From Candidatus Levybacteria bacterium RIFCSPHIGHO2_01_FULL_37_17 (GTDB lineage Bacteria > Patescibacteriota > Microgenomatia > Levybacterales > UBA12049): 64,000 bases of DNA. A program made the position numbers and the translations under genes. Location of the stretch: positions 84,078-148,077 of the forward strand of contig MFNL01000001.1 of NCBI GenBank assembly GCA_001782035.1, written 5' to 3'. Below the pieces are notes generated by a model. The model searched no databases and was not told the DNA's origin. It saw nothing but the letters and a program-made list of their open reading frames with translations. Numbering within the stretch: position 1 is the first letter of the stretch; each line of letters begins with the position of its first letter. This document shows, one piece after another, positions 1-64,000 of this stretch.

Positions 1-287
1 TTGAAAATTTAAAAAGTGTCTCTTCTCCCTATTTTATTTTAAAATATAAAAAAGGAGATGAAAAAACAGCGCATTTCGGATTCATAGTTTCTAAAAAAAT
101 TAATAAGCGAGCAGTTGTTAGAAATCAAGTAAAAAGGAAGCTGCGAGAAATCGTTGTAAAAAATTTAGAAAGCGTTATGTCTGGAACCTTTTTTTTGATT
201 GCACGAGAAAAAAGCACAGAAGCTAGTTTTGAAAATTTAGATTTCTCTTTCAAGCAAATTTTAAAAAAAGAAAAATTAGTAAAATGA
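1..287 (+). CDS. rnpA: RNase P protein component, 5' truncated by the window edge
   Basis: Frame-3 translation reads ...GFIVSKKINKRAVVRNQVKRKLREIVVKNLESV...KEKLVK*, a typical RnpA C-terminus. The stop overlaps the yidD start (ATGA). The ORF is absent from the track because it has no start in the window. Confidence 0.7.
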   Translation, partial: ENLKSVSSPYFILKYKKGDEKTAHFGFIVSKKINKRAVVRNQVKRKLREIVVKNLESVMSGTFFLIAREKSTEASFENLDFSFKQILKKEKLVK

Positions 288-502
288 AAATTATTTTTAT
301 AACCTTACTTAATGTTTACCAAAAATTTTTATCTCCCCTTTTAAAACAAGCACTGGGGTTCAATAACTCGTGCAGGTTTTATCCAACCTGCTCTGAGTAT
401 GCAAAAATTCAAATCTCAGAAAAAGGAATTTTAAAAGGCACAACCCTTGCAATAGAGAGAATATTAAAATGCCAACCATTTTATAATCCGGCCAAAATAT
501 GA
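284..502 (+). CDS. yidD: membrane protein insertion efficiency factor YidD
   Basis: A 72-aa protein with the hallmark CRFYPTCSEYA motif, sitting between rnpA and yidC. Confidence 0.85.
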   Translation: MKIIFITLLNVYQKFLSPLLKQALGFNNSCRFYPTCSEYAKIQISEKGILKGTTLAIERILKCQPFYNPAKI

Positions 503-1323
503 TTAGTTTTGACACTATTATTTTAAACCCAATTTTAAACGTTCTCCTTATAAACTATAAACTGTTTTCTACCATAGGTGTTCCTTTCGCATTGGGTTTT
601 GCAATAATAGGACTAACAATTGTAATTAGACTTATTCTTTATCCTCTAATGTCCGCACAGCTTAAAGCTGCAAAAAGAATGCAGGAAGTAAGCCCTCATC
701 TATCAAAGCTTAAAGAGAAGTATAAAAATGACGCAAAACTTCTGCAACAGGAAACAATGAAACTTTATAAAGAATTTGGCGTTAATCCTGCTGCTGGATG
801 TCTTCCAATACTAGTACAACTACCGGTTATTTGGGGACTTTACTCGGTATTAATTAAAGTTATTAATCTTGGGTCAAACACCGTTGCGGAAGTTAATAGG
901 CTTGCATATTCTGATTTTCTCAAAATAGACAAAACATGGGATGTATATTTCTTTGCTCTTCCTCTCGCACAAAATCCCGGACAGCTGCTAAGCACAATGG
1001 GACCCATAATACTTCTTGTCCCTTTACTCACAGGACTCTTTCAATTTATTCAGTCGAAGATGATGTTGCCTAAAAAAGTTCTTAAAGAAGAAAAAAAAAT
1101 CGCCGAAGCAACCCCTACAAAAAAAGACGATTTTGCAACCGCGTTCCAATCCCAGTCTCTTTACATTTTCCCAATTATGATTGGATTTTTGTCCTACACT
1201 TTTCCAATTGGACTCTCGCTATATTGGAACACGTTTACCATTTTTGGTATCATACAGCAGTACAAAATTTCAGGCCTTGGTGGACTTGAGGATTTGACAA
1301 GACAAATATGGAAGCGAAATTAA
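499..1323 (+). CDS. yidC: YidC/Oxa1 family membrane protein insertase (short form)
   Basis: A 274-aa polytopic protein with a conserved C-terminal YidC core, in the canonical operon position. Confidence 0.8.
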   Translation: MISFDTIILNPILNVLLINYKLFSTIGVPFALGFAIIGLTIVIRLILYPLMSAQLKAAKRMQEVSPHLSKLKEKYKNDAKLLQQETMKLYKEFGVNPAAGCLPILVQLPVIWGLYSVLIKVINLGSNTVAEVNRLAYSDFLKIDKTWDVYFFALPLAQNPGQLLSTMGPIILLVPLLTGLFQFIQSKMMLPKKVLKEEKKIAEATPTKKDDFATAFQSQSLYIFPIMIGFLSYTFPIGLSLYWNTFTIFGIIQQYKISGLGGLEDLTRQIWKRN

Positions 1324-1748
1324 AAAAATTCATAAAGGAATTTTTTAACATCTTGGAAATTGATGAATCCTTTAATCTAGAAGTAACAGAGGAGGAAATA
1401 AAAGTCTCAATTAGTTCTGAAAACCCCGGCATTCTAATTGGCTATCACGGAGAAACATTGGAGTCCTTGCAACTTATACTCTCTTTGTTTCTTTCCAAAA
1501 AACTTGGCGAGTTTAAGAGAGTGTCTCTTGAAGTAGGAGACTACAAAAAAAATAGAGAAGAATGGTTAAGAAAGCTGGCATTTGATGCAAAAGAAAAAGC
1601 ACTAAGCGAGGGAAGAGAGATTAGGCTTGATGATTTAAAGGCTTGGGAGAGAAGAATAGTTCATATGGAGCTTGCAGATGATAAAGAAGTTCTTTCTGAG
1701 TCTATGGGTGAAGGAAGGGAAAGAGCCCTTGTCATTAGGCCAAGATAA
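1308..1748 (+). CDS. jag: Jag/KhpB-like KH + R3H RNA-binding protein
   Basis: The 146-aa product of the canonical rnpA-yidD-yidC-jag block; its C-terminus looks like an R3H domain (HMELADDKEV...). Confidence 0.7.
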   Translation: MEAKLKKFIKEFFNILEIDESFNLEVTEEEIKVSISSENPGILIGYHGETLESLQLILSLFLSKKLGEFKRVSLEVGDYKKNREEWLRKLAFDAKEKALSEGREIRLDDLKAWERRIVHMELADDKEVLSESMGEGRERALVIRPR

Positions 1749-3003
1749 GACGCTTCCTCTCTTTTACCTTCTTTTGTTTTTTTTACCAACACAATTTGGA
1801 AAACATTTTTGGCCAGAGTCCGCTTTAGTACAAGGACAGAGAATTGACTACATATCACCAACTGTATATGTAACAGACATTTTAATTTTTTTAATCTTTG
1901 TACTTAGCGCGCGATATATAATTTCAACACTTTTGCAAAAGCACAAGAAACAGCTTTTAATCTTTGTACTTTTTACTCTAACACTTGTTGTTGGAGTATC
2001 GATCTCAAAAAATCCACAAGCAGGAGTCTGGGGAATTTTAAAGCTTCTTGAGTTTACCTTTCTTGGCGTATTTATTTATATAAATAAAAGGTCGTTGAAT
2101 TTGAATACCATTGCTATAATTTTTTCCATGAGTATTATATTTGAGTCTCTCCTTGCAATATTCCAGTACATTAATAAGGGTTCGTTTCAGGGTATATTTT
2201 ATTTCTTAGGAGAACGTGGCTTTAACAGTACAACACCGGGCGTTGCAAATGCTTCTATAGATGGCAATATTATTCTCAGGCCTTACGGAACATTCTCACA
2301 CCCAAATGTTCTAGCAGGATATCTTGTTTTGTCAATGGTAGTTTGTGCCTTGCTTGTTAAAAAGCTTAATAGATATTATCTAATAGCATTTCTGATTGGA
2401 ATATGTGGTGTGTTTATATCCTTCTCCCGCACTGCAATAGTTGCATTAGTTTTATTCATTTTTAGTTTCTTTATAATTTCCATTTACGAAAAATATAAGA
2501 AAGGCAAACTGAATCTTGCTGCTAATAAAAACAATTTACTACTTTTATTGCCACTGCTTTTTATAATAATGTTATTTTTAGGCGGCTTAATATACGGAAG
2601 GTTTCTTAACTTAAATTTTTATGATGAGTCTGTATCTAATCGAGTAGCTCTTGCAAAAGAATCCGTCAGAATGATTGCAGGAAATCCCGTATTTGGGATT
2701 GGGATAAATAACTTTTTTGACAGCCTAAACCCAGGCTTTAAAAATTTTTCAGAGATACAGCCGGTTCACAATATTTTCTTGCTTACCTTTTCGGAGACTG
2801 GGATAATTGGGCTTTCATTCTTAATACTTCTTTTAACTATGGCTGCCAAGAACAATAAGCTTAGCTTCATAGCTGTTTTTGCAGTGATCATTTTGGGAAG
2901 CCTAGATCATTATTTATTAACACTTCAACAGGGACAGCTTATTTTTACCATCTTAATTTCACTTTTTCTTGAGCGTGGTCTTTCTGCTAGAATAGAATTA
3001 TAA
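1672..3003 (+). CDS. O-antigen ligase (Wzy_C)-like polytopic membrane protein; true start probably downstream (~1774, TTG)
   Basis: A multi-TM protein with a PTQFGKHFWP N-terminus typical of O-antigen-ligase-family proteins. The track start overlaps jag and is probably over-extended. Confidence 0.6.
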   Translation: MQMIKKFFLSLWVKEGKEPLSLGQDKTLPLFYLLLFFLPTQFGKHFWPESALVQGQRIDYISPTVYVTDILIFLIFVLSARYIISTLLQKHKKQLLIFVLFTLTLVVGVSISKNPQAGVWGILKLLEFTFLGVFIYINKRSLNLNTIAIIFSMSIIFESLLAIFQYINKGSFQGIFYFLGERGFNSTTPGVANASIDGNIILRPYGTFSHPNVLAGYLVLSMVVCALLVKKLNRYYLIAFLIGICGVFISFSRTAIVALVLFIFSFFIISIYEKYKKGKLNLAANKNNLLLLLPLLFIIMLFLGGLIYGRFLNLNFYDESVSNRVALAKESVRMIAGNPVFGIGINNFFDSLNPGFKNFSEIQPVHNIFLLTFSETGIIGLSFLILLLTMAAKNNKLSFIAVFAVIILGSLDHYLLTLQQGQLIFTILISLFLERGLSARIEL

Positions 3004-3425
3004 TGGCAGACGTATTTGTTTATACAGATGGTGGAGCAAGAGGAAACCCGGGACCTGCTGCAATAGGAGTATACATTGAAAACGGAAGTGGTCAGCCTCT
3101 GTTTCTATCCGGGAAAAAAATTGGGGAAACCACAAATAACATTGCAGAATACACCGCTATTCTTGAGGCATATAACTGGCTCATTGTAAACAAAAACCTA
3201 CTCGATGCTGACGCAAAAATCCATTTTTATATGGATTCTCTTCTTGCATATTCACATATAAGTAGACTTTATAAAATAAAAAATGAAAACTTAAGACAAC
3301 TTGTGTTAGAAATTTGGGAGAAAGAAAAAAACTTGGGTATTCCGGTATTTTATAACCACGTGAGACGTGAAGGAAATAAAAAGGCGGATTTGTTGGTAAA
3401 TCAAGCATTAGATAATTTAATCTGA
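3003..3425 (+). CDS. rnhA: ribonuclease HI
   Basis: N-terminus VYTDGGARGNPGPAAIGV with conserved RNase H catalytic residues; 140 aa. Confidence 0.8.
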   Translation: MADVFVYTDGGARGNPGPAAIGVYIENGSGQPLFLSGKKIGETTNNIAEYTAILEAYNWLIVNKNLLDADAKIHFYMDSLLAYSHISRLYKIKNENLRQLVLEIWEKEKNLGIPVFYNHVRREGNKKADLLVNQALDNLI

Positions 3426-6110
3426 ATGAACTCACCTGCTCTTGTTACAAAAGAATTTAAAAGTGAATTTCCAGTGCTTGTCGTTGATAAAATAGGCATC
3501 CTCGGGGCTGCGCTAGCAGAAAAAATAAAGGATGAGACGCTAGTTATTTTGGTAAGCGCCAAAAAACAAGAAGACCCAAATATTATTCATATACCATATG
3601 AAAGAATTACTCCAAGCATTCCCGATAACACATATTCACACATTTTTCTAATTGACGAAGACGGAGTCTTATCAAAAAGTATGATTACGCCTTTCGTAAA
3701 AAAAGCAGAACACGACGGCTCTGAATTAGTTCTAGTTTTAAGACGAGATATGCTCCAAGATGACTTTGCCGATAGTTTCATTTCTTCCTACGATAAGGCA
3801 AAGATTGTTATAACAGGAGATATTTTTGCTAGCGATTATATTTTTGATTCATCAACAGACATAAATCGTTTTATAAAACATGCAAAAGAAAATAAAAAGA
3901 TAGAAATTGCAGGCGAAGGTTTAAGGCAAACATTCCCCGTTTTTGTCGAAGACGCTGTATGGGGAATACTCCAAGCCGGCTTTATTGAAAAAGACGATAG
4001 AGCTTTTAAAATTTATCCAAGCGGTTATACGCTTCTTTCCATCTCCCGAATTTTACAAAAAATTGATCCGGACCTAAAAATAAACTTTGTAGAAGACAAA
4101 TCGTCACTCCCGAAAGGACAAAATGAGCACCAAGGAAAAATGCTTTTAGATAAAAACTACGACTTGGAAGCAAGGATAAAAAAAATCAAATTTGAAAAGG
4201 CTAAATTTGAAGAAGTCGAGCGCAGAAAAGAGAGCAAACCCTCCATTGAGCTTATTAGATTTAGTGGTCTATCTCGGTTTATTGCAGTAAGTCTTCTAAC
4301 ACTTTTTCTTGTTTTAATCATGCCGATTTTTTTTACTCTTATTTCTTTTTTTGCGGGAGCTCTTCTTTTGCAAGGGGCTAAAATTCAAGTCGAAAAGGGG
4401 CAATTTGAATCATCAAAAAATTACACACAAAGCTCGTACTATGCATTCATATTTTCCCATAGCTCTTTTCCAATTTTCTTAAAAGAGGCAAGCTTTGTAG
4501 GATTGGAAGGAAAAGCGTTAGAGCTTTCAACCAAAATAGATCAAGGAAAAGAAGCATCGTTTGCAATACTAAGTTTTTTTAAAAGCGTAGATAAAATTAA
4601 AAGAATTTTTGATGGCAGCGCTTCTGTTTCGGAAAAAGAATTCAGTGAAGTAGCAGATGATATAAAGCTTTCTTTGGTTTTTTACCAAAAACAGAAAAAT
4701 AATGGAGTCATTCCTGAATCGATAAGTAAAAAATTCGAACCACTTCTGACATTTACCTCTGCAACAATTGAAAGCTGGCCTGAAATTCTGGGATTTAAAG
4801 GGGAAAGAAAGTATTTAATACTGTTGCAAAACAATATGGAGCTAAGAGCTACAGGCGGATTCATAGGCTCTTTTGCTATTACCAGAATTAAAAATGGCAA
4901 ACTTACAAATTTTAAAATTTATGATGTATATGATGCAGACGGACAGCTGAAAGGGCATATTGAGCCTCCATTTGCAATTCGAAGATACCTTAGCTCTCCG
5001 AACTGGTATTTAAGAGATAGTAACTTCGATATCGACTTTTCCCAAAGCGCACAGGCTTCTGCAGTTTTTCTACAAACAGAGCTTAAAGAAACAGTGGATG
5101 GAGTCCTTGCAGTTGACCTCTCATTCGTACGTAGCTTGCTTGAGACTATCGGAGACGTTAAGGTTTTGGATTATAACGAGACAGTCAATTCGGATAACCT
5201 CTTCCAACTAACTCAGGCAAAAGTGGAAGAGAATTTTTTTCCGGGTTCCAAACAAAAAAAAGATTTTCTAAGAAGTTTATATGTTTCAATTCAAACCAAG
5301 CTATCAAGTGATAAAACTACCCCCTATTTAAATGTTCTTCAAAGCGCTATAGCATCGGTTTCTGAAAAGCATATTTTATTTGCGTTTAATAAGGTAAACG
5401 TATCATCGCTTTTTTCAGTAAACGGTTGGGGAGGAACGCTTTTTGACGACAGGAAAAAATCGGATGCAACCATTAATGACTTTGTTGGAATTAATGAATC
5501 TAATTTTGGAGCAAATAAAGTAAATTATTATTTATCAAGAAGTCAGAACTTAAGTACAACAATTGCGGAAAATGGGGAAGTCACAAATGTATTAAAATTA
5601 AGTTATAAAAACAACGCGCCCAAGAGCTTAAACACTAAAGGCTTATATAAAAATTATTTAAGACTTATACTTCCTTTTGCAAGCCAGATTTCAAAAGTAG
5701 AAATAGATGGGATTGAGCAAAGCATTATTCCAGCGGTAACGCAGCCTAGTGTTTATGAGGCAACAAATTTTAAACCCCCTCAGGGACTTGAAATTGAAGT
5801 GACTGAAAATTCGGCAAAGTCTGTTTTCGGAATGTTATTAAACATAGAGCCAGAAGCATTAAAAACCATAACGATAACTTATAAGTTGGCAAGTAAACTT
5901 AACTTGAACCAGGCTAGTTTTAATTATAGTTTAAAAGCCTACAAACAGCCGGGAATTGATAATATTCCTTTTGGTTTCTCACTTAATTTACCAAGTTTTT
6001 TAACAGTTGTTGACTATCCGAAAGAAGCAGGTATTAAATCTAATGGAGCAAGCTTTTCGTCAAGCTTAAGGAAGGATTCAGACTTTATTTTTAATCTTTC
6101 CAAGAAATAG
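3426..6110 (+). CDS. large DUF4012-family protein with an N-terminal Rossmann-like region and one TM segment
   Basis: An 894-aa protein carrying the RATGGFIGSFA motif characteristic of DUF4012, plus a TM helix near residue 290. Confidence 0.5.
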   Translation: MNSPALVTKEFKSEFPVLVVDKIGILGAALAEKIKDETLVILVSAKKQEDPNIIHIPYERITPSIPDNTYSHIFLIDEDGVLSKSMITPFVKKAEHDGSELVLVLRRDMLQDDFADSFISSYDKAKIVITGDIFASDYIFDSSTDINRFIKHAKENKKIEIAGEGLRQTFPVFVEDAVWGILQAGFIEKDDRAFKIYPSGYTLLSISRILQKIDPDLKINFVEDKSSLPKGQNEHQGKMLLDKNYDLEARIKKIKFEKAKFEEVERRKESKPSIELIRFSGLSRFIAVSLLTLFLVLIMPIFFTLISFFAGALLLQGAKIQVEKGQFESSKNYTQSSYYAFIFSHSSFPIFLKEASFVGLEGKALELSTKIDQGKEASFAILSFFKSVDKIKRIFDGSASVSEKEFSEVADDIKLSLVFYQKQKNNGVIPESISKKFEPLLTFTSATIESWPEILGFKGERKYLILLQNNMELRATGGFIGSFAITRIKNGKLTNFKIYDVYDADGQLKGHIEPPFAIRRYLSSPNWYLRDSNFDIDFSQSAQASAVFLQTELKETVDGVLAVDLSFVRSLLETIGDVKVLDYNETVNSDNLFQLTQAKVEENFFPGSKQKKDFLRSLYVSIQTKLSSDKTTPYLNVLQSAIASVSEKHILFAFNKVNVSSLFSVNGWGGTLFDDRKKSDATINDFVGINESNFGANKVNYYLSRSQNLSTTIAENGEVTNVLKLSYKNNAPKSLNTKGLYKNYLRLILPFASQISKVEIDGIEQSIIPAVTQPSVYEATNFKPPQGLEIEVTENSAKSVFGMLLNIEPEALKTITITYKLASKLNLNQASFNYSLKAYKQPGIDNIPFGFSLNLPSFLTVVDYPKEAGIKSNGASFSSSLRKDSDFIFNLSKK

Positions 6111-6722
6111 TTCGATAAAGTCATTTTTAGTTCTTTGTATATTTCTCCCGTGCTCTATTAATAAATACGTTAGAGCAAGCCAGTCCTTTTTTTCAAAAAG
6201 CTTCATTAAATCTTGTTCTATCTTGTCAACATTTCTGTGTTTAGTAAAGCCGTATTTTAAAGACAATCTTTTAACATGAGTATCTACAGCGATCCCTTCA
6301 TAAATTCCAAAAGCGTTGCCTAAAACCACATTTGCAGTTTTTCTCCCAACTCCCGGAAGGCTTATCAACTGGCGCATATCTTTAGGAACTTGACTATTAA
6401 ACTCCTTAAGTATCTTGCCTGCGGTCTTTTTAATATTTCTTGCTTTTGTTTTATAAAGTCCAACCTGCTTTAAATCTTGCTCAAAATCTTTTAAATTAAC
6501 ATTCGAATAATTTTCTATCTCACCTCGCATGTTTCTACCTCTATATTTTGGAAATAGTTTTGATGTCACTTTGTTAACTTGGACGTCTCTGGTTTGAGTG
6601 GAAAGCATAACAGAGAGCAAAAGCTCGAATTCGTTTGAGTAATTAAGAATTATTTTTGCGCTTGGGTAGCTTTTTTTAAGAAGTTTAAGAATTTTGCTTG
6701 CCCTTTTCTTGTCCATCTGCAT
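6078..6722 (-). CDS. nth: endonuclease III-like HhH-GPD DNA glycosylase; lacks Fe-S cluster cysteines
   Basis: Contains the LPGVGRKTANVVL helix-hairpin-helix and the catalytic region. There is no Cys in the whole protein. Confidence 0.7.
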   Translation of the reverse strand: MQMDKKRASKILKLLKKSYPSAKIILNYSNEFELLLSVMLSTQTRDVQVNKVTSKLFPKYRGRNMRGEIENYSNVNLKDFEQDLKQVGLYKTKARNIKKTAGKILKEFNSQVPKDMRQLISLPGVGRKTANVVLGNAFGIYEGIAVDTHVKRLSLKYGFTKHRNVDKIEQDLMKLFEKKDWLALTYLLIEHGRNIQRTKNDFIELFLGKIKNKV

Positions 6723-6939
6723 TTTGAGGTTGTTTGAGACTATTTAAAGAATTGTGTCTTGGATTTGCAATAATGGTTACATTACCTAACTTGATCCTTA
6801 CCATTTTGGTATGTCTTACTGCCCAAGGGTCCTCGAAAGGACGCCTACCACTAGGTATTCTTTCGCCTGCCATACCATGTATTATAACGCAAGACTGCAA
6901 TTATTGCTAAAAAAAATAAATCCAAGTAGAATTAGTGTG

Positions 6940-8979
6940 ATGCAAAAGGATGGTGAAATCTATAAAAGTTGGGAAGAGAAGGGTTATTTTAAACCGGAGT
7001 TGCACACAAATGGAAACCCTTATTCCATAATTCTTCCGCCTCCAAACGCCAATGCTCCGCTTCATTTTGGCCACGCTATGTATACGGTTGAGGATATTTT
7101 AATCCGTTACCATAGACTATTAGGCGATAAAACTTTGTGGCTTCCGGGTGCAGATCATGCAGGCTTTGAAACCCAATTTGTTTTTGAAAAAAAGCTTTTG
7201 GAAAAGGGTAAATCCCGCTTTGACTACGATAGAGAAACTCTTTATAAAATGATTTGGGATTTTGCTGCCGAAAATAGACCAGTAATGGAAAACCAGCTTA
7301 AAAGACTTGGTTTTTCACTCGATTGGAGTAGAAGTAAATTTACACTAGAAGAAGATATTATAAAAATAGTTTATAAGACATTTAAGAAGCTTTATGAAGA
7401 CGGTTTGGTTTATAGAGCTGAAAAGCTAGTAAATTATTGTACTTATGATGGCACTTCATTTTCTGATCTCGAGGTTATATATGAAGAGAAAAATTCTCCT
7501 CTTTACTATATAAAGTATGGACCTCTCACTCTTGCAACAACAAGACCCGAGACAAAATTCGGAGATACTGCCGTTGCGGTTAATCCAAGGGACAAGCGTT
7601 ACAAGCAGTATATCGGCAAGGAAATAGAAATTGAGACTGTATTTGGCAAGGCAAAGCTAAAGGTAATTGCAGATGATATGGTTGACCCGGAATTTGGAAC
7701 GGGGGTTGTAAAGATAACCCCGGCACATGATTTCAACGATTTTGAAGCAGGACAGAGACATAATTTGCCAAGCGTTCAAGTAATTGGGTTAGACGGAAAA
7801 ATGAATGAAAAAGCAGGAAAACTCAAAGGGCTATATGTTAAGCAAGCTCGTAAAGCAATCGTAGAGGAAATGCAGAAGAAAGGACTGGTTGAAAAAATTG
7901 ACGAAAGTTACATAAATAGAATAGGAGTTTGCTACAAATGTAAAAACCCAATCGAACCTCTGCCCCTGGAGCAGTGGTTTATAAAAATGGAGCCTTTAGC
8001 AAAATATGCAATCAAGGCTGTAAAAGAGGGCAAATTAAAAATTTATCCCAAGAATTTTGAAAAGCTGTATTTCCAGTTTCTCGAAAACATAAGAGACTGG
8101 AATATAAGTAGGCAAATTGTCTGGGGAATAAGAATTCCAGCTTGGCAAAATAAAAAAACAAGAGAGTGGAAAGTAACAGAAGGCGAGAATCCTGGCGATG
8201 ACTATATTCAGGATAATGACACTTTCGATACGTGGTTTTCGTCCGGACAGTGGCCTTATGCGTCACTCGCGGCTACAAATTCTTTGGAATTTTATCCAAC
8301 AAGCGTTATGGAAACAGGTTATGACATACTCCGCTGGTGGGTGGCAAGAATGATGATGCTTGGTATTTATATGACCGGGAAGCCTCCTTTTAAAGATATT
8401 TTGCTACATGGATTAGTTAATGACCCGTTGGGCAAAAAAATGAGCAAAAGCAAGGGAAATGTAATAGATCCAATTGAAATAGTTGAGCAGTATGGTGCAG
8501 ATACAGTTAGATTTGCGCTTGTTTATGGAAACGCAACCGGAAATGATCAGGCGTTATCTTACACAAAGCTTGAGGCAGCGAAAAAATTTATTAACAAACT
8601 AAGAAACATAGCAAGGTTTGTTGTTGAAATGAAACCGAAGACAAGCTCTAAAGAGGCAGCACAGAGAATAGAGGATATAAAAGTTATGAAAAATTTGGAA
8701 AAAGTCACAAAAGATGTCACCGATGCTTTGGAAAGATATGATTTTAATTTTGCTTTAAATATGCTTTATGAATTTATTTGGCATTATTTTGCAGATGTTT
8801 ATATTGAACAATCTAAAAAAAGAAGGGAAGAAGCGCAACCTTATCTTGAACATATTTTAAAAACTATGCTTATTCTTCTACACCCTTTCATGCCTTTTAT
8901 TACAGAAGAGCTTTATTTGCAGCTTCCAAACCATTTGGAATCAATAATGCTTGAAAAATGGCCAAAAGTAAAAGCTTAA
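6940..8979 (+). CDS. valS: valyl-tRNA synthetase (compact, no long C-terminal coiled coil)
   Basis: HFGHA (HIGH-type) and KMSKSKGN motifs plus the CP1 editing signature TTRPETKFGDTAVAVNP. The track ORF begins at 6811, but the first plausible start is the ATG at 6940 (MQKDGEIYKSWEEKGYF). Confidence 0.8.
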   Translation: MQKDGEIYKSWEEKGYFKPELHTNGNPYSIILPPPNANAPLHFGHAMYTVEDILIRYHRLLGDKTLWLPGADHAGFETQFVFEKKLLEKGKSRFDYDRETLYKMIWDFAAENRPVMENQLKRLGFSLDWSRSKFTLEEDIIKIVYKTFKKLYEDGLVYRAEKLVNYCTYDGTSFSDLEVIYEEKNSPLYYIKYGPLTLATTRPETKFGDTAVAVNPRDKRYKQYIGKEIEIETVFGKAKLKVIADDMVDPEFGTGVVKITPAHDFNDFEAGQRHNLPSVQVIGLDGKMNEKAGKLKGLYVKQARKAIVEEMQKKGLVEKIDESYINRIGVCYKCKNPIEPLPLEQWFIKMEPLAKYAIKAVKEGKLKIYPKNFEKLYFQFLENIRDWNISRQIVWGIRIPAWQNKKTREWKVTEGENPGDDYIQDNDTFDTWFSSGQWPYASLAATNSLEFYPTSVMETGYDILRWWVARMMMLGIYMTGKPPFKDILLHGLVNDPLGKKMSKSKGNVIDPIEIVEQYGADTVRFALVYGNATGNDQALSYTKLEAAKKFINKLRNIARFVVEMKPKTSSKEAAQRIEDIKVMKNLEKVTKDVTDALERYDFNFALNMLYEFIWHYFADVYIEQSKKRREEAQPYLEHILKTMLILLHPFMPFITEELYLQLPNHLESIMLEKWPKVKA

Positions 8980-9344
8980 ACCCACAATTACCGAAGAATT
9001 ACCGAAGAATTACCGAAAAGGGTATTTTGTTGCTAGTTCTAATTTCAATTTTGAGCTTAATCATATTTATTTCCTTAGTTTCGGTTCAGGCATATGATGA
9101 TTTCCAAAAATACCTGGTAATTTCAAAAGAAAGACAAAACTTTTATGAGAAATTAAACTTTTGGAGTTCGATTTTGGATAAGTATCCGGGATATTCAGAC
9201 GCCTCATTTAATATTTCTCTTTTATATTTTCAACTTAATCAATTGGATAAAGCAAGAATTTATCTTGAAAAAACCTTAAGCTTTGACCCAAATTATCCCC
9301 AGGCCGAGAAACTAGAAAAGGAGCTTGAAAAAAGAGGCTATTAG
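8958..9344 (+). CDS. membrane-anchored TPR-like protein; start uncertain (possibly TTG ~9027)
   Basis: One N-terminal TM helix followed by a TPR-like helical region. The track start lies inside valS. Confidence 0.4.
   Translation: MAKSKSLNPQLPKNYRRITEKGILLLVLISILSLIIFISLVSVQAYDDFQKYLVISKERQNFYEKLNFWSSILDKYPGYSDASFNISLLYFQLNQLDKARIYLEKTLSFDPNYPQAEKLEKELEKRGY
8987..9019 (+). repeat. tandem 11-bp repeat (ATTACCGAAGA x2, plus ATTACCGAAAA)
   Basis: Three head-to-tail copies read directly, located between the valS stop and the TM region of the next gene. Confidence 0.8.
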
Positions 9345-10090
9345 GCTTCTTGAGGTTTTTCTTCTGGTTTTTTCTCTTCCTCAGCGCTCTTTTCTTCAGT
9401 CGAAGTTTGTTCTTCGGTTGCAGATTCGCCTTCAGTCCCTGCGCCTTCCGCAGCCTCTCCCGTGGCCTCACCGGCTTCAGCTTTAGCAGCCTCAGCAGCA
9501 GCAGCTTCCTCAGCTGCTTGTTCAAGTGCCTCTTTAGATACCAATTCTTCTATTTTTGCAACGACCTGGTTTAGATCTGATAAGATGGTAACTCCTTGAG
9601 GAACTTTTAGGTCAGATACTGCAATTTGGTCATCAATTTGTGCCAAATGCTCCACATTAACCTCAATTTTTTCAGGCAATTCGGTGGGCAAAGCTTCCAC
9701 CTCAACTTCGTTGGTAATTTCCATTAGAATACCCGTCTTTTCGGTTACAGCTTTTGGTTCCCCAACGAATTCAAGCGGAACATTTGCTTTAACTTTTTCT
9801 TTGAGGTTTACTTGGAAAAAATCTGCGTGCAAAACATTTCCCCTGAAGTCTTTATAAACATTTTGAATTAAAACGGGTATTGTTTTTGAGCCTAATTCTA
9901 AATCAACGAGCGTAGTTTCACCGCTTTCTTTGTACACGTCCATAAAATTTTTTGTCGGAAGCTGAACTGCGGTTGATTTAACTTCTTTTCCATAGACATT
10001 ACCCGGGGTTATTCCATCTCTTCTTAATTTCTTAACTTTTTTGCCTAAAACTTTTCGTTCTTCGACTTTTAATTTAGGGTGCGTAGCCAT
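9341..10090 (-). CDS. rplY: 50S ribosomal protein L25 / general stress protein Ctc, with an acidic Glu/Ala-rich C-terminal tail
   Basis: MATHPKLKVEERKVLGKKVKKLRRDGITPGNVYG is a classic L25 N-terminus. The C-terminus is a low-complexity E/A/K tail. The start is placed at the ATG 10090..10088 rather than the upstream track start. Confidence 0.75.
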   Translation of the reverse strand: MATHPKLKVEERKVLGKKVKKLRRDGITPGNVYGKEVKSTAVQLPTKNFMDVYKESGETTLVDLELGSKTIPVLIQNVYKDFRGNVLHADFFQVNLKEKVKANVPLEFVGEPKAVTEKTGILMEITNEVEVEALPTELPEKIEVNVEHLAQIDDQIAVSDLKVPQGVTILSDLNQVVAKIEELVSKEALEQAAEEAAAAEAAKAEAGEATGEAAEGAGTEGESATEEQTSTEEKSAEEEKKPEEKPQEA

Positions 10091-10151
10091 AATCGTTATT
10101 TTACCTGAAAGCGCTAGGTATGGCAAGTAGAGCGCGTGCTATAATTGAGGC

Positions 10152-10640
10152 GTGAGAATACTAGGGATTGATCCCGGATTTGGAAGATGCGGATGGGCAA
10201 TTCTCGAAATTGCTGGTTCTAAGGCGGAAGCTATAGATTATGGTTGTATCGAAACAGGTTTAAAACTTGCTCCTGAAAAAAGACTAGAGCGGGTTTACGC
10301 CGAAATTTCAAGAATTATTAAAAAATATAAGCCCGAAGTTTTGGCTATCGAAGAACTATTTTTTGGTACAAACACAAAAACCGCACTCGCTGTAGGACAA
10401 GCCCGAGGAGTTGTTCTGCTTGCAGCATCGCAGTACAGTTTAGAAACAAGCGTATATAATCCTTTGCAGGTTAAAATTGCCCTAACAGGGTATGGAAAAG
10501 CGGAAAAAGCACAAGTTGGCCAAATGGTAAAAATATTGCTCAAACTAAAAGAAATGCCAAAACTGGATGATACAACAGATGCATTGGCAGTAGCCCTAAC
10601 TCATGCTTCAAGCTCAAAAATCAATAAGTTGTCTAGGTAG
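10152..10640 (+). CDS. ruvC: Holliday junction resolvase RuvC (GTG start)
   Basis: MRILGIDPGFGRCGWAILE. A TATAAT box lies 6 nt upstream of the start. Confidence 0.85.
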   Translation: MRILGIDPGFGRCGWAILEIAGSKAEAIDYGCIETGLKLAPEKRLERVYAEISRIIKKYKPEVLAIEELFFGTNTKTALAVGQARGVVLLAASQYSLETSVYNPLQVKIALTGYGKAEKAQVGQMVKILLKLKEMPKLDDTTDALAVALTHASSSKINKLSR

Positions 10641-10663
10641 CTTATGCTATAATCAGCTAAATT

Positions 10664-11236
10664 ATGATCGGTTTTTTAAATGGTAAAATTGACCTGCTAC
10701 AAAGGCCAAACGTAATTATCGATGTTAACGGAGTAGGTTACAAAGTTTTAGTTTCGGAAAACGTTTATAAAAACTTAACAGTTGGGCAGAAAATCAAGAT
10801 TTTTACCTACACCTATGTTAGGGATGATGCATTAGAGCTTTTCGGCTTTTTAGAAATTGACGATTTAAAGCTTTTTGAGAGTCTCTTAACAGTTTCTGGG
10901 ATTGGGCCTCGCACTGCACTAAATATATTCTCTTTCGGAGAAAGGCAAAATATAATTGAGGCTATTGTTAAAGGAGACTCATTATTTTTTACTTCGGTTC
11001 CAAGGCTTGGTACGAAAAATGCACAGAGAATAATAATAGAGCTTAAAAACAAAATGGGCGGAGACGGCCTGGTTGATTTATCAGGCAAAGATTTAATTGA
11101 GAATACAGAAGCTATCGAGGCTCTAAAAAACTTTGGATTCTCAGTGGTGGAAGCTCAAAAAGCATTAAGAAACTTAGAATCAGGTCTTTCGACTGAGGAA
11201 AAAATAAAACAAGCGCTTAAATCTCTTGGTAGATAA
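10664..11236 (+). CDS. ruvA: Holliday junction branch migration protein RuvA
   Basis: 190 aa with an OB domain followed by an HhH domain; between ruvC and ruvB. Confidence 0.8.
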
Positions 11237-11238
11237 AA

Positions 11239-12267
11239 ATGACAAAAGATAAAAAATCAAATTTGGAAAAAGAAACGCCTGAGGAAGAGGTTCTTTTTAC
11301 ATCTCTTCGAGCTTCCGCATGGCCTGAATTTTACGGCCAGAAAAACGTAAAACAAGCCCTTAATATTGCAATTTCTGCAGCAAAAAAAAGAAAAGAGCCA
11401 ATTGAGCATATTCTTTTATACGGGCCGCCCGGCCTTGGAAAAACTACATTATCGCACTTAATTGCAAAAGAAATGAATGTTAACATAAGGGTTACATCAG
11501 GCCCAGCAATTGAGCGGGCAGGTGATTTAGCCTCGATTCTTACGAATTTAGAAAAAGGTGATATTTTGTTCATCGATGAGGTTCATCGCCTTAATAAAAT
11601 TGTGGAGGAAACTCTTTACCCGGCAATGGAAGACTATGCGCTGGATATAATAATAGGTAAAGGACCTTCTGCAAGAACCCTGCGGCTTGATCTACCGCAA
11701 TTTACGATTATTGGCGCTACAACTCGAATTGGGCTTATGTCAGCCCCGCTGCGTGACAGATTCGGCGTAATCCACAGGCTGGCATTTTATGAGCCGGATG
11801 AGCTTTCGGAAATAATAAGAAAAGGAGCGATAAAGCTTAAAACAAAAGTAGATAAAGACTCAATTGCAGAAATTGCAACCAGAGCAAGGGGTACCCCAAG
11901 AATTGCCCTTAAATTACTCAAAAGAGTACGGGATTACGCACAAGTACATGGAACAGGTGAAATAGTAAAAGGCTTGACTGATAAAGCTTTAGAGATGCTT
12001 AACGTTGACTCTGTGGGGCTAGATAACAATGACGTAAGATATCTGAAATCAATTATTGAAAAACACGGTGGAGGACCTGTTGGAGTTGAAACTATAGCCT
12101 CCACAATAAGCGAAGATATAGGAACGATCGAGGAAGTAATAGAGCCCTATTTACTCCAAGTTGGATTTCTTAAAAAAACAGCACGAGGTAGAACAGCAAC
12201 ACTTGCAGCCTACAAACATTTGGGAATTGAGCTTCCCAAGGGCTTAAAACAGGGAAAACTCCTCTGA
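11239..12267 (+). CDS. ruvB: Holliday junction branch migration ATPase RuvB
   Basis: Walker [11 protein letters not shown], sensor motifs, 342 aa. Confidence 0.9.
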
Positions 12268-12305
12268 CTTGACAAAGGGTAAGCCTGCTGGTAGTATTCA
12301 CCTCT

Positions 12306-12692
12306 GTGTCTAGATTAGAAACCACCCTCGGAATTTTTGAAGCTCACATGCGCCGCGATCATATTGATATCGAAAGAAACGGCCATATTATTGCAATTTA
12401 CCCAAGAGCCGGAATAATAGAAAACTTAAAAGAACGAAGACGAGTTGCAGAATTCATTTCAAATACTGCAAGTGCTCTAAAAACTCCCGCTTCCTTAGCA
12501 TTGGGAACATACGAGGTAAGCATGGGAATAATGAGAGGCGAAAAAATAAGAATTATCAAAGGAGTTGCTCTGGCTGCAATTTTAGGAGCTGCATTAGGAC
12601 AAGCTGAAGTAATTTTCGAAAAAGACGCAGACAAAGTTGGAATTCACCAAGAGGTAATCGAAGAAGCCGCTCAAATTACTTCCTCTTTCTAA
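12306..12692 (+). CDS. hypothetical protein (GTG start)
   Basis: 128 aa. A TTGACA-N17-TAGTAT promoter-like element ends 8 nt upstream of the start. No recognisable domain. Confidence 0.4.
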   Translation: MSRLETTLGIFEAHMRRDHIDIERNGHIIAIYPRAGIIENLKERRRVAEFISNTASALKTPASLALGTYEVSMGIMRGEKIRIIKGVALAAILGAALGQAEVIFEKDADKVGIHQEVIEEAAQITSSF

Positions 12693-12879
12693 ATTTTCTA
12701 CCCTTGAATATTGGCTTATCTTCTGGCAAATTGAACTCTCCATTTATTGCTCTTTGCCTTTCAAGAGGCGTTGCGTCTCTTCTTCCAAACGCGTCAGGTT
12801 CTGGGCGAGGATTGAATGAAGAGCCATAGTAGCTAGTGTTTCTTGAATGAATTCTTAGTAACGTCTCAAGCGATGCCAC
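12676..12879 (-). CDS. small hydrophilic protein with a basic C-terminus (GTG start)
   Basis: 67 aa. TTGACA-N18-TAAATT lies 6 nt upstream of the GTG. No homology recognised. Confidence 0.3.
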   Translation of the reverse strand: MASLETLLRIHSRNTSYYGSSFNPRPEPDAFGRRDATPLERQRAINGEFNLPEDKPIFKGRKFRKRK

Positions 12880-12915
12880 TAATTAAATTTAGACTAAAAA
12901 TAAAACGATTGTCAA

Positions 12916-15273
12916 CTACTCAAGGCCTAAATAAAAGAATTTTTGAAACGGGGATAAGGTTATTAACAGCTGAAGGCATATTGTTACAATTACCGAGGCG
13001 ATAAGTATTTTGTTCATTTTAAAGATTGAGCGTCCCCTGACAATAAATGCAAGAGCCATATGGGAAAAAACTAAAACATTAAAAACAATTGTTCTCGCAA
13101 AAATCTCACTATTGCCCTCAAGTAATTTGGAAAAAAGAAGCAAAAGGGCACCTGCTATCACAAACCCAAAGGTTAATATAAAACCTATCCTTTTTGGAGT
13201 AAGAATATTTTGTCTTATATCTCTTGGCTTTTCTTTTAAAATACTTGAGCTTCTGTTATCACTTGCCAAGGCAAGCGCAGGCAACCCGTCTGTTACCAGG
13301 TTAACCCAAAGGATTTGAGTCGGTAAAAGCGGATCGGGTAACTTGAGAAGTGCTGCAAAAAATATTAAAGATATCTCAGATAAATTTCCGGACAGAAGAT
13401 ATGTAATAGATTTAACTATGTTTGCATAAATTGTTCTTCCCTCAAGCACTGCTTTAATAAGAGTTGAATAATTATCGTCTGACAAAACAATGTCCGATGC
13501 TTCTTTTGCTACATCAGTACCTGTTTTACCCATTGCAATTCCAACGTCTGCTTTTTTTAAGGCGAGGGAATCATTGACCCCGTCTCCTGTAACTCCAACA
13601 ACAAAACCTAACTTCTTGTAAATAGTTGCAAGGCGTAGTTTGTCTTCCGGTTTTGTTCTGGCAAATACGCTGGTATTTAAAATTATCTTTTCAAGATCTT
13701 CATCGCTTAACTTATCAAGCTCCTCACCTGTAATTACGTTTTCATCTTTTTCTATCAAGCCTATCTCTTTTGCAATGGTTAACGCAGTTAATTCGTTGTC
13801 GCCTGTTACCATCACGGTTTTTATTCCGGCTTCTTTAGCACTTTTTATAGCCTCAATTGCCTCAACTCTAGGCGGATCATAAATTCCTGTAAATCCTAAA
13901 AATTCAATATTTTCTTCCAGCGCTTTCCTGTCTTTGATATTTTCATTTACGATTCTTTTATAACCTAGTCCTATTACCCTAAAGCCTTTTTTTGCAAATG
14001 CCTCGAACCTTTTTGTTATTTTATCCTTCTCTGCCTTGCTTAAACTGCTTAGCTCTAGCAAATTTTCCGGAGCCCCTCTTACAAATACATATTTTTCATG
14101 CCCTTCTTCCCAAATAGTTGTTATAAGTTTAGTTTCGGGGTCAAATAAAAACTCATCTATAACTTTTCCGTCCTGGGTGAGCGATTTGTCTTTTGCAAAT
14201 TCCTTTGCCCATAGAAGTAAAGAGCCGTCTGTTTTGTCCCCAATTGCTTCAAAATTATTAGAATCTGCCTTTTGCACCAAGGAAGCCGTATTGCCTATAA
14301 CGCAGGCTTTAAATAGCAATTCACTATTTTCCTTACTCGCAATCCAAAAGTCCTTAACAACCATTTTGTTTTGAGTAAGCGTCCCTGTTTTATCAGATAA
14401 AATAATTTGTACCGCTCCTAGTGTTTCAACCGAGGACATTTTTCGAACAACTGCGTTTCGCCTTGCCATCCGTGTTGTTCCTATTGCAAGCGCAATTGTA
14501 ATTACGGCAGGAAGACCTTCGGGAATTACTGCAACAGCAGCGCTTATGGAAAGAAGGATTAAGTCAAATAAGTTTCTTCCCTGCGATATTCCTATAGGAA
14601 CTAATGAAAAGGAAACTACAATTGCAAGTAACGATATTATTTTTCCAAGCTTGGACAGGTCTTTTTGCAGAGGGGTAGGCGATGTCTCAATATTTACCAA
14701 ACTTTTAGCAATTTGCCCAAATTTTGTGCTGTCCCCGGTTTTTTCTACCAAAAAATGACCTCTTCCTTTAGACACAATTGTTCCTGCAAAAACCTCCTCG
14801 CCCTCATTTTTAATTACAGGCAAAGACTCGCCGCTTAACGCAGATTCATCAATTTCAAGGTGTATATTAAAAAGAAGCTTTCCGTCAGCTGGAATATTTT
14901 CGCCCTCATTTAAAATAACAACATCTCCGGGTACAATTTGCGCAGTTTCTATTTCCTTTTCTTTCCCGTCTCTTATTACTATTGCTTTATCTTTAATGTA
15001 AGCCTTTAGTTTTTCCAACGACTTTTCAGCATTAAATTCCTGCCAAAAGCCAAAAAGTCCGCTAAGCAGCAAGATTGCCAAAATAAAACTTGCATCAATA
15101 AAATTCCCAATTAAAAAGGAAAAAAGAGCTCCGGCAAAGAGTATTCCGTTTAAAAGGGTAGTAAACTGGGAAATAAAAACAGAAGCTATGCTATAGCGCC
15201 TTTTTACATTAATCTCATTTCTTCCGTGTTTTTCAAGAAGCGCTTGAGCTTGGCTTGTGGACAGTCCTTGCAT
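12916..15273 (-). CDS. cation-transporting P-type ATPase (type IIA/IIB-like, Ca2+/Mg2+ type)
   Basis: DKTGTLT phosphorylation motif, TGDGVNDSLALKKADVGIAMG hinge, 785 aa with N- and C-terminal TM bundles. Confidence 0.85.
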   Translation of the reverse strand: MQGLSTSQAQALLEKHGRNEINVKRRYSIASVFISQFTTLLNGILFAGALFSFLIGNFIDASFILAILLLSGLFGFWQEFNAEKSLEKLKAYIKDKAIVIRDGKEKEIETAQIVPGDVVILNEGENIPADGKLLFNIHLEIDESALSGESLPVIKNEGEEVFAGTIVSKGRGHFLVEKTGDSTKFGQIAKSLVNIETSPTPLQKDLSKLGKIISLLAIVVSFSLVPIGISQGRNLFDLILLSISAAVAVIPEGLPAVITIALAIGTTRMARRNAVVRKMSSVETLGAVQIILSDKTGTLTQNKMVVKDFWIASKENSELLFKACVIGNTASLVQKADSNNFEAIGDKTDGSLLLWAKEFAKDKSLTQDGKVIDEFLFDPETKLITTIWEEGHEKYVFVRGAPENLLELSSLSKAEKDKITKRFEAFAKKGFRVIGLGYKRIVNENIKDRKALEENIEFLGFTGIYDPPRVEAIEAIKSAKEAGIKTVMVTGDNELTALTIAKEIGLIEKDENVITGEELDKLSDEDLEKIILNTSVFARTKPEDKLRLATIYKKLGFVVGVTGDGVNDSLALKKADVGIAMGKTGTDVAKEASDIVLSDDNYSTLIKAVLEGRTIYANIVKSITYLLSGNLSEISLIFFAALLKLPDPLLPTQILWVNLVTDGLPALALASDNRSSSILKEKPRDIRQNILTPKRIGFILTFGFVIAGALLLLFSKLLEGNSEIFARTIVFNVLVFSHMALAFIVRGRSIFKMNKILIASVIVTICLQLLITLSPFQKFFYLGLE

Positions 15274-15292
15274 TATTTTATTCTACAGGAAT

Positions 15293-16825
15293 TCAGTATG
15301 CGGAATCTACCTGCGGACGGAATTGTAGGGCCTCGGCGATGTGTTGTATTTTAATATCAATTGAGCCTTCCAAGTCTGCAATAGTTCGGGCAAGTTTAAT
15401 TATCCTTTGGTAAGATCTTGCCGAAAGCTGCATTTTGGATACAGCCATTTTTAAAAGCTCAATACAGTCATCGGACAGCACGCAGTATTTTTTGATATCC
15501 TTGTTTAACATCTCAGCATTTGAGGAAATTTTTGTTGTCTTAAATCGTTTTGTCTGCAAATCCCTTGCTTTTTGAACCCTGTTTCTAATAGCTGTGGACG
15601 TCTCGTTATTTATTTTTTGAGAGGATGTTAACTTTTCAACTTTTACAGCGGGAACATCCAAATGAATATCTATCCTATCAAGCATCGGACCCGAAACTTT
15701 TTTTTGATACCGAATAATTTGTGCTGGCGCACAGCTGCAGTTGTGAGTTTTGTCGCCAAAATATCCGCAAGGGCAGGGATTTTGAGCCGCAAATAGCAAG
15801 AATTTGGAAGGAAACGTAAGTCTTTTACTTGCCCTTGAGATTGTCACAAAGCCGTCTTCCAAGGGCTGTCTTAGGGCTTCTAAAACGTGTCTTGGAAATT
15901 CTGGGAATTCATCCAAAAACAAAACTCCCCTATGCGCAAGTGAAACTTCGCCGGGTTTAGGGTTAGCGCTTCCTCCTATAAGTCCTATATGTGAAGTTGT
16001 GTGATGCGGGCTTCTAAATGGCCGCTTGGTTATTATAGGAGTTCCATCTAAAAGTCCGGAAATGCTATAAATTTTAGTAACCTCTAAAGCCTCATCTAGT
16101 GTCAATTTTGGCAAAATTGAGGGAAGAGTTCTCGCAAGAAGCGTTTTTCCAGCTCCCGGAGGCCCTTTTAAAATAATATTGTGTCCACCCGCAGCAGCAA
16201 TTTCCAATGCCCTTTTTGCCTGTTCTTGTCCGGCAACCTCACTCATATCAAAATCGAAACTTAACTTATTTTCAAATTTGTCTAAGCGTATGTATTTAGC
16301 GGGAACAATTTTTTCCTCATTTGTAATGTGTTTAACCAAAGAGAGCAAAGATTCAACGGGATAAACCTCGATACCATTAACAATTGCAGCTTCTTGGGAG
16401 TTAATTTTAGGCAAGAATATCTTATTTATTTTTCTCTCCTTCGCCATCAATACTTGGGGTAAAACTCCATTTGTGTATCTTAATTTTCCATCTAATGATA
16501 GCTCGCCAGTGAAGAATAAGTTCTCAATATTTGCTTCAATTTGCCCATCTGCAATAAGAAGACCCATTGCAATAGGCAAATCATATGAGGAACCTTCTTT
16601 GGGTAAATCAGCGGGAGCCAAATTAACAGTTATTCTTTTAGCGGGAAAATCAAACCCGGAGTTTTTAACAGCAGATCTTACCCTTTCTTTTGCTTCCTCA
16701 ACTGCCTTATCCGGAAGTCCAACTATAGTAAAAGAGGGAAGTCCCTGCGCTTGAATATCGACCTCTATTTCTATTGGAATGGCATCCAAGCCTAAAACCG
16801 CTGCAGATGTAACCTTTGCGATCAT
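15293..16825 (-). CDS. comM: YifB/ComM family Mg-chelatase-like AAA+ ATPase
   Basis: MIAKVTSAAVLGLDAIPIEIEVD N-terminus, GPPGAGKT Walker A, C-terminal Mg-chelatase ChlI-like region. Confidence 0.8.
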   Translation of the reverse strand: MIAKVTSAAVLGLDAIPIEIEVDIQAQGLPSFTIVGLPDKAVEEAKERVRSAVKNSGFDFPAKRITVNLAPADLPKEGSSYDLPIAMGLLIADGQIEANIENLFFTGELSLDGKLRYTNGVLPQVLMAKERKINKIFLPKINSQEAAIVNGIEVYPVESLLSLVKHITNEEKIVPAKYIRLDKFENKLSFDFDMSEVAGQEQAKRALEIAAAGGHNIILKGPPGAGKTLLARTLPSILPKLTLDEALEVTKIYSISGLLDGTPIITKRPFRSPHHTTSHIGLIGGSANPKPGEVSLAHRGVLFLDEFPEFPRHVLEALRQPLEDGFVTISRASKRLTFPSKFLLFAAQNPCPCGYFGDKTHNCSCAPAQIIRYQKKVSGPMLDRIDIHLDVPAVKVEKLTSSQKINNETSTAIRNRVQKARDLQTKRFKTTKISSNAEMLNKDIKKYCVLSDDCIELLKMAVSKMQLSARSYQRIIKLARTIADLEGSIDIKIQHIAEALQFRPQVDSAY

Positions 16826-16856
16826 AAGCTTAGACTAACAAAAAAGAATAAAGTGT

Positions 16857-18128
16857 TCAAATTTCAACAATGTTTTCTGTTTCGGCGCCGGTTGAAATAT
16901 AGGAAATTTTAACGCCAACAAGTTTTTCAATTTCTCTTAAATAACTCTTTGCATTTTTCGGAAGGTCCTTATATTTTTTAATCCCATTTGTTTTTGCTCG
17001 CCATCCGGGAAGAGTTTTATAGACGGGCTTAAGCTTTGAAAGCGTTTCTGTGCTTAAATCAAAGTATCTAATTTTAGACCCATTTAATAGGTAATGAGTA
17101 CAAACTTTGATCTCTTTAAAACTATCCAAAATATCCATCTTTGTAATTGCTAAATCAGTAAAACCATTTATTTTTGCAGCAAATTTTGCCATTTCTGCAT
17201 CAAACCATCCGCAACGCCTTGGCCTTCCTGTGGTTGACCCAAACTCATTTCCTAAGTTTCTTAAATCAGCGCCATCCTTACCCGTGAGCTCTGTGGGGAA
17301 CGGGCCAAACCCAACTCTTGTTATATAAGCTTTTGCAACACCAATAATCTTATTGATTTTTTGAGGTGCAATTCCTAATCCTGCTACAGCATTTCCAGAC
17401 AAAATTGACGAAGCTGTAACAAACGGATAAGTTCCCCAATCGTTATCCAAGAATACTCCATGCGCGCCTTCTAGTAAAATTTCTTCTTTTGAATCTAAAG
17501 CTTTATTTACGATCGCAAAAGGTTCTTTTACATACTTTTCAATTTTTTTGAATAATTTGAGCTGAATTTTTAAAATTTCATTAAGATCCAATTCTTTTTC
17601 TCCGAAAGCCTTAATTATTTTATTCTTTATAAAAAGCTGAGTTTGAAATTTGTCTTCCAAGATTTTTTTGTCCAAAAAATCAAAGACCCTTATTCCGTTA
17701 TAAGTGACTTTATCTGCATAAGTTGGGCTAATGCCTCGTCCTGTTGTCCAAGTTTTATTTTTTCCTTTGGCTTCTTCATAAATCTTCTCAAGAATTTTAT
17801 GATACGGAAGAATAATATTGCACCGTGGAGAAATAAAAAGTCGGTTGTCTAATTTTAATCCCGCTTTTTCAAGCATCTGAATTTCTGATACTAAAACTTC
17901 TAAGTCTAAAACTACGCCAGGACCAATTAAAGAGATTGATTTCTTGTTGAAAATTCCTGAAGGAATAAGGTGCATTGCGAATTTTCCGTATTTATTTACG
18001 ACTGTATGCCCTGCATTATTTCCTCCATGGAACCTTGCCACAAGATGGACTTTTGAGGATAAGTGGTCAATAATTTTACCTTTTCCTTCGTCTCCCCATT
18101 GGGCACCGATAATAACTGTTGCTCCCAC
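16857..18128 (-). CDS. purA: adenylosuccinate synthetase
   Basis: GAQWGDEGKGKIIDHL P-loop and GGNNAGHTVV motifs; 423 aa. Confidence 0.9.
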   Translation of the reverse strand: MGATVIIGAQWGDEGKGKIIDHLSSKVHLVARFHGGNNAGHTVVNKYGKFAMHLIPSGIFNKKSISLIGPGVVLDLEVLVSEIQMLEKAGLKLDNRLFISPRCNIILPYHKILEKIYEEAKGKNKTWTTGRGISPTYADKVTYNGIRVFDFLDKKILEDKFQTQLFIKNKIIKAFGEKELDLNEILKIQLKLFKKIEKYVKEPFAIVNKALDSKEEILLEGAHGVFLDNDWGTYPFVTASSILSGNAVAGLGIAPQKINKIIGVAKAYITRVGFGPFPTELTGKDGADLRNLGNEFGSTTGRPRRCGWFDAEMAKFAAKINGFTDLAITKMDILDSFKEIKVCTHYLLNGSKIRYFDLSTETLSKLKPVYKTLPGWRAKTNGIKKYKDLPKNAKSYLREIEKLVGVKISYISTGAETENIVEI

Positions 18129-18171
18129 GGCAGTATTTTAGCACTTTGAATTGTGCTAGAATAGAGCCCAA

Positions 18172-19932
18172 ATGGACGACGTTGCAAAAGTAAGAGAAAA
18201 GATAGATTTAGTATCTTTTATTTCGGAATTTATTACTTTAAAAAAAGCAGGGAGAAATTTTAAGGCGCTGTGTCCTTTCCACAACGAAAAAAGTCCCTCG
18301 TTTATGATATCTCCCGAGCGGCAAATTTGGCATTGTTTCGGCTGCGGAAAGGGAGGAGACGCATTCACATTTTTAATGGAGTACGAAAACATGGAATTTC
18401 CCGAAAGCTTGCGGACTTTGGCAAAAAAGGCAGGAGTTGAACTAACAGAATCAAGCTACAGAAAAGGAGTGACTAGCGAAAAAGAAAAAATCTATGAGAT
18501 AAATAAGCTCGCTCTAAAATTTTATAAATATTTGCTTTTAGAGCACAAAGCAGGAAAAGATGCTCTTGATTATCTATTAAATAAAAGAGGTTTAAAAAAA
18601 GGCACTATAGAAATTTTTGAACTTGGTTTTGCACCGACTTTGCCATCAAGCCTTTCTGACTATTTAATAAATAGAAAAAAATATAAAGCAAAAGATTTAA
18701 TCTTGGCTGGAATTTCTTTTGAAAGAGGGGGAAAAATCTTCGATTTTTTCAGAGGAAGGATTATATTTCCTCTTTACGACCACAGGGGAAATATTTTAGG
18801 CTTTTCGGCAAGAGCTTTAAATGAAGCTGATATGCCCAAATATCTTAACACCAAAGAGACTCTTATATACCACAAAGGGAGTGTCTTTTTCGGCTTAAAC
18901 TTGTCCAAGGAAGAGATAAAGCAAAAACAAAACGCAATTTTAGTCGAAGGAGAGTTTGACCTTATTTCGCTTTTCACCCACGGCATAAAAAACGTTGTTG
19001 CCATTAAAGGGACGGCTTTAACAGAAGATCAAGTGTCTCTGATTTCAAGATTTACACCCAAAGTGACATTTTGCTTTGATCAGGATGTTGCAGGATTTGA
19101 AGCGACAAAAAGAAGCCTACCAATTATTGAGCAAAAAGGTCTTACTGCAGAAATTGTTGATTTAAAGGGCTCAAAAGATCCTGACGAGGCAATCAAAAAA
19201 GATCCGATTTTATTTAAAAAGAAATTATCAGCCACCCCAAATGTATATGATTATCTTCTTAAGTTTTATACTTCTGATAATCCAACAGACACAGTCGAGG
19301 GGAAAAGGAAGATTACGGATGAAATACTTCCTATCATTTCTAAAATTTCAAACGAAATTGTAAAAGAGCACTATACTAAAAAATTAGCCGGCCAACTTGA
19401 TACATCAGTTGAGTCTATAAATAGGGAGCTTGCGAAACAAGACAGTAGTAAGACGAAGGATAGAATAATTATTCCCAAAAACGAAAGTAAAGAAAGAAGA
19501 GAGCTTCTCGAAGAATATTCACTTGCTCTAATTTTGCAAAATGAAAATACGAATCTTGCAAAAGCCGTTGAAGATGAGATAAAGAAATACAAATTTAAAA
19601 TCCCGGCTTACCAAAAAATATCAGACGCATTATTTGAATACGTATTGGATACTAAAGAGGAAAATTTCCAAAAATTTTCAACCACTTTACCAACCGAGCT
19701 TTTAAAAGCATATGACTTTTTATATTTATATCCTTTACCGAAGTTTCAAAACGAAGAAAAGCAGGCGGAGGAAATTAAAAAAGTTATTAAAGAATTACTT
19801 ACCTTGTATCTAAAAGAAAAACTTAAGGATGTTACTCTTAAGATTAGAACTACAAGCGCGCAAAAAGAGAAAGAAAATTTGCAAAAAGAATATACTCAGA
19901 TTTTGTCCCTCATAAGGGATGCGCAAGTTTAA
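18172..19932 (+). CDS. dnaG: DNA primase
   Basis: Zinc-ribbon CPFHNEKSPSFMISPERQIWHCFGCGKGGDAFTFLM followed by a TOPRIM domain; 586 aa. Confidence 0.9.
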   Translation: MDDVAKVREKIDLVSFISEFITLKKAGRNFKALCPFHNEKSPSFMISPERQIWHCFGCGKGGDAFTFLMEYENMEFPESLRTLAKKAGVELTESSYRKGVTSEKEKIYEINKLALKFYKYLLLEHKAGKDALDYLLNKRGLKKGTIEIFELGFAPTLPSSLSDYLINRKKYKAKDLILAGISFERGGKIFDFFRGRIIFPLYDHRGNILGFSARALNEADMPKYLNTKETLIYHKGSVFFGLNLSKEEIKQKQNAILVEGEFDLISLFTHGIKNVVAIKGTALTEDQVSLISRFTPKVTFCFDQDVAGFEATKRSLPIIEQKGLTAEIVDLKGSKDPDEAIKKDPILFKKKLSATPNVYDYLLKFYTSDNPTDTVEGKRKITDEILPIISKISNEIVKEHYTKKLAGQLDTSVESINRELAKQDSSKTKDRIIIPKNESKERRELLEEYSLALILQNENTNLAKAVEDEIKKYKFKIPAYQKISDALFEYVLDTKEENFQKFSTTLPTELLKAYDFLYLYPLPKFQNEEKQAEEIKKVIKELLTLYLKEKLKDVTLKIRTTSAQKEKENLQKEYTQILSLIRDAQV

Positions 19933-19968
19933 TTTGTAACGCAAAGGTGCTAAAATAGATATACTTTT

Positions 19969-21045
19969 ATGAAGCAGCCCGACTTAATTTCAGATATAGT
20001 TTCTAGTGCAAAAAAGAGGGGATATATTACTCAGGAAGAAATTCTAGCACTTTTCCCCAAGCCCGAGCAGCATCTGGAAGACCTCGACAAGCTTTATAAC
20101 AAGCTAATGAGGTCTGATATCGATGTTTTCGAATCTGTTGCGGCAGAAGCAGATGAGGAAAAACCGATTGAAGACTTAGAAAAAGAGCTCGAAGCCTTAA
20201 CTGTTTTAACAGAAGGGACTGTTTCGGATCCCGTAAGGATGTATTTAAAAGAAATCGGAAGAATACCTCTTTTAACTTTTGACCAGGAAATTTCTTTAGC
20301 TAAAAAGGTGGAGAAAGCCGACAAAAAAGCAAAGCAAATGCTGATTAATTCTAACTTAAGATTGGTTGTATCTATTGCCAAAAAGTATGTTGGAAGAGGG
20401 CTGACGCTTCTTGATTTAATTCAGGAGGGAAATCAAGGTTTAATAAGAGCGGTTGAAAAATACGATTGGAGAAGAGGTTTCAAGTTTTCAACTTATGCCA
20501 CGTGGTGGATAAGGCAGTCTATTACCCGCGCTATAGCTGATCAGGCAAGAACTATAAGAATTCCAGTACACATGGTTGAAAATATAAATAGGTTTTTACG
20601 AGCATCAAGAAAACTAATGCAAGAGTTGGGTCGCGAGCCAACGCCTGAAGAAGTTGCAAAAACGCTAGGCATCGAGCCTGATAAAGCATTAGAAATAATA
20701 AAAATTTCTCAGGAGCCGGCAAGCCTAGAGTCACCTGTAGGAGATGAAGAAGACAGCAAGCTAGGAGACTTTATACACGATAGTTCAGCACCGACGCTTT
20801 TTGATACTGCCTCACGAGAGTTACTCAAAGAACAAATAGAACAAGTCTTGTCTACTCTTTCAGACAGAGAAAAAAGAGTTTTGGAAGAGCGTTTCGGTTT
20901 AAAAGACGGCCGTCCTAAAACACTTGAGGAAGTTGGAAAAATGTTTGCAGTAACCAGAGAGCGAATAAGGCAAATTGAAGCAAAGGCACTACGAAAGCTC
21001 CGACACCCCTCCCGGGGAAATAAACTAAAAGATTATTTAGCTTAA
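19969..21045 (+). CDS. rpoD: RNA polymerase sigma-70 family primary sigma factor
   Basis: Region 2 ([27 protein letters not shown]) and region 4 ([28 protein letters not shown]) are present. Confidence 0.9.
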
Positions 21046-21070
21046 GCTTTCTTTGTCAAGAGAGGCTGAG

Positions 21071-22627
21071 TTAATGAGTTCCTTGTATAAATTCAGTCGT
21101 AGGACTTTTTTCCAAAAGTGGTGAAGGATCAAGATTTTGCATCGCCGAAATAGTATAAGGTCCTTCGTCAACACCGAGCATGGTCGCACCCAATGCAATT
21201 CTTTCCCAATGGTTTAAGGTTTTTTGTGTCATAGATTCCTCATAAGTAAGTAATTCTTTAAATGTTTGTTCTCCTTCGGAAAAATATGGTAAGCCTGTGA
21301 GATATAGTCTTTTACTAATGAATTTAGTTCTAGGAGATGCTTCGCCGCCATAGGGCTTTAAGAATTTTTCTCCGTCTCTTGTAAAGAAAAACATTCCTCC
21401 TGGAGCTTCAAAAACCCCTCCTCCTATAGAACCCGAGCCATTAACTCCTGACATCCCTACAAGTATTGAAATTACAATATCATCTACCGCTCCTCCCTCT
21501 CCTATAATTGGGATTCCAAGTCTCCCCCTTAATTTCCAAGCCAATTCCGCATTGGCAGGAATCATTTGTGATCTTTCTGGAGTTGTGCATCTTGCTCCTC
21601 CTCCTACACCCTCAACTATGGCGTCAGCCCCTACTTGCTCGCATTCTAAAGCAATGTCCTCATTGGTAATCTGACTTGGAAAAAATTCGTCTTCGTCATC
21701 AAGCTCCTTTCTAAGTAGTTTTGTAGTTCCAATAATGTCTCTTCCAACTGAATGTCCGTATGGTCTAAAACTAGTAAGGCCAGCATCCTTAAGAAGAAAA
21801 GCCCTTTCTAAAGCTTTTCTTGGATGAACCTCCAAAACCCCTACGACGCAAGCCCTCCAATGATCAACAATAAATTTTTTCTCTTCATCAGACCGTCCTT
21901 CCAAAAGTGGGTCATCTATGGTCAGTCTTTCCATGACAGCTTTTGCTAATCTCGCTTGTACTTTAGGGTCAGAAAAAACTCCAACCTCAGGCACACCAAC
22001 TCTCATAAACATTTTTGCAGCGGTTTCAATCATTAAAACAGAGCCGTTAGTGTCTGGCATTGCCCCCATGTTTACAAAACTTCCAACCCTTTTCTTAGAT
22101 GTGAAAGAAAATGGCCCTTGCTCGAGCAAATCGGTTCTGTGAACTTGCTTGCTCTCTATTTTTCCGTTTACGCTATCACGGTTATGCCCAAGATCAGAAA
22201 GCTGGGGCGTAATTCCTCTTTCTATATATTCATCAATAACGCCCTTTCTTTTCTCGGGTTTTTTAAATCCTGCTTTTTCAAGTTCCATCATTGCGTGGAT
22301 TCTTGCAGGGTGATTTGCTAAACGTAAATTAGCTTCTCTTAAAGTTTTCCATCCCTCCAAATATTCTTCAGGCGGTATTGCAACTTCTAAACCTTCATAG
22401 TCATCATAAGGGGTAAGTAGTAATGGCTGATCTGCTTCGTGTGGAAGCAGCTCGGGAAATTTATCTGCCAGACCACCCTCGATTGCTTCTGCGAGCTTAT
22501 CTTCAAGTTGAGCTGGTATCGTAAAATCAATTTCTCTCTGCCTTCTTGAAAGGCGCGGATGATAAAACCTTTCTCCGTTATTTCGGATATCTTGGGCAAA
22601 TGTGGAATGTCTAGTTTCAACGCTCAT
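21071..22627 (-). CDS. IMP dehydrogenase/GMP reductase family protein, no CBS pair, with a ~200-aa N-terminal extension
   Basis: Catalytic-loop-like GVGGGARCTTPERS (compare GIGPGSICTTR) and IPIIGEGG...VGMSGVNGSGSIGGGVFEAPGG (compare IADGGI...MVGSLLAGTEESPG). The N-terminal 200 aa have no counterpart in canonical IMPDH. Confidence 0.55.
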   Translation of the reverse strand: MSVETRHSTFAQDIRNNGERFYHPRLSRRQREIDFTIPAQLEDKLAEAIEGGLADKFPELLPHEADQPLLLTPYDDYEGLEVAIPPEEYLEGWKTLREANLRLANHPARIHAMMELEKAGFKKPEKRKGVIDEYIERGITPQLSDLGHNRDSVNGKIESKQVHRTDLLEQGPFSFTSKKRVGSFVNMGAMPDTNGSVLMIETAAKMFMRVGVPEVGVFSDPKVQARLAKAVMERLTIDDPLLEGRSDEEKKFIVDHWRACVVGVLEVHPRKALERAFLLKDAGLTSFRPYGHSVGRDIIGTTKLLRKELDDEDEFFPSQITNEDIALECEQVGADAIVEGVGGGARCTTPERSQMIPANAELAWKLRGRLGIPIIGEGGAVDDIVISILVGMSGVNGSGSIGGGVFEAPGGMFFFTRDGEKFLKPYGGEASPRTKFISKRLYLTGLPYFSEGEQTFKELLTYEESMTQKTLNHWERIALGATMLGVDEGPYTISAMQNLDPSPLLEKSPTTEFIQGTH

Positions 22628-22669
22628 TACCGAGCTATTCTACAATATTTATGCAAGAAGATAAAGAAG

Positions 22670-23122
22670 TCACCTTCTTGATAGCAGCTTTTTAATCCAC
22701 TTGTGGTCGTGGATCTCACTTATTACAAAAGCAAGGCTAAAAATTGCAAAAGTATAAATTATTGCATCTATGCTTATTCTTCCTAAATCATGCCAATAGA
22801 CATCGTCTAAATAAAGCCATAGTGCAAACTCGTCTATTGTTAAAGCAGCTCCAATGCCAAATAAAATAGCCATAACGTGTCTAACTCTATCTGATGCCCA
22901 AAACGAAATCCCGATATAGCCGCAAAAAAGTAGAAGTAAAATTCCAAAGACCAAATGGTGTATATGGATATCACCTGACTGATTTGGAATGAAGCCGAAT
23001 TTCTGAGCAACGGTTATAGTTCTTGCAATTGCAAATGTAACTATGAAAGCTGCAAGAATCAGTATTTGAGAGAGCCTATGACTTCTTAAAATCTTTTTAA
23101 GCATACTATAATTGAAGCACAA
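22670..23122 (-). CDS. small polytopic membrane protein, unknown function (start may be the internal MLKKIL)
   Basis: Four predicted TM helices. Confidence 0.4.
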   Translation of the reverse strand: MCFNYSMLKKILRSHRLSQILILAAFIVTFAIARTITVAQKFGFIPNQSGDIHIHHLVFGILLLLFCGYIGISFWASDRVRHVMAILFGIGAALTIDEFALWLYLDDVYWHDLGRISIDAIIYTFAIFSLAFVISEIHDHKWIKKLLSRR

Positions 23123-23172
23123 ATAAAAAAATATTTCATTTTTACTTTGACAAGGGGAGTATAATAATAAAA

Positions 23173-23631
23173 ATGAAAGTAAAAAATGCTTTCAATAAAA
23201 AGGTAGGGTATATAACTTCAAACGCCACGCTCCTAGATGCCGCAAAATTCATCTTCGGACATAATCATAAAGGAATACCTGTTGTAAATACGTCTAAAAA
23301 AATTATCGGTTTTATAACTGAACAGGATATAATGTCGCAAATGTTTCCCAAGGCTGCGGATTTAATGGAAGACTATATTCATGAAAGAGATTTTGAAGCA
23401 ATGGAAAGCAATCTAAAAAATATCCTTATCCAAAAAGTAAAAAATGTTATGACAAAAAAACCAATAACAATTCATATAGACGATCCGCTTCTTAAGGCAG
23501 AATCAATTATGAAACTACATGATATTAGTAGACTTCCAGTAATTGATGATAAAGGGGTTTTAATAGGTATTATTTCAAAAGGCGATATCTTCAGAAGACT
23601 GATTAGCAGGAAAGTAAGAGGCTTTAAATAA
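23173..23631 (+). CDS. CBS-domain pair protein
   Basis: Two CBS-like segments (GIPVVN...; ISRLPVIDDKGVLIGIISKGDI). Confidence 0.7.
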   Translation: MKVKNAFNKKVGYITSNATLLDAAKFIFGHNHKGIPVVNTSKKIIGFITEQDIMSQMFPKAADLMEDYIHERDFEAMESNLKNILIQKVKNVMTKKPITIHIDDPLLKAESIMKLHDISRLPVIDDKGVLIGIISKGDIFRRLISRKVRGFK

Positions 23632-23640
23632 CGAATTAGC

Positions 23641-24903
23641 TTAATAGTCTTTTATATGGGCAGGAGCTTTCACAGGCTTGTAAAATAGGTTAAAAATTAC
23701 CCCGGCAAAAACTACAATAATAGCTGCAATAATAATGGGCGTGCTAGCTGAAAAAGCTGCAGCTATAAAACCAGAGATAACGGGAGGAAGAAGTTGTGCT
23801 AATGCTTGGACGCTTGCGTTAATTCCTAAAATTTCCCCCTGAATATGGGCATCTACAGATCTTGAAATTAATGCCCCCATATTTGAAAAAATTAATCCCA
23901 TAAAAAGAGCTTGAAACGGAATTATAAAATAAAGCCATAATGATACAGGAGTAAAATACACAAGCCCAATTGTTATACCTGTTGCAATTAGGCAAACCTT
24001 GAGTACCTGATTTTCCCTAAATCTTTTAGCAACCACCCCAGTAATTATAGATTGTGTAACTAAAAACCAAATTCCAAAAAAAGAAAAGAAATATCCGATA
24101 CCAGTTTGATCCCAAGAAAACTTATTAATTAAAAATATGCTCATAAAAGTAACGAAAAAAGTAAAACCTGAGAAAAACAAAAAATTTACCAAAAATAAAA
24201 ATCTAACGTTTTTAAGCTGGAAAGCTTTGGCAATATCGAGTAATGATTTATGCCACTCTATTATTCTCTCTTTGTTAATATATTTGTTTGTTTCTTTTAA
24301 AAATTTTCTAACTGAAAATGCGTTAATCAAGCTCATAAGCGCTGCGAAAAGAAAGGGAACAGTGGGATTAAAAAAAGGCAAAATTTTGGAGTCGGACAAA
24401 AATCCTCCTAAGAAAGGACCAAATATGAAACCAATAGAAAAAGCTGCTCCGATAAACCCGAAGTTTCTTGCTCTGTTTTGCGGTTTTGTAATATCTGCAA
24501 CTGCAGCCTGCGCAACAGAAATATTACCGCTTGCAACTCCAGCTACAGCACGTGATATAAAAAGAAGCGGAATGTTTTTTGTTGCAATTCCAAATGCGAA
24601 TAACAAATACGATGCGGAAGTAATAAAAAGAGTATTTTGAAGTATAGGCTTTCTCCCAATCTTGTCTGAAAACTGCCCAAGGATAGATGTTGCAAAAAGC
24701 TGGGTTAAGGGAAAAACTGCAGTAATTAATCCTAAGAGTATATACCCTGTTTTTACATCAACATTTCCAGGGAGTATATAAAAGTTAGATACGGGGTCTG
24801 CCAAAAGAAGGGGAATAATGGGAATTAAAATTGCAAATCCTAACGAATCAAGGAAAATCGTAAAAATAATAGTAAATAAGGGGTTTTTAATTATTTTCAT
24901 CAC
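23641..24903 (-). CDS. MFS transporter
   Basis: 12-TM topology, 420 aa, with the MFS signature region GQFSDKIGRKP. Confidence 0.75.
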   Translation of the reverse strand: MMKIIKNPLFTIIFTIFLDSLGFAILIPIIPLLLADPVSNFYILPGNVDVKTGYILLGLITAVFPLTQLFATSILGQFSDKIGRKPILQNTLFITSASYLLFAFGIATKNIPLLFISRAVAGVASGNISVAQAAVADITKPQNRARNFGFIGAAFSIGFIFGPFLGGFLSDSKILPFFNPTVPFLFAALMSLINAFSVRKFLKETNKYINKERIIEWHKSLLDIAKAFQLKNVRFLFLVNFLFFSGFTFFVTFMSIFLINKFSWDQTGIGYFFSFFGIWFLVTQSIITGVVAKRFRENQVLKVCLIATGITIGLVYFTPVSLWLYFIIPFQALFMGLIFSNMGALISRSVDAHIQGEILGINASVQALAQLLPPVISGFIAAAFSASTPIIIAAIIVVFAGVIFNLFYKPVKAPAHIKDY

Positions 24904-24921
24904 GAAGGGCTTATTATACTA

Positions 24922-25851
24922 TTATTTTGCGGCTTCTTCTAGAGTGGAGATATCAATCTTTTTCATCTTTAGCATCGCATTCATTACCCTATTTGATTTT
25001 TCTTTGTCTGGAGAATCAATTAGCTCTCCCATTCTTTTGGGAATTATTTGCCATGAGACTCCATATTTGTCTTTAAGCCATCCGCATACTTCTGAGGCAG
25101 GATCCGAAGATAGTTTCTCCCAATAGTAGTCCACTTCTTCCTGATCCTCGCAATTTACCATAAAAGATATCGCTTCCCCTGCAAAAGAGAACTTGTGTCC
25201 TGGATTAGCAGAATCCATTGCTGCAAACCACTGACCCTCAATCATAAAATCCGAAAACATAAGCGTCCCTTCTTTCTCCGGCTCCATTCCCGCAGGATAG
25301 CGCGCAATTTGTCCTTGTTTTGAATTTTTAAAGACTCCCTGGTAAAACTTTTCTGCTTCCTCCGCTTTTCCTGCGCTATCGCCAACAAACAAAAGTGATG
25401 GAACAATAAATGGTCGTTCATCCCCTTGCGGGTTTGTTAGCATTAACTGCCAGGAGACTCCAAATTTATCCTCGCACCATCCGTATTTTTCCGCAAAATC
25501 ATATTTTTGAAATTCCATAAGGACTTTCCCGCCTTCTGAAAGCTTGTCCCACATTTCTTCAATATTCTCCGTTGCGTTCTTGTCTTTTGAGGGGTCAAAA
25601 TTTAAAATAAAAGAGACTGAGGGATTAAATTTAAAAATTGGACCTCCGTCGAGGGCCATAAACCGGTATCCGTCTAGCTCAAAAATTCCGGTTAAGACTT
25701 TTCCTACCATTTGCGAAATCCCCGGAGTATTCATTCCCTTTTCGTACCGTTTTATCGATACAATCTTGGAATTGGGGAACACCGAAGTATAGAAGTTCAT
25801 CGCCTCTTCGCAATTATTATCAAACCAAAGGGAAGGAATTATTTTTTGCAT
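24922..25851 (-). CDS. tandem VOC/PhnB-like (3-demethylubiquinone-9 3-methyltransferase-like fold, PF06983-type) protein
   Basis: Two repeated modules, each starting like LWFDNNCEEAMNFYTSVFPNS / LLFVGDSAGKAEEAEKFYQGVFKNS. Local GC is higher than in the surroundings. Confidence 0.6.
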   Translation of the reverse strand: MQKIIPSLWFDNNCEEAMNFYTSVFPNSKIVSIKRYEKGMNTPGISQMVGKVLTGIFELDGYRFMALDGGPIFKFNPSVSFILNFDPSKDKNATENIEEMWDKLSEGGKVLMEFQKYDFAEKYGWCEDKFGVSWQLMLTNPQGDERPFIVPSLLFVGDSAGKAEEAEKFYQGVFKNSKQGQIARYPAGMEPEKEGTLMFSDFMIEGQWFAAMDSANPGHKFSFAGEAISFMVNCEDQEEVDYYWEKLSSDPASEVCGWLKDKYGVSWQIIPKRMGELIDSPDKEKSNRVMNAMLKMKKIDISTLEEAAK

Positions 25852-25854
25852 GAT

Positions 25855-26235
25855 TTATCCCTCGACCTCAGCTTCAAAACCACCATATGCCATTTTCTTC
25901 ATATCAAAAGGCATAGACATGTCTTTTGCGTCTTTATATTTTTCATTCATCTCATCCATTACCTTTTTGTTAACCTCATCGCGGTGCGCCTTGTCTCGAA
26001 ATACGATAAAAGAAAACCAAACATCCTCGTCTTCTGTTGCTCCGGCCATTTCCGGAAACGCTCGTGCTTTTTCATCTCCCATTTCCTGCGGTTTAAGGTC
26101 TTCTCCGCGGCATTCGAAGTATTCCAAAGCGCCGTGTCTCATCCATACTTCGTGGCCTTCTTCCGCCATTTTCTTGTATTCTTCAGTTTTATCTTTTGGA
26201 ACGACCAATACAAAACCGTCTACGTATTTTGCCAT
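25855..26235 (-). CDS. DUF1428 family protein
   Basis: MAKYVDGFVLVVPKDKTEEYKKMAEEG... matches the DUF1428 (YbaA-like) pattern; 126 aa. Confidence 0.6.
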   Translation of the reverse strand: MAKYVDGFVLVVPKDKTEEYKKMAEEGHEVWMRHGALEYFECRGEDLKPQEMGDEKARAFPEMAGATEDEDVWFSFIVFRDKAHRDEVNKKVMDEMNEKYKDAKDMSMPFDMKKMAYGGFEAEVEG

Positions 26236-26236
26236 A

Positions 26237-26365
26237 TTATTTTTTGTGTTTAAAATATTCTATTTGCCTAAGCCTTTTTTGAGCTTCTGCTTCTGTTTTA
26301 TATGTTCCCATATTTCTTCCGCTCTCAGCAACTACGCGGTATCCTTCCTTAACTTTTCTAATCAT
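26237..26365 (-). CDS. unannotated 42-aa ORF (MIRKVKEGYRVVAESGRNMGTYKTEAEAQKRLRQIEYFKHKK)
   Basis: Found by reading the reverse strand. Its stop lies 1 nt upstream of the DUF1428 ATG. The sequence is protein-like and not low-complexity. Confidence 0.35.
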   Translation of the reverse strand: MIRKVKEGYRVVAESGRNMGTYKTEAEAQKRLRQIEYFKHKK

Positions 26366-26436
26366 ACATATAAAACGTATAGAAGATCAATTAGTAATAA
26401 ATTTCATGGAGAGTTCTTTCGCTTTCTATTTGCTAG

Positions 26437-27336
26437 TTAATTTTTATCGATGACGTTTTTTGGTTTACCTGAGAAAAAAGCTTCTATATTTTGAAGAGCG
26501 ATTTCCCTGCTATTAGCCGAAGCTTGCTTGGTAGAAAATGCTATATGCGGAGTTACAAGTATTTTAGGATTGCTGAGTACTTTCTTATAGAACTCATTTT
26601 GAGTGTCTCCTGGAATTTCCGGATCTGTGTCAATTGCCGCTCCTTTTACTACCCCTTTATCAATAGCTTTAATCAAGCCGTCTAAATCATAAGTGTGCCT
26701 TCTAACAAAAGAGACAAAATAAACGCCCTTTTTAAGTGAATTAAAAAAATTTCCATCAAGCAGATTTTTACTTGATGAGCTGGTATTTAGACAATTTATA
26801 ATTAACTCGGCATCTAATGACTTTTCTTTTAAGTTTTCTCCTCTTCTAAAAAAATCTACTTTCATTCCAAATACCTTGAGCACATCTCCTAGCTTGGTTC
26901 CGATACTTCCAGCTCCCACTATTAAAGCTTTCTTGCCATTTAGGCTTTCCTTTAGCTCGAAATCAAATTCATCTTTGGTTCTTAATACTTGAGGAAACTT
27001 TCTGAAAAGTGCGATAGTCATAAAAACAACCCATTCAATAATTGAATCTCTATTGCTGCCTTGTGTGTTGGCGACTAAAACTCCATTTTTCCGGAGTTTT
27101 TCAGAATCAAATAGACCAAGCTCGATGTATGGATATGTGACAAAAACGTTTTTAAGCTTTGACAAGTTTTCTAGAAGAAAAGAACCATCACTTGCAACGA
27201 CATCTGCACCTTTTGCGAATTTGATAAATTTTTCGGAGGAAGAAGGGCTATCATAAGATTTAACATCACCGAGCTTTTTCAAGCGGGCTTTTTGTTCATT
27301 CGAAAAATTTACACCCAGCACAACTATCTTTTTCAT
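26437..27336 (-). CDS. D-isomer-specific 2-hydroxyacid dehydrogenase family protein
   Basis: NAD-binding GAGSIGTKLG with a catalytic His/Glu/Arg region; 299 aa. Confidence 0.75.
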   Translation of the reverse strand: MKKIVVLGVNFSNEQKARLKKLGDVKSYDSPSSSEKFIKFAKGADVVASDGSFLLENLSKLKNVFVTYPYIELGLFDSEKLRKNGVLVANTQGSNRDSIIEWVVFMTIALFRKFPQVLRTKDEFDFELKESLNGKKALIVGAGSIGTKLGDVLKVFGMKVDFFRRGENLKEKSLDAELIINCLNTSSSSKNLLDGNFFNSLKKGVYFVSFVRRHTYDLDGLIKAIDKGVVKGAAIDTDPEIPGDTQNEFYKKVLSNPKILVTPHIAFSTKQASANSREIALQNIEAFFSGKPKNVIDKN

Positions 27337-27347
27337 TTGGGTAGATT

Positions 27348-27533
27348 CTAACTCTTTTGCTTTCTATTTGCCATCTCTTCCTGTAGTTTGTTTGAGAACT
27401 GATCTTTTCCTCTTTCAAAAGCTTGTTTTCTTGATTCTAAAACTGGATTCTCTCTTACTATTTCATACTCAGGCATTCCCTCATCTGTTGCTCGTTCTTG
27501 ATCTAATAAATCTCGTTCCCTTTCGTTTTCCAC
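27348..27533 (-). CDS. small highly charged helical protein (GTG start)
   Basis: 61 aa. A TATAAT box lies 6 nt upstream of the GTG. The 3' end overlaps the conserved upstream element of the next gene. Confidence 0.3.
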   Translation of the reverse strand: MENERERDLLDQERATDEGMPEYEIVRENPVLESRKQAFERGKDQFSNKLQEEMANRKQKS

Positions 27534-27552
27534 GCAGCAATTATAGCAGAAG

Positions 27553-27930
27553 TTATTTTACTTTTAAGATGGAAAGGATATTTCCTGCTGGGTCTTTAAA
27601 CCAGGCGATTTCCTGTCCCCATTCTCTGGATATTCCTTTTTCGTCTGTTTTAAAATCGGGGTATTGCTCAAAGACTACTCCTTTTTCGGTTAGCTCATCA
27701 ACCGCTTTCTCAACGTCTGAAACTGCAAAGTTAAGAACAGTGTAAGCTGCAGGCTCATGATTTTCTTTTGTATAAATCATAACTTTTCCTCCACCTGCAA
27801 ATTTAAGCATCAGCATTCCCATTTCTGTATCCTCCTCCACGTTTAATCCAAGAGTTTCTCCATAGAATTCTTTAGCTTTTACTAAATCGCTTACCGAAAA
27901 ACTTGAAAACGCGTGCGAAGATTTAAACAT
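27553..27930 (-). CDS. VOC/glyoxalase family protein
   Basis: 125-aa glyoxalase-like fold ([24 protein letters not shown]...). Confidence 0.6.
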
Positions 27931-27979
27931 ACACCTATTATAGCAGATGAGAAATTTTGCCTTCTATTTGCCAGAGGGT

Positions 27980-28588
27980 TTAAGCTTCGATGACCTGGTT
28001 TTTAGTATCTTGTACCAAGACCGCCTGTTGATCAGTTATGGGAATAATATTGTATTTTTTCCCATACTCTTTAATTACCTTATCATGCAGGGTGGAGTAT
28101 TTAGCATTTTTGAAATGTGGCAAGGTGACAAAATTTACTAATCCAAAACCAGTGGTAGACTCCAAATTTGCTTCATCTGGATCATCAAAGTCTTTAACAG
28201 CTTCTATATCCGGTCCAGCAATTACGGATCCGGCACTCGAGCCTATATAAACTACTCCCCGATCAAGTAATTGTCTGATGAGTTTATCAAAGCCACTTTT
28301 TCGGCATTTCTCAAGCAAATAAAAAGTATTCCCACCGGCAACGAAGATTAAATTGACATTTGATAAAATTTTTTTGAGATCTTCTTCGTTTTTATTCTTC
28401 AAATCCAGATCAAAAACATTAAATCCAAGCTCGACTAGCTTATTTCTATCATCATCCATCCAAGGCCTTTCTTTATATAAATCTGCAGCAGTAGGAATAA
28501 AAGCTACTGATAAGTTCTCTGGTTTATCTTTTAGAAGCGGTATTAATCTATGTAGAACGTTATATGCTTGTGAAGTTAAAAACAGCAT
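27980..28588 (-). CDS. peptidase S51 (dipeptidase E-like), class I glutamine amidotransferase-like fold
   Basis: 202 aa. VAFIPTAADLY and GGNTFYLL plus Ser nucleophile region IGSSAGSVIAG. Confidence 0.65.
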   Translation of the reverse strand: MLFLTSQAYNVLHRLIPLLKDKPENLSVAFIPTAADLYKERPWMDDDRNKLVELGFNVFDLDLKNKNEEDLKKILSNVNLIFVAGGNTFYLLEKCRKSGFDKLIRQLLDRGVVYIGSSAGSVIAGPDIEAVKDFDDPDEANLESTTGFGLVNFVTLPHFKNAKYSTLHDKVIKEYGKKYNIIPITDQQAVLVQDTKNQVIEA

Positions 28589-28613
28589 GGGAAAATTTTA
28601 CTCCTTTTGCCTT

Positions 28614-28979
28614 CTATTTGCTAGAAGCTTCTGATTCGTTGATAAATCTTATATGTTCTTCGTTTTTTGGGTTAAATGCTGGAGTTGTTGTCAAAACCAT
28701 TTTCATTTTTCCAAAATAATGAATTCTAGTTTTTGGAGGAATTGCCAATATATCGGTTGGCTGTACTTCCACTTTTTCACCGTTTAGAAAAAATGTTCCT
28801 TTCCCTTCGATTATGTAATAAATGTACCAGCTTTTTTTATCTAAAAATTCCTGAAAATGACCTTTTTCTAAAGAAACATAAACTACGTTTGCAGATTTTA
28901 TATTTGTCGGATAAACAGTTAAATCTATTCCGTGTTTGTTAATTTTTTTTGCTTCTTTTGCTGAATATTTATATTTCAT
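28614..28979 (-). CDS. cupin domain protein
   Basis: YIIEGKGTFFLNGEKVEVQPTDILAIPPKTRIHY double-stranded beta-helix motif. Confidence 0.6.
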   Translation of the reverse strand: MKYKYSAKEAKKINKHGIDLTVYPTNIKSANVVYVSLEKGHFQEFLDKKSWYIYYIIEGKGTFFLNGEKVEVQPTDILAIPPKTRIHYFGKMKMVLTTTPAFNPKNEEHIRFINESEASSK

Positions 28980-29006
28980 TAAAGAGATTATAGTTGATCT
29001 TGCCTT

Positions 29007-29396
29007 TTATTTGCCAGACTTTTCAGCAATAAGCTCTATTTCAATTAGCATTTTAGGATCAATTAATTGGTTAATTCCAACTAAAGTGCAGGCCGGTTTT
29101 GTTTGCTTAAAAGCTTCGCCAAATGCTTTATCGAATCCTTCAATTTGTGTAATATCAACCAAGTATGCTCTTACCAAAACTGTGTCTCCGATTTTAAATC
29201 CTTCTGAATTTACAACACTCGTAATTTTGCTAAAGATATTTTTTGATTGTGAATAAACATCGTCTCCAATTATTTCTCCTTTTTCGTCTTGACTTGTTGT
29301 TCCCGAAAAATAAATCCTCGTCTCATCAATTACGACAGCTCTTGAATAACCGACTCTTTCTTCAGATGGAGTATGTGTAGAAACTACTTTCCTCAT
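29007..29396 (-). CDS. RidA/YjgF family reactive intermediate deaminase
   Basis: 129 aa. RAVVIDETRIYFSGTTSQDEKGEIIG...ACTLVGI...IEIELIA pattern. Confidence 0.75.
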   Translation of the reverse strand: MRKVVSTHTPSEERVGYSRAVVIDETRIYFSGTTSQDEKGEIIGDDVYSQSKNIFSKITSVVNSEGFKIGDTVLVRAYLVDITQIEGFDKAFGEAFKQTKPACTLVGINQLIDPKMLIEIELIAEKSGK

Positions 29397-29415
29397 TTTG
29401 GGGCAATTATAGCAG

Positions 29416-30162
29416 TTATTCTACAAGGATTGAGCCAATCATAGTATCGGCGTGGGCTGAGCAATGATAAGGATAAATTCCTGCAGTATCAAAAGTCAAC
29501 GAGTATGAGTCTCCTTTTCCAAGCGCTTTTGAATTCTGCTCTAAATAATAAGTGTGCGCAGGATGTGAATCAGTATTTACATAGTGTTCAATACTTTCGT
29601 CATTCACCCATGTAACTTTTGTACCCTTGCTTATTTTAATATCTTTAGGATCAAACATAATATTGCTTAATTTTATAGTCACTTCTTTCTGTCCTGTCAT
29701 GTCTTCAAAGTTTGATTGCAGACTTCTGTCAATTGCAAATTGGAAATATCCGTCGTGGCAGGACCCATCCGGCCAGCACGCATTGTAATTTACTGTATAT
29801 ATTCCATCAGGTGCGGAAGAATCCATGCTTCTTCTCATAGAAAGCTTATTAGTGTCAATTTCTGTTTCACCAACTCCATAGTCTTTTCCGTTACTCTCTA
29901 TCTTAATTTCAGATGGAGCAGCCAGATCAAAATTAAAATCTATAACTACGTTAACCGGAACACCGGACAACGTTGAGCCGTGTGCTGGAGTATTGCTTTC
30001 ATAGTGGGCGCTTTTTTTTGGGTCAGTAAATGAGGAAGAAATTTGTGAACTTTGATTATCCAAGTTTGTTAAAGAGGGGGAAGTGGATTTGTTCAAGAGA
30101 AAAAATCCTGCAACTAAAACAACTATTACAGTTATTGTTCCTATAACAATATATTTACTCAT
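29416..30162 (-). CDS. secreted or membrane-anchored cupredoxin-domain protein
   Basis: N-terminal TM/signal, then C-terminal YHCSAHADTMIGSILVE with type-1 copper ligands (H, C, H, M). Confidence 0.6.
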   Translation of the reverse strand: MSKYIVIGTITVIVVLVAGFFLLNKSTSPSLTNLDNQSSQISSSFTDPKKSAHYESNTPAHGSTLSGVPVNVVIDFNFDLAAPSEIKIESNGKDYGVGETEIDTNKLSMRRSMDSSAPDGIYTVNYNACWPDGSCHDGYFQFAIDRSLQSNFEDMTGQKEVTIKLSNIMFDPKDIKISKGTKVTWVNDESIEHYVNTDSHPAHTYYLEQNSKALGKGDSYSLTFDTAGIYPYHCSAHADTMIGSILVE

Positions 30163-30213
30163 TTAAGATAAGTACTGTATACACTTTTGCATAATTCTTG
30201 TCAATTGGGGCAA

Positions 30214-31281
30214 TTATAGCACCTCGGAAAGCCTCTCCTTATAAAAATTAACAGCGTTTGTTACTGCAGCTGACCAGCCTGATGGCAAAAGATTGTGGCC
30301 TGCATTTGGATAAGTAAAGTAAGTAACATCAATTTTATTTTTTTCTAAAGCTTCAACTAATTCATCCGACCACCAGTAGGGAACTTCCTGGTCATCCAAC
30401 CCTTGGCTTATTAAAATTGGCGCTTTAATCCATTTATAGTATTTCTCGGGAGAAAAAAGCTCGACGTCGTAAAGATTTTCAAAACTTGCAAGAGCTTCTC
30501 TTAACTGTTTTCCCTGGTCATCATATTCGTCGGTGTAATAAAGAATTGAATAAGGAAAAGATTTTGAAACCGGCGCCCATAAGACAGTAGGATAATTTTT
30601 CCCGGAGACTGCAAGTGTAGAAAGCGCAATATGGCCACCATTACTGTGTCCCCAGATTCCTATCCTTTGTAAATCTGCCGAAATAGTCCCTTTATAGTTT
30701 GATTCTAGGCCTTGGTTCAAAGTTGTTAAAGAGGATAAGAGAGTAAGAGCAGTTGTGTATGTTTGAAATCTTCCCTCAAACGAATCGCCCGATTTATCAG
30801 ACTCTCCAAAGTCCAAAAAATCAGGAGCAAGCGTTATAAAACCGGCTCGGGAAAGAACCGTGGCAGATGGTTGAGTGCCCGCCCCAGGTTTATAAACATC
30901 ATTTGGAATAAATCCTCTAAACATTACAATAACCGGATATTCACCTTCTTCTTTTGGAATATTGGCAAGCCCTGATACTTTTAGCATCTCTTTACTATTA
31001 GGCGCTTTGGGAACGTAAAAATAAAATACTTGTTGAAATGAATTTTCATTCTCGCTTATGACACCCCCAAGTCTTATTTGGTTTTGAGGGAATTGAGTCT
31101 TTCTTAAATTTTCAAATGCGTAGGCAAGGAGAGGCCGGGGTATAGGCAACTCTTCGACTATGTTTTGCTTGAACCATTGATTTTGAAAAATGTATAATGA
31201 TTCCAGAGCGACGATGATTAACAAAACCACACAAAATAATCCGAGTACTCTTTTCACGAGCCAATTGTAGCAAATTTGCAA
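30214..31281 (-). CDS. secreted alpha/beta hydrolase (esterase/peptidase fold); likely start is GTG ~31254
   Basis: GHSNGG nucleophile elbow and a signal-peptide-like N-terminus. The track start is a TTG. Confidence 0.65.
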   Translation of the reverse strand: MQICYNWLVKRVLGLFCVVLLIIVALESLYIFQNQWFKQNIVEELPIPRPLLAYAFENLRKTQFPQNQIRLGGVISENENSFQQVFYFYVPKAPNSKEMLKVSGLANIPKEEGEYPVIVMFRGFIPNDVYKPGAGTQPSATVLSRAGFITLAPDFLDFGESDKSGDSFEGRFQTYTTALTLLSSLTTLNQGLESNYKGTISADLQRIGIWGHSNGGHIALSTLAVSGKNYPTVLWAPVSKSFPYSILYYTDEYDDQGKQLREALASFENLYDVELFSPEKYYKWIKAPILISQGLDDQEVPYWWSDELVEALEKNKIDVTYFTYPNAGHNLLPSGWSAAVTNAVNFYKERLSEVL

Positions 31282-31294
31282 TTAACATGTTTCG

Positions 31295-31783
31295 GTGTAT
31301 AATTCCTTTATGCAAATTGCTGAGAGAAGGACAGGGCTTCGCAGGTTTCTCCCATTTCTTTCCGAAAGAAAACCGAAAGGCCACGATCTAACAGCTGAAC
31401 AAGTAAAGGCAAGAAGACTCGCAAGATATCAAGATAGAGACCCTGTATATGAAGTTGAACAGGAATTGGTTGTTCCGGCTAGTTTATTCAAAGATAAAAT
31501 GGCAGAAGTCTTAGTTATGACACAACTTAGAGATGGAGTCTGGACTTCAATCGCTGCCGCTTACAATGCCGATTCAACATACAACCCAGATATAAGCAAT
31601 GAAAACAGAGTTATCGGCAAAGTAAGTTTTAAGGCAGATTCACTAATTGGCGCCTTGGAGAAAGAAGTCGCTTGGATAGAAGATAGCATTTCTATATATG
31701 GTTGGAATCCTCATAATGAAGGCCTAAGCGAAAGCATAAAAGACACATATAATCAAAGAATATACAAAGTGGTTAGAGATTAA
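31295..31783 (+). CDS. hypothetical protein (start may be the internal MAEVLV)
   Basis: 162-aa ORF of higher GC with no recognisable domain. Confidence 0.35.
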   Translation: MYNSFMQIAERRTGLRRFLPFLSERKPKGHDLTAEQVKARRLARYQDRDPVYEVEQELVVPASLFKDKMAEVLVMTQLRDGVWTSIAAAYNADSTYNPDISNENRVIGKVSFKADSLIGALEKEVAWIEDSISIYGWNPHNEGLSESIKDTYNQRIYKVVRD

Positions 31784-32301
31784 TCAACGGTTGGGACTTG
31801 TTCTAATTCAGATTTAATTTCATCTTCTGTTTTACTACCATAACTTACAAGTAGCTTGTCGCCATTTTTTATTTCTTTTTCCAGAGCATCTCTATCTTCT
31901 ATGCCGTTAATAAAAAATCTTAATTTTCCAGAGCCATCACCACAAAATATTTGACCGGTTCCTGTAGTCAGACAGTCCTTTGTAAGTTTCATTGGCAAGG
32001 TTTTAAAAAAATTATCCCAGACAGTACCCGTCTTTTTAACAATAACTATATTTGCTTCCTCCATATAAGCGTCTTTTGATTGATTGTGATATTTTGGGTC
32101 TGTAAAAACCCGCTTAGTGTTGTTTGTAAAAATTGCAAATGAGGCTTTTATATTTTGCTTTTCAACCTTTTCTCCAGGCCTAGGAAAGAACGATTCGCTA
32201 ACCTCGCGCTTATTCCCTGAAGAGTATAAGCTAAAAACAATGAGGACAGAAAAAATTAATGTTACAACAAGAAATAAAATTTTTTTCATGCAAGGAGACA
32301 C
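31780..32301 (-). CDS. secreted hypothetical protein
   Basis: Signal/TM at the N-terminus (MKKILFLVVTLIFSVLIVF), 173 aa. Confidence 0.45.
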   Translation of the reverse strand: MSPCMKKILFLVVTLIFSVLIVFSLYSSGNKREVSESFFPRPGEKVEKQNIKASFAIFTNNTKRVFTDPKYHNQSKDAYMEEANIVIVKKTGTVWDNFFKTLPMKLTKDCLTTGTGQIFCGDGSGKLRFFINGIEDRDALEKEIKNGDKLLVSYGSKTEDEIKSELEQVPTVD

Positions 32302-32316
32302 CCTGGTTTTATAAAT

Positions 32317-32796
32317 TTAGGTATCATTTTTCTTATTCTTGTTTTTCCTGTAGATTGTTAATGCCGTAATCAGGGAAACTAGAAATATCATTGAACCTAT
32401 AAAACAAGCTGTTGTAAAGATATTATCTGTTGCAACGCCTGAGCAGGATAATTTTGAGCCCACTTTTTGAGCATAGAAATTATAAATTTCTATGGATAGA
32501 TTAAACCATGCAAAAATAGTTCCTCCAATCAGAAAAATTGAAAGAAATTTTTGATGTTTAATTTTCTTTTCGTTAGATGTTCTAAGAATATATAACGACC
32601 AAATAAAAGCTCCCAGGAATGCAAAAGCTCCGTAAAAACAAGGTGTTGTTATTGGGTTTGGAACAATACAATTTTGTATTCTAGTTAAGGAATGATAAAT
32701 GTTATAAAAACGGTTAAAGTCCGTATAAACAGTAAACCATGCAAATAAAGTACCTAGAAGCAATAAAAACGATTGCAAAAAGTATGCCTTTTTCAT
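32317..32796 (-). CDS. 4-TM membrane protein with conserved cysteines
   Basis: 159 aa, four hydrophobic helices, Cys pairs in loop/TM ends. Confidence 0.45.
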   Translation of the reverse strand: MKKAYFLQSFLLLLGTLFAWFTVYTDFNRFYNIYHSLTRIQNCIVPNPITTPCFYGAFAFLGAFIWSLYILRTSNEKKIKHQKFLSIFLIGGTIFAWFNLSIEIYNFYAQKVGSKLSCSGVATDNIFTTACFIGSMIFLVSLITALTIYRKNKNKKNDT

Positions 32797-33107
32797 AGGA
32801 ACATTTTATAAATTCCAGAGAATAAAATCACAAAAACAATTAATGTAAAGGCTGCAAAATACAAAAGCGTTTTACTAAATAAATTAATTGATTCTTTTTT
32901 CTTTCCATCAAGGTATAGTTGCAAAGGGTAGAATAGAAAAACGTATCCCATTACGGCAGCTGATAGAGTAAAAAGTGAGAGAACAGCAATTGGCGCAAAA
33001 ACAGTGTCCTCTTTTGGTAAGTTTCGTGTTCCATAAAACATAAATAGGGAAACCATAACTATATACAAAAGTGCGGTCAGAGCATTAATGATGGGGTTCT
33101 TGCTCAT
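32793..33107 (-). CDS. small 3-TM membrane protein
   Basis: 104 aa. Its stop overlaps the downstream gene start (operon). Confidence 0.45.
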   Translation of the reverse strand: MSKNPIINALTALLYIVMVSLFMFYGTRNLPKEDTVFAPIAVLSLFTLSAAVMGYVFLFYPLQLYLDGKKKESINLFSKTLLYFAAFTLIVFVILFSGIYKMFL

Positions 33108-33149
33108 ATCAAGGAAAGTATATGCATGTTGTTGATAATTTGCAACGTT

Positions 33150-33269
33150 CTACCTGCGCTTTTTCTTCTTTCTTTCAGCAAGCATTGTCCACTTTATTTC
33201 AAGCCTTTTTTTAGTTTTGTGTGAGCGAGATTTTTTCTTCTTTCCAACTCCTGTATCTCTTTTCGCCAT
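33150..33269 (-). CDS. unannotated 39-aa very basic ORF (MAKRDTGVGKKKKSRSHKTKKRLEIKWTMLAERKKKKRR)
   Basis: Read from the reverse strand. TATACT lies 8 nt upstream of the ATG. It is below the ORF-track length cutoff. Confidence 0.3.
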   Translation of the reverse strand: MAKRDTGVGKKKKSRSHKTKKRLEIKWTMLAERKKKKRR

Positions 33270-33300
33270 AAGAACAGTATACACTAATTGTCGAAGCGGT

Positions 33301-33681
33301 TTAGATTTGCAGTTTTCTGACGAGAGCTTTTGCTCTTCTAAGGCTATTTTTGGAATTGTAGTGTTTGTATAAATTATCTAAAAACTGGTAGCTAGCAATA
33401 AATGGAACTCCAAATATTTCTGAATTCTCATCTATTATCGTATCTTGAGTTGTATAGTCAGGTGTTTGTTCTTTTATTTGTAGCCTGCGTTTTCCATTTT
33501 GGTTCTTTAGCTCAATTACATAATGAGACCCGTCTTTTCTAAACCTGATCAGACCTATTTCAAGATCGTCAACGGGAAAAAATCTTTTTTGAACAGATTC
33601 TATTAACAAAGGAATTGCGGTTTGAACCTCTTCCGAAGTCCTTGGTTCAGGTTTAGCTTGTTGTTCAGGTCTCTCTACCAT
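33301..33681 (-). CDS. hypothetical protein
   Basis: 126 aa. TTGACA-N16-TATAAT lies 10 nt upstream of the ATG. Confidence 0.45.
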   Translation of the reverse strand: MVERPEQQAKPEPRTSEEVQTAIPLLIESVQKRFFPVDDLEIGLIRFRKDGSHYVIELKNQNGKRRLQIKEQTPDYTTQDTIIDENSEIFGVPFIASYQFLDNLYKHYNSKNSLRRAKALVRKLQI

Positions 33682-33764
33682 AGTGGAGCAAATTATACCC
33701 TAAGTTTTCTGATTGTCAATGGAACTAGACCTCAAGCTCTATCTTTGATAAAATTAACCCACAT

Positions 33765-33836
33765 TCCGTGGTAGCTCAACGGTAGAGCAGGAAACTGTTA
33801 ATTTCAAGGTTCTAGGTTCGAATCCTAGCCACGGAG
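33765..33836 (+). tRNA. tRNA-Asn (anticodon GTT)
   Basis: Acceptor stem TCCGTGG/CCACGGA, D-arm GCTCAACGGTAGAGC, anticodon loop CTGTTAA, T-arm GGTTCGAATCC. CCA is not encoded. Confidence 0.85.
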
Positions 33837-33902
33837 CATCCTGGATAATATAACTATGACCCATTTCTTGACAAATGGAGATAATCTGCTATTATTCACG
33901 CT

Positions 33903-34187
33903 ATGACAGAAAAGAATAACCAAAGTGCTTCCGAATATGCCAGACAACATCCAGAAGAAGTGGATAGAGTTTGGAAAGGGACGCAAGAAGCATTACGCAC
34001 AGGAGACCTGCAAGGTCTTTCAGAGTTACTCTCTGAATCCGCACAACCTTCTGCTTTAGACAGACTGACAAAACAAGTGGAAAGAGAAGCAGATCAAGAT
34101 CCCACTGGTAATGCAAGAAGACACATGGAAGAGAGAAGAACAAGATTATCTGAACAAGCAGAAAGATTTAATAAACCCCAAGAATAA
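33903..34187 (+). CDS. acidic hydrophilic hypothetical protein (higher GC)
   Basis: 94 aa. TTGACA-N16-TATTAT lies 7 nt upstream of the ATG. Confidence 0.4.
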   Translation: MTEKNNQSASEYARQHPEEVDRVWKGTQEALRTGDLQGLSELLSESAQPSALDRLTKQVEREADQDPTGNARRHMEERRTRLSEQAERFNKPQE

Positions 34188-34261
34188 CTACAACCCTAAA
34201 CGGGTCTAGTCCGACTCAGGGAGCTGCATATTTCCCGCTTATTTTGCTATAATCCACCTCT

Positions 34262-34933
34262 ATGAGTCCAGAGATGCAGGGCGGTGACTTACAAAATCAA
34301 CAAAGCTTTACTAATGAAGGACTTTCTCCTCAGCAAAAAGCAGCTATTGGTAAGGAAAAGGAGCTTGCTCAACGAGTAATGGATGAAGGCAAGGCTGAGG
34401 AGGTAGTTAATATGTTTAAGCACTCAGTCGACCTAGACAAGCCAGTTTTAACCTACGCGGACATTGGGAGAGTGATGCTTCCCGATATAGCTGGTGAGTT
34501 TCCACTGATTGCCGCAGGAGCAGTCAGAAGAATTGTTAATTCTCTTGTAAAACTGGACGAAAGAAAACTTATCAACGAAAGAAAAAAGAAATTACTTTTT
34601 GAAGCGACACTTGAAAAAGCAGATCCAAAAAAACTAGAAGATGCAAGATCAAAAGCACGTAAAACCAGAAAAGAAAATATAAGGAATGGTAAGACTAAAA
34701 TAAAAACTGAGCATCTGCTGGAAATTAATGGAGCAACGCAATGGACGGAAGATGAAGATACCCTCTTAAAGCTTGTTCTTGAATCTGAAGATTTCAGGCA
34801 TAAAACACATCATCATGGCAGGCCTAACTGGCAGAAAGTTGTGGATTTTATAAATAAAATCTATTATCAAAGGGCTCCTACTAGAACGAGAGACAGCGTT
34901 ATTGGTAATGCAAAAGCAAAAGGTTATCTTTGA
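34262..34933 (+). CDS. hypothetical protein with a possible SANT/Myb-like Trp-repeat region (higher GC)
   Basis: 223 aa. TATAAT lies 8 nt upstream of the ATG. W...EDEDTLLKLV...W spacing is loosely Myb-like. Confidence 0.4.
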   Translation: MSPEMQGGDLQNQQSFTNEGLSPQQKAAIGKEKELAQRVMDEGKAEEVVNMFKHSVDLDKPVLTYADIGRVMLPDIAGEFPLIAAGAVRRIVNSLVKLDERKLINERKKKLLFEATLEKADPKKLEDARSKARKTRKENIRNGKTKIKTEHLLEINGATQWTEDEDTLLKLVLESEDFRHKTHHHGRPNWQKVVDFINKIYYQRAPTRTRDSVIGNAKAKGYL

Positions 34934-35033
34934 AGCACGGATAGTTCCTAAATTCGTCCATTAGGCGGAGCAAATTAGCCTCAAAATATCACCTATCTAT
35001 CTTAAAATAAGACTTTATTGTATTATTGTAAAT

Positions 35034-35252
35034 ATGGCCAGTAAAAAACGTGGGGGATACTCATTGTACAAATTTATCACCATTTTAATGGGGAGTCTTC
35101 TTATTCCCATAGGTACAATAATTGGATATCAACTGGGAAAAGGAAACTACACTTATGCTATTTTGGGCATAATATTTCAGACATTTTATGTCTTTTTTCA
35201 AGGATGGTTATGGTGGAAAACAATGGAAAAAAGCGAAGACATGCATTCTTAG
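35034..35252 (+). CDS. small 2-TM membrane protein
   Basis: 72 aa, two hydrophobic helices. Confidence 0.4.
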   Translation: MASKKRGGYSLYKFITILMGSLLIPIGTIIGYQLGKGNYTYAILGIIFQTFYVFFQGWLWWKTMEKSEDMHS

Positions 35253-35341
35253 TCTAAAAGAAAATGGTTCTTGACCCGTCCATTAGGCGGAGCCATGTCC
35301 TATAGTTGAATATTCATTACCTCCGTGATATAATCTCCGCC

Positions 35342-35695
35342 ATGGCTGAAAAACAACCAATAAGAATTACTCCTGAACAAGGAGAAAACTTCAGAAGAGA
35401 AGGTTTTACTGGAAACGTCTTGGTAAATGCTGGTCAAGAGGTAGGATTTAGTGCTTTAACAGTAGATGTTTTCGGATCACATCCACTTAAACAAATGGTT
35501 GGAGCAACTAGAAGCTACTTCGTCTTGAATGGTTCAGGCAAATTCATTCTTAATGGCGAGGAGATTAAGGTAGCTGAAGGAGACCTGGTGGTCATTCCTG
35601 ACGGCGGAATCTATAAATATTCAGGAGTTATGAAGCTTTTTGAATTCAATGTTCCAGCTACGACCTCAGCAAATTCAATAACCTTGGATGAATAA
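35342..35695 (+). CDS. cupin domain protein (start at the internal ATG, with TTGAAT-N17-TATAAT 7 nt upstream)
   Basis: FVLNGSGKFILNGEEIKVAEGDLVVIPDGGIYKY cupin motif. The track start at 35306 lies inside the promoter. Confidence 0.55.
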   Translation: MAEKQPIRITPEQGENFRREGFTGNVLVNAGQEVGFSALTVDVFGSHPLKQMVGATRSYFVLNGSGKFILNGEEIKVAEGDLVVIPDGGIYKYSGVMKLFEFNVPATTSANSITLDE

Positions 35696-35739
35696 ATAGG
35701 CTCTAGCATTAACATTTTTTTAGTATACTTATCAGTGCT

Positions 35740-36204
35740 GTGACACGAAGCTCAACATTATTTTTAAAGGCAGCAGTTTTACTTATCGCAGCAGCGGTGT
35801 TTTTTGGCATGATTCGGTTTCCTCAGACTGAGGGAAGAGCGACCAACCTAGATCTAGTCAGTATTTATAAAGACCCGTTTATTATCTACATTTATATAGC
35901 TTCAATCTCATTTTTTGTGGCATTATATCAAGCTTTTAAGCTTTTAGGCTATGTTGATAAAAACAAGATTTTCTCTCAAGCTTCTGTGAAAGCTGTGAGG
36001 AATATAAAATACTGCGCAATAGCCCTTGTCGCTTTTTTTGTAGGGGCAGAAACCTACCTATTTATAGTGGAACGCGGCAAGTCTGATGATATTGCGGGCG
36101 GCGTTATGATGGGTCTTTTTATTATTTTTGCCTCACTTATAGTTGTAGCCGCGGCAGATGTTTTTGAAAGACTTCTTCAAAAAACAATTACGAAGCACAG
36201 CTAA
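35740..36204 (+). CDS. DUF2975-like 4-TM membrane protein
   Basis: 154 aa, four TM helices; matches DUF2975 in general appearance. Confidence 0.4.
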   Translation: MTRSSTLFLKAAVLLIAAAVFFGMIRFPQTEGRATNLDLVSIYKDPFIIYIYIASISFFVALYQAFKLLGYVDKNKIFSQASVKAVRNIKYCAIALVAFFVGAETYLFIVERGKSDDIAGGVMMGLFIIFASLIVVAAADVFERLLQKTITKHS

Positions 36205-36329
36205 AAACACAGTTCGTAAATTCGTCACCATTCGACAGGATTAGAATCTACAACATTAAGTGGAGCACATCTTCTCCTTAAGACCAAAAAATTGTATAAT
36301 AGAGAAACGAAAGGAGGCAAAATAAAATT

Positions 36330-36527
36330 ATGAACGGAACAATTAAGAAAAAGACGGATAGAGGATTTGGGTTTATTTCCCGAGAAGGAGAAGCCAGAGA
36401 TCTATTTTTTCATTCTAAAGACTTAGTAGGCGTTACTTTTGATGAACTTCAAGAGGGAGCATCTGTTACTTTTGATGTTGAAAATACTGAAAAAGGACCA
36501 GCAGCAAAAAACGTAAAACTTGCTTAA
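36330..36527 (+). CDS. cold-shock protein (CspA family)
   Basis: GTIKKKTDRGFGFI RNP1-like motif and SKDL...FDV. A strong SD (AAGGAGG) is upstream. Confidence 0.9.
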   Translation: MNGTIKKKTDRGFGFISREGEARDLFFHSKDLVGVTFDELQEGASVTFDVENTEKGPAAKNVKLA

Positions 36528-36612
36528 GTAAAACAATTCAATTTTATCGCTCAGTGAAAGCCCATTTGACTTTTAGGAAAGAAAGAGAGATTATTTCCTT
36601 AACTTTAAGGGG

Positions 36613-36876
36613 GTGATGAATTTGGCAGATAAAGGCAAAAAGTTAGGTATTGTGACTCATTTCTACGACAAGATTGGTGTTGGAATAGTTAAACTTGATT
36701 CCAATTTAAAAGTGGGCGACAAGCTTAAGTTTTCCGGCAACAACACTGATTTTGAACAAGTTATTTCCCAAATGCAGTTTGACCACAAAGATATTGAAAC
36801 CGCCAAAAAAGGACAAGAAGTTGGAATAAAACTAGACGGCGTTGTTAAAAAAGGAGACTCAGCTTACATATTATAA
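36613..36876 (+). CDS. small beta-barrel-like hypothetical protein
   Basis: 87 aa, preceded by a TAAGGGGGTGAT RBS context. Confidence 0.45.
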   Translation: MMNLADKGKKLGIVTHFYDKIGVGIVKLDSNLKVGDKLKFSGNNTDFEQVISQMQFDHKDIETAKKGQEVGIKLDGVVKKGDSAYIL

Positions 36877-36890
36877 GGGGGTGATTATAA

Positions 36891-37091
36891 ATGGCTGAAA
36901 AAGAAATGAATTATGGGCATCATTGTGGGGGAGGACACTTTCTATTCACAATAGGACTTATTGCAATTGTCTACGGATTGGTGCAATGGGCAATGGTTAT
37001 GTATAACCTACCAACTTATGGAGCCTGGATTTTGGGGGGAGCTTTATTAATTGTTGTTTGGCGGGTAAAGAAAATGATGTGGATGAAATAA
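36891..37091 (+). CDS. small 2-TM membrane protein with an HHCGGGH motif
   Basis: 66 aa. The same TAAGGGGGTGAT RBS context as the previous gene. Confidence 0.45.
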   Translation: MAEKEMNYGHHCGGGHFLFTIGLIAIVYGLVQWAMVMYNLPTYGAWILGGALLIVVWRVKKMMWMK

Positions 37092-37180
37092 CCATAAGCT
37101 AATAATGGAAGACCGTACTTATTATAAATTGGCAATTTTTGCAAGAACTAATTATTTAATCTGGTTGTGTACCTTGTAGG

Positions 37181-37393
37181 CTATTTAGTTAAAACAGCCG
37201 AGTAGCCAATCCTTTTTATTATCTGTATTATTTCATCTTCCGAAATTTTCTCTGGATCAAATTTAATATCTGTAGTTGATTTTGCATAGCTGGTTCTTGA
37301 TTCTTGTACCCCATTATCTTCTAGCTCTCCATCTATATCCATTGCGCAACTGGAGCAGTGCATTCCTTGTAGCTTTAGTTTCAGATTTTTCAT
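37181..37393 (-). CDS. copZ: heavy-metal-associated (HMA) copper chaperone
   Basis: GMHCSSCAMDIDGELE, a ferredoxin-like betaalphabetabetaalphabeta metal-binding motif (MxCxxC). Confidence 0.8.
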   Translation of the reverse strand: MKNLKLKLQGMHCSSCAMDIDGELEDNGVQESRTSYAKSTTDIKFDPEKISEDEIIQIIKRIGYSAVLTK

Positions 37394-38418
37394 ATAACCC
37401 TAAATACTCCCTGATACATCCCCATAGAACAGGTGAATAAATAATTACCTTTTTTAAGTTTCGGTAGATTTACTTTCTCTTCTCCGGTGGGCTGCAGGTT
37501 AACGCCTATATTAAGAGCTGGGATTCGAAATGCAATTGAACAGGAGTATGTATTATTTGTTATTAATGAAAGTTCTGTTGGTACACCTTCGCGTAGAGTT
37601 ATAGAATCAGGTTTATATCCAAAAGACTCAACGTTTATAGAAATTTTTTGTACCCCATTTTTAATAGGAGGATAAGAATTTAACATATTTTCAGGGAAAG
37701 AAAAAGGATTAAGAATTGTTAACGCCGATTTTACAGAAATCACCGGTGCGCCCACTCCCACAAGACCCCCGTATATTGAGGAGACCCCTAAAAATATTAA
37801 AATAATTGCTGCTATTTTTAAGAAGTTAAATCTCATTGTTTCTCCTAGTTTGGCGGTTATTACACCTACTCCAAAAAACATGGGAAAAGTTCCCAAAACA
37901 AATGTAGCCATTATTGCCGCTCCTCTTAATCCATTGGAGCTACTTATCGCTAAGGTTTCCATGGCAAGAGTTGTACCACATGGAATTAAAATGGTTAAAA
38001 TTCCCAGTAGGCCCGGAGCAAACAAATCAGCACTCTTAGATTTACTCCTAACGAATTTAGTTATGAACCGTGGTGGTTGAATAACTGCATATCTAAAAAT
38101 TGGATGAATATCTAAAAGATTAAGTGCAATTACAATCATATACATTCCTGCAATAAGCTGCATTGACGATTGTAGGTTTTGAGTAAGGCTTATTACAGAT
38201 CCTAAGCTTCCAAGAATAAATCCTAAAACTGTATAGGCAATAAGCTTTGTCGTTAAAAAAGTCAATGTAGGAAATATTGGATTTGGCGCCTTTTTACCAC
38301 TATCAATATCTTCTTTTTCCCTGGCTGTAATAACAGATGCTAAAAGACCTCCTTGCACAGCTAGACAAGTTAGCCCTCCAACTGTTAAACCGGTTACAAA
38401 AATTACTAAAAGATCCAT
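37390..38418 (-). CDS. polytopic permease (TauE/DsbD_2-like) fused to a C-terminal cupredoxin-like domain
   Basis: N-terminus GLTVGGLTCLAVQGG with ~8 TM helices. The C-terminal ~100 aa are a beta-sandwich carrying Cys/His/Met (YSCSIAF...FTCSMGMYQG). Confidence 0.55.
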   Translation of the reverse strand: MDLLVIFVTGLTVGGLTCLAVQGGLLASVITAREKEDIDSGKKAPNPIFPTLTFLTTKLIAYTVLGFILGSLGSVISLTQNLQSSMQLIAGMYMIVIALNLLDIHPIFRYAVIQPPRFITKFVRSKSKSADLFAPGLLGILTILIPCGTTLAMETLAISSSNGLRGAAIMATFVLGTFPMFFGVGVITAKLGETMRFNFLKIAAIILIFLGVSSIYGGLVGVGAPVISVKSALTILNPFSFPENMLNSYPPIKNGVQKISINVESFGYKPDSITLREGVPTELSLITNNTYSCSIAFRIPALNIGVNLQPTGEEKVNLPKLKKGNYLFTCSMGMYQGVFRVI

Positions 38419-38469
38419 AATACTATTATATAGCTTGCAGACAATGTCTGCCTAATTCTATTGATTTAC

Positions 38470-40530
38470 TCACAATTTCTCTCTTTTCAAAAGAAGCGCA
38501 TTAGCCACAACTATTAATGAAGAAGCGGTCATAAGAAGAGCTGCCCACTCCGGCCTTAGTAGAATTCCTAGCTTATAAAATGCACCTGCTGCAGCAGGTA
38601 TTGTAATAATATTATACCCAGCTGCCCAGAAAAGATTTTGAACCATTTTTGAATTTGTTTTTTGAGAAAGTCTGATTGCTTTCACAACATCTCTAGGGTC
38701 ATTTCTCATGAGAATTATTTCTGCGGACTCTATAGCTACGCCCGTACCTGCACCGATAGCTAGTCCAATGTGAGCTTGCGTTAAAGAAGCTGCATCATTT
38801 ACCCCGTCACCAACCATTGCTACGATATTCCCTTTTTTTTGTAGCTGCTTGATCTTATTGACTTTATCTTTTGGCAAGACATCTGCAAAATAGATATCTA
38901 TGCCTAGTTTCTTCGCGACCAGTTTTGCAACATCTTCATGATCACCTGTTAGCATCGCTGTTTTTATGCCCATCTTTTTAAATGATTCTATTGCTTCTGC
39001 AGATTCTGGCCTTATAATATCTGCAAGTCCAATAGCGCCAATTAACTTTTTATCGATTGCTACAAAAATATAAGTAGATCCCTCAGTTTTCTTGAAAATT
39101 ATTTTTTTATTTCCAATTTTATATTCATCTATGAGAATTTGATTTCCTATCAAAATTTCTTTTCCTGAGAATTTTGCCAGTGCACCTTTGCCGGGAATTG
39201 ATCTAAATTCCTTCACCGCTTCAAGCTTAATTTTTTTGTGTTTTGCGTAATCGATAATTCCCAAAGCAATAGGATGCTGGGAGAAACGTTCGACAGAAGC
39301 AGCCAATTTTAGAATTTCTTCTTTTGAGACTTTGGCAAATGGGATTATGTCTGTGATACCAAATTTACCTTCGGTTAGTGTACCCGTCTTGTCTAAAACT
39401 ATATAGTTAAGCTTTCTTGAAATTTCTAAGGCTTTCATGTCTTTAATTAAAATTCCGTGCTTTGCAGCAAGCGCGGTTGTAATAGTTGTAACAGTAGGAA
39501 TAGCAAGTCCCAAGGCGTGAGGACAGGCTATTACGATAACCGATATGGCTAAAGTTCCTGCAAAAATAAGCCCCTGCGAAGTTGCTAGAGACCAAAATAA
39601 AAAAGTCGATATACCAACAGAAAGAGCTGCGAAAGTCAAAAAGCCTGCTGCCTTATCTGCAATTTTTTGAACCTCTGGTTTTGAATCCTGGGCCTGTCTA
39701 ATGAGCTCCATCATCTGTGAGATTGCAGTCTCATCACCAGTTTTTGTTACCTTAATGGTAAGCGTCCCATCGCTATTTATTGTTCCTCCTATAACACTTG
39801 ATGCCTCACTTTTGTTAACTGGCACAGACTCTCCCGTAATCATCGATTCATTGACTGCGGATACACCTTCTATAACTTCTCCATCAATTGGTATTTTTTC
39901 TCCCGGACGGATTAGGATAAGATCTCCTTTTTTAAGCTCATCAGTTTGAATATCTCTAAGACTCTCCCCATCAATTAGATGCGCTTGTGGCGGAATAAGC
40001 CTAGTAAGCTCTTTTAGAGCACCCGTAGCTCCTCTTACCGCTCTCATTTCTATCCAATGTCCGAATAGAAAAGCCAAAGCCAAGGTCGAAATTTCCCAAT
40101 ATAAACTTTCGCCTGGAAATAGGAACGTGGCGGCAACCGAAAATAAATAACCAGACAATAAAGCTAAAGATACAAGCGTCATCATTCCGTATTTTTTTGC
40201 TCTTATTTCGGATAGACCCATTTGGAACAAGGGGAGTCCTCCCCAAAAAACGATCACAGACGAAAGAACAAAAATTACTATTTCTTGGTAGGGGACACTC
40301 AACGAAAACCTTAACCACTCCTGAATCTTTTCCGAAAGAATTAAAACAAAAAGAGTAAGCGGAAGACTTAGGAAAAAGCGTTTTTTAAAGCTTTTTTCCA
40401 TATCTTTGTGATTAATATCTTCTCGCCCACGTTCTATCGGGACGAGATCCATCCCACACTTAGGACATTTTGAGGACCTTTTGCTTATTATTTCGGGATC
40501 CATCGGACACGTATAAAGACTTTTATGCAT
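38470..40530 (-). CDS. copA: copper-translocating P1B-type ATPase (CPH motif) with an N-terminal CPxxP...CPxCGM metal-binding ribbon
   Basis: DKTGTLT, the CPH transmembrane metal site, the GDGVNDA hinge, and an N-terminal CPMDPE...CPKCGM. Confidence 0.9.
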   Translation of the reverse strand: MHKSLYTCPMDPEIISKRSSKCPKCGMDLVPIERGREDINHKDMEKSFKKRFFLSLPLTLFVLILSEKIQEWLRFSLSVPYQEIVIFVLSSVIVFWGGLPLFQMGLSEIRAKKYGMMTLVSLALLSGYLFSVAATFLFPGESLYWEISTLALAFLFGHWIEMRAVRGATGALKELTRLIPPQAHLIDGESLRDIQTDELKKGDLILIRPGEKIPIDGEVIEGVSAVNESMITGESVPVNKSEASSVIGGTINSDGTLTIKVTKTGDETAISQMMELIRQAQDSKPEVQKIADKAAGFLTFAALSVGISTFLFWSLATSQGLIFAGTLAISVIVIACPHALGLAIPTVTTITTALAAKHGILIKDMKALEISRKLNYIVLDKTGTLTEGKFGITDIIPFAKVSKEEILKLAASVERFSQHPIALGIIDYAKHKKIKLEAVKEFRSIPGKGALAKFSGKEILIGNQILIDEYKIGNKKIIFKKTEGSTYIFVAIDKKLIGAIGLADIIRPESAEAIESFKKMGIKTAMLTGDHEDVAKLVAKKLGIDIYFADVLPKDKVNKIKQLQKKGNIVAMVGDGVNDAASLTQAHIGLAIGAGTGVAIESAEIILMRNDPRDVVKAIRLSQKTNSKMVQNLFWAAGYNIITIPAAAGAFYKLGILLRPEWAALLMTASSLIVVANALLLKREKL

Positions 40531-40675
40531 GATTATTTATATACTTATCAGGATTTTCGTCAAAGCTTTTTTTACAATAAGAGGAGCAAAATACATAAAT
40601 TTTTTCATTATAGACGCTTTGAAATTTGAGATTATTAGAATCAACATCCATTCCACAAACAGGATCTTTTACCAT
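40523..40675 (-). CDS. unannotated YHS-domain small protein (50 aa)
   Basis: Reverse-strand ORF MVKDPVCGMDVD...YVFCSSYCKKSFDENPDKY... carries DPVCGM and a second Cys pair. A strong SD (AGGAGGTGAT) is upstream. Its last codons overlap the copA ATG. Confidence 0.7.
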   Translation of the reverse strand: MVKDPVCGMDVDSNNLKFQSVYNEKIYVFCSSYCKKSFDENPDKYINNHA

Positions 40676-40691
40676 ATAAAATCACCTCCTA

Positions 40692-40964
40692 TTAATTATT
40701 TTTCTTAAATACTTGCATTATTTCCCTGATTGCCTCGTCTTTCTTACCTTTTGAGATCTGGTTTGCAACGCACTTTTTTAAATGGTTTTCTAGAAGAAGA
40801 TTTCCAGTTTCCTTAAGTCCTGATTCTATTGCCTGTATTTGATGCATTATATCTATGCAATAAGCATCTTCATCCATCATTTTGATAACCTTATCAAGAT
40901 GTCCGCGCCCAATCTTTAAGCGATGTGTTACTCTTTCGTGTGTATCACGTGGTCTATATGCCAT
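40692..40964 (-). CDS. csoR: CsoR/RcnR family metal-sensing transcriptional repressor
   Basis: 90 aa. Helical DUF156 pattern with the conserved Cys (YCIDIMHQ) and a His/Cys C-terminal region. Confidence 0.8.
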   Translation of the reverse strand: MAYRPRDTHERVTHRLKIGRGHLDKVIKMMDEDAYCIDIMHQIQAIESGLKETGNLLLENHLKKCVANQISKGKKDEAIREIMQVFKKNN

Positions 40965-40985
40965 ATATCCCCCCTATGGGGATAT
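40965..40985. promoter_or_regulatory. perfect inverted repeat ATATCCCC-CCTAT-GGGGATAT abutting the csoR start; candidate CsoR operator
   Basis: 8-bp arms read directly, with a GC-rich core like known CsoR boxes. TTGACA and a TACCAT -10-like box lie just upstream on the coding strand. Confidence 0.65.
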
Positions 40986-41041
40986 GGTAGCATCTTGAAT
41001 AAACTCCTGTCAAGAGAAGGTGCCTCGGCACTAAAAAGCGG

Positions 41042-41057
41042 TTGGCAAAATTGCCAA
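41042..41057. promoter_or_regulatory. palindrome TTGGCAA-AA-TTGCCAA
   Basis: Perfect 7-bp inverted arms read directly, in the intergenic region upstream of the cop operon promoter. Confidence 0.4.
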
Positions 41058-41069
41058 AACGCATTTTAG

Positions 41070-41267
41070 CTACTGCGATTTTAAATTCACATTAATATCA
41101 CTTGGAATATTAATAGTTGATCCCCTAAAATTCTGTACAATGATGGGCAGTATATATATAAACAATACTGCCATAAATACTATTAACAAAATCACACCAA
41201 GCAAAAAGCCCATTCCGCCTCTAGGGTTTGATGTGTCATTAGGCGGGTTGTTTACTATTGTAGCCAT
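41070..41267 (-). CDS. small single-TM membrane protein
   Basis: 65 aa. A strong SD (AGGAGGTGAAA) lies directly upstream of the ATG. Confidence 0.5.
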   Translation of the reverse strand: MATIVNNPPNDTSNPRGGMGFLLGVILLIVFMAVLFIYILPIIVQNFRGSTINIPSDINVNLKSQ

Positions 41268-41347
41268 TTTTCACCTCCTTTATAATTAAAACGAACAGCA
41301 AGTTATTTCATTTCAATCTGTAAAAATGGTAGAATACAAAACTGAAT

Positions 41348-42343
41348 ATGGTAAGAATGCCTAACATTGTAACCATAGGAGGCGGAACAGGAAGTTATAC
41401 TGCCCTTTACGGCCTTAAAAAATACCCCCTTAAACTAACTGCGATTGTAAACATGGTAGACGATGGAGGTTCAAGTGGCAGGCTTCGTGATGAACTTGGG
41501 GTATTGCCACCGGGGGATATTAGACAGTGTCTGGTGGCATTGGCTGAATCATCTAAACTTCTTCGTGATATGTTCAATTACAGGTTTGAGGATGGAGGAT
41601 TGAGGGGTCATAACTTCGGCAATATATTTCTTTCAACTTTGGAAAAGAAGACTGGAAGCATGAAGAAAGCGATAGCCGAGGTTGGGAAAATATTAAACAT
41701 AAAAGGAAAGGTAGTGCCTATTACATTTACAAAAAAAACTAGTCTTTGCGTAGATCTTGAGGATGGAAAAAATATAGTAGGCGAGACACATATAGATGAA
41801 GTTGAAGCAAAAGAGCACCGTGCCGCTATAAAAAAAATTTACCTAAAGCCGAAAGCGCAGATAAATCCGGATGCAAAACAAGCTTTGGAGAAAGCAGATT
41901 TTATTATAATAGGCCCTGGGGATTTATATACGAGTATAATGCCCAACATCCTTGTAAATAGTGTTCCAGGAATAATAAGAAACTCAAAAGCTAAAAAAAT
42001 TTTTGTCGTTAATCTAATGACAAAATATGGTCACACCACTGGATACGGCGCAAAAAAGCACGTTGAGGAGCTCGAAAAATACCTGGGGAAAAATATTCTC
42101 GATTATGTCCTAGTAAATTCAAAAAAACCCAAAAAGATTACACATTCCTGGTACGAAGAGTTTGAGGAATACCCAGTAGAAGATGACTTAAATGATGAAT
42201 ATAAATATCAAGTTATAAGAGAGAATTTAATAAGGGATGTAATTATAATTCAAAACCCGGTTGATAATAGAAGACGAAGTATTATAAGGCATAACCCGCG
42301 GAAATTAGCAGAAGAAATTCTTACGATAATTTATCCTTCCTAA
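41348..42343 (+). CDS. yvcK: YvcK/CofD-like (UPF0052) gluconeogenesis factor family protein
   Basis: N-terminus IVTIGGGTGSYTALYGLKKY...VNMVDDGGSSGRLR, typical of the YvcK/CofD family. Confidence 0.75.
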   Translation: MVRMPNIVTIGGGTGSYTALYGLKKYPLKLTAIVNMVDDGGSSGRLRDELGVLPPGDIRQCLVALAESSKLLRDMFNYRFEDGGLRGHNFGNIFLSTLEKKTGSMKKAIAEVGKILNIKGKVVPITFTKKTSLCVDLEDGKNIVGETHIDEVEAKEHRAAIKKIYLKPKAQINPDAKQALEKADFIIIGPGDLYTSIMPNILVNSVPGIIRNSKAKKIFVVNLMTKYGHTTGYGAKKHVEELEKYLGKNILDYVLVNSKKPKKITHSWYEEFEEYPVEDDLNDEYKYQVIRENLIRDVIIIQNPVDNRRRSIIRHNPRKLAEEILTIIYPS

Positions 42344-42353
42344 AGTTGTCTCG

Positions 42354-43877
42354 TTGAGTTATTATTTAAGAGTGATAGATAAAATGTTCAAACCCCTGGA
42401 CCGCCTGTTGAATTTTGTAACAATGTACAGATCAATGCTGTACTATCTGACTGTTTTGTGGTGCCTAGCACTACTCTTAAGTTTTTTAACCTTACTCCCA
42501 TTTTCTCCACAGGCTTTACTTTTTAGCACTCTGATAATATTCTTATCCTGCTACTTATCGAATAAATTATTTGAAAAGATTTTAGGAGCAATTACAAATT
42601 TTGAATCCACCTATATTTCTGCATTGATTTTATCTTTAATCATAACCCCTTCTTTAAGCGTTCAAAACATACAATTTGCAATAGTTACTTCGGTAATTGC
42701 CATGGCCTCCAAATATATATTTGCATTTAATAAAAAACATATTTTTAACCCCGTAGCAATAGGAGTATTTATTCCATCGTTATTTTCAATAGGGGCAGCC
42801 AGTTGGTGGGTGGGAACTCCCATTATGAACATCGGGGTTCTAATAGGGGGAATTTTGCTGACTCGTAAAATTCAGAGATTCGATCTAGTTTTAAGTTTTT
42901 TAGGCATTCATGGTGCAACTATCATATTATTTTCGTTGCTAAATAAGATAGACGCGTTTAGTGCTTTAACGACTTCGTTTCTTTATTCTTCAATACTATT
43001 CCTTGCTTTTGTTATGCTGACCGAACCATCAACTAATCCACCTAAACGCACTTTTAGAATTCCATACGCTGCAATAGTTGGAGTTTTATCTTTTTTCCAA
43101 ACATTAGAAATAGCACTATTAATAGGTAACATATTTTCTTACATTTTGTCTTCTAAGAAAAAATTATCCATAAAATTAAAAGAAAAAAGAGAAATTGGAC
43201 TCGGAATTTATGAGTTTATTTTTGAAAAGGATGTAAATTACTCTTATCAATCCGGGCAATATCTTGAATGGACAATCAAAACAAAAAATATAGACTCAAG
43301 GGGCAATAGAAGATATTTTACCCTGTCTTCTTCTCCTACCGAGGAGGACCTTAAAATTGGGATTAAAATTTATGAAAAACCAAGCAATTTTAAAAAAGCA
43401 TTGCTCGAATTGAACACAGAAACAAGAGTTCTTGCAGGAAATTTAGCAGGGGATTTTGTTTTACCCAAGAATCCAAAAAATTTGGTTTTTATTGCCGGTG
43501 GTATAGGGATAACTCCTTTTAGAAGCATGATTAAATACTTATTGGATAAAAATATCACACTTCCAATCACCGTTTTTTATTCAAACAAACTGGCAAGTGA
43601 AATTGTGTATAAAGATATATTTGATAAAGCAGAAGAAAAACTAAACATCAAAACCGTTTACAACTTAACAGATGAAAGTACCATTCCGGATCAATGGAGT
43701 GGCTACAAGGGAAGAATAAATGATGAAATAATCAAAAAAGAAGTTCCTCAGTATAAATCTGCTGTATTCTATCTCTCTGGCCCCCATTCGATGGTAGTTG
43801 GATTTGAAGAGACATTGATAAGATTGGGCATAAGTACGTCACAAATTAAAAAAGACTTTTTTCCTGGCTACGTTTAG
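42354..43877 (+). CDS. fusion: N-terminal polytopic membrane domain (RnfD/NqrB-like, FNPVA motif) + C-terminal FNR-like FAD/NAD(P)-binding oxidoreductase domain
   Basis: The C-terminal part has RRYFTLSSSP (RxYS FAD-binding) and GGIGITPFRSM (NAD-binding). The N-terminal ~240 aa form a multi-TM region containing HIFNPVAIG. Confidence 0.55.
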   Translation: MSYYLRVIDKMFKPLDRLLNFVTMYRSMLYYLTVLWCLALLLSFLTLLPFSPQALLFSTLIIFLSCYLSNKLFEKILGAITNFESTYISALILSLIITPSLSVQNIQFAIVTSVIAMASKYIFAFNKKHIFNPVAIGVFIPSLFSIGAASWWVGTPIMNIGVLIGGILLTRKIQRFDLVLSFLGIHGATIILFSLLNKIDAFSALTTSFLYSSILFLAFVMLTEPSTNPPKRTFRIPYAAIVGVLSFFQTLEIALLIGNIFSYILSSKKKLSIKLKEKREIGLGIYEFIFEKDVNYSYQSGQYLEWTIKTKNIDSRGNRRYFTLSSSPTEEDLKIGIKIYEKPSNFKKALLELNTETRVLAGNLAGDFVLPKNPKNLVFIAGGIGITPFRSMIKYLLDKNITLPITVFYSNKLASEIVYKDIFDKAEEKLNIKTVYNLTDESTIPDQWSGYKGRINDEIIKKEVPQYKSAVFYLSGPHSMVVGFEETLIRLGISTSQIKKDFFPGYV

Positions 43878-44000
43878 TTGACAACTACGCTTCAGTTTGA
43901 AATCAATTTAGTATGAGACTAGAACTTCCTAGGACCTCAATCCCCAAGATAGATATCGCCATAAGAACCTCGGCCATATTTAGGAATTTACTTATAACCA

Positions 44001-44537
44001 TTAGTTTTTATATTCCTCTTTAATATCTGTTCCAAATTTCTCTAGCAACTTTTTAATTTTCGGAGCTATTATAAAAGAACAATAAGGATAGTTTTGGTTA
44101 TTATCATAGTAATTTTGATGATATTCCTCGGCCTTGTAGAATTTTTCGAATGGTTTTATTTCTGTAACAATGTTGTCCTTAAGCTTTTCTTGGTGTGTTT
44201 TCCTCGATTCTTCAGCAAGCCTTTGTTGTTGAGTGTTGTGATAAAAAATTGCAGAACGGTATTGAGTTCCAATATCATTTCCCTGCATATTTAGCGTTGT
44301 AGGATCGTGTGTTGCCCAGAAAACTTCTAGAAGCTTATCAAAAGAAATAATCTTAGGCTCGAAAGTAACCTGAACGGCTTCAGCATGCCCTGTATTTCCT
44401 TCAGACACCGCAGAATAATTTGGATTATCCATTTCCCCTCCGCTGTAGCCAGACTCCACAGTCTTTACCCCCCTTAGCCTTTTAAAGATTGCCTCTGTGC
44501 ACCAGAAGCATCCGCCTGCAAATGTTGCCTTTTCCAT
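44001..44537 (-). CDS. msrA: peptide methionine sulfoxide reductase MsrA
   Basis: Active-site GGCFWC, 178 aa. Confidence 0.9.
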   Translation of the reverse strand: MEKATFAGGCFWCTEAIFKRLRGVKTVESGYSGGEMDNPNYSAVSEGNTGHAEAVQVTFEPKIISFDKLLEVFWATHDPTTLNMQGNDIGTQYRSAIFYHNTQQQRLAEESRKTHQEKLKDNIVTEIKPFEKFYKAEEYHQNYYDNNQNYPYCSFIIAPKIKKLLEKFGTDIKEEYKN

Positions 44538-44634
44538 AATTTTATTCTACCAAAACTACATAAAACTAGATAGGATATATGCAAAAAGTTACAGGATATT
44601 GCATTTACCAAGCAGGATATTATTTAATGTGTGT

Positions 44635-44976
44635 ATGTTTGCAATCCTGATTAACTGGATCGTAAGCGCAATGGTTATTTTTAGTATAGCCTATGTACTC
44701 CCCGGCGTAAGTGTAATCGGTTTCACGTCTGCAATAGTTTTGGCACTAGTTCTTGGAATTATTAATGCGATACTCAAACCAGTACTGCTAATACTTACTC
44801 TTCCAATAAATCTGCTCACTCTTGGCCTTTTTACTTTGATTTTGAATGCATTACTTATACTTATTGCTGCCAGTTTCGTACCTGGCGTTAGAGTTGATGG
44901 GTTTTTATGGGCTTTGATTTTTGGAATTATCCTTTCTATAGCAAATATGGCAATTCAGAACTTTTTGCCAAAGTAG
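44635..44976 (+). CDS. phage-holin-family-4 / DUF360-like 4-TM membrane protein
   Basis: 113 aa from the internal ATG, four TM helices. The track start at 44497 overlaps msrA. Confidence 0.5.
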   Translation: MFAILINWIVSAMVIFSIAYVLPGVSVIGFTSAIVLALVLGIINAILKPVLLILTLPINLLTLGLFTLILNALLILIAASFVPGVRVDGFLWALIFGIILSIANMAIQNFLPK

Positions 44977-44997
44977 TTTGAAAGGAGGTGAAAAAGA

Positions 44998-45207
44998 ATG
45001 GATTATATGAAAACATTAAACCAGGTTAGTTGGTGGTTATTGGTAATAGGGGGCTTAAACTGGGGATTGGTTGGATTAAATGCAAGCTGGAATGTAGTAC
45101 ATATGCTGCTTGGATCATGGTCAACCGTCGAAATGCTAGTTTACGTACTCGTTGGATTGTCTGCCTTATATCAAGCAGCAATGCAATTGGGATTAATGAA
45201 AAAATAA
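44998..45207 (+). CDS. DUF378 family small membrane protein
   Basis: VIGGLNWGLVGL motif; a strong SD (GAAAGGAGGTG) is upstream. Confidence 0.6.
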   Translation: MDYMKTLNQVSWWLLVIGGLNWGLVGLNASWNVVHMLLGSWSTVEMLVYVLVGLSALYQAAMQLGLMKK

Positions 45208-45252
45208 TCTCTCCCAATTTACGGGCCTAATTAAGATAATTATCTTTATTTT

Positions 45253-46245
45253 CTAAAGAGGTAAGACTATGTATTTTCCTAGAGTATTTAGTTTTTCTAA
45301 AAGCTCTTCTTTTTTAAGAAGTCCATTTTGTGCTCCTGTTTTTTGAATTACAGAGCTAGCGTTTATCGAACCCCAAATTAGAGCATCTTGAATGCCCTTG
45401 CCTTCCAGTATCGCAGCAATAAAACCTGCATTGAATGCATCTCCTGCTCCTGTTTTTTCGACAACGTCGACTTTTATAATGTCCAAGTGTAAATATTCAT
45501 TTTTTTCACTATGTGCATAAATTCCATTTTCCGCATCAGTAATAATTACATTTTTTGCACCCAAACTTTTTAGTCCAAATAGTGTTTTTTTAATCTGTTT
45601 TTGCTCTTCTAATAAGTTAGAACCATTTCCGTGAAGAAGACCTTCCGCCTCTTCTTTATTTACAAATAAATAATCCGATTCTGAAATTAAATCCATGACT
45701 AATTCGTCTTTCTTCTCAATCTGTAAAGATCCCGGATTAAAAGCAAGAATTTTCTCTCTGTTTTTTACTAAATCCAAAGCTTTTTCATAAACTGTTTTCC
45801 AATCGTCTCCAAGACTTGTAAGATAGATTATTTTTGCGCTAGTATTTTCAAAATTAAACTCGTATTTTCTTTTAATACTTTCAATTAAAATAGTGCGTTC
45901 GTCTTTATAACTTAAGATTACGGAAAATGGAGTAGACGAAACGAACTTTTTAATTAAATTTGTATTAATGTTTTCTGCTTCAAGAGCGTTAGTAATAAAA
46001 GATGCAAATTCATCGTTTCCAATTTGAACGCAAATTCCGACGTTTTTGCCAAGCCTTGCAAGTCCTATCGCCGCATTTGAAGCATTTCCCCCAATATTTT
46101 TAGAATAGTTTTCGATTGTGATTTTTCCGCCATATTCCAAAAGCATGTTTTCTCTCTTTTCGTCAAGGCTAAAATGGGGATTATCGCTTGGCACATGAAG
46201 AAAGATATCAATTCTTGCATCACCAATGCATAAAATATCGAGCAT
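45253..46245 (-). CDS. PfkB-family carbohydrate/nucleoside kinase (ribokinase-like)
   Basis: TGAGDAFNAGFIAA anion-hole motif; GG dipeptide near the N-terminus. Confidence 0.75.
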   Translation of the reverse strand: MLDILCIGDARIDIFLHVPSDNPHFSLDEKRENMLLEYGGKITIENYSKNIGGNASNAAIGLARLGKNVGICVQIGNDEFASFITNALEAENINTNLIKKFVSSTPFSVILSYKDERTILIESIKRKYEFNFENTSAKIIYLTSLGDDWKTVYEKALDLVKNREKILAFNPGSLQIEKKDELVMDLISESDYLFVNKEEAEGLLHGNGSNLLEEQKQIKKTLFGLKSLGAKNVIITDAENGIYAHSEKNEYLHLDIIKVDVVEKTGAGDAFNAGFIAAILEGKGIQDALIWGSINASSVIQKTGAQNGLLKKEELLEKLNTLGKYIVLPL

Positions 46246-46308
46246 AGTTTAATGTTACTCTAAATAAAATCTAGCTTCAACAAGTTTGACTTTTGATATA
46301 ATTATGAC

Positions 46309-46665
46309 ATGGGTGAGGAAAACAAAGAAGCAGACCTAGAGCAGCGTGCCATTTATACTACTTCAAAAGGAGACAGGGTTTCTCTTAATCCAGATGTACC
46401 AATGAATCATAAATGGTTTAAGGGAGAATTTCACTTTGGACCGTGGGGCGGAGATTCAAGTCAATTCAAAGGAGATTCAAAAGATAGGGTAAGGGTTTCC
46501 ATGATAGGAGAAAGACTAAGCCCAACAGTAAGAAATGGCATTGCATCTGCCACCGGAGTGATAACAGCTGTTATAGATCCTGAGGATAGAGATTTAATTG
46601 GACAAACAGGTTGGTGGAAGCTGCAAGACTTAAGTAAAAAGACCAAAATAAGAAGGGCTGCTTGA
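46309..46665 (+). CDS. hypothetical protein
   Basis: 118 aa, no recognisable domain. Confidence 0.35.
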   Translation: MGEENKEADLEQRAIYTTSKGDRVSLNPDVPMNHKWFKGEFHFGPWGGDSSQFKGDSKDRVRVSMIGERLSPTVRNGIASATGVITAVIDPEDRDLIGQTGWWKLQDLSKKTKIRRAA

Positions 46666-46668
46666 GCG

Positions 46669-47277
46669 ATGAATTGGAATGAATTGGTTTCAAAAGAAAT
46701 AGTAGAACAAATAATAAAAAAACTTGAAGAACGGGGGATTACAGCTTTTTATGTTCAAGCCGGTCAAGATGCAAAGCAAAAAGCACTAGATTTAATTCCG
46801 AAAGGCTCTCAAGTTTTAGTTTCAACCTCCGTAACAGCCGAGCAAATTGGATTAAAAGAGGAAATAGATAATTCAGATAAGTTCCATTCAGTTAGAAAAG
46901 AATATATGGCTCTTGATCACGATAAAGAAAGAGATGAAATAAGAAAGTTAAGATCTACACCCGATGTTATCATAGGAAGCGTTCATGCAGTTACAAAGGA
47001 AGGTGAAGTTATTATAGCCTCAAACACAGGCTCCCAACTAGCTGGTTACGTTTCAGGAGCCGGTAAAGTTATTTGGATAGTTGGTGCGCAAAAAGTAGTT
47101 GAAAATCTAGACGAAGCATATAAAAGATTGCACGAATATGTTGTACCGAAAGAAGAAAAACATATGCAGGACTTATACGGGGTAGGAACAAACGTAAGCA
47201 AGCTTCTTCTTTTTAATAAAGAAAAAATACAAAATAGAGTGTTTCTTATTTTTGTAAACGAAGTATTAGGATTTTAA
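46669..47277 (+). CDS. LUD-domain (LutC/YkgG-like, DUF162) protein
   Basis: 202 aa. The VLVSTSVTAEQIGL...IGSVHAVTKEGEVIIASNTGSQLA pattern is typical of the LUD family. Confidence 0.5.
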   Translation: MNWNELVSKEIVEQIIKKLEERGITAFYVQAGQDAKQKALDLIPKGSQVLVSTSVTAEQIGLKEEIDNSDKFHSVRKEYMALDHDKERDEIRKLRSTPDVIIGSVHAVTKEGEVIIASNTGSQLAGYVSGAGKVIWIVGAQKVVENLDEAYKRLHEYVVPKEEKHMQDLYGVGTNVSKLLLFNKEKIQNRVFLIFVNEVLGF

Positions 47278-47317
47278 CTATTTTGACATTATCCCGTTTT
47301 AATATTATCATTTTGAT

Positions 47318-47800
47318 ATGAATATCCTTATTTATCAAATTTCAAAACTTTTACCCGAAAACAAGGCTCATGCTCACTGCGATATCCCTTGTGGGATTTA
47401 TGATCCTCACATGGCACAAATGGCAGCTCATACAGTTTTGCGAATGACTCAGCTTCTTACCCAAATTAAAGGAGAATCACTTGAGTCGCAGCACACTATT
47501 GCAAGAGTCACAGATGTAAAAGAAGAGCATGGAGAGTTAGTAGAAGATGAACTTGGGACATTAGAAAATGATTATTTTAAAGAAGAACATTTCGAAAATT
47601 TTCCTAAATTAAAAGAATTAATAAGCAAAGCCGTAAAATTATCAATAACAACAAGACAAAATATAGACGAAAATTCAGCTAAAGATCTGGTAGAGTCGGT
47701 TTTGCAAATCTCTGAAATATTTTTCAAAACAAAAGGTGCGACCCCAGTAAGAGTAAAGTCTGTTTATCCCACCGAGGGCGAAATTGTAACCCACAAATAA
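47318..47800 (+). CDS. sodN: nickel-containing superoxide dismutase precursor
   Basis: Pro-peptide ends ...KAHA, followed by the Ni-hook HCDIPCGIYDP. A ~140-aa four-helix body follows. Confidence 0.8.
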   Translation: MNILIYQISKLLPENKAHAHCDIPCGIYDPHMAQMAAHTVLRMTQLLTQIKGESLESQHTIARVTDVKEEHGELVEDELGTLENDYFKEEHFENFPKLKELISKAVKLSITTRQNIDENSAKDLVESVLQISEIFFKTKGATPVRVKSVYPTEGEIVTHK

Positions 47801-48087
47801 TGTTTTTGCTTTCTAAATTTAAAATAAGAGGCCATTCAATGGAGCCCCTATTTAAAGATGGGGAAAAAGCATTAGCAAGTTTTATCCCGTACTTGATTTC
47901 TAAACCAAAAGTTAAGGATGTCGTAATTTTTAAAGTGAAAGGAAAGTATTTTGTAAAAAGAGTTAGAGATATAAAGAACGGAAAATATTTCGTTGAGGGA
48001 GATAATAAAAAAGATAGTTTAGACAGTAAAAATCTCGGAAAAATATCTAATCAGGAAATCGTCGCAAAGGTAATTTACAAGCTTTAA
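47800..48087 (+). CDS. sodX: NiSOD maturation endopeptidase (S26 signal-peptidase-like)
   Basis: 95 aa with the GHSMEP Ser motif and a catalytic Lys region. Immediately downstream of sodN and start-stop coupled to it. Confidence 0.65.
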   Translation: MFLLSKFKIRGHSMEPLFKDGEKALASFIPYLISKPKVKDVVIFKVKGKYFVKRVRDIKNGKYFVEGDNKKDSLDSKNLGKISNQEIVAKVIYKL

Positions 48088-48593
48088 TGGAATTTATTTT
48101 GATTATTGGGGTCATTTTTATTTTACTGGTACTTCTTTCTTTTGTATGGCCACCTGATAGTCCTTGGGCACCATGGTGGAGAACCTCCAAAGAGGTTGCA
48201 AGAAAAATTTGTAAATTATCCAAAGTTGGCAGTAGTGATATAATTTATGACTTAGGATCTGGGGATGGTACTGCTTTAATAGTTGCAGCAAAAGAATTTG
48301 GTGCAACAGGAGTAGGTATTGAAATTGATCCGGGACGAGCTTTTATATCAAAGATGCTAGTTGCTAAAAATAAGGTTTCTAGAAAAGTTAGAATAGAAAG
48401 GAAAAACTTTTTCGATGTTAATCTTTCAGATGCAAGCGTAATTTTTTTATATTTGGTTCCAAAAACATTAGAAAAGCTAATACCAAAGTTTCGGAAAGAA
48501 TTAAAAAAAGGAACGAAAATAGTAAGCTATAGATATAAGATGGATTTAGAGTTAATTGGTAACTCTGAAGATTTATACCTTTATACTATTTAA
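48087..48593 (+). CDS. class I SAM-dependent methyltransferase
   Basis: DLGSGDGTALIVAAKEFGATGVGIEID motif I / post-I. Confidence 0.7.
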   Translation: MEFILIIGVIFILLVLLSFVWPPDSPWAPWWRTSKEVARKICKLSKVGSSDIIYDLGSGDGTALIVAAKEFGATGVGIEIDPGRAFISKMLVAKNKVSRKVRIERKNFFDVNLSDASVIFLYLVPKTLEKLIPKFRKELKKGTKIVSYRYKMDLELIGNSEDLYLYTI

Positions 48594-49539
48594 ATCTAAG
48601 AACAAACCAGCGTATTTTATCCGCGATTTTATACACAGTATACATAAAGGGATTTATAACTAAATCATAACTGCCGACAAATTCTATCAACCGCGCTCCA
48701 TAACCCTGTTTAAATTTGTGAAAACCAAACCAAGGGTCGTTAGGATTTGGATTTTCTCCTAAAGACCCCCACATGTCAAACTTTTTCAAACCCATAATTT
48801 GCCCAAATTTAATTGCCTCCCACATCATTAAATTTGAAGCCATGGTCTCTTTATATTTTGTGCTGGATGCACCATAGGGATAGTAAATGGTATCGCCTAA
48901 AACAAATAATATCCATGCAACAAGTGTCTCTCCTTTATAAGTCGCTTTTAACAAATGCGCTGTGAGCTCTTCTGAGTTTGAATTTTGTAACCTGCTGTTT
49001 TTACGTAATGTTTCCCACATTAGTCTGTGGTATTTTTCGGAATGAGCATAAAATTTTTGTCTCTGGGTCGTCTCTTTTAAAAGCCTTAAATATTGCTCGA
49101 ATGCCTTATCTGAATTATCTTCTTTAACTATTACTCCTTTTCTTTGTGAAAGTCTGATATTGTATCTAGTTTTTTGGTCCATATTTTTAAGCAGTTCTTC
49201 CTCGTCCTTATCTATATCTAGAATGAAAGTATATTTTGTAAACAATGGATGTGCAGAAGGTATTAATCCAAGCGTTTTGAATTCCATTTCAAGGCCATTT
49301 TTTTTCTCAATCCTTGGCTCAAGTTGTATAAAAATACATTTTTGTTCTAATGCGATTTTTTTTAACTCTTCTAGCACTTCTTTAGATGGCATGTTTCCTT
49401 TTGGAAGATATCCTATTTTGTATTTTGTGTAGGGAAGTGGATGAAGCGATAAAACGAAATCGCCTTTTTTAATAACTTTAACTCCCGTTTTTTCTCTAAA
49501 TTCCGCCCACCTTCCTGATTGTAAAGGGTGCCTTTTCAT
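48586..49539 (-). CDS. FemAB-family peptidoglycan aminoacyltransferase
   Basis: 317 aa with the FemX-like overall pattern. Its start overlaps the pcrA stop. Confidence 0.5.
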   Translation of the reverse strand: MKRHPLQSGRWAEFREKTGVKVIKKGDFVLSLHPLPYTKYKIGYLPKGNMPSKEVLEELKKIALEQKCIFIQLEPRIEKKNGLEMEFKTLGLIPSAHPLFTKYTFILDIDKDEEELLKNMDQKTRYNIRLSQRKGVIVKEDNSDKAFEQYLRLLKETTQRQKFYAHSEKYHRLMWETLRKNSRLQNSNSEELTAHLLKATYKGETLVAWILFVLGDTIYYPYGASSTKYKETMASNLMMWEAIKFGQIMGLKKFDMWGSLGENPNPNDPWFGFHKFKQGYGARLIEFVGSYDLVINPFMYTVYKIADKIRWFVLRFK

Positions 49540-51407
49540 AAAAACTCCGGAATATCCTCAATTCTTGAAAGATTTTTCTCCAATATCCCTTCAGGCAATT
49601 CTAATACAAATCTTGAGACAATATTTGAATTTTTCTGTCCAAAAAAGAGTCTTCTTCTTGCAAATGTTAGAAAAAGTATTTGTCTTGCCCTTGTCATCCC
49701 AACATAGCAGAGCCTACGTTCTTCTTCAAGTTCATTTTTCTCCATAAGGCTTCTTGAATGCGGAAAAAGACCTTCTTCCATTCCTACCATAAAAACAACA
49801 CTAAATTCCAATCCCTTTGCAGCATGGAATGTCATTAAGTTAACTGCGTCTTTTTTCCCCACCTCATCCTTTACATGGTCCGGCATATATTCCTGTTCGA
49901 CAAGCGACACATTTTCTAAAAAATTGTCTAATTGAGGAAAGGTTAAGGCAACAGAGCGCAATTCTTTTAAATTTTCCAACCTTACTCTATCCTCCTCGTC
50001 TCTTTCATCATAAAGCATTAGATATTCGGTAGCCTTTAAAACGTCATCCATTAATTTTAAGGTTTCAGTTCGAGACAAGTGTTTATCTATTACACGTTCT
50101 TGAAATTCAAGAAATTTCTCAAATCTTTTTTTTCCAAGTTTCTCTAGTCTTTTAAGTGATACTTTGTCTTTTGGGTTAGAAATTATTCGAAGATATGCAA
50201 GCACATCTTTTATTTCCTTTCTTTCGTAGAATCTCGTACCGCCTATAAGTATGTAAGGGATGCTTTTATGAATAAATACCTCTTCGATGCTTCTAGATTG
50301 GGCATTGGTTCTATAAAGAACCGCAAAATCGTAAAATTTCAAATCTTTATTTTGGTATTTGATTTCCTCAATTTGGTTTACCATAAATTCTGCTTCTTCT
50401 TGCTCATTTATTGCTTCATGTATAAAAAGATCTTGGCCTTTTTCATTTTCCGTCCAAAGGGACAGAATTGGATGCGTGCTATTTTTAGAAATTACACTGG
50501 ATGCTGCGTCCAAGATATTTTGTGTAGAACGATAGTTTTGTGAAAGAGAAAAAGTTTTAACATTTTCAAAATCCTCTTTAAATTTTGATAAATTTTGGAA
50601 ATCTGCACCCCTAAAGCTATAAATACTTTGAGAAAAATCTCCAACAACACAAATATTATTCCACTTTTGGGAAAGTAATTTAGCAAGAAGATATTGTGAA
50701 TGATTGGTATCCTGATACTCGTCAACCATTATATACTTAAATTTGTTTTGATATTTTTCCAGAGTTTTAGGACTTGCTTTGAAGAGCTCAACGGTTTTTA
50801 AAATTAGGTCATCAAAATCTAGCGCACCATTTTCCTTCAACAGTTTTTGATAAACAATATAAGCTCTTGCAGCAACCTCCTGATAATGGCCTTTTGCATA
50901 TTGGGGGTAATTTTTCTCATCTATTAATTGATTTTTAGCCTGAGAAATTATTGTAAGAATGCTAGAGGGCTTATATTCCTTAGGAGATAAGCCCAATAAG
51001 CTAAATGCTTCTTTTATTGCCTCTTTTTGATCTTCGGTGTCATAAATTAGAAAATTTTTATTAATTCCAATTGTTTCTCCATCTATTCTTAATATTTTTG
51101 CACAAAGAGCATGAAAGGTTGCAATTGTAGGCATGTCGGAAAAACTTAGGCCCCCCCTTTTTAGAATTTTTTGTACCCTCTCTTTCATTTCGTTAGCAGC
51201 CTTGTTCGTAAAAGTCACCATCAAAATATTAAAAGGAGATATGCCATTTGCAATTAGATTAACAACCCGATAAGTTAAGACTCTTGTCTTGCCAGATCCT
51301 GCTCCCGCCAAAATAATAATAGGGCCATTCAGCTGCTTAACGGCCGCAAATTGTTCCTTGTTAAGTTCCTTGAGAAAGTCTGACCTCATACCGTATAATA
51401 ATACCAT
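49536..51407 (-). CDS. pcrA: ATP-dependent DNA helicase PcrA/UvrD
   Basis: GAGSGKTRVLTYRV Walker A, DEYQDTN, and helicase motifs IV-VI. Confidence 0.85.
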   Translation of the reverse strand: MVLLYGMRSDFLKELNKEQFAAVKQLNGPIIILAGAGSGKTRVLTYRVVNLIANGISPFNILMVTFTNKAANEMKERVQKILKRGGLSFSDMPTIATFHALCAKILRIDGETIGINKNFLIYDTEDQKEAIKEAFSLLGLSPKEYKPSSILTIISQAKNQLIDEKNYPQYAKGHYQEVAARAYIVYQKLLKENGALDFDDLILKTVELFKASPKTLEKYQNKFKYIMVDEYQDTNHSQYLLAKLLSQKWNNICVVGDFSQSIYSFRGADFQNLSKFKEDFENVKTFSLSQNYRSTQNILDAASSVISKNSTHPILSLWTENEKGQDLFIHEAINEQEEAEFMVNQIEEIKYQNKDLKFYDFAVLYRTNAQSRSIEEVFIHKSIPYILIGGTRFYERKEIKDVLAYLRIISNPKDKVSLKRLEKLGKKRFEKFLEFQERVIDKHLSRTETLKLMDDVLKATEYLMLYDERDEEDRVRLENLKELRSVALTFPQLDNFLENVSLVEQEYMPDHVKDEVGKKDAVNLMTFHAAKGLEFSVVFMVGMEEGLFPHSRSLMEKNELEEERRLCYVGMTRARQILFLTFARRRLFFGQKNSNIVSRFVLELPEGILEKNLSRIEDIPEFL

Positions 51408-51408
51408 C

Positions 51409-52089
51409 GTGCAAGACGTGACTCAAGGAAAAATACTCTACATCGTAGCCAATTTCAAGTCCAATAAAACCGAAGATGAGGCAAAAAATTGGCTTGATAA
51501 CTTTAAAAACTACAAAGGAGAAAATGCAAAACAAATAATTCTTTGCCCGCCATTTACCTTACTTCCAACATTCAAAAACTTCATAAAAATTAATTCTTTG
51601 CAAATTTCGCTGGGCGCCCAAAATGTTTCCCAATTCGATGAAGGCCCATACACAGGAGAGGAAAATGCAAAACAAATAAAAGAGTTTGCAGACTATGTGT
51701 TAATAGGGCATAGCGAAAGGAGGAATTTGTTAAACGAAACTGATGAAATGATTTCTGAAAAAGTTAGAAATTCTATCTCTAATGAATTAATACCAATATT
51801 TTTTGTCCAAACTCCTGATAGAGCAATTCCTTCAGGAGTTGAGCTCGTAGTTTACGAACCACCGAGTTCTATCAGTGGTGCAAGTGGAGGCATTGCCGAC
51901 GATATTGATGACGTTTTGAAAGCTGCGGAAAAAATAAAAGTAGCAGGACAGTATCAGGTGCTTTATGGTGGAAGTGTTAATCCAGCAAATGTTAATGATT
52001 TTACTTCAAGAACCCAAATAAGTGGTGTGGTTGTAGGAAAGGAAAGTCTTGAGGCAGACGAATTCATCAGGGTTATAGAAAATGCTTAA
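51409..52089 (+). CDS. tpiA: triosephosphate isomerase (probable GTG start; TATAAT 9 nt upstream)
   Basis: ANFKSN, GAQNVS...GPYTGE and LIGHSERR motifs. The track ORF starts at 51289, inside pcrA. Confidence 0.8.
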   Translation: MQDVTQGKILYIVANFKSNKTEDEAKNWLDNFKNYKGENAKQIILCPPFTLLPTFKNFIKINSLQISLGAQNVSQFDEGPYTGEENAKQIKEFADYVLIGHSERRNLLNETDEMISEKVRNSISNELIPIFFVQTPDRAIPSGVELVVYEPPSSISGASGGIADDIDDVLKAAEKIKVAGQYQVLYGGSVNPANVNDFTSRTQISGVVVGKESLEADEFIRVIENA

Positions 52090-53200
52090 GAGAAAAACCG
52101 GCTTTATTATTGCGGGAATTTTGGCTATTGTCGTTTTACTTTTTATAGTAAAAACCGCTAACTTTTACCCTTTTCTTTTCAACCTCTTTTTCAATAGAGA
52201 AATAAACCTTACACAAGTCAGTCCCAACAAAGTCAATATTTTAATCTTAGGAATTGGCGGCGGTAAACATGAGGGACCTCTTTTAACGGATACAATAATG
52301 CTGGCAAGTATAGATGAGGGGAAAAATAAAGCTACACTTACTTCATTGCCGCGCGACTTATGGATACCCGAACTTTCAGGTAGTAATAAAAAAATAAATA
52401 CCGCATATGCATACGGGGAATCTAAAAGGCAAGGAGGGGGATTAAAGCTTATGGAAGCAGTTGTAAGAAAAGTTACCGGTCAGCCTATCGACTATGGAAT
52501 AAGAATCGATTTCTCAGGTTTTGTTAAAGCAGTTGATATTGTAGGGGGCTTAGATATAGAAGTTGATAATAATCTTGATGATTATCTTTATCCAATTGGT
52601 GGCAAAGAAGACAATCCCTGCGGTCTTTCCGATGAACAAATAAAAGAGTTCATAGCGACAGGGCCCGCAGAGCTTGAAATAGCAGAAAAGTTTTCTTGCA
52701 GGTATGTTCATTTGCATTTTGACAAAGGTTTAACACATATGGATGGCGAAACAGCCTTAAAATTTGTGCGCTCAAGACACGCCTTGGGAGGTGAGGGGAG
52801 CGATTTTGCACGAAGTAAAAGACAGCAAAAAGTAATTTCGGCTTTTAGAGATAAAATATTATCTCCACAAACTCTTGCCAATCCGGTTACTCTAATAAAC
52901 TTATACAATACTGTTAAATCTAGTATAGATACCGATATTAAATACGACGAATTAGATGATTTTCTGAAGCTGGCGTCAAAAATGAATAAGGCGAAAATAG
53001 AGAGCGTTGTAATTGATTATGGAGATGAACAAAATGCAAGAAATGGGCTCTTGATTGAACCCCCGCTTTCCGAAGAATACAATTATTTATCGGTTTTAAT
53101 ACCTAGAATTGGAAACGGGGATTTTTCAGAAATTTCAAATTATGTCAACTGTGAATTGGAACAAGGAAATTGCAAAGTTACCCCAACCCCTAAAAACTAA
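52082..53200 (+). CDS. LytR-CpsA-Psr (LCP) family cell-envelope phosphotransferase
   Basis: N-terminal TM, then NILILGIGGG...PLLTDTIMLASID, an LCP signature. Confidence 0.75.
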   Translation: MLKRKTGFIIAGILAIVVLLFIVKTANFYPFLFNLFFNREINLTQVSPNKVNILILGIGGGKHEGPLLTDTIMLASIDEGKNKATLTSLPRDLWIPELSGSNKKINTAYAYGESKRQGGGLKLMEAVVRKVTGQPIDYGIRIDFSGFVKAVDIVGGLDIEVDNNLDDYLYPIGGKEDNPCGLSDEQIKEFIATGPAELEIAEKFSCRYVHLHFDKGLTHMDGETALKFVRSRHALGGEGSDFARSKRQQKVISAFRDKILSPQTLANPVTLINLYNTVKSSIDTDIKYDELDDFLKLASKMNKAKIESVVIDYGDEQNARNGLLIEPPLSEEYNYLSVLIPRIGNGDFSEISNYVNCELEQGNCKVTPTPKN

Positions 53201-55325
53201 CTTTATATAATTTTGACCCCCCAAAATTAAAAACTATCTCTCCTAGTTTTTTAAATTTTTCCTCTTTTAGGCTTGGATATTTTTCTTTTTCAAGTTGGGA
53301 GACAACGACATATGATATGTTGTATTTTTTAATTAAGTTTTTTGTAACGTTTAAATCCTCTGTTATATAAATAGTTTCAACATCTTTTATTCTTGGAGCC
53401 ACTACGTCATATGTTCCCCTCCATAACCATTCATGAACCGGCCAGCCAACAACTGTTGGAAGACCGGTGTTTGCCGAAATTCGGGCGTAATCGGTATACG
53501 AATCCCCATTTGCCTCTAAAATTATCGGCTGTCCTTTTACATTTTTTCCCAGCCATTTTATTATTTGGTAGTCCTGAGGATGTGTTTTTTCCAAATAGGC
53601 TAACCCATCAAGCCCTTGATATTTTCTAAAATCAGCGTAAAAAGAATTTATAGCAAATATACTGTAGGATAGAACCATATAAATAAGAATAAATGAAGGA
53701 ATAAAAAATAATATAATTTCCCTTTTCGTTTTTAAATTAGTTAAAATCCGAAAAACAATATAACCACAAGATACTGATAACATGATAAAAGCTTCGTAAG
53801 AGAGCTTAAACATTGTATTAGCTCTGTAATGAGCTGGATAAATGTCCTTTAAGTAAATAAATTCAGGAATTATCAAAAGAATGGTCGAGAGAATAATAAG
53901 CAGCGATACAAATTTATCAGCTAAGTATATTTTGCCCTTATTTACTCTTAAAAAAATAATGAAAAAAATTACAAAGAAATAAAAAAATCCATATAAAACC
54001 ATAAGTTGCCAAACTGGAGATCTTTGACAATGCTGCGCTTCAAATAAAAATGGTCCAATTTTTCCAAGAGAAGTTAGCAGTTCTGGCGCACATAAAACCC
54101 CAATACCCGAAGCAAAAGGCTTAAAGTGAATACTGAAAGGCAAGGAAAATATAACAAAGCTAAAAAAAACAACACCTATTTTGTAAATGATATTCAGCAA
54201 TCCTTTTTTTCGAAAGAGAAATATCAAAATAAAAACCGTAAGTAAAAAATATATCAAACCGTCCCAGGCATTTGTCATGTACATAACTGCAATAAGAAAA
54301 CCGATAAAGATAAAAAATAAAAATTCAAAATTTATAATGATTTTCCCTAATTTAAATATAATTTGTGAAAAAGTTTGATGACCGCCAAATCTATAAAAGA
54401 AAGAAAAAAGAATAGCAATGGTTAAAACAACGAATGGAATATCAAGTACATGTCCATGTAAATCTGATACAACAAAAGAATACATTGGGAATTCGTGAAT
54501 TGTGTACTCAATAAATCTGGTAGCATTCGGATACCAGTAATCATTAGGAAAATTAAAAAGTTGAAATGGCAAAGTCCAAAACGGAACAGGTTTATCCAGA
54601 GGCATATATGCTTTGAAGAAAGTATATATAGTAGTTAGGTTTCCTCCAAATGTTACTAATGTTGCAGAAAGAAGTCCGGCAAAAGTCGCTTTAATACCTA
54701 TTTTGATATGTGCAAATAAGTTCATGACTAAAGAAAATACTGTTGCAAAAGTTAACGAAAAAAGCGTTGCAAGCATAAGATTATATCCAATAAAAGCGGG
54801 TATATTGGACGCTTTTATAATTACAGCTGTGACCAAATGCCCGAAATAATAGTAATTTATTGGAAGAGGTGGATACCACATATCCAAGGGGGGGAAGTAG
54901 GTGCTCCGTAAAATTGAATTTATAAATCCGAAGTCCATAAATTTTTCAAGCCCATTTATGTCAGGCAAATTCCCCCTGACGAATGCCCAACAAGCAAGTC
55001 CTGCAAAAAATAAAAGTTCTTCAAATACTATTAATTTTAAATTTTGTTTAACAAGTTTAATAAGATTTATTTTTTTAGCAATATAAATGTTCAAAATTAG
55101 AAATATAAAGGTGATCGTCAAAATTTCAAAAAAAGAAAAAGGAAAGAGTTTTAACGAAGAAGTTATAAATACCGCATAAGAAATACAAGCGAGTGCCATT
55201 ACTTTTGAAAAGATGTATCCTTTATCTTTAAAATTTCTAAACAGGATAAAGGTAAGTGGTAAAAATATTGTACCCCCCAAAAAAATAGTTAACCACCATT
55301 GAGAAATGTATAAACTATCAATCAT
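53190..55325 (-). CDS. large polytopic membrane protein, GT-C-type glycosyltransferase-like (DUF2298/PMT-like)
   Basis: 711 aa, more than 12 TM helices, with a C-terminal soluble domain. Confidence 0.45.
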   Translation of the reverse strand: MIDSLYISQWWLTIFLGGTIFLPLTFILFRNFKDKGYIFSKVMALACISYAVFITSSLKLFPFSFFEILTITFIFLILNIYIAKKINLIKLVKQNLKLIVFEELLFFAGLACWAFVRGNLPDINGLEKFMDFGFINSILRSTYFPPLDMWYPPLPINYYYFGHLVTAVIIKASNIPAFIGYNLMLATLFSLTFATVFSLVMNLFAHIKIGIKATFAGLLSATLVTFGGNLTTIYTFFKAYMPLDKPVPFWTLPFQLFNFPNDYWYPNATRFIEYTIHEFPMYSFVVSDLHGHVLDIPFVVLTIAILFSFFYRFGGHQTFSQIIFKLGKIIINFEFLFFIFIGFLIAVMYMTNAWDGLIYFLLTVFILIFLFRKKGLLNIIYKIGVVFFSFVIFSLPFSIHFKPFASGIGVLCAPELLTSLGKIGPFLFEAQHCQRSPVWQLMVLYGFFYFFVIFFIIFLRVNKGKIYLADKFVSLLIILSTILLIIPEFIYLKDIYPAHYRANTMFKLSYEAFIMLSVSCGYIVFRILTNLKTKREIILFFIPSFILIYMVLSYSIFAINSFYADFRKYQGLDGLAYLEKTHPQDYQIIKWLGKNVKGQPIILEANGDSYTDYARISANTGLPTVVGWPVHEWLWRGTYDVVAPRIKDVETIYITEDLNVTKNLIKKYNISYVVVSQLEKEKYPSLKEEKFKKLGEIVFNFGGSKLYKVSF

Positions 55326-56959
55326 AAACTAGATTCACACGATTTTAAATTAAATATATAATATCCGACACTTTCGTTGGTATATAATCTTTCAAAATTG
55401 TTTTCAAAAAAACTTTTATTAATTAAAACTTCTCGAGAATTATTTATTTCTACAAAATTCAAGGCATTATCTCTTACGCTTTCACAAAAAAAGGATAGAC
55501 TAGTTGTATTTAAAAGTTCTTTTCTAAGATTATCTCTTGCTAATGTATCATACCCCTGACTCCATGCGAAATATGGCCAACCAAGGAATATTTTACGACC
55601 GGCAACAGAGGCCTTATCCATAAAAAATTGAGTGTTGAGAAATATGGAATTTGGTGGGGTATTTTTAGTAATCCATTGGACATCCGGGTCGCTTTTGTCA
55701 GCAAGCGCAATTTTACCGTCGTTAAAGATTGGAAAAAAATCTATAACTCCGGAGAAAATTAAAAGGAAGAATAAAATAACTACAACCGGTTTTAACACAT
55801 CTTTTCTCTTCCAAAGTTCAACCAGAGCATAAGCACTAAACATGCTACCCACAATTAAAAAATAATTAAAAAATTTATGGTTGGCCGCAATCTCCGGAGA
55901 AAACTGTATTAAGTTTCCTATTACAAATAAAAGAAAAAAGGAAATAAAAATTTTCTTGTTAAACTTAGCTGCAAGAAAAAATCCGATGGGAATTAATATA
56001 AGATGAAATCCTAAATTCATCCACCAATAATTCAAAAAGTTCACGAAATTTAACTGTTCAACAAGATAACCGGGATGAAAGTTAAATTGATAATTAGAAG
56101 GAATACTATTCATATATTTATATAAAGGAAAAGAAACAATTGCGGAAAAAACAAGTGTTATAAAAATAAATAAACGCTCCTTCTTTAAAAATACAAAAAA
56201 AGAAAAAAGGACCACAAATGTCATAAGAAAAACCGCCATATTTAAAATGAAGGAAATACCAAGAGATATTCCTATCAGGATTGAAGTTAGAATCGCTTTC
56301 TTTTTATCCGAGAAGGTTTCCAAATTTAAAAACAAATAAAGTATAAAAAGAGATAACGCAAAAGAAAGAGCAAGGTGTCTTTGGTTTGTATAAATATTCA
56401 AATTCCAAAAAGCAGAAACAATGCTTGTATGATCATAAGGACCGAAAGAAGGAAAGGAGTTATTAGAAAGTATTCCTAATAAAGTACTTTGTGAGATGGG
56501 ATGTTCGGAAAAATATTTTATAAAACTTAAAGATCCATTAAAAAGGAAAAAAATTACACTTAAAATTGCAACAGCCGTTGATTTAAAAATCTTTTTTGCA
56601 AAAATATAAATCATTATAAATAGCAAGGAGAATCCAAATATCGAAGGGATGTTTAAGGCATAGTCAATGGGAAGACCAATTCTTTCCAGTATTCCTGCAA
56701 ATGTATAAAAAAGGAAGTGATATTTAATGGGTTGACCGGAAAACAAAGGATATTCTGGAGGAAAATTATTTCCCAATGAAAAACTTCTAATTAATGGTAT
56801 ATGACTTCCGAAATCACTCCAGGCTTTAGAGGCTATTAACATGTTTCCATTTGCGTAAGAAAAAGTTGAAAACATGAGCCAAGAGGAAAAAATAATTGAA
56901 AATAAAATTAAGATGATCTCGAATTTATATTTCTTAGATAAGTTGATCAAGTTATGCAT
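55322..56959 (-). CDS. large polytopic membrane protein, GT-C-type glycosyltransferase-like
   Basis: 545 aa, more than 10 TM helices. Overlaps the upstream gene by 4 nt. Confidence 0.45.
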   Translation of the reverse strand: MHNLINLSKKYKFEIILILFSIIFSSWLMFSTFSYANGNMLIASKAWSDFGSHIPLIRSFSLGNNFPPEYPLFSGQPIKYHFLFYTFAGILERIGLPIDYALNIPSIFGFSLLFIMIYIFAKKIFKSTAVAILSVIFFLFNGSLSFIKYFSEHPISQSTLLGILSNNSFPSFGPYDHTSIVSAFWNLNIYTNQRHLALSFALSLFILYLFLNLETFSDKKKAILTSILIGISLGISFILNMAVFLMTFVVLFSFFVFLKKERLFIFITLVFSAIVSFPLYKYMNSIPSNYQFNFHPGYLVEQLNFVNFLNYWWMNLGFHLILIPIGFFLAAKFNKKIFISFFLLFVIGNLIQFSPEIAANHKFFNYFLIVGSMFSAYALVELWKRKDVLKPVVVILFFLLIFSGVIDFFPIFNDGKIALADKSDPDVQWITKNTPPNSIFLNTQFFMDKASVAGRKIFLGWPYFAWSQGYDTLARDNLRKELLNTTSLSFFCESVRDNALNFVEINNSREVLINKSFFENNFERLYTNESVGYYIFNLKSCESSL

Positions 56960-58241
56960 TTTTTGATATCAATCTAGCTACTTTTTCTCCCAGCTCAACT
57001 GCATAATTTGTTCCCCTATCCCATGGATATACCTGTTCGATATTAGCAAGGTAAACATGTTTTAAAGGAGTTTTGAATGGAGGAATCATTTTCGAATAAT
57101 TAGTTGGAATAATAGGTTGTGCAAATGGAGCTTTGAATAGTTCGTATCCGATAAGATTGTCTTTATAATTTAAATTTATCTTTTTTAGAAATGGGTCAAA
57201 TCTTTCAAGCATCTGCTCTTTAGTCATTGAAAAATACTCATCCGTATGTTCTCTATAATTCCCTAAATATAACAGTCGTTCGTTGTCGTAATTTTCTTTG
57301 TCCATAAAATTTGTGTGCTCCACTATTGCCATAACCGGAGCAGTTTTATCACAAACACTCAACCAGTAAGTTCCATCATTGAAAAACGGCTCTCTGAGTC
57401 TGAGGATCAAATTTGTCGCTCCTAAACCCTTAAGTTTTCCAAGTGTATTTTTATAAGTTTCAGGAAGATTGGAAGCGATTTTTAAAAAAAGAAAAGATGG
57501 TGTTGTTACAATAACCACATCGAAGTTTTCAATTTCCAATTTTGAATTTTTAATGTTTCTGAATTTAATTTGTGGTTTGTTTTCTGAACTAAGTTCTAAA
57601 ATTTCTGTTTCAAATAAAACTTTTCCACCTCGTTCTCTAATTTTTCCGACAATACAGTTTGCGAAATTCAGAAATCCTCCTTTGGGATATGCAAGAGAGG
57701 GGGTTCTTTTTTTAATCCTTGCCCAAAACCAGGAAAGAGAAACGTCATTTATATATTTCCCGAACTTATTTACAAATAGAGGTTTCCAAATAAGGCTATA
57801 AGCTTTTAAACCCATAAGTTTGGGTAAAACAATAGAAGCTTTGTATTTCTCGAGAGTTTTCCAAAACGGATAAAACTTAAAAAACGCGATAACTATGCTC
57901 ATTCTTAACCTACTTATTAATGTGAGCAAGGGAAATTTTAAAACAGAAATTGGAGAATCAAGTTGAAATATTTTGTAATTAACAAGTATAGATGTCTTTG
58001 GCCCTTTTATGATGACTTTGTAATTAATTTCCTTAGCCAAATTTAAAACGCTATAGTCGTTAGTAAACCAGTGGTGGTAGTGTTTTTCCAGCGACCACTT
58101 CCAATTATTTTCTTTATATCCAATTGCAAGACCGCCGGGATTTTGATCTTTCTCAAAAACAGTAACATCGTTACCTTTTTTTACTAATTCATAAGCTGCG
58201 GAAAGGCCGGTAAATCCGGCGCCAATTATTGCTACCTTCAT
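56952..58241 (-). CDS. NAD(P)/FAD-dependent oxidoreductase (amine-oxidase/CrtI-like fold)
   Basis: MKVAIIGAGFTGLSAAYEL dinucleotide-binding N-terminus; 429 aa. Confidence 0.65.
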   Translation of the reverse strand: MKVAIIGAGFTGLSAAYELVKKGNDVTVFEKDQNPGGLAIGYKENNWKWSLEKHYHHWFTNDYSVLNLAKEINYKVIIKGPKTSILVNYKIFQLDSPISVLKFPLLTLISRLRMSIVIAFFKFYPFWKTLEKYKASIVLPKLMGLKAYSLIWKPLFVNKFGKYINDVSLSWFWARIKKRTPSLAYPKGGFLNFANCIVGKIRERGGKVLFETEILELSSENKPQIKFRNIKNSKLEIENFDVVIVTTPSFLFLKIASNLPETYKNTLGKLKGLGATNLILRLREPFFNDGTYWLSVCDKTAPVMAIVEHTNFMDKENYDNERLLYLGNYREHTDEYFSMTKEQMLERFDPFLKKINLNYKDNLIGYELFKAPFAQPIIPTNYSKMIPPFKTPLKHVYLANIEQVYPWDRGTNYAVELGEKVARLISKNA

Positions 58242-58243
58242 AA

Positions 58244-59617
58244 TTAAATAGCTCCCCGGGTCAGAAGGAAGATGAGGCCTCCGAATAGGGTTACTAAGAG
58301 GCCTACAATTGAGAATGTAATTATACTGGAATTGCCCGTTGGAGCAAGGGTAGGCGTTGCAGTTATAACCAGGTTTTGCGCAGGAGCTTGGGTGGGCGTA
58401 GCTGTTAATAAAACTTGCGTTGGCTCTGCGCTAATGCTTAGAGCCGGGGTCGGTGTCGGAGTGGCTGTAATACTTGGCTGAGGTGTAGGAGTAGGAGAAC
58501 CTTTATCTCCTGAAATTTGCGTGCCGGATGCATAAACAGTAAAAGACTGTTTTATAATTTTTATAATACCGGAGGAATCTTTTGTGGTAATTGTTATTGT
58601 ATGCTCTCCGGGAGAAAGATCATTTTGTGGCCTGTAAACCCAATTCCCATTCCCGTCTGCTTTTACTGTTGTTTGAATTTGCTCCTCGGAATTAATAACA
58701 ATTTGTACCTCCTCATTCGGTATAGCAGTCCCTTTAAATTGAGGCTTTTGGTCCGTAAATTCCTGATCTTTTTGAGGGGTCAAAATCTTGGGACCTTCTT
58801 TTGTTGCTTGTCTTATTTCAAAAGGCGGAAAGCCTGATAGTTGTGATGAGGCAGATGCTTGCGGTGCGCTTGCAATAGTAAAGTCATAATCATTTGAAAG
58901 AGTAAAAGTGGGAACCGGATGGGCTTGCAAGCTTGAGAGTTTAACATTTGAAAACATCCCATCCCCGATAGAGAGTAATTTAAAAGAAGTATCAAGTTCC
59001 AGAGCAAAATATGAACTTAAATCTGAGGTTTTTAATGAATTTAGGGGGAGAACGAATGTTCCATCCGGTTTTGTAAGAGTTGAAATAACCTGTGAGCCTT
59101 CCGCCACAACATAAATTAGAGCTTCCTCAGGTGGTATGCCATCTGGTTTAATTACTATTCCACTCATTGGATCTTGCGAAGGAGGTTCGCCTGAGATAAC
59201 CGGACCGGTAGTTACCTCGAAAGGAGAAGAATTATTCGTGTAATTTCCTTTGCCGCTTATAATTACAAAATAATATTTTGTCACAGCAGAAAGATTTCTA
59301 ATTGTAAAATTATGAATCTTACGGGATTCAATTTTACCGAATTCTTGATCTCTATCATCAAGCGCAGACTGTCCTAAATTTGCACTTGTCCCGTAATTTA
59401 TTGCCCCAGTTGTTCTATCATTGGTAAAATATGAAACAGTAAACGATGCGTCTGTAATATTAGATATTCTTACATCCTTGGGCTCTTCGGAGGGCGTTGC
59501 GGATATCGGTAAATAACCTCCTTTTTGCACTAAAAAAGTCGTAGCTCCAATTCCAAGAACAAGAACTAAAATTGCAAAGAGAGTTGGAATTCTTCTATTC
59601 CAGAAACTTTTTTTCAT
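58244..59617 (-). CDS. cell-surface protein: N-terminal TM, Ig/FN3-like repeats, Pro/Thr-rich stalk, C-terminal LAPTG + hydrophobic + basic sorting-signal-like tail
   Basis: The C-terminus ...ATPTLAPTGNSSIITFSIVGLLVTLFGGLIFLLTRGAI matches the LPXTG/LAXTG cell-wall-sorting-signal architecture. Confidence 0.55.
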   Translation of the reverse strand: MKKSFWNRRIPTLFAILVLVLGIGATTFLVQKGGYLPISATPSEEPKDVRISNITDASFTVSYFTNDRTTGAINYGTSANLGQSALDDRDQEFGKIESRKIHNFTIRNLSAVTKYYFVIISGKGNYTNNSSPFEVTTGPVISGEPPSQDPMSGIVIKPDGIPPEEALIYVVAEGSQVISTLTKPDGTFVLPLNSLKTSDLSSYFALELDTSFKLLSIGDGMFSNVKLSSLQAHPVPTFTLSNDYDFTIASAPQASASSQLSGFPPFEIRQATKEGPKILTPQKDQEFTDQKPQFKGTAIPNEEVQIVINSEEQIQTTVKADGNGNWVYRPQNDLSPGEHTITITTKDSSGIIKIIKQSFTVYASGTQISGDKGSPTPTPQPSITATPTPTPALSISAEPTQVLLTATPTQAPAQNLVITATPTLAPTGNSSIITFSIVGLLVTLFGGLIFLLTRGAI

Positions 59618-59919
59618 TACAACAAGCTTCCTCCGGGACTTGCTTGAGCACTCTGGGTGCTTGCAATGGGTGGAGTTGGTTGTAGCTCTAATTCGGCAAT
59701 ACTGTCTTCATTTAATTGATAAGAAGGAGAAACGGAACTTCTTGATTTAAGGTCTGATATAGTTTTTTCATCAAAGTCGGGACTTATCGGTTTAATGCTC
59801 ACGTTTAGCGTGCTTGGGATGGTACTTGTAATAAAACTATGGTAGATATTAAAAATTACCCACAAAACGACTATTAGAAGAGTCGGTATAAGAAATACTA
59901 ATATATCATTTTTTTTCAT
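59617..59919 (-). CDS. small membrane-anchored protein (pilus operon member)
   Basis: 100 aa, one TM, start/stop-coupled to its neighbours. Confidence 0.4.
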   Translation of the reverse strand: MKKNDILVFLIPTLLIVVLWVIFNIYHSFITSTIPSTLNVSIKPISPDFDEKTISDLKSRSSVSPSYQLNEDSIAELELQPTPPIASTQSAQASPGGSLL

Positions 59920-59920
59920 G

Positions 59921-60529
59921 TCATTTTTTAAATATTGCTATCCCCCTAGCAGTCAGTGTTAACGTATTGTTCTCATTTTCCGCCGAAGTTATACTGATAT
60001 CGCTTAAGTCTACAATCCTATCCATTCTTACAGCGCCATTTAAAAATTCTATTAAATTTTCATAACTTCCTTGCATAGAAATATTGAAAGTAAAATAGGA
60101 GAAATCTGCAGAGTCAGAGAAATCGATAGCTTGGATTGATGCAATTGCAAGATTGTTTTCCGTTGCAAGAGCTTGGAGTTGTCCGGTAAGACGCGCAGCC
60201 TCTTCTGTTTTTGGAATCGACGCATAAATGATCGGGAGGTCATTTTTTAGAGTTTCATATTTTGTCTGCAACACCGATAAATTATTTATTTTTTGGTCTA
60301 ACCTTTCTACAACGAAGTTTGCGTCCTCCAATTGCTTTTGAAGGTTTGCAATGGTTGACAATGTGGGGTTTATTGCAAAAATAGCAAGAATCATTATTGC
60401 AATAATTGTGAGCACGATAGTTGTAAACTTTTGTGCTTTTTCCTTCTTAAAATTAGGAAGCAGCTCTAAGTATCTACCATATTGCTCTTTGTTGAATCTT
60501 TTAATTAAACTATTGAATCTGGGTTGCAT
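59921..60529 (-). CDS. PilO-like type IV pilus assembly protein
   Basis: N-terminal TM, then coiled-coil and a C-terminal domain, typical of PilO; 202 aa. Confidence 0.5.
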   Translation of the reverse strand: MQPRFNSLIKRFNKEQYGRYLELLPNFKKEKAQKFTTIVLTIIAIMILAIFAINPTLSTIANLQKQLEDANFVVERLDQKINNLSVLQTKYETLKNDLPIIYASIPKTEEAARLTGQLQALATENNLAIASIQAIDFSDSADFSYFTFNISMQGSYENLIEFLNGAVRMDRIVDLSDISITSAENENNTLTLTARGIAIFKK

Positions 60530-61076
60530 ATTTATTTTGAATTGCCTTTATTTCTGCAGATATACCAACCAAGATAACTGCCTTGTTTGTTTTAGTCTCA
60601 ATTTTGTCGATGCTTATGCTTTCAATATTAGGATTAGATTTTAAAGCAGCAACGAAACTACTTAGTGCAGATACTGAATTTACATTCATTTCCATAGATA
60701 GCGTGTTAGAGGATTTAGAAAGCTGAGTAAATGCAATTCCTTCCGGAGCAAGTTGTAGGATTTCGCTGTAAACGTTTAATTTTTTTTGAGAGCTATCTGC
60801 AAAACTCGCTGCAATGGAAAGTCTATCTTGTAAATTTCTGTACTCCTCCTCGTTTTTCTTAAAAGCCTCAACTATTGCCTGTTTTTGCTTAATCTTTGAA
60901 TGTAAGTCAATTAATTGCTGATCAAGTCCAAAACGCCACAGAAAAGCCCCTAAAGCAACGAGTTCGGTGACAATAACCAAAATTCTACCAATACTAAGAA
61001 GCCAATTTATGACTCTTTCGACTGTCTCTCCCTTGTCGCTTTTTACCAAATTAATAGAGCCAAATTTGTTTGGCAT
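60510..61076 (-). CDS. PilN-like type IV pilus assembly protein
   Basis: Short cytoplasmic N-terminus, TM, then periplasmic coiled coil; 188 aa. Confidence 0.5.
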   Translation of the reverse strand: MPNKFGSINLVKSDKGETVERVINWLLSIGRILVIVTELVALGAFLWRFGLDQQLIDLHSKIKQKQAIVEAFKKNEEEYRNLQDRLSIAASFADSSQKKLNVYSEILQLAPEGIAFTQLSKSSNTLSMEMNVNSVSALSSFVAALKSNPNIESISIDKIETKTNKAVILVGISAEIKAIQNKYATQIQ

Positions 61077-61126
61077 AATAAATTTAGTCTAGGGTAATTT
61101 GTGGCTTTTGTCAAAGCAAAAAAGCT

Positions 61127-61399
61127 TTATTTTTTAGCTTTCGAGGGCTTAGAAGTAGTATTTTTATTTTTTACCAATTTTGAAAGTCTCGATTTGATTC
61201 TTGACGCTTTATTTTTATGAATTATATTTTTTTTCGCTGCTTTATCTGCAATTTTAATAGCTTTTTTAATTGATTCTGCCGTAGGCTTATTTTTTATTTG
61301 TTTTAGGACCTGCTTTAGGGAGTTTCTAATTAAATCGTTTCTTTTTTCACGTAAAATATCTTTTCTTAACTTTTTTTTGGCCGATTTGATAACTGGCAT
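61127..61399 (-). CDS. rpsT: 30S ribosomal protein S20
   Basis: MPVIKSAKKKLRKDILREKRN..., a classic bS20 N-terminus; 90 aa, basic. Confidence 0.85.
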   Translation of the reverse strand: MPVIKSAKKKLRKDILREKRNDLIRNSLKQVLKQIKNKPTAESIKKAIKIADKAAKKNIIHKNKASRIKSRLSKLVKNKNTTSKPSKAKK

Positions 61400-61438
61400 G
61401 CGGGTATTTTAGCATGTTATACTGTATAAAACAATATT

Positions 61439-63106
61439 ATGCCTACTGAATTTTTTAAAAAAAGCTTGGGACTTCTTCTGAAAAGACAAAATAATATACT
61501 CTCGGCTGCAGTAGTAATAATGGGTACCATAATATTTTCACAAATTCTGGGTTTAGTTAGGCAGAGGTTGTTAGTCTCTATTTTCGGCGCCTCTGATACG
61601 CTCGGTATTTATTTAGTCTCAACAAGAATTCCAGAATTCTTATTCCAGCTCATTATTGCAGGAGCCCTAACGTCAGCATTCATACCGGTATTTTCCGACT
61701 ACTTAGCTAAAGACAAAGAGGAAGAAGCGAAAAAAATAGCTTCAACACTTTTATTTTTAAGCCTTATTATTTTTTCTGCAATTTCCGTAATATTAATAAT
61801 ATTTGCAAAAGAAATCTCCTCAATTGTAGCCCCTGGTTTTTCGGTAGCTCAAATAGAGTTAATGGCCAATCTTACCCGTATTATAATTTTGGGCGAAATT
61901 ATTTTTATTGCAGGAAGTTTTTTCTCTGCAATTCTGCAATCCTATAATCATTTTTTTATACCAGGCATAGCTTCTGCTCTGTATAACTTTGGAATAATCT
62001 TAGGAATAATTTTGTTGTATCGTTTTTTTGGGATATATTCAGCAGCATATGGTGTAATACTTGGAGCTTTAATTTTTGTCCTTGCGCAAGTTCCAACTAT
62101 TAGATCTTTAGGATTTGGATTTAGACCCAATTTATCGCTGGAATCGGTAAGAAATTCTGCCGTATGGGATGTCTTTAAGCTTATTTGGCCGCGTACTCTA
62201 TCAATTGCTGTTTTTCAGCTTGGAAGCTTAGTTACCGTTACTTTGGTATCTTTTTTACAAAATCCAGGAAGAAACTATGTTATTTATGATTATGCTCAAA
62301 CGCTGGCATTTGCCCCGGTTGCGCTTTTCGGGCAAGCAATTGCACAAGCAAGTTTCCCAGTTTTATCAAAAGAGAAAGACAATCCACAACATTTTAAACT
62401 TACTTTCATGACTAGCTTCAACCAGCTTTTATATTTAATCCTCCCAATCTCTGTTTTACTTTTGGTTTTGCGAATCCCTATAGTCAGACTAATTTACGGC
62501 GCATCTCAATTTGACTGGGAAGCGACTGTTTTAACCGGCAGAACGCTTTCTTTTTTTGCAATTTCCCTTTTTGCTCAAGCTCTTGTTTATTTGGTTTCAA
62601 GAGGATTTTACGCGCTCCACGATACAAAAACACCACTTATTATTGGTACAATTTCTACATTTTTTATGATAATACTTGCCAGCGTTTTAATTTTTTATTA
62701 TAACCTTGGAGTCGAGTCTATCGCGCTCGCTTACTCAGTGGGTTCTATTTTAAATTTCGTAATAATGTTTGTATTCTTGGATATTAAAATCGGAGGATTT
62801 CCTAAAAAGGAGTTTATAATTAGTACTACAAAAATATTGCTTGCAACTTTTTTCACCGCGTTTGCTTTATATATTCCCATAAAACTCTTAGATCAGCTGG
62901 TTTTCGACACCACAAGAACTGTTAATTTAATTCTTTTAACAGGAATTTCTAGCTTTGCTGGGTTATCTTTATACCTTTTTTTAACTTGGCTCTTCAACGT
63001 AAAAGAAGCGACCATGTTTGTTTTACTTTTCAGAAAAATTGGAGATTGGCGCCAAATCCTATCAAAATCCTCAGAGCCAATTGACGCAAACAGATTAAAC
63101 CCATAG
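61439..63106 (+). CDS. murJ: lipid II flippase MurJ/MviN
   Basis: 555 aa, 14 TM, N-terminus AAVVIMGTIIFSQILGLVRQRLL typical of MurJ. Confidence 0.8.
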   Translation: MPTEFFKKSLGLLLKRQNNILSAAVVIMGTIIFSQILGLVRQRLLVSIFGASDTLGIYLVSTRIPEFLFQLIIAGALTSAFIPVFSDYLAKDKEEEAKKIASTLLFLSLIIFSAISVILIIFAKEISSIVAPGFSVAQIELMANLTRIIILGEIIFIAGSFFSAILQSYNHFFIPGIASALYNFGIILGIILLYRFFGIYSAAYGVILGALIFVLAQVPTIRSLGFGFRPNLSLESVRNSAVWDVFKLIWPRTLSIAVFQLGSLVTVTLVSFLQNPGRNYVIYDYAQTLAFAPVALFGQAIAQASFPVLSKEKDNPQHFKLTFMTSFNQLLYLILPISVLLLVLRIPIVRLIYGASQFDWEATVLTGRTLSFFAISLFAQALVYLVSRGFYALHDTKTPLIIGTISTFFMIILASVLIFYYNLGVESIALAYSVGSILNFVIMFVFLDIKIGGFPKKEFIISTTKILLATFFTAFALYIPIKLLDQLVFDTTRTVNLILLTGISSFAGLSLYLFLTWLFNVKEATMFVLLFRKIGDWRQILSKSSEPIDANRLNP

Positions 63107-63117
63107 AATACTCTTTA

Positions 63118-64000
63118 ATGCAAAAAGATAATATCCGCAATTTTGCAATCATTGCACATGTTGACCATGGAAAGTCTACCTTGGCCGACAGATTTTTAGA
63201 AATTACTAAAACAATCTCAAAAGATAAATTAAGAGAACAATTTTTGGATCAAAATCCAATTTCACGGGAAAGGGGAATCACAATAAAACTTGCTCCTGTA
63301 AGAATGGAATTCAATTATATAGAAAAGGTATACACCTTAAACTTAATAGATACTCCAGGACATATGGATTTTACTTATGAAGTTTCCCGAACGCTTGCTG
63401 CATGCGAAGGTGCAATTCTTTTGGTCGATGCGACTAAAGGGGTTCAGGCTCAAACTCTTGCTCATTTTAACTCGGCAAAAACTGAAAATCTTACTATTAT
63501 TCCTGCAATAAACAAAATTGATTCAAATTTTGCAAATGTAAATCAGACGGAAAAGCAACTTGGGGAAATGTTTGGTTTTAGAAAGGAAGAAATTATACAT
63601 GTTTCTGCAAAAACAGGGGAAGGCGTGGAGCAGCTATTGCAGTCTGTTATTAAAAAAGTTCCGCCTCCCAATATATATGAAGGGAGTTTATCGGCTCTTA
63701 TTTTTGACGCAGTATATGATGAGCATAGGGGAGTAATAATTTTCGTAAAACTTGCCGGAGGCAGCGTTAAAAAAGGAGACAAAATAGAATTTTTGCAGGA
63801 GAAAACAGTTTCCGATGTTTTAGAAGTAGGCTTTTTTGCTCCGGGTTTAATAAAAAAAGAAGAACTTACAGCTGGTGAAATTGGATATATTGTCACTGGT
63901 TTAAAAGACATAAAAAGGACAAGAATAGGAGATACAGTTATTCTTTCAAACCTTAACAATTTAAATCTAAAGCCATTTGCAGGCTACAATGTTCCCAAGC
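63118..64000 (+). CDS. lepA: elongation factor 4 (LepA), 3' truncated by the window edge
   Basis: IRNFAIIAHVDHGKSTLADRFLE G1 motif, DTPGHMDF G3. The track has no stop for this ORF; the minus-strand ORF 63543..63959 is a shadow. Confidence 0.85.
   Translation, partial: MQKDNIRNFAIIAHVDHGKSTLADRFLEITKTISKDKLREQFLDQNPISRERGITIKLAPVRMEFNYIEKVYTLNLIDTPGHMDFTYEVSRTLAACEGAILLVDATKGVQAQTLAHFNSAKTENLTIIPAINKIDSNFANVNQTEKQLGEMFGFRKEEIIHVSAKTGEGVEQLLQSVIKKVPPPNIYEGSLSALIFDAVYDEHRGVIIFVKLAGGSVKKGDKIEFLQEKTVSDVLEVGFFAPGLIKKEELTAGEIGYIVTGLKDIKRTRIGDTVILSNLNNLNLKPFAGYNVPK

Follow-up and report, generated by a model that had tools for sequence, protein, structure and literature searches.

A recurrent 21-nt element at gene boundaries of a Levybacteria accessory-gene array, a candidate portable stop-plus-promoter junction

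A 21-nt element (consensus CTGGCAAATAGAAGGCAAAAG) recurs at gene boundaries in an array of small accessory genes of Candidatus Levybacteria bacterium RIFCSPHIGHO2_01_FULL_37_17, and we give about an even chance to the explanation that it forms the core of a portable junction, combining stop and promoter, in arrays of single-gene cassettes, similar to the promoter-early stem-loop (PeSL) cassettes of T4-type phages. The sequence analyzed, hereafter the window, comprises 64,000 nt (GCA_001782035.1, contig MFNL01000001.1, 84,078-148,077, forward strand); its host is an uncultured groundwater bacterium (Levybacteria; CPR, Microgenomates), and the cellular housekeeping genes rpoD, dnaG, ruvABC and those for a class I tRNA synthetase and ribosomal protein L25 are present. 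Members of the CPR (Patescibacteria) have tiny genomes with few recognised mobile elements, and for this reason the acquisition of accessory genes in this group is poorly understood. The comparison of sequences presented here suggests that accessory genes in genomes of the Levybacteria type are single-ORF modules joined by short stereotyped junctions, each consisting of a stop codon, a promoter and a leaderless start. One junction type contains the highly conserved 21-mer, which several contigs, originating from two aquifers, share at the boundaries of unrelated genes and which is best read as marking places where single genes are swapped in or out.

Five co-oriented copies of the element (E1 to E5) and one half-copy cluster in 2.8 kb, the rest of the 64 kb being free of them, and all are oriented as the genes are; all features for which coordinates are given below lie on the minus strand. 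Searching the window with up to three mismatches returned exactly five copies, compared with 0.53 expected by chance, and none of 100 shuffled sequences reached five. The 10-mer core GCAAATAGAA occurs five times, exclusively on the minus strand and inside 26258-28621. The recurrent near-identical element of the original prediction is thus real, and all of its coordinates were confirmed, as were the gene calls (RidA, cupin, peptidase S51, VOC, 2-hydroxyacid dehydrogenase and DUF1428). It had been described as a direct repeat of GGCAAA, and this is strictly true of E3 only, in which a perfect GGCAAA-N5-GGCAAA is found; E1 retains GGC in both halves but ends in GGCAAG, the first half begins with AGC in E2 and E5, and AGC is found in the second half of E4 and E5. 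No inverted repeat or hairpin was detected in the element, the five window junctions folded no better than shuffled sequences (z-scores -0.96 to +1.85), and none of them contained a terminator-like site.

The element-linked array begins with the gene for a 129-aa RidA/L-PSP protein (29007-29396), which ends in ..EKSGK and has its own promoter in a generic stereotyped junction, CTGCTATAATTGCCCCAAA (29397-29415), running from the stop of the CopC-cupredoxin gene to the RidA ATG and belonging to an element-free type found in related arrays. The junction element E1 (CTGGCAAATAAAAGGCAAGAT, 28997-29017; 18-nt match GGCAAATAAAAGGCAAGA at 28998-29015) lies at the boundary of RidA and a 121-aa cupin gene (28614-28979); its TAA (29007-29009) doubles as the RidA stop codon, and a TATAAT -10 hexamer without TGn extension (28987-28992) follows the element at 5 nt, with 7 nt left to the cupin ATG (28979). 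Between the cupin gene and the gene for a PepE-like peptidase S51 (27980-28588) is the junction element E2 (CTAGCAAATAGAAGGCAAAAG, 28604-28624; match AGCAAATAGAAGGCAAAA at 28605-28622), the TAG of which (28614-28616) doubles as the cupin stop; here the -10 is TAAAAT (28595-28600), again without TGn, 4 nt after the element and 6 nt before the peptidase ATG (28588). E3, the consensus copy (CTGGCAAATAGAAGGCAAAAT, 27954-27974; match GGCAAATAGAAGGCAAAA at 27955-27972), begins 8 nt downstream of the peptidase stop and precedes the VOC/glyoxalase gene (27553-27930), with 12 nt between E3 and a TGC-extended TATAAT (27937-27942) and a further 6 nt from this hexamer to the VOC ATG (27930). A second generic junction, CTTCTGCTATAATTGCTGC (27534-27552), leads from the VOC stop to the GTG start of a 61-aa ORF (27348-27533) without Pfam match and provides its promoter. 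This ORF runs in frame 1 through E4 (ATGGCAAATAGAAAGCAAAAG, 27354-27374; match GGCAAATAGAAAGCAAAA at 27355-27372), which marks its boundary with the D-2-hydroxyacid dehydrogenase gene (26437-27336), and stops at the TAG of the TAGAAT -10 (27345-27350), a hexamer separated from E4 by 4 nt and from the dehydrogenase ATG (27336) by 8 nt; ATGGCA-18-TAGAAT was reported at this site as a sigma-70-like promoter by a consensus scan. The degenerate copy E5 (CTAGCAAATAGAAAGCGAAAG, 26416-26436; match AGCAAATAGAAAGCGAAA at 26417-26434) directly follows the dehydrogenase stop codon, as had been claimed; no -10 comes after it, and the next ORF, a 42-aa gene call of public assemblies without Pfam match (26237-26365), begins 51 nt downstream. 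The half-site described upstream of DUF1428 does exist as a left half (GGCAAATAGAA, 26258-26268), situated inside this 42-aa ORF, where it encodes ..RQIE... Apart from the ORF following E5, each array gene has its own -10 and leaderless start. The expectation that every copy is followed by both therefore holds for E1 to E4 and fails for E5, and the promoters that the element immediately precedes belong to only four genes, rather than at least five. The overlap or abutment of the element with stop codons, including the use of its TAA and TAG to end RidA and cupin, was absent from the original prediction.

Near-identical copies, with -10 and start included, were found in other Levybacteria-like aquifer contigs between unrelated small genes encoding kinases, a ParE toxin, isochorismatase, SnoaL and serine hydrolase. 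The comparison covered 16 distinct copies, taken from the window and from eight further types of contig; the related contigs are mostly short metagenome fragments of uncertain taxonomy. The conserved modules are 39-48 nt long and 85-92% identical, as exemplified by E4 against contig L036b (85% over 41 nt) and E2 against L031 (92% over 39 nt), and the unit conserved in all of them is a sharp-edged 21-mer. Its TAGAA 'spacer' is as invariant as the GGCAAA 'half-sites', and all 12 substitutions among the 16 copies are exchanges between G and A. The coupling to stop codons is equally regular: the element's own TAG or TAA is the stop of the upstream gene in 7/16 copies (these ORFs end in SGK, AGK or SSK), the stop immediately precedes CT plus the element in 4/16 and lies 5-8 nt upstream of it in 3/16, and it falls within 8 nt on either side of the element start in 14 of the 16. 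The window cupin, for example, ends in ESE followed by ASSK, compared with a native C-terminus of ...ESPYK in its homologues. A -10 and an ATG follow 12 of the 16 copies, and the second copy of L043, the copy of L093 and E5 of the window are among those without a downstream promoter. The element is used in three different frame relationships, and its non-coding nature is supported. Seven ORFs end in (S/A/S)(G/S)K and a stop encoded by the element, as would be expected of a conserved coding C-terminal motif, and chance similarity was considered along with it; both are excluded for practical purposes by the shuffling result, by the position of the element past the stop codon in seven copies and its reading in another frame in one, and by conservation that extends 12 nt beyond the stop codon.

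The promoter pattern of the genome is TTGACA-N17-TATAAT, with leaderless starts 6-9 nt after TGnTAnAAT, and the -10 hexamers and leaderless starts of E1 to E4 conform to it, in agreement with the earlier placing of the element at the -35 position in front of genuine -10 hexamers. The gap between element and -10 is 4, 5, 8, 11 or 12 nt, and the position of the element relative to the core promoter is thus not fixed. Gaps of 4-5 nt go with the absence of TGn (7/7) and gaps of 8-12 nt with its presence (5/5; p = 0.0013), a statistic resting on fewer than 12 independent events because the copies belong to roughly three junction classes with shared ancestry. A gap of 4-5 nt puts CTGGCA, a 4/6 match to TTGACA (CTAGCA with 3/6 in E2), at the -35 position, 18 nt from a -10 without TGn, and we infer that CTGGCA acts as the -35. 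In element-free Levybacteria arrays the junction consists of the stop, (C)TTCTGCTATAATTGCCCC and the ATG; the element is dispensable for transcription in general. A sigma-54 promoter was also considered, since the consensus TGGCAAATAGAAGGCA fits a -24 TGGCA box and a -12 GC at the correct spacing (TGGCA-N7-GCA, with GG and GC 12 nt apart as in TGGCAC-N5-TTGCA), and this arrangement is present in E1, E3, E4 and the family consensus. It is however very improbable: AG replaces the invariant GG in E2 and E5, the -12 box reads GGC or AGC instead of TGC, good sigma-70 -10 hexamers stand at leaderless-transcript distance as at dozens of other genes, and a sigma-54 start would leave a leader of 10-12 nt without ribosome-binding site. 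Neither rpoN nor an enhancer-binding protein was found in the 64-kb window, in which a ComM/Mg-chelatase-like protein gives the lone Sigma54_activat match, a weak one of AAA+ type.

The original prediction took the element for a regulon operator. In this scheme the array would be co-regulated by a dedicated DNA-binding protein, such as a response regulator of the winged-helix type or an AraC/MarA-type activator, which covers the -35 by binding both GGCAAA repeats at their 11-bp phasing; we consider this unlikely, though the most probable of the alternatives. The element resembles class II activator sites (PhoB/OmpR, AraC/MarA-type boxes) in being an 11-bp-phased direct repeat, with the consensus GGCAAA-N5-GGCAAA, at the -35 of promoters without a good -35 of their own, and in 7/12 junctions it covers the -35 at 4-5 nt from a -10 without TGn that would need help. 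Across contigs it is conserved over its full length and varies by purine substitutions only, a pattern suggestive of protein recognition, and a tight motif is conceivable because such small genomes have few regulators. The non-coding nature and common orientation of the element and its -35 position are supported. Against the operator, for which sites spread across the genome and conserved to differing degrees would be expected, the copies form one 2.8-kb array and are not dispersed over the window, the spacer is as invariant as the half-sites in a sharp-edged block, unlike in collections of binding sites, the first repeat has AGC in two of the five window copies, some copies are promoterless, and the distance to the -10 (4-12 nt) is shifted by 7-8 bp, out of helical phase, in class III junctions. 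As had been noted, no cognate regulator is obvious: CsoR, encoded next to a copper ATPase and preceded by a palindrome of its own upstream of csoR, is the sole transcription factor of the 64-kb window, and no other regulator was found there near the array. As to conservation in related genomes, proposed as a check on the regulon, the homologous VOC and cupin genes of other Levybacteria lack the element and the cargo differs among loci; in a collection of species representatives only singletons were found, in four CPR genomes. The operator would be compatible with a portable junction if cassettes bring it along. Promoter function plus homology alone leaves unexplained the 15 identical spacer positions across contigs and the tolerance of purine transitions only, and this pattern suggests a protein that reads the whole 21-mer.

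As a portable junction, the module would join single-gene accessory cassettes in genomes of the Levybacteria type (CPR, Microgenomates) and probably serve three purposes: closing the upstream ORF, by TAG in frame 3 or by TAG/TAA in frame 1 within the following -10; contributing CTGGCA, at 18 nt from a -10 without TGn, as the upstream half of a sigma-70 promoter; and leading into the -10 hexamer and leaderless ATG that come after it. Because the same stretch of at least 21 nt recurs in direct orientation from one gene boundary to the next and also between genomes, the element may also be a recombination point, at which single ORFs would be gained, lost or replaced; short-homology recombination by RecA/RuvABC after DNA uptake is the most likely mechanism, and the window encodes RuvABC and a ComM-like gene. 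Contig L043 has the order gene A-element-kinase-element and L057/L093 the order gene A-element; the 98% identity between them extends 4 nt beyond the element and is followed by about 1.5 kb without any. This is the sole clean indel with a breakpoint exactly at the element, and its other breakpoint is not at an element; L093 also has an isolated right half of the element before the next gene. In L036 a serine hydrolase gene flanked by two elements is 78% identical to a gene of L096 with generic junctions and different neighbours, DNA homology being limited to the ORF. L119 contains E1 and the 5' part of the cupin gene, followed by a native cupin end, with neither E2 nor pepE, and the breakpoints in L119 and L063/L031 are not at the element. 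Motif-bounded indels or replacements between relatives were accordingly found in few cases, and recombination at the element itself, not merely beside it, would appear to make the rearrangements. The array of the window is identical in the contigs of its population that span it entirely, which indicates that exchange is not frequent. Promoter association and a repeated mobile sequence had been opposed in the original prediction; the element is promoter-associated and at the same time apparently a portable repeated junction.

These features also recall integron cassette arrays, in which small single accessory genes are co-oriented, a repeated element (attC) lies at each ORF 3' end and sometimes contains the stop codon, cargo types are alike and gene content varies between relatives. 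It is improbable, more so than the operator, that the element is an att-like site of an unrecognised site-specific capture system of CPR bacteria, with a recombinase encoded elsewhere in the genome and an integron-like outcome, in which a short unstructured site that also encodes the upstream stop and part of the leaderless promoter would allow a captured ORF to be expressed at once. The sharp 21-nt boundaries and near-identity between contigs, the behaviour of one gene and one element as a unit (L043 versus L057/L093) and half-elements consistent with a central crossover (26258-26268 and L093) argue for such a system, as does the cargo, since chromosomal integrons carry similar genes (VOC, cupin, SnoaL, isochorismatase, toxin-antitoxin and small kinases). 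However, no integrase or recombinase gene was found within 10 kb on either side of the array, in the whole 64-kb window or at any related locus, and no IntI-type tyrosine recombinase with attI and Pc adjoins the array in the window or at related loci. The element has neither the inverted repeat or hairpin nor the imperfect palindrome of attC, which measures roughly 55-140 nt compared with 21 nt here, and core sites of tyrosine or serine recombinases are not usually built as direct repeats. Integron cassettes are mostly promoterless and expressed from Pc, whereas each gene here has its own promoter. The element-free arrays of relatives, with only the generic promoter junction, are equally modular in single ORFs, and no special site is therefore required.

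Among known systems, the portable junction comes closest to the PeSLs, a class of mobile regulatory cassettes known from T4-type phages (Arbiol et al. 2010, PMC2839356; Comeau et al. 2014, PMC4122927). In each case a short composite motif, repeated in intergenic regions, leads from an upstream stop codon through a sigma-70-type promoter to a downstream start codon, single non-essential ORFs of variable regions are flanked by it, and indel or replacement breakpoints between close relatives lie at the motif. Unlike PeSLs, the element belongs to a cellular genome (searches of viral contigs and phage records gave no genuine matches), has no stem-loop terminator, is found at junctions without Shine-Dalgarno sequence in front of leaderless genes, and repeats one specific 21-mer where PeSLs repeat a consensus promoter; for PeSLs, experiments have demonstrated both mini-circles and promoter activity. 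Putative mobile promoters (Matus-Garcia, Nijveen & van Passel 2012, PMC3488235), for which a length of 50-100 nt and an identity of 80% or more were required, likewise are highly similar upstream sequences before non-homologous genes within and between genomes; the Levybacteria modules are shorter (39-48 nt), line up along consecutive gene boundaries, overlap upstream stops and also occur without a downstream gene. The element offers a sequence handle with which to track cassette flux in groundwater metagenomes and to fish out any protein that reads it. If the junctions are gene-exchange sites, they would amount to a cellular version of the mechanism known from phage PeSLs. They would also provide a simple plug-and-play expression route for horizontally acquired genes, such as the VOC gene of the window, homologues of which are 62-76% identical in non-CPR bacteria.

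A pattern search allowing up to three mismatches recovered five copies of the 21-nt element (E1-E5, window 26416-29017) in this CPR bacterium from the Rifle aquifer, all on the minus strand, against 0.53 expected; five copies were reached in 0 of 100 shuffled sequences, by which a chance origin was rejected. The minus strand carries five copies of the 10-mer core, GCAAATAGAA, all confined to 26258-28621, and the plus strand none. The element coordinates of the original prediction were all borne out by the sequence check, as were the gene identities it gave: RidA, cupin, peptidase S51 (pepE), VOC, D-2-hydroxyacid dehydrogenase and DUF1428. Two further ORFs of 61 and 42 aa lie in the array, unannotated yet called as genes in public assemblies. 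The 42-aa ORF (26237-26365, minus strand; protein MIRKVKEGYRVVAESGRNMGTYKTEAEAQKRLRQIEYFKHKK; no Pfam match; a gene call in all public assemblies) contains the left half of the element in isolation (26258-26268), and its stop adjoins the DUF1428 start (TAAtATG), an arrangement that suggests possible translational coupling. Since the GC content of the array (0.35-0.37) equals that of the genome (0.36), an island of foreign composition was rejected, and so was a DNA uptake sequence, the copies being limited to a single 2.8 kb array and not distributed at about one per kb.

The original prediction described the element as an upstream feature and overlooked that its tie to the 3' end of the preceding gene is as tight as that to the start of the following one. 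RidA ends GGC AAA TAA within E1 and the cupin ends AGC AAA TAG within E2, the stop codons of the peptidase and the dehydrogenase lie 8 nt and 2 nt 5' of the element, respectively, and the 61-aa ORF crosses the element in a different frame and stops at the TAG of the TAGAAT -10. Among 16 distinct copies of the family, the stop codon is the element's own TAG or TAA in seven, stands directly before CT plus element in four and lies 5-8 nt upstream in three. Because three frame relationships occur and conservation runs beyond the stop codon, a coding motif was ruled out. The window cupin has the C-terminus ...ESE|ASSK* and its homologues ...ESPYK; among the 55 closest cupin homologues retrieved, the SSK end was present only in P0126, a 99%-identical variant of the window cupin, and neither SGK nor SSK was found at the end of the others. 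The element is not native to the genes adjoining it.

For a promoter survey, the 70 nt preceding each of the 74 window ORFs from a crude ORF call were listed. The promoters of this organism are canonical (TTGACA-N17-TATAAT), and a large share of genes lack a leader, their start codon following the end of (TGn)TAnAAT by 6-9 nt. The -10 hexamers and leaderless starts previously assigned to the array proved sound, as TATAAT, TAAAAT, TATAAT and TAGAAT follow E1-E4 and end 6-8 nt before ATG, matching the genome pattern. Where the -10 is without TGn, the element ends exactly 4-5 nt upstream (7/7), and with TGn the gap widens to 8-12 nt (5/5), an association with Fisher p = 0.0013 among copies that form about three related classes. 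With a 4-nt gap, CTGGCA, which agrees with TTGACA at 4/6 positions, is 18 nt away from the -10, and a consensus scan independently reported ATGGCA-18-TAGAAT at E4. By inference, the element's 5' end would serve as the -35 for weaker -10s and would be dispensable beside extended -10s. A universal Levybacteria promoter feature was rejected, the element being absent from other Levybacteria arrays and from many window genes. Promoter compactness in this genome is also illustrated by short divergent intergenic regions of about 40-50 nt (18129-18171, 23123-23172 and 61400-61438), each with two back-to-back leaderless promoters, for example tgctagaat/gtgctaaaat between adenylosuccinate synthetase and dnaG.

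Species-representative genomes were searched with a 19-mer pattern, followed by a metagenome collection, which added members (retrieved loci carry L-numbers, with a and b for separate copies in one locus). The species-representative collection gave 32 single 19-mer matches, roughly the chance expectation, four of which were in CPR genomes, where similarity reaches far beyond the 19-mer. The genuine family members are L012, L026, L031 (=L044), L036 (=L041=L074, three copies), L043 (=L046, two copies), L057 (=L093), L063 and L073. A dozen other contigs from one sample series (L042, L047, L052, L064, L065, L067, L069, L071, L076-L078 and L084) share unrelated sequence around the exact 19-mer (..tttagcactttggctGGCAAATAGAAAGCAAAAacatgatgattcctagg..) and represent a conserved locus of some abundant organism outside the family; exact 19-mer matches alone are thus not diagnostic. 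Across the 16 distinct copies, the family block is a sharp-edged 21 nt, CTGGCAAATAGAAGGCAAAAG, in which the TAGAA 'spacer' shows the same invariance as the GGCAAA 'half-sites', and 12 of 12 substitutions in the family exchange G and A. Similarity to relatives runs past the element, through the -10 and up to the start codon, as when E4 (gagttagaatctacccaaATG) is aligned with L036b (gagttagaatctccgtaaATG) or E2 (ggagtaaaattttcccATG) with L031 (ggagtaaaatttcctcATG), and the genes downstream of such like junctions are mutually unrelated. The cargo adjoining the element includes a SnoaL-like protein, a serine hydrolase, two AAA_33 kinases, a ParE toxin, an isochorismatase and a PNPOx-like protein. 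Cross-phylum spread was rejected: L026 is without the promoter extension, and the 'Saccharibacteria' label of L036 is doubtful because its serine hydrolase is 78% identical to that of a contig with a Levybacteria geneA (the gene upstream of the element in L043 and L057/L093) and L036 itself uses the Levybacteria-type generic junction (a stereotyped, element-free stop/promoter/start junction). Viral contigs, phage records and plasmid records yielded no genuine match, and a phage or plasmid origin was rejected on that ground; the element sequence was likewise not found in the literature searched.

Comparison of related loci gives evidence that genes are exchanged at the junctions. The order in L043 is geneA-E-kinase-E, with the kinase C-terminus ITSGK* in the second element, and in L057/L093 geneA-E is followed by unrelated DNA; identity between the two loci is 98% until 4 nt past the element, absent for about 1.5 kb and 76% thereafter. 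L031 has a geneA homologue without an element 3' of it, and in L093 the next gene is preceded by a right half-element in isolation and a class II promoter (one of about three junction classes). The serine-hydrolase gene of L036, located between two elements, is 78% identical to a gene of L096 that has generic junctions and different neighbours, DNA homology being confined to the ORF, between its ATG and its last codons. L119, a contig of 590 nt that comes from the same aquifer as the window, matches it over the RidA end, E1 and 300 nt of cupin, past which the contig has the native cupin 3' end and then neither E2 nor pepE. Arrays are stable within each population. Three independent public assemblies of this population (L004, L005 [GCA_001782495.1 MFOU01000001] and L006; contig ends at locus positions 11326-11730) break in the dehydrogenase gene (26437-27336), just downstream of E4, which hints at strain heterogeneity there; since the dehydrogenase contexts retrieved were all syntenic (10/10), no link between the breaks and the element could be made. 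As a separate observation, the VOC/glyoxalase (27553-27930) is 62-76% identical to proteins annotated from Xanthomonadales, Flavobacterium, Streptomyces and Thermoanaerobaculia, which indicates that the gene has recently moved horizontally between CPR and non-CPR bacteria.

In other Levybacteria, the arrays that contain VOC homologues are free of the element, and their junctions consist simply of TGnTATAAT placed about 10 nt after the stop and about 7 nt before the ATG. A relative of L031 and L043 has five consecutive small genes with a different junction, stop+(C)TTCTGCTATAATTGCCCC(AA)+ATG. This (C)TTCTGCTATAATTGCCCC(AA)ATG motif, which combines an extended -10 with a fixed 'TGCCCC' discriminator and a leaderless start, stands repeatedly between small, mutually unrelated genes in several Levybacteria contigs (L096 894-3001; L031 4319-4345 (reverse-complement coordinates)) and on the minus strand of the window (29397-29415, 27534-27552 and about 30180-30225). 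The generic TTCTGCTATAATTGCCCC junction is also found 5' of RidA and the 61-aa ORF and, in class III junctions with a longer gap to the -10 (L012, L036a), 3' of the element. The same motif about 45 nt before the ATG of the CopC gene suggests a possible displaced or relic promoter. Another repeated intergenic motif, CCTGAGCG(C/G)AGTCGAAGGG, lies directly 5' of TATAAT after geneA homologues (L096 900-925 and 4017-4042; L031 4667-4692 (reverse-complement coordinates); L063 about 355-395).

We read the element as a portable stop-plus-promoter junction of Levybacteria-type CPR genomes, one that marks the exchange of single-gene cassettes and probably mediates it, a reading to which we assign an even chance and which is the best supported of those considered. 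Its closest analogue is the PeSL cassette. PeSLs of T4-type phages are repeated composite motifs leading from an upstream stop through a sigma-70 promoter to a downstream start, and they flank single non-essential ORFs of hyperplastic regions, with indels arising via recombination (PMC2839356, PMC4122927). Unlike PeSLs, the element resides in a cellular genome, is without stem-loop or Shine-Dalgarno and is one specific 21-mer. It is also like the 'putative mobile promoters' (PMC3488235), but shorter and arrayed.

A promoter/homology model alone does not explain the invariance of the whole 21-mer or the purine-only substitutions, and these two features are the main reason for keeping a protein-recognition hypothesis. 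What the original prediction observed is confirmed, and its reading of the element as the mark of a regulon is partly supported. Operator function, although compatible with the junction reading, is considered unlikely: the 64-kb window contained no transcription factor besides CsoR beside the copper ATPase, and the element as a CsoR operator was rejected, since the CsoR gene is preceded by a GC-rich palindrome of its own. A sigma-54 promoter fits poorly, and neither rpoN nor a site-specific recombinase was found in the window. A dedicated recombination site, which is also compatible with the junction reading, is less probable still; no recombinase was found in any related locus examined, and the element fails the defining tests of integron attC sites. 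Folding gave no secondary structure at the element junctions, no terminator-like site was found at any junction and Rfam returned one tRNA and no other family, and structured RNA or DNA (attC, REP/MITE, terminator, riboswitch) was rejected on these grounds. Literature searches on CPR integrons or cassettes returned only resistome surveys.

The window encodes RuvABC and a ComM-like protein (ruvC-ruvA-ruvB cluster and ComM/Mg-chelatase-like gene, 10152-12267 and 15293-16825), whose roles in recombination and transformation bear on a possible route of short-homology cassette exchange. The CsoR-family repressor gene neighbours copper ATPase, HMA and DsbD-cupredoxin genes, and its probable operator is the GC-rich palindrome ATATCCCCATAGGGGGGATAT (40965-41000, minus strand), located directly before the start codon of this CsoR-like gene (40692..40964).

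Follow-up and report, generated by a model that had tools for sequence, protein, structure and literature searches.

What does a bacterium with a tiny genome gain from a five-gene copper operon in which a permease is fused to a cupredoxin-like domain? The locus lies in the genome of Candidatus Levybacteria, a reduced-genome CPR bacterium, as a sequence-only reading had supposed, and we consider it within the whole 64-kb stretch of DNA that was analysed (the window). That reading had described a CsoR-controlled copper export operon. We return to the question through gene content, motifs, fold, conservation, synteny and operator conservation, each observed directly, and add a predicted outward-facing topology for the cupredoxin-like domain, an obligate HMA partner and a hybrid ATPase.

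Organization of the locus

Five open reading frames were verified on the minus strand, at the positions first reported:

40692..40964, minus strand: csoR, 90 aa (Trns_repr_metal PF02583, E 7e-23)
40523..40675, minus strand: YHS/TRASH gene, 50 aa (YHS PF04945, E 1e-14)
38470..40530, minus strand: P1B copper ATPase, 686 aa (HMBD + E1-E2_ATPase + Hydrolase)
37390-38418, minus strand: DsbD_2 + Cupredoxin_1 fusion gene, 342 aa
37181..37393, minus strand: CopZ-like HMA gene, 70 aa (HMA PF00403, E 1e-11)

The Pfam domain calls for all five genes exceed the curated cut-offs and agree with the order proposed earlier (csoR, YHS, P1B-ATPase, permease-cupredoxin, copZ-like); NCBIfam also assigns all five. 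The genes fit the earlier description, tight packing with overlaps, only in part: the YHS and ATPase frames share 8 nt and the fusion and HMA frames share 4 nt (ATGA), but gaps of 16 nt and 51 nt separate csoR from YHS and the ATPase from the fusion. We conclude that this is very probably a CsoR-regulated copper operon with a genuine role in copper defence, responsive to Cu(I), in the tiny-genome Levybacteria cell. Of the label 'export operon', the copper operon under CsoR stands, whereas export by the fusion and CopZ pair is an assumption.

Probable regulation by CsoR

CsoR carries the Cu(I) ligands Y35, C36, H61, C65 and E81, and these fall in the same register as the ligand residues of M. 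tuberculosis CsoR (2HH7; E 3e-17). Three regulatory features lie upstream of the gene:

40965..40985, no strand: predicted CsoR operator, a perfect 8+8 palindrome, ATATCCCC-N5-GGGGATAT, 21 nt, abutting the csoR ATG
40984..41013, minus strand: promoter-like site TTGACA-18-TACCAT, with TG before the -10
41042..41057, minus strand: terminator-like hairpin TTGGCAA-TT-TTGCCAA with a T-rich tail, a consensus match only

As had been proposed, the palindrome overlaps the promoter-like site, covering the last 2 nt of the -10 hexamer. It is the sole match in the window even when 3 mismatches are allowed (0.23 expected), and it has the length and type of the published 21-nt CsoR operator consensus, ATATACCCCTNAGGGGTATAT (PMC3902906). 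The promoter-like site is the best in the region (10/12 matches), in which such matches are not enriched (13 found against 14.8 expected). A palindrome of the same type lies 5' of csoR in most related loci that have the gene, and in many related loci TTGACA precedes it; in divergent arrangements it sits within the intergenic region common to csoR and the fusion gene, and one solitary fusion gene (L037) is preceded by a CsoR-box-like palindrome. With the Cu(I) ligands present and the operator and promoter conserved in orthologous loci, autoregulation by CsoR, as predicted from sequence, is well supported. The G-tract of the operator probably doubles as the csoR ribosome-binding site, and the hairpin, by its consensus match, may close an upstream gene for a 65-aa membrane protein just before the csoR promoter.

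Sequence and homology suggest how the switch would work. When copper is absent, CsoR tetramers would occupy the 21-nt G-tract palindrome, which would overlap the -10 hexamer of csoR, its transcription start and its ribosome-binding region. Binding of Cu(I) at C36/H61/C65 would release CsoR from the DNA and allow transcription of all five genes.

A second palindrome occurs within the operon:

38437..38451, no strand: perfect palindrome GCAGACA-N-TGTCTGC, in the 51-bp gap between the ATPase and fusion genes

It is flanked by TAGGCA and TATAAT, of which the latter ends 6 nt before the fusion ATG, and no Shine-Dalgarno sequence precedes that ATG. The palindrome is missing from the ortholog L087, in which the gap is 7 nt. 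Possibly, this element is an internal promoter with its own operator that would give rise to a leaderless mRNA.

The YHS protein and the ATPase

The stand-alone YHS/TRASH protein has the motif C7-x22-C30-x3-C34. A strong ribosome-binding site, AGGAGGTG, lies ahead of its gene, whose stop overlaps the ATPase start, and the gene recurs in L087 and in 17 of 80 related loci. The protein is probably a soluble metal donor to the ATPase.

The ATPase is the unusual component of the locus, in that CPH, an N-terminal HMBD and an MxxSS helix occur together in it. Its translation contains both the CPH motif and the CPxxP...CPxCGM N-terminus noted earlier, the latter as a zinc-ribbon-like HMBD motif (CPMDP...CPKCGM) with no HMA domain; GYN(x)4P, MTASS (MxxSS), DKTGT and GDGVND are also present. 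The CPH type is indeed the less common one; CPC is present in 61 neighbouring ATPases. Against the TIGR01511 copper-ATPase model the protein scores 571 bits, and its ATP-binding domain matches A. fulgidus CopB (255 bits) better than it matches CopA (195 bits). This hybrid of the CopA and CopB types would pump cytoplasmic Cu(I) out of the cell.

The fusion protein

The fusion protein comprises two domains:

37750..38418, minus strand: residues 1-223, six-helix DsbD_2 domain (PF13386, E 7.5e-31; AF2 model)
37393..37662, minus strand: residues 253-342, CupA-type cupredoxin-like Cu(I) domain (C293, C330-S-M332-G-M334)

An AF2 model (pLDDT 86) has six long helices. Homologs are named 'sulfite exporter TauE/SafE family protein' in databases, yet TauE gave no match in the fusion protein at any threshold. 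No membrane-domain family other than DsbD_2 was found, and the permease is accordingly assigned to DsbD_2 and not to TauE/SafE. In the membrane domain, C18 in helix 1 and P146-C147 in helix 4 are invariant; Q22, T150 and M153 (38/45 sequences) are conserved, and residue 154 is either E or M.

The C-terminal domain is almost certainly a CupA-type Cys2Met2 binuclear Cu(I) domain. In support of this, it matches CupA and the CopA metal-binding domain by phmmer (E 9e-6) and by profile search (E 8e-19), Foldseek superposes it on 4F2E (rmsd 1.2 Å, TM 0.88), and its ligand residues align with those of CupA. The conserved Cu ligands sought in this domain are present: among sequences of 30-82% identity, C293 and C330 never vary, M332 and M334 occur in 43 of 45, and no His occupies an invariant or near-invariant position of the domain. 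The set is therefore not that of the type-1 (His/Cys/His/Met) site implied earlier, and the Cu(I) chaperone CupA and the CopA metal-binding domain rank structurally above blue copper proteins.

Loop charges and natural fusions place the CupA-type domain outside the cell. Loops 1, 3 and 5 carry a mean of 11.8 K+R, against 1.0 in loops 2 and 4 and the N-terminus, and of 20 homologs with an N-terminal extension, 18 gain a single hydrophobic helix by it. Three homologs (P0230, P0261, P0267) read HMA, one extra helix, DsbD_2, cupredoxin, and another (P0225) reads cupredoxin, helix, Lys-rich loop, helix, cupredoxin. We thus predict, with good confidence, that the domain is exofacial.

Distribution and partner gene

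The sequence-only reading took the permease-cupredoxin fusion to be uncommon, a view that its distribution refutes: it is present in over 5,000 protein clusters and in the genomes of at least 569 species, among Patescibacteria, Chloroflexota, Actinomycetota, Deinococcota and Bacillota. In Patescibacteria and Chloroflexota the fusion is the standard companion of cop genes, and it is also found on plasmids of actinobacteria and Deinococcus. Reviews limit CupA to a few streptococci (PMC7558416, PMC5646241); the family of CupA-type domains is far wider than that. In the literature we found no paper on the pairing of DsbD_2 with a CupA-type cupredoxin and no experiment on any family member, so the family is widespread yet unstudied.

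An HMA gene lies directly 3' of the fusion in 74 of 77 loci (median gap 12 nt), and in P0230, P0261 and P0267 the HMA domain is fused N-terminally to the permease. The HMA protein here contains G-M-H-C-S-S-C and has no signal peptide; its second-best NCBIfam match is MerTP. Several loci have the fusion and HMA genes without an adjacent ATPase, and close relatives keep the pair while the type of ATPase is swapped, which argues for a self-contained functional unit. The genomic context of fusion homologs is always soft-metal homeostasis. Actinobacterial plasmids have separate CcdA and TlpA genes beside the module, and it is therefore unlikely that the fusion is simply one more CcdA. A Tsukamurella plasmid has the order ATPase-fusion-HMA-merA, with a merA of 473 aa that lacks an N-terminal HMA domain and with no annotated merT or merP in an incomplete PLSDB annotation. 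In Deinococcus the module adjoins merB and MerR.

Proposed mechanism and alternatives

The best explanation as a whole, to which we give a little less than an even chance, is a transmembrane Cys/Met relay for Cu(I). The last two genes would form a separate, phylogenetically conserved module consisting of a cytoplasmic CopZ-like HMA protein (CxxC), a DsbD_2 domain offering mid-membrane Cys in helices 1 and 4 together with Met153, and a CupA-type Cys2Met2 domain on the outer face. Ligand exchange between these three thiolate stations could move Cu(I) across the membrane without ever setting it free. In the route that we favour, CopZ would hand the metal to the membrane Cys pair, which would pass it on to the exofacial CupA domain, making the module a chaperone-fed secondary exporter or a hand-off site alongside the ATPase. 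That metal rather than electrons moves through it seems somewhat the likelier case; the outward direction is offered only tentatively, and an electron relay and Mer-like import both stay live as rivals. Passive export against an external copper load would have no evident energy source. One Cys each in helix 1 and helix 4 is the exact CcdA signature, which speaks against a metal relay, and the characterised members of the DsbD/CcdA superfamily, to our knowledge, move electrons and not metals.

An electron relay would pass from a cytoplasmic CxxC donor to the Cys pair of helices 1 and 4 and on to exofacial C293/C330, as in CcdA/DsbD/ScsB. Under oxidative stress catalysed by copper it would keep the outward-facing, Cu(I)-sequestering CupA domain in the reduced state, or it would enable that domain to work as a Cu(II) reductase outside the cell. 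The match to DsbD_2 (and, in some homologs, to DsbD_TM), the invariant Cys of both helices with the P-C motif in helix 4, and a marginal profile match to CcdA 5VKV (E 0.33) favour it, as do the reduction of Cu(II) in vitro by the S1 cysteines of CupA (PMC5646241; PMC7558416) and the resistance conferred by exofacial Cu-binding proteins such as S. aureus CopL (PMC11672702). We nevertheless regard it as unlikely: the conserved cytoplasmic partner, fused to the permease in some homologs, is an HMA metallochaperone and not a thioredoxin, the Pro of the CcdA PCxxP motif is missing from helix 1, the helix-4 Cys is followed by a conserved Met and the E/M position, and dedicated CcdA and TlpA pairs coexist with the module on plasmids.

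The same stations could also run inwards, the CupA domain taking Cu(I) or Hg(II)/Ag(I) at the cell surface and handing it via the membrane Cys pair to the HMA protein in the cytoplasm and then to the ATPase, or to MerA in mer contexts; envelope targets would be protected or the sensor fed, as proposed for CopC/CopD. This architecture mirrors MerP/MerT/NmerA, and the merA of Tsukamurella with no annotated merT or merP, the merB and MerR neighbours in Deinococcus and the MerTP match of the HMA protein fit inward, MerP/MerT-like transport. Uptake genes (copCD) inside copper-resistance operons provide a precedent. We regard such an importer as unlikely to the same degree as the electron relay: in CPR and Chloroflexota the module is co-transcribed or co-regulated with a copper exporter under a copper-excess repressor, to import copper only to pump it out again would be futile cycling in a cell with one membrane, and most other transporters in the wider LysE/DsbD clan export their substrates. 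We attach next to no weight to a permease with a type-1 blue-copper electron-transfer cupredoxin, or to a TauE/SafE sulfite/sulfonate exporter; database names and the Pfam label Cupredoxin_1 point that way, against the DsbD_2-only match, the conserved CupA ligand set, the structural ranking and the constant soft-metal neighbourhood.

Comparison with known systems

The CsoR-CopZ-CopA systems (B. subtilis copZA, the M. tuberculosis cso operon, the S. lividans CsoR regulon) share with this locus a PF02583 repressor with a C-H-C Cu(I) site, Tyr35 and Glu81, a 21-nt pseudopalindromic operator with a G-tract at the repressor's own promoter, and a P1B ATPase and HMA chaperone in the regulon. They differ in the operator half-site (TATCCCC here, TACCCC there); moreover, the ATPase here lacks HMA domains, YHS and the DsbD_2-CupA fusion are extra, and translation of the HMA gene is coupled to that of the permease instead of the ATPase. 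The ATPase resembles P1B-3 (CopB) in CPH, GYN(x)4P and its ATP-binding domain, yet its best full-length matches overall are the P1B-1 (CopA) structures 3J09 and 3RFU, its last helix has the P1B-1 pattern in place of the MSxST of P1B-3, and its HMBD Cys ribbon replaces the His-rich stretch or HMA domain of those types.

S. pneumoniae CupA, compared together with the N-terminal metal-binding domain of CopA (PDB 4F2E, 4F2F), has one N-terminal helix, acts on the cytoplasmic face and gives Cu(I) to the CupA-like domain of CopA. Here the domain instead follows six helices and has a predicted exofacial position, no cupredoxin domain is present in the ATPase, and the regulator is CsoR and not CopY. 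CcdA/DsbD/ScsB belong to the same superfamily, with six core helices and an essential-looking Cys in helices 1 and 4, and the outward Cys-pair beta-sandwich acceptor (as in DsbD-alpha) resembles the CupA-type domain; ScsB is a precedent for a role in copper tolerance. The fusion differs in having DsbD_2 and not DsbD_TM, no Pro before the helix-1 Cys, Met/Glu after the helix-4 Cys, an HMA partner in place of thioredoxin and an acceptor that binds Cu(I).

CopC-CopD/YcnJ and S. aureus CopB-CopL likewise combine or fuse an extracytoplasmic copper-binding beta-sandwich or lipoprotein with a membrane protein at a copper-resistance locus, and CopL is co-encoded with the CPH-type ATPase CopB (PMC11672702; PMC5947656). 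Their folds and families (CopC/CopD, DUF1541) are unrelated to CupA-type/DsbD_2, and neither has the dedicated cytoplasmic HMA partner of this module. MerP-MerT-NmerA follows the same logic of an outside soft-metal domain, membrane cysteines and a cytoplasmic HMA CxxC acceptor. Its three-helix MerT is not homologous to the six-helix DsbD_2 domain, the outside domain here is a cupredoxin and not an HMA domain as in MerP, and the regulator and neighbours in the window are specific to copper.

Operon organization and predicted control by CsoR

Five minus-strand ORFs lie between 40985 and 37181, as the sequence-only reading had described from the DNA. Translations and Pfam searches bear this out, and all five family assignments exceed curated cut-offs.

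40964-40692, minus strand: csoR, 90 aa (Pfam Trns_repr_metal)
40675-40523, minus strand: YHS gene, 50 aa (Pfam YHS)
40530-38470, minus strand: P1B ATPase gene, 686 aa (Pfam HMBD, E1-E2_ATPase and Hydrolase)
38418-37390, minus strand: permease fusion gene, 342 aa (Pfam DsbD_2 and Cupredoxin_1)
37393-37181, minus strand: HMA gene, copZ-like, 70 aa (Pfam HMA)

The tight packing with overlaps in that description holds for the YHS and ATPase genes (8 nt) and for the fusion and HMA genes (4 nt), but not for csoR and the YHS gene or the ATPase and fusion genes, which are separated by gaps of 16 nt and 51 nt, respectively.

The CsoR protein matches the four-helix-bundle domain PF02583 (E 7e-23; 81 bits versus a cut-off of 22.8) and the structures 2HH7, 4M1P and 3AAI, with Mycobacterium tuberculosis CsoR (2HH7) at E 3e-17. 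Cys36, His61 and Cys65 (x-C-H-C), together with the second-shell residues Tyr35 and Glu81, occur in the same register as in the M. tuberculosis protein, and this set is the Cu(I)-sensing fingerprint. The candidate operator ATATCCCCATAGGGGGGATAT (40965-40985) consists of the palindrome ATATCCCC-N5-GGGGATAT abutting the csoR ATG and is the sole match in the 64-kb window even when three mismatches are allowed (0.23 expected). The experimentally defined streptomycete CsoR operator has the consensus ATATACCCCTNAGGGGTATAT (PMC3902906), and both sequences are 21-nt G-tract pseudopalindromes of the same type. The promoter assigned to csoR, TTGACA-18-TACCAT with TG ahead of the -10 hexamer, ranks first among the promoter-like sites of its region, where such matches show no enrichment over shuffled sequence. 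Just ahead of it, a terminator-like hairpin (41057-41042) ends the upstream gene, a 65-aa single-helix ORF without a family (41070-41267, minus strand).

In most of 35 related loci, the region ahead of csoR contains either ATATCCC(C)-N-GGGGATAT or ATATACCC(C)-N-GGGGTATAT, in many cases flanked by TTGACA and the start codon, and in the two closest orthologous operons the palindrome still adjoins the csoR ATG. In four loci (L065, L073, L074 and L078) csoR-ATPase is divergent from fusion-HMA, with a CsoR box in the shared intergenic region, and in L037 a palindrome resembling a CsoR box precedes a solitary fusion gene. Given this phylogenetic footprint, autoregulation of the operon by CsoR and its control of the fusion module are well supported by sequence. 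The operon and its regulation are ordinary and had been recognized correctly; the five genes form a textbook CsoR copper-defence unit that alone adds little.

Several features of the flanks were also recorded. Convergent with copZ is a 66-aa ORF (36891-37091, plus strand) whose product is predicted to have two helices, carries the motif H-H-C-G-G-G-H in its N-terminal part and may be a small metal-binding membrane protein; neither this ORF nor the 65-aa ORF has a Pfam match or a homolog among 80 related loci. The operon is closely preceded by a CofD/YvcK-like gene in the opposite orientation (41348-42343, plus strand), and a CofD-family gene is also found near the orthologous operon in L087, the closest ortholog, so that some of the chromosomal surroundings may be conserved. 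In L088, a Levybacteria-related contig, an alpha-2-macroglobulin-like ORF of more than 1,734 aa with internal Hint/intein-type Pfam matches occupies 7792-11615 (minus strand).

A hybrid ATPase in an exchangeable position

All of the motifs DKTGT, TGE, HP and GDGxND are present in the ATPase, which scores 571 bits against the NCBIfam copper-ATPase model TIGR01511 (cut-off 397). The P1B-3 group is defined by CPH, GYN(x)4P and MSxST motifs (PMC5552934). The ATPase carries ACPHALG (CPH) and, in the next helix, AAGYNIITIP (GYN(x)4P), both as in P1B-3/CopB; in the last helix, however, MTASS conforms to the P1B-1 pattern (MxxSS) and not to MSxST. Its N-terminus, with only 2 His among the first 50 residues, is neither His-rich nor HMA and instead forms an HMBD Cys ribbon (CPMDP...CPKCGM; PF19335, E 3e-11). 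Over its full length it matches best to two CopA structures, 3J09 and 3RFU (E about 1e-140); for the isolated ATP-binding domain, Archaeoglobus fulgidus CopB (255 bits) outscores CopA (195 bits). The ATPase is a hybrid of two copper subtypes, P1B-1/CopA and P1B-3/CopB. Neighbouring ATPases in the related loci have CPC in 61 cases and CPH in one. The stand-alone YHS protein (PF04945, E 1e-14) has C7-x22-C30-x3-C34, in line with the TRASH pattern C-x19-22-C-x3-C, and its translation is coupled to that of the ATPase.

The pump is not a fixed element. L087, whose fusion is 82% identical, retains the same HMBD/CPH type (3936-5993; 80% identity), whereas L088, with a 78% identical fusion, has a 741-aa HMA-CopA at this position (2357-4582), indicating that the ATPase slot is exchanged between near relatives. 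A P1B ATPase is immediately upstream of the fusion in 43/70 loci and anywhere in the locus in 65/80; csoR occurs in 33 related loci and YHS in 17.

Within the ATPase-fusion gap (38419-38469), a perfect palindrome, GCAGACA-N-TGTCTGC (38437-38451; unique in the window, 0.03 expected), has TAGGCA on one side and, on the other, a TATAAT ending 6 nt ahead of the fusion ATG, and the ATG has no Shine-Dalgarno sequence. One possibility is an internal promoter with a separate operator that yields a leaderless fusion-copZ transcript. We left the palindrome out of the proposed mechanism because it is not conserved in L087, where the gap is only 7 nt.

A large and mislabelled fusion family

A check of the permease against HMMs, which the sequence-only reading had called for, shows that only DsbD_2 matches the first 230 residues (E 7.5e-31). 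TauE/SafE (PF01925), a candidate identity, gave no match even at E <= 10. That reading had also considered the permease-cupredoxin fusion unusual, a view that homolog counts overturn. A word-indexed search returned at least 5,268 clusters at E <= 1e-5, the best 120 of which all have the same two-domain architecture, and an exhaustive search of 50%-identity representatives gave 264 clusters at E <= 1e-30, a number that rises to 1,566 at E <= 1e-10. The fusion protein of the window has a 100% identical counterpart in a Candidatus Levybacteria (CPR/Microgenomates) genome. The fusion is present in at least 569 species-representative genomes, mostly Patescibacteria and Chloroflexota; full-length copies are also plasmid-borne in Tsukamurella, Mycolicibacterium, Streptomyces, Deinococcus, Chlorohelix and a clostridial genome. 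These several thousand clusters from at least five phyla all carry the wrong label "sulfite exporter TauE/SafE", and our literature searches found no publication on a DsbD_2-cupredoxin fusion family. The fusion marks a large, mis-annotated and apparently unstudied family whose novelty is a variation on known copper-trafficking parts.

[quoted passage not shown] In the AlphaFold (AF2) model (pLDDT 86 overall, about 90 over residues 253-342), residues 253-342 are modelled as a cupredoxin-like beta-barrel that Foldseek superimposes on CupA 4F2E with an rmsd of 1.2 Å and a TM-score of 0.88, and this domain is the only part of the fusion that Foldseek matched in the PDB. C293 and C330-S-M332-G-M334 align with the Cys...C-G-M-N-M of CupA; both cysteines are invariant and both methionines are present in 43/45 sequences (30-82% identity). 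No His of this domain is conserved across the family, and the type-1 blue copper site suggested earlier therefore does not apply. Reviews confine CupA to a few streptococci, but the CupA-type domain is evidently far more widespread. Five representatives (P0124, P0183, P0225, P0230 and P0264) have two tandem CupA-type domains each, and P0230 also terminates in a Cys-rich tail, GCPCCG. In addition, L002 (169-432) and L029 (3495-3749), both of which also have the fusion, contain CupA-like coding segments ahead of an HMA-ATPase, either stand-alone or joined to the N-terminus of the ATPase, so that cytoplasmic and exofacial CupA-type domains may coexist in one operon.

Membrane domain and predicted topology

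The membrane domain has six long helices in the AF2 model. C18 in helix 1 and P146-C147 in helix 4 are invariant across the family, Q22 and T150 are nearly so, M153 is present in 38/45 sequences and position 154 is occupied by Glu or Met. A six-helix core with one conserved Cys in each of helices 1 and 4 is shared with the DsbD/CcdA thiol-disulfide transporters. Those transporters are further characterized by P-C motifs in both helices, a donor thioredoxin and an acceptor with a thioredoxin fold. In the fusion family the P-C motif occurs in helix 4 only, helix 1 having T/S-C, and the family profile matches a solved CcdA structure only marginally (E 0.33).

Loops 1, 3 and 5 contain on average 11.8 Lys+Arg, versus 1.0 in loops 2 and 4 and the N-terminus, which predicts an N-out/C-out arrangement. 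Natural variants are consistent with this. Among the 20 representatives with an N-terminal extension of at least 40 aa, 18 gain exactly one hydrophobic segment; P0230, P0261 and P0267 run from an HMA domain without signal peptide through one helix to DsbD_2 and cupredoxin, and P0225 has the order cupredoxin, helix, Lys-rich loop, helix, cupredoxin. Together, loop charges and variants place the CupA-type domain, by prediction, outside the cytoplasmic membrane and HMA inside, the opposite face from pneumococcal CupA.

The HMA partner and its neighbourhoods

The HMA protein (PF00403, E 1e-11; GMHCSSC, i.e. GMxCxxC) has a hydrophilic N-terminus and no signal peptide, and it matches the HMA domains of ATP7B and CopA. 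An HMA gene, mostly encoding G-M-H-C-x-x-C, follows the fusion on the same strand in 74 of the 77 loci with enough downstream sequence, at a median gap of 12 nt. The conserved unit is fusion plus HMA, and the HMA partner is obligate.

On plasmids, the pair is located in soft-metal islands. The Tsukamurella plasmid NZ_LR134469 (L081, 3408-10469) has the order ATPase-fusion-HMA-merA-multicopper oxidase with a MerR-type regulator; its merA encodes only 473 aa, without an N-terminal HMA domain, and merT and merP are not among the annotated genes. The pair may stand in for MerT/MerP/NmerA there. In Deinococcus the pair adjoins merB and MerR, and on Streptomyces and Mycolicibacterium plasmids it occurs with an ATPase and separate CcdA and TlpA genes. 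In three Streptomyces plasmids (L083, L089 and L090), genes for CcdA, TlpA and a CopY-type regulator lie beside the pair, and a hypothetical gene of about 135 aa is located some 110 nt upstream of the fusion.

Discussion

In this study, we tentatively propose, with rather less than even confidence, that the fusion, together with the HMA protein as its obligate partner, represents an uncharacterised class of thiolate relay that spans phyla, is coupled to a chaperone and moves Cu(I), possibly also Hg(II) and Ag(I), through the membrane, with a CupA-type binuclear site outside the cell. Three thiolate stations, positioned according to the predicted topology, are the cytoplasmic HMA CxxC, a mid-membrane Cys pair plus Met, and an exofacial Cys2Met2. 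All three are conserved as a set under a copper sensor, in some cases within one polypeptide. Cu(I) would pass by ligand exchange along the HMA CxxC, the membrane Cys pair and the exofacial Cys2Met2.

Another possibility is that the module relays electrons and could maintain the reduced state of an exofacial domain that sequesters Cu or reduces Cu(II), given that the membrane Cys pattern is the hallmark of CcdA/DsbD. A thioredoxin-fold outer domain in relatives would have favoured such an electron relay, but no alternative outer domain was found among the ten shorter-matching representatives: nine either still have Cupredoxin_1 or are too short for another domain, and in the tenth, P0194 (398 aa), Pfam leaves some 170 residues at the C-terminus unassigned. 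No thioredoxin-like gene occurs among the ORFs of the operon. We prefer the Cu(I) ligand-exchange relay because genuine metal-binding folds make up two of the three stations, because the cytoplasmic partner is a metallochaperone and not a thioredoxin, and because dedicated CcdA/TlpA systems coexist with the module. As for direction, MerP/MerT-like import is a rival reading with which the merA and merB neighbourhoods agree. Predicted induction of the module by copper excess and its occurrence as a stand-alone two-gene unit weakly favour outward transfer.

The value of these findings rests with the fusion-HMA module. Every station has recognisable soft-metal or thiol chemistry, and the mechanism is testable. 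Minimal-genome CPR cells retain a five-gene copper system in which the ATPase type is swapped and the module is kept. The relay, if correct, could explain Hg(II) uptake by actinobacterial and Deinococcus mer loci that have no merT or merP, and a Cu(I) relay would add a novel path by which copper crosses membranes. The family would then offer soft metals a third way through the cytoplasmic membrane, next to P1B ATPases and proteins of the MerT type. Pneumococcal CupA works on the cytoplasmic side, where it delivers Cu(I) to the CupA-like domain of CopA, whereas the domain of the fusion is predicted to be exofacial and the ATPase in the window has no Cupredoxin_1 domain. The proposed relay would contradict the view of CupA as a cytoplasmic device restricted to a few streptococci, and the CupA fold would be a widespread outward-facing device instead of a streptococcal curiosity.

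Follow-up and report, generated by a model that had tools for sequence, protein, structure and literature searches.

A sodN-sodX gene pair for nickel superoxide dismutase in a Candidatus Levybacteria genome

Nickel superoxide dismutase (NiSOD) is activated by a maturation protease through cleavage of its preprotein (PMC8346466). In Prochlorococcus and marine Synechococcus the gene order is sodN then sodX, the small streamlined genome relies on NiSOD as its SOD (PMC8346466, PMC4284471), and the cyanobacterial gene sodT, encoding a UreH-family nickel permease, co-localises with the pair (PMC4284471). The NiSODs of Streptomyces coelicolor and Streptomyces seoulensis (1T6U, 1Q0D) have a cleavable leader before His1 and the hook H-C-D-x-P-C-G-x-Y-D-P, fold as a four-helix bundle and are encoded next to the gene for a small anchor-less S26 peptidase, SodX. 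With the exception of sodT, the locus described here resembles both systems in these features. Cleavage of pre-SodN before His1 by SodX was reportedly demonstrated for Prochlorococcus by Eitinger in 2004.

The DNA analysed, called the window, is a stretch of 64 kb from a metagenome-assembled genome of Candidatus Levybacteria (CPR/Patescibacteria), a tiny groundwater bacterium whose lineage is commonly regarded as one of anaerobic, metabolically minimal symbionts. The sodN-sodX pair in it was confirmed as genuine but ordinary, its profile and structure matches lying far above what chance would give. The original prediction, a SodN precursor with a dedicated, coupled S26-type protease in a reduced AT-rich genome, was upheld by HMM matches, alignment to solved NiSOD, a Ser/Lys dyad, predicted folds and synteny in 22/22 loci. 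Judged by its sequence features, predicted folds and conserved synteny, the locus is very probably a functional NiSOD operon of this genome, in which cleavage, nickel loading and catalysis would proceed as in the systems characterised in Streptomyces and Prochlorococcus. The reading of the pair as NiSOD and its protease is correct but already known, and adds little alone because it was available from public annotation and from a NiSOD phylogeny released as a preprint in 2021; the NCBI record for the exact SodN protein (OGH02952.1) is already named 'superoxide dismutase, Ni'.

NiSOD had also been taken as characteristic of actinomycetes, cyanobacteria and marine lineages. This view is out of date, since hundreds of close homologues occur in Levybacteria, Microgenomates and Parcubacteria, and the preprint, 'Inter-domain Horizontal Gene Transfer of Nickel-binding Superoxide Dismutase' (10.1101/2021.01.12.426412), describes horizontally acquired NiSOD clades in Patescibacteria and DPANN, with a Chloroflexota origin and onward transfer to archaea. 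Close homologues of the window SodN (43-76% identity) were found in Levybacteria, Microgenomates, Parcubacteria, Woykebacteria and DPANN archaea, a spread that matches the reported Patescibacteria clusters and archaeal transfer, and the window protein belongs to the published Patescibacteria/Chloroflexota-clade. The horizontal, Chloroflexota origin of the window sodN is taken from that preprint alone, which makes no mention of sodX, maturation or the N-terminus. What is added here beyond the preprint is the linkage to sodX in 22/22 loci, a C-terminal hairpin, second-sphere substitutions and a methyltransferase neighbour. The pair also agrees with published work in which SOD genes were reported as frequent among Patescibacteria and enriched in oxic groundwater.

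The sodN gene and the features encoded at its 5' end are located as follows:

47318..47800 (stop codon included), + strand: sodN, NiSOD precursor of 160 aa including the propeptide (Pfam, TIGRFAM, PDB, AF2)
47318..47374, + strand: SodN propeptide, residues 1-19, MNILIYQISKLLPENKAHA, ending in an Ala-x-Ala signal-peptidase-type site (A-H-A)
47375..47407, + strand: Ni-hook HCDIPCGIYDP, mature residues 1-11 (residues 20-30), with the ligands His1, Cys2 and Cys6, and Asp3, Pro5 and Tyr9

SodN scored 124.1 bits with the Pfam model Sod_Ni (PF09055, cut-off 25) and 136.1 bits with the sodN equivalog TIGR02753 (cut-off 90), and the pro-peptide followed by the Ni-hook that had been predicted in sodN is present. 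In the alignment to the solved NiSOD 1q0d (E=4.8e-20) His20 aligned to mature residue 1 and HCDIPCGIYDP matched the Streptomyces sequence HCDLPCGVYDP residue for residue. This alignment, proposed by the original prediction as a check, revealed the His1-Cys2-Cys6 pattern; the H, C, D, P, C, G, Y and D of the hook, Tyr9 among them, were invariant in 119 homologues. Arg39, Asp61, Tyr62 and Lys64 of Streptomyces NiSOD are likewise kept in the window SodN. The leader is 14-22 aa long in 115/120 homologues, with Ala at -1 in all 119 and Ala or Val at -3 in 117 of the 119 examined for these positions. In the window its A-H-A end directly abuts His20, so that the predicted cleavage would free the alpha-amine of His1. 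The AF2 model of SodN is a four-helix bundle (pLDDT 91.3), and Foldseek matched it to 1t6u, 1q0d and 1t6i at target-normalised TM of 0.88-0.94, a likeness to Streptomyces NiSOD of TM 0.9. Profiles built from homologues found no second copy of SodN or of the S26 peptidase in the 64-kb window.

By analogy with the characterised enzymes, the 160-aa SodN precursor would be kept from binding metal by its leader of 19 residues, and cleavage would turn His20 into His1 with a free alpha-amine. His1 (through its amine and imidazole), Cys2 (through its amide and thiolate) and Cys6 (through its thiolate) would then fold round nickel as the 'Ni-hook', predicted to sit at the end of the four-helix bundle, and the enzyme would cycle between Ni(II) and Ni(III), dismutating superoxide in the cytoplasm.

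On the other hand, the window SodN differs from Streptomyces NiSOD in several respects. The identity of the mature proteins is just 38%, the leader is 19 aa long, helix 1 is followed by an insertion of 5 residues, and Ala17/His47 replace Glu17/Arg47. In Streptomyces NiSOD, Glu17 and Arg47 hydrogen-bond His1 (PMC5722923); with Glu17 changed to Ala and Arg47 to His, the His1-Glu17-Arg47 hydrogen-bond triad cannot form as such. The loss of Glu17 and Arg47 was counted against the functional-NiSOD reading. A further difference lies at the C-terminus:

47738..47797, + strand: SodN C-terminal extension, residues 141-160, ATPVRVKSVYPTEGEIVTHK, predicted beta-hairpin, absent from Streptomyces NiSOD

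The Pfam and TIGRFAM SodN models stop at residues 139/140, before this conserved 20-residue extension, for which AF2 predicted strands at 143-147 and 155-159 (pLDDT 95-97). Within the clade, conservation is 90% or higher at positions P143, R145, Y150, P151, T152, E155 and V157. The hairpin is without counterpart in any solved NiSOD, and no description of a NiSOD C-terminal extension was found in the literature searched. The CPR/DPANN NiSOD subtype, with its beta-hairpin and altered second coordination sphere, is represented by no solved structure.

The gene that follows sodN has these features:

47800..48087, + strand: sodX, 95-aa S26-family peptidase core without membrane anchor, containing GHSMEP; its start overlaps the sodN stop (TAATG)
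47836-47838, + strand: codon of the SodX catalytic Ser13
47956-47958, + strand: codon of the SodX catalytic Lys53

The sodX ATG (47800-47802) and the sodN TAA (47798-47800) have one base in common, which is the layout expected of translational coupling, and sodX translation would begin at this overlapping start. The coupled 95-aa S26-like GHSMEP protease that had been predicted was thus recovered with its ORF, its TAATG overlap and its S26 motifs. The sodN-sodX ORFs contain no frameshift or internal stop, including the sodX-disrupting frameshift that the original prediction had named as evidence against itself. SodX scored 62.3 bits with the Pfam model Peptidase_S26 (cut-off 22.9), and its boxes Ser13 (GHSMEP), Lys53 (VKRV) and GDNKKDSLDS aligned to those of the signal peptidase SpsB. 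Residues G11, H12, S13, M14, P16, K53, R54, G67, N69, D72 and S73 were invariant in 41 homologues. The AF2 model has an all-beta core (pLDDT 86.5) with TMq 0.82-0.85 to SpsB. By analogy, SodX would work as a soluble S26 peptidase, anchor-less and with a Ser13/Lys53 dyad, cleaving SodN behind Ala19 of the Ala-His-Ala site. Nothing relevant on sodX in CPR was found in the literature searched.

SodX shares with the type I signal peptidases (Staphylococcus aureus SpsB, 4WVH; Escherichia coli LepB, 1B12) the Ser SM.P box, the Lys KR box, GDN..S.DS and the beta-core fold. It passed the signal peptidase model TIGR02227 sigpep_I_bact (67.8 bits, cut-off 47) and missed the SodX equivalog TIGR02754 (38 bits, cut-off 63.25), and SpsB signal peptidases are its best solved relatives, as would be expected if the 95-aa ORF were a truncated general, LepB-like type I signal peptidase lying beside sodN by chance and not dedicated to it. 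Such a chance neighbour is very improbable given the other evidence. No hydrophobic N-terminal segment was found in the 95-aa protein, which lacks the transmembrane anchor and the large beta-sheet domain II of type I signal peptidases, is roughly half the size of SpsB and consists of the catalytic core only, covering TIGR02754 model positions 2-88 of 90. In 22/22 GTDB species loci, from bacteria and DPANN archaea, the gene immediately following sodN is a sodX homologue, despite differing other flanks. Moreover, syntenic orthologues pass TIGR02754 (64.1-82.9 bits in Woykebacteria, DPANN and type B and type C Levybacteria); L010, a closer type A relative, scored 54.1 bits. The SodN leader also ends in Ala-x-Ala, the motif cut by S26 enzymes and preferred by type I signal peptidases. 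Since the window protein is below the TIGR02754 cut-off, its assignment as SodX rests on synteny and on the orthologues that pass, and the description of the pair as the typical SodX arrangement agrees with the equivalent ORF after sodN in all 22 related loci. The ORF is therefore read as a dedicated SodX, presumed to be cytoplasmic and to have a single substrate, in contrast to type I signal peptidases.

The start codon assigned to sodX decides whether the catalytic serine is included. An 82-aa call from ATG 47839 (MEPLFKDG...) omits Ser13; most automatic calls in ENA, JGI and Logan use this ATG, and the 82-aa form was found on 21 contigs of these three sources, whereas NCBI uses the 95-aa form and leaves it as 'hypothetical'. 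If sodX truly started at 47839 the product would be a Ser-less inactive remnant, and SodN would be cut by another peptidase or remain unprocessed. Besides the recurrence of the short call, the Shine-Dalgarno-like sequence AAGAGG 7 nt upstream of 47839 and the lack of a Shine-Dalgarno ahead of 47800 speak for such a start. However, AGAGG stems from the codons of Arg10-Gly11, of which Arg10 is variable in relatives, and the 12 residues before Ser13 are kept at the protein level (MLLxKFKIxGHSMEP), with G11-H12-S13 invariant in the 41 homologues. The Ser is preceded at a distance of 11-13 codons by a start codon, at or beside the sodN stop, in 22/22 loci. The 82-aa start was rejected on the protein-level conservation of the first 12 residues, and an inactive SodX is very unlikely. 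Surveys scoring sodX presence/absence may undercount the maturation protease, because of the 'hypothetical' label at NCBI and the short calls of other pipelines that lack the catalytic serine.

MsrA, a copper system and a stress regulon had been named as neighbours of the pair. The first two were found, but no 'stress regulon' as such was identified:

44001-44537, - strand: MsrA
about 37318-40964, - strand: copper cluster CsoR/YHS/CopA/DsbD_2-cupredoxin/HMA

Among the Pfam-annotated genes of the 64-kb window and of two related 20-kb loci, no nickel transporter (NiCoT/UreH/SodT, HupE/UreJ, CbiMNQO, Nik), no Fur/Nur or Ni-responsive regulator, and no second SOD or peroxidase was found. Unlike the cyanobacterial sodN-sodX-sodT cluster, the pair has no transporter gene adjacent to it, in the window, or in related loci with listed neighbours and the window, in contrast to Streptomyces, showed no Nur regulator. 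The absence from the window of a nickel importer, a Ni-responsive regulator and a peroxide-removing enzyme was counted against the functional-NiSOD reading. From its gene content the Levybacteria cell appears to carry a complete nickel-dependent superoxide defence, so that it would need trace nickel, and a nickel-uptake requirement is a reasonable supposition.

Where sodT is found in cyanobacteria, the third gene here encodes a single-pass membrane methyltransferase:

48087..48593, + strand: methyltransferase gene, 168 aa, with an N-terminal transmembrane helix, the invariant motif WPPDSPWAPWWRT and an aKMT/DOT1-like SAM domain

Residues 26-151 of this protein matched the aKMT structures 5fa8 (E=1e-25) and 5jwj (E=1.6e-24), the DLGSGDG SAM-binding motif is present, and the Pfam model DOT1 gave 28 bits. 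The score with the NCBIfam aKMT model NF041081 was 103.8 bits, under the cut-off of 200, and the protein is therefore described as aKMT-like and not filed as an aKMT equivalog. It has the seven-beta-strand SAM methyltransferase domain of Sulfolobus islandicus aKMT (5FA8/5JWJ). FAM173B is built of a transmembrane helix, a 'pre-MTase' segment and the MTase, in this order (PMC9006661), and the third gene product resembles mitochondrial FAM173A/B (ANT-KMT, ATPSc-KMT) in having an N-terminal transmembrane helix, such a segment and an MTase. In contrast to aKMT and FAM173 it is bacterial (CPR).

The methyltransferase gene is co-directional with sodN-sodX, with the sodX stop and its own ATG overlapping as TAATG. 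The junctions of the three genes showed no terminator-like site, and the methyltransferase gene is probably in the same transcript. Its start lies -4 to +3 nt from the sodX stop in 22/38 distinct loci. The gene follows sodX in 15/15 Levybacteria-type GTDB loci, and in a search with the methyltransferase sodX was upstream in 26/28 informative metagenome loci. SodN lineages of types A, B and C all fill the same slot ahead of it. Taken together, these observations could point to sodN-sodX-methyltransferase as the functional unit, in which a membrane-anchored lysine methyltransferase modifies NiSOD or a partner in an oxidative-stress function; we regard this as unlikely. FemAB and UvrD, which lie downstream on the opposite strand and served as a control, are conserved equally well (23/25 loci), so the adjacency may merely reflect a conserved backbone of Levybacteria chromosomes. 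The two parts also occur separately: one locus (L051) has methyltransferase-FemAB-UvrD without sodNX, and sodN-sodX stands without the methyltransferase in a Woykebacteria locus and in six DPANN loci. In another locus (L097) an inserted radical SAM gene separates sodX from the methyltransferase gene, and no lysine conserved solely in methyltransferase-linked SodN was found. The FemAB/UvrD control and L051 led us to reject the methyltransferase as a proven NiSOD partner, and the sodN-sodX NiSOD operon is the preferred reading.

It is equally doubtful that the membrane-anchored methyltransferase is a third operon part methylating NiSOD or a membrane partner, with sodN-sodX cassettes of type A (C-terminal hairpin), type B (no hairpin) and type C (actinobacterial-like) having refilled the slot ahead of it on three or more occasions. 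If true, the locus would be a fixed site at which superoxide-defence cassettes dock and are exchanged. No described precedent for a methyltransferase in an operon with sodN-sodX was found in the literature searched, and the conserved FAM173-like methyltransferase in the sodN-sodX operon is a hypothesis that is cheap to test.

Upstream of sodN a candidate promoter was located:

47283..47311, + strand: sigma-70-like promoter TTGACA-17 nt-TATCAT, 11/12 consensus positions (consensus match only)

Its -10 hexamer ends 6 nt ahead of the sodN ATG, and a Shine-Dalgarno is lacking. A leaderless or nearly leaderless sodN mRNA is predicted from this layout. The pattern TTGAC[AT]-17/18-TAnnnT ending 6-12 nt ahead of the ATG occurs in 21/31 distinct methyltransferase-linked Levybacteria-type upstream regions. 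The sodN mRNA thus appears leaderless from sequence, and the gene would be transcribed from the immediately upstream promoter. The GC content is 0.354 for sodN and 0.299 for sodX, compared with 0.359 for the window, and both GC and GC3 of sodN, sodX and the methyltransferase gene resemble those of neighbouring genes. A recent horizontal transfer visible in composition was rejected on these values; sodN-sodX are not compositionally foreign, suggesting an old rather than a recent acquisition.

The open reading frames proposed as sodN, encoding a nickel superoxide dismutase (NiSOD), and sodX, encoding its maturation protease, were both found at the predicted positions, neither of them interrupted, and are followed by a third gene:

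47283-47311, forward strand: near-consensus promoter TTGACA-17-TATCAT, ending 6 nt upstream of the sodN ATG
47318-47800, forward strand: sodN, 160 aa, consisting of MNILIYQISKLLPENKAHA, then HCDIPCGIYDP, then the remainder of the protein
47738-47797, forward strand: C-terminal extension of SodN (residues 141-160), a conserved stretch of 20 residues, ..PVRVKSVYPTEGEIVxYK
47800-48087, forward strand: sodX, 95 aa, with GHSMEP close to the N-terminus
48087-48593, forward strand: methyltransferase gene, 168 aa, starting on the sodX stop (TAATG)

SodN scored 124.1 bits against Pfam Sod_Ni (cut-off 25) and 136.1 bits against the NCBIfam equivalog TIGR02753 (cut-off 90), and NiSOD was its sole match in a search of solved structures (1q0d, E=4.8e-20). 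The predicted Ni-ligand pattern was borne out by alignment: His20 pairs with residue 1 of mature Streptomyces NiSOD, and His1, Cys2, Asp3, Pro5, Cys6, Tyr9, Arg39, Asp61, Tyr62 and Lys64 of the S. coelicolor enzyme are kept. Across 119 homologues the residues of the hook do not vary, nor does the Ala at -1, and 117 have Ala or Val at position -3, indicating that the leader, 14-22 residues long in 115/120 sequences, ends in a typical Ala-x-Ala site. The AlphaFold2 model of SodN was a four-helix bundle (pLDDT 91.3) that could be superposed on crystal structures of NiSOD (TM 0.88-0.94).

The A of the sodX ATG is the last base of the sodN TAA stop (TAATG), a layout expected for the translational coupling that had been proposed. 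SodX scored 62.3 bits against Pfam Peptidase_S26 and aligned with S. aureus SpsB over the SM.P, KR and GDN..S.DS boxes; G11, H12, S13, M14, P16, K53, R54, G67, N69, D72 and S73 were invariant among 41 homologues. Its structure model (pLDDT 86.5) showed the S26 beta-core that it has in common with the signal peptidases SpsB and SipA (TMq 0.82-0.85), and no membrane anchor is present in the 95 residues. Against the SodX equivalog TIGR02754 the protein reached 38 bits (cut-off 63.25), spanning model positions 2-88 of 90, and the orthologues that Woykebacteria, DPANN archaea and other Levybacteria have in the same place after sodN scored 64-83 bits. By this coverage and these scores, the SodX of the window belongs to one unbroken family, of which it is a divergent member. 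The reading as NiSOD with a maturation protease was thus supported by HMM scores, alignment, folds and conserved gene coupling.

The start codon of sodX differs between gene calls. NCBI lists 95 aa; the ENA, JGI and Logan calls start at ATG 47839, giving 82 aa and losing the catalytic Ser13. The shorter start is almost certainly wrong, because a start codon 11-13 codons ahead of the Ser, at or adjoining the sodN stop, was found in 22/22 related loci and the N-terminus MLLxKFKIxGHSMEP is conserved at the protein level. The Shine-Dalgarno-like AAGAGG ahead of 47839 is the product of the Arg10-Gly11 codons. The short call recurs in relatives (e.g. the related locus L098), and NCBI names both SodX (OGH02953.1) and the downstream methyltransferase "hypothetical protein"; SodN (OGH02952.1) is named "superoxide dismutase, Ni". 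As a result, these genes may be overlooked or wrongly scored when the presence of sodX is surveyed.

sodN lacks a preceding Shine-Dalgarno sequence, and this together with the promoter lying 6 nt from the ATG makes a leaderless sodN mRNA likely. The same promoter layout was found in 21/31 distinct methyltransferase-linked upstream regions; the loci L024 (Woykebacteria) and L026 (Nanoarchaeia) have GGAGG ahead of the start instead. The precursor architecture, ligand set, protease catalytic residues, both predicted folds and conserved gene coupling are seen here; the steps that follow can be drawn from what holds in Streptomyces and Prochlorococcus. SodX would cut pre-SodN behind Ala19. Nickel would then be coordinated by the freed amine of His1, the amide of Cys2 and the two thiolates, with the imidazole of His1 in the axial position, and SodN would cycle between Ni(II) and Ni(III) in the cytoplasm.

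The mature part of SodN is 38% identical to Streptomyces NiSOD and differs from it by a 5-residue insertion following helix 1. In Streptomyces, Glu17 and Arg47 hydrogen-bond to the His1 imidazole (PMC5722923), whereas the clade of the window SodN has Ala (or Gly) and His throughout at these positions. The C-terminal extension lies past the ends of both family models (Pfam and TIGRFAM) and is predicted with high confidence to fold as a beta-hairpin. It occurs in no solved NiSOD structure, no description of it was found in the searchable literature, and Woykebacteria and DPANN homologues carry it too.

In the product of the third gene, a transmembrane helix at the N-terminus is combined with an invariant WPPDSPWAPWWRT segment and an aKMT/DOT1-like SAM methyltransferase domain; it matched the Sulfolobus lysine methyltransferase aKMT (5fa8, E=1e-25) and scored 103.8 bits against the NCBIfam aKMT model, below its cut-off of 200. 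The order of parts is that of mitochondrial FAM173A/B, namely transmembrane helix, pre-MTase segment and MTase (PMC9006661). The gene follows sodX in 15/15 Levybacteria-type GTDB loci and is missing from the Woykebacteria and DPANN loci. Conversely, among 28 metagenome loci with upstream sequence, found as close orthologues by methyltransferase search, sodX precedes it in 26; in the two exceptions, that position holds ClpB-like and RNase H-like genes (L051) or the upstream sequence ends after just 346 nt (L032). As a control, the downstream genes FemAB and UvrD, which lie on the opposite strand, were conserved in 23/25 loci, and the block methyltransferase-FemAB-UvrD-TIM-LytR-DUF2298 recurs in relatives. 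Since these neighbours are equally syntenic, the adjacency of the methyltransferase to sodN-sodX may come from the stability of the chromosomal backbone and not from a common function, leaving a functional link to NiSOD as no more than a possibility. In one Levybacteria relative (L097, 10773-11864) a 363-aa radical SAM gene lies between sodX and the methyltransferase and overlaps both, indicating that the operon tolerates insertions; this gene may have been recruited to it.

Three SodN lineages occupy one position ahead of the methyltransferase-FemAB-UvrD block:

Type A, as in the window (47318-47800): with the C-terminal hairpin
Type B, in the related loci L038, L040, L046, L048 and L061 (each about 3140-3660): without the extension, 42-45% identical to the window protein
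Type C, in the related locus L049 (about 3140-3660): 62% identical to S. coelicolor NiSOD and, unlike the window SodN, retaining Glu17/Arg47

This suggests that the sodN-sodX cassette has been replaced in situ, repeatedly. We consider it improbable that sodN, sodX and the gene for the FAM173-like methyltransferase form a three-part NiSOD module at a locus of swapped SOD cassettes.

MsrA and a copper system, named as neighbours in the original prediction, were both located upstream of sodN, where a LUD-domain gene, a 118-aa hypothetical, PfkB, DUF378 and a holin-like gene are also found:

44001-44537, reverse strand: MsrA
about 37318-40964, reverse strand, upstream of MsrA: copper cluster of a CsoR-type repressor, a YHS protein, a CopA P-type ATPase, a DsbD_2-cupredoxin fusion and an HMA protein
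29416-30162, reverse strand: separate CopC/cupredoxin gene, about 8 kb from the cluster

This copper set is unusually rich for a small genome. Among all Pfam-annotated genes of the window no Ni transporter, Fur/Nur or NikR regulator, other SOD or peroxidase was seen, and the window holds no second copy of SodN or S26. In cyanobacteria the Ni permease gene sodT occurs together with sodN-sodX (PMC4284471), whereas no counterpart was found in the window or in two relatives with listed neighbours. GC and GC3 of sodN and sodX are similar to those of neighbouring genes, so composition gives no sign of a recent transfer. Relative to ENA scaffold_79 (L001, L007), the coordinate offset at the 2-Hacid_dh gene (26437-27336) and that at sodN differ by 387 nt, so the two assemblies differ by an indel somewhere within 26437-47318.

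The same three proteins occur on NCBI contigs of Candidatus Levybacteria bacterium (RIFCSPHIGHO2_01_FULL...; Rifle aquifer) and on ENA, JGI and Logan assemblies from the Rifle site. The named ones among the best 120 SodN homologues (60-80% identity) are Levybacteria, Microgenomates, Parcubacteria or "Patescibacteria group". A scan of GTDB species genomes gave 22 loci, comprising Levybacteria/Microgenomates-type bacteria, one Woykebacteria and six DPANN archaea (Aenigmatarchaeota, Nanoarchaeia and Micrarchaeota). One preprint, which does not discuss sodX, places the NiSOD clusters of Patescibacteria inside a clade rich in Chloroflexota and reports further transfer to archaea (10.1101/2021.01.12.426412); NiSOD has also been noted in a Saccharibacterium (10.1101/211649), and 66-83% of MAGs of groundwater Patescibacteria are reported to carry SOD genes (10.1101/2021.07.28.454184). 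The occurrence of NiSOD in a CPR genome is therefore known, systems of this kind having been both annotated and published before. Levybacteria-type sodN-sodX-methyltransferase-FemAB-UvrD loci are also carried by four TPA-assembled MAGs (L010, L013, L021 and L022) whose title, "uncultured Gammaproteobacteria bacterium", is probably a wrong label.
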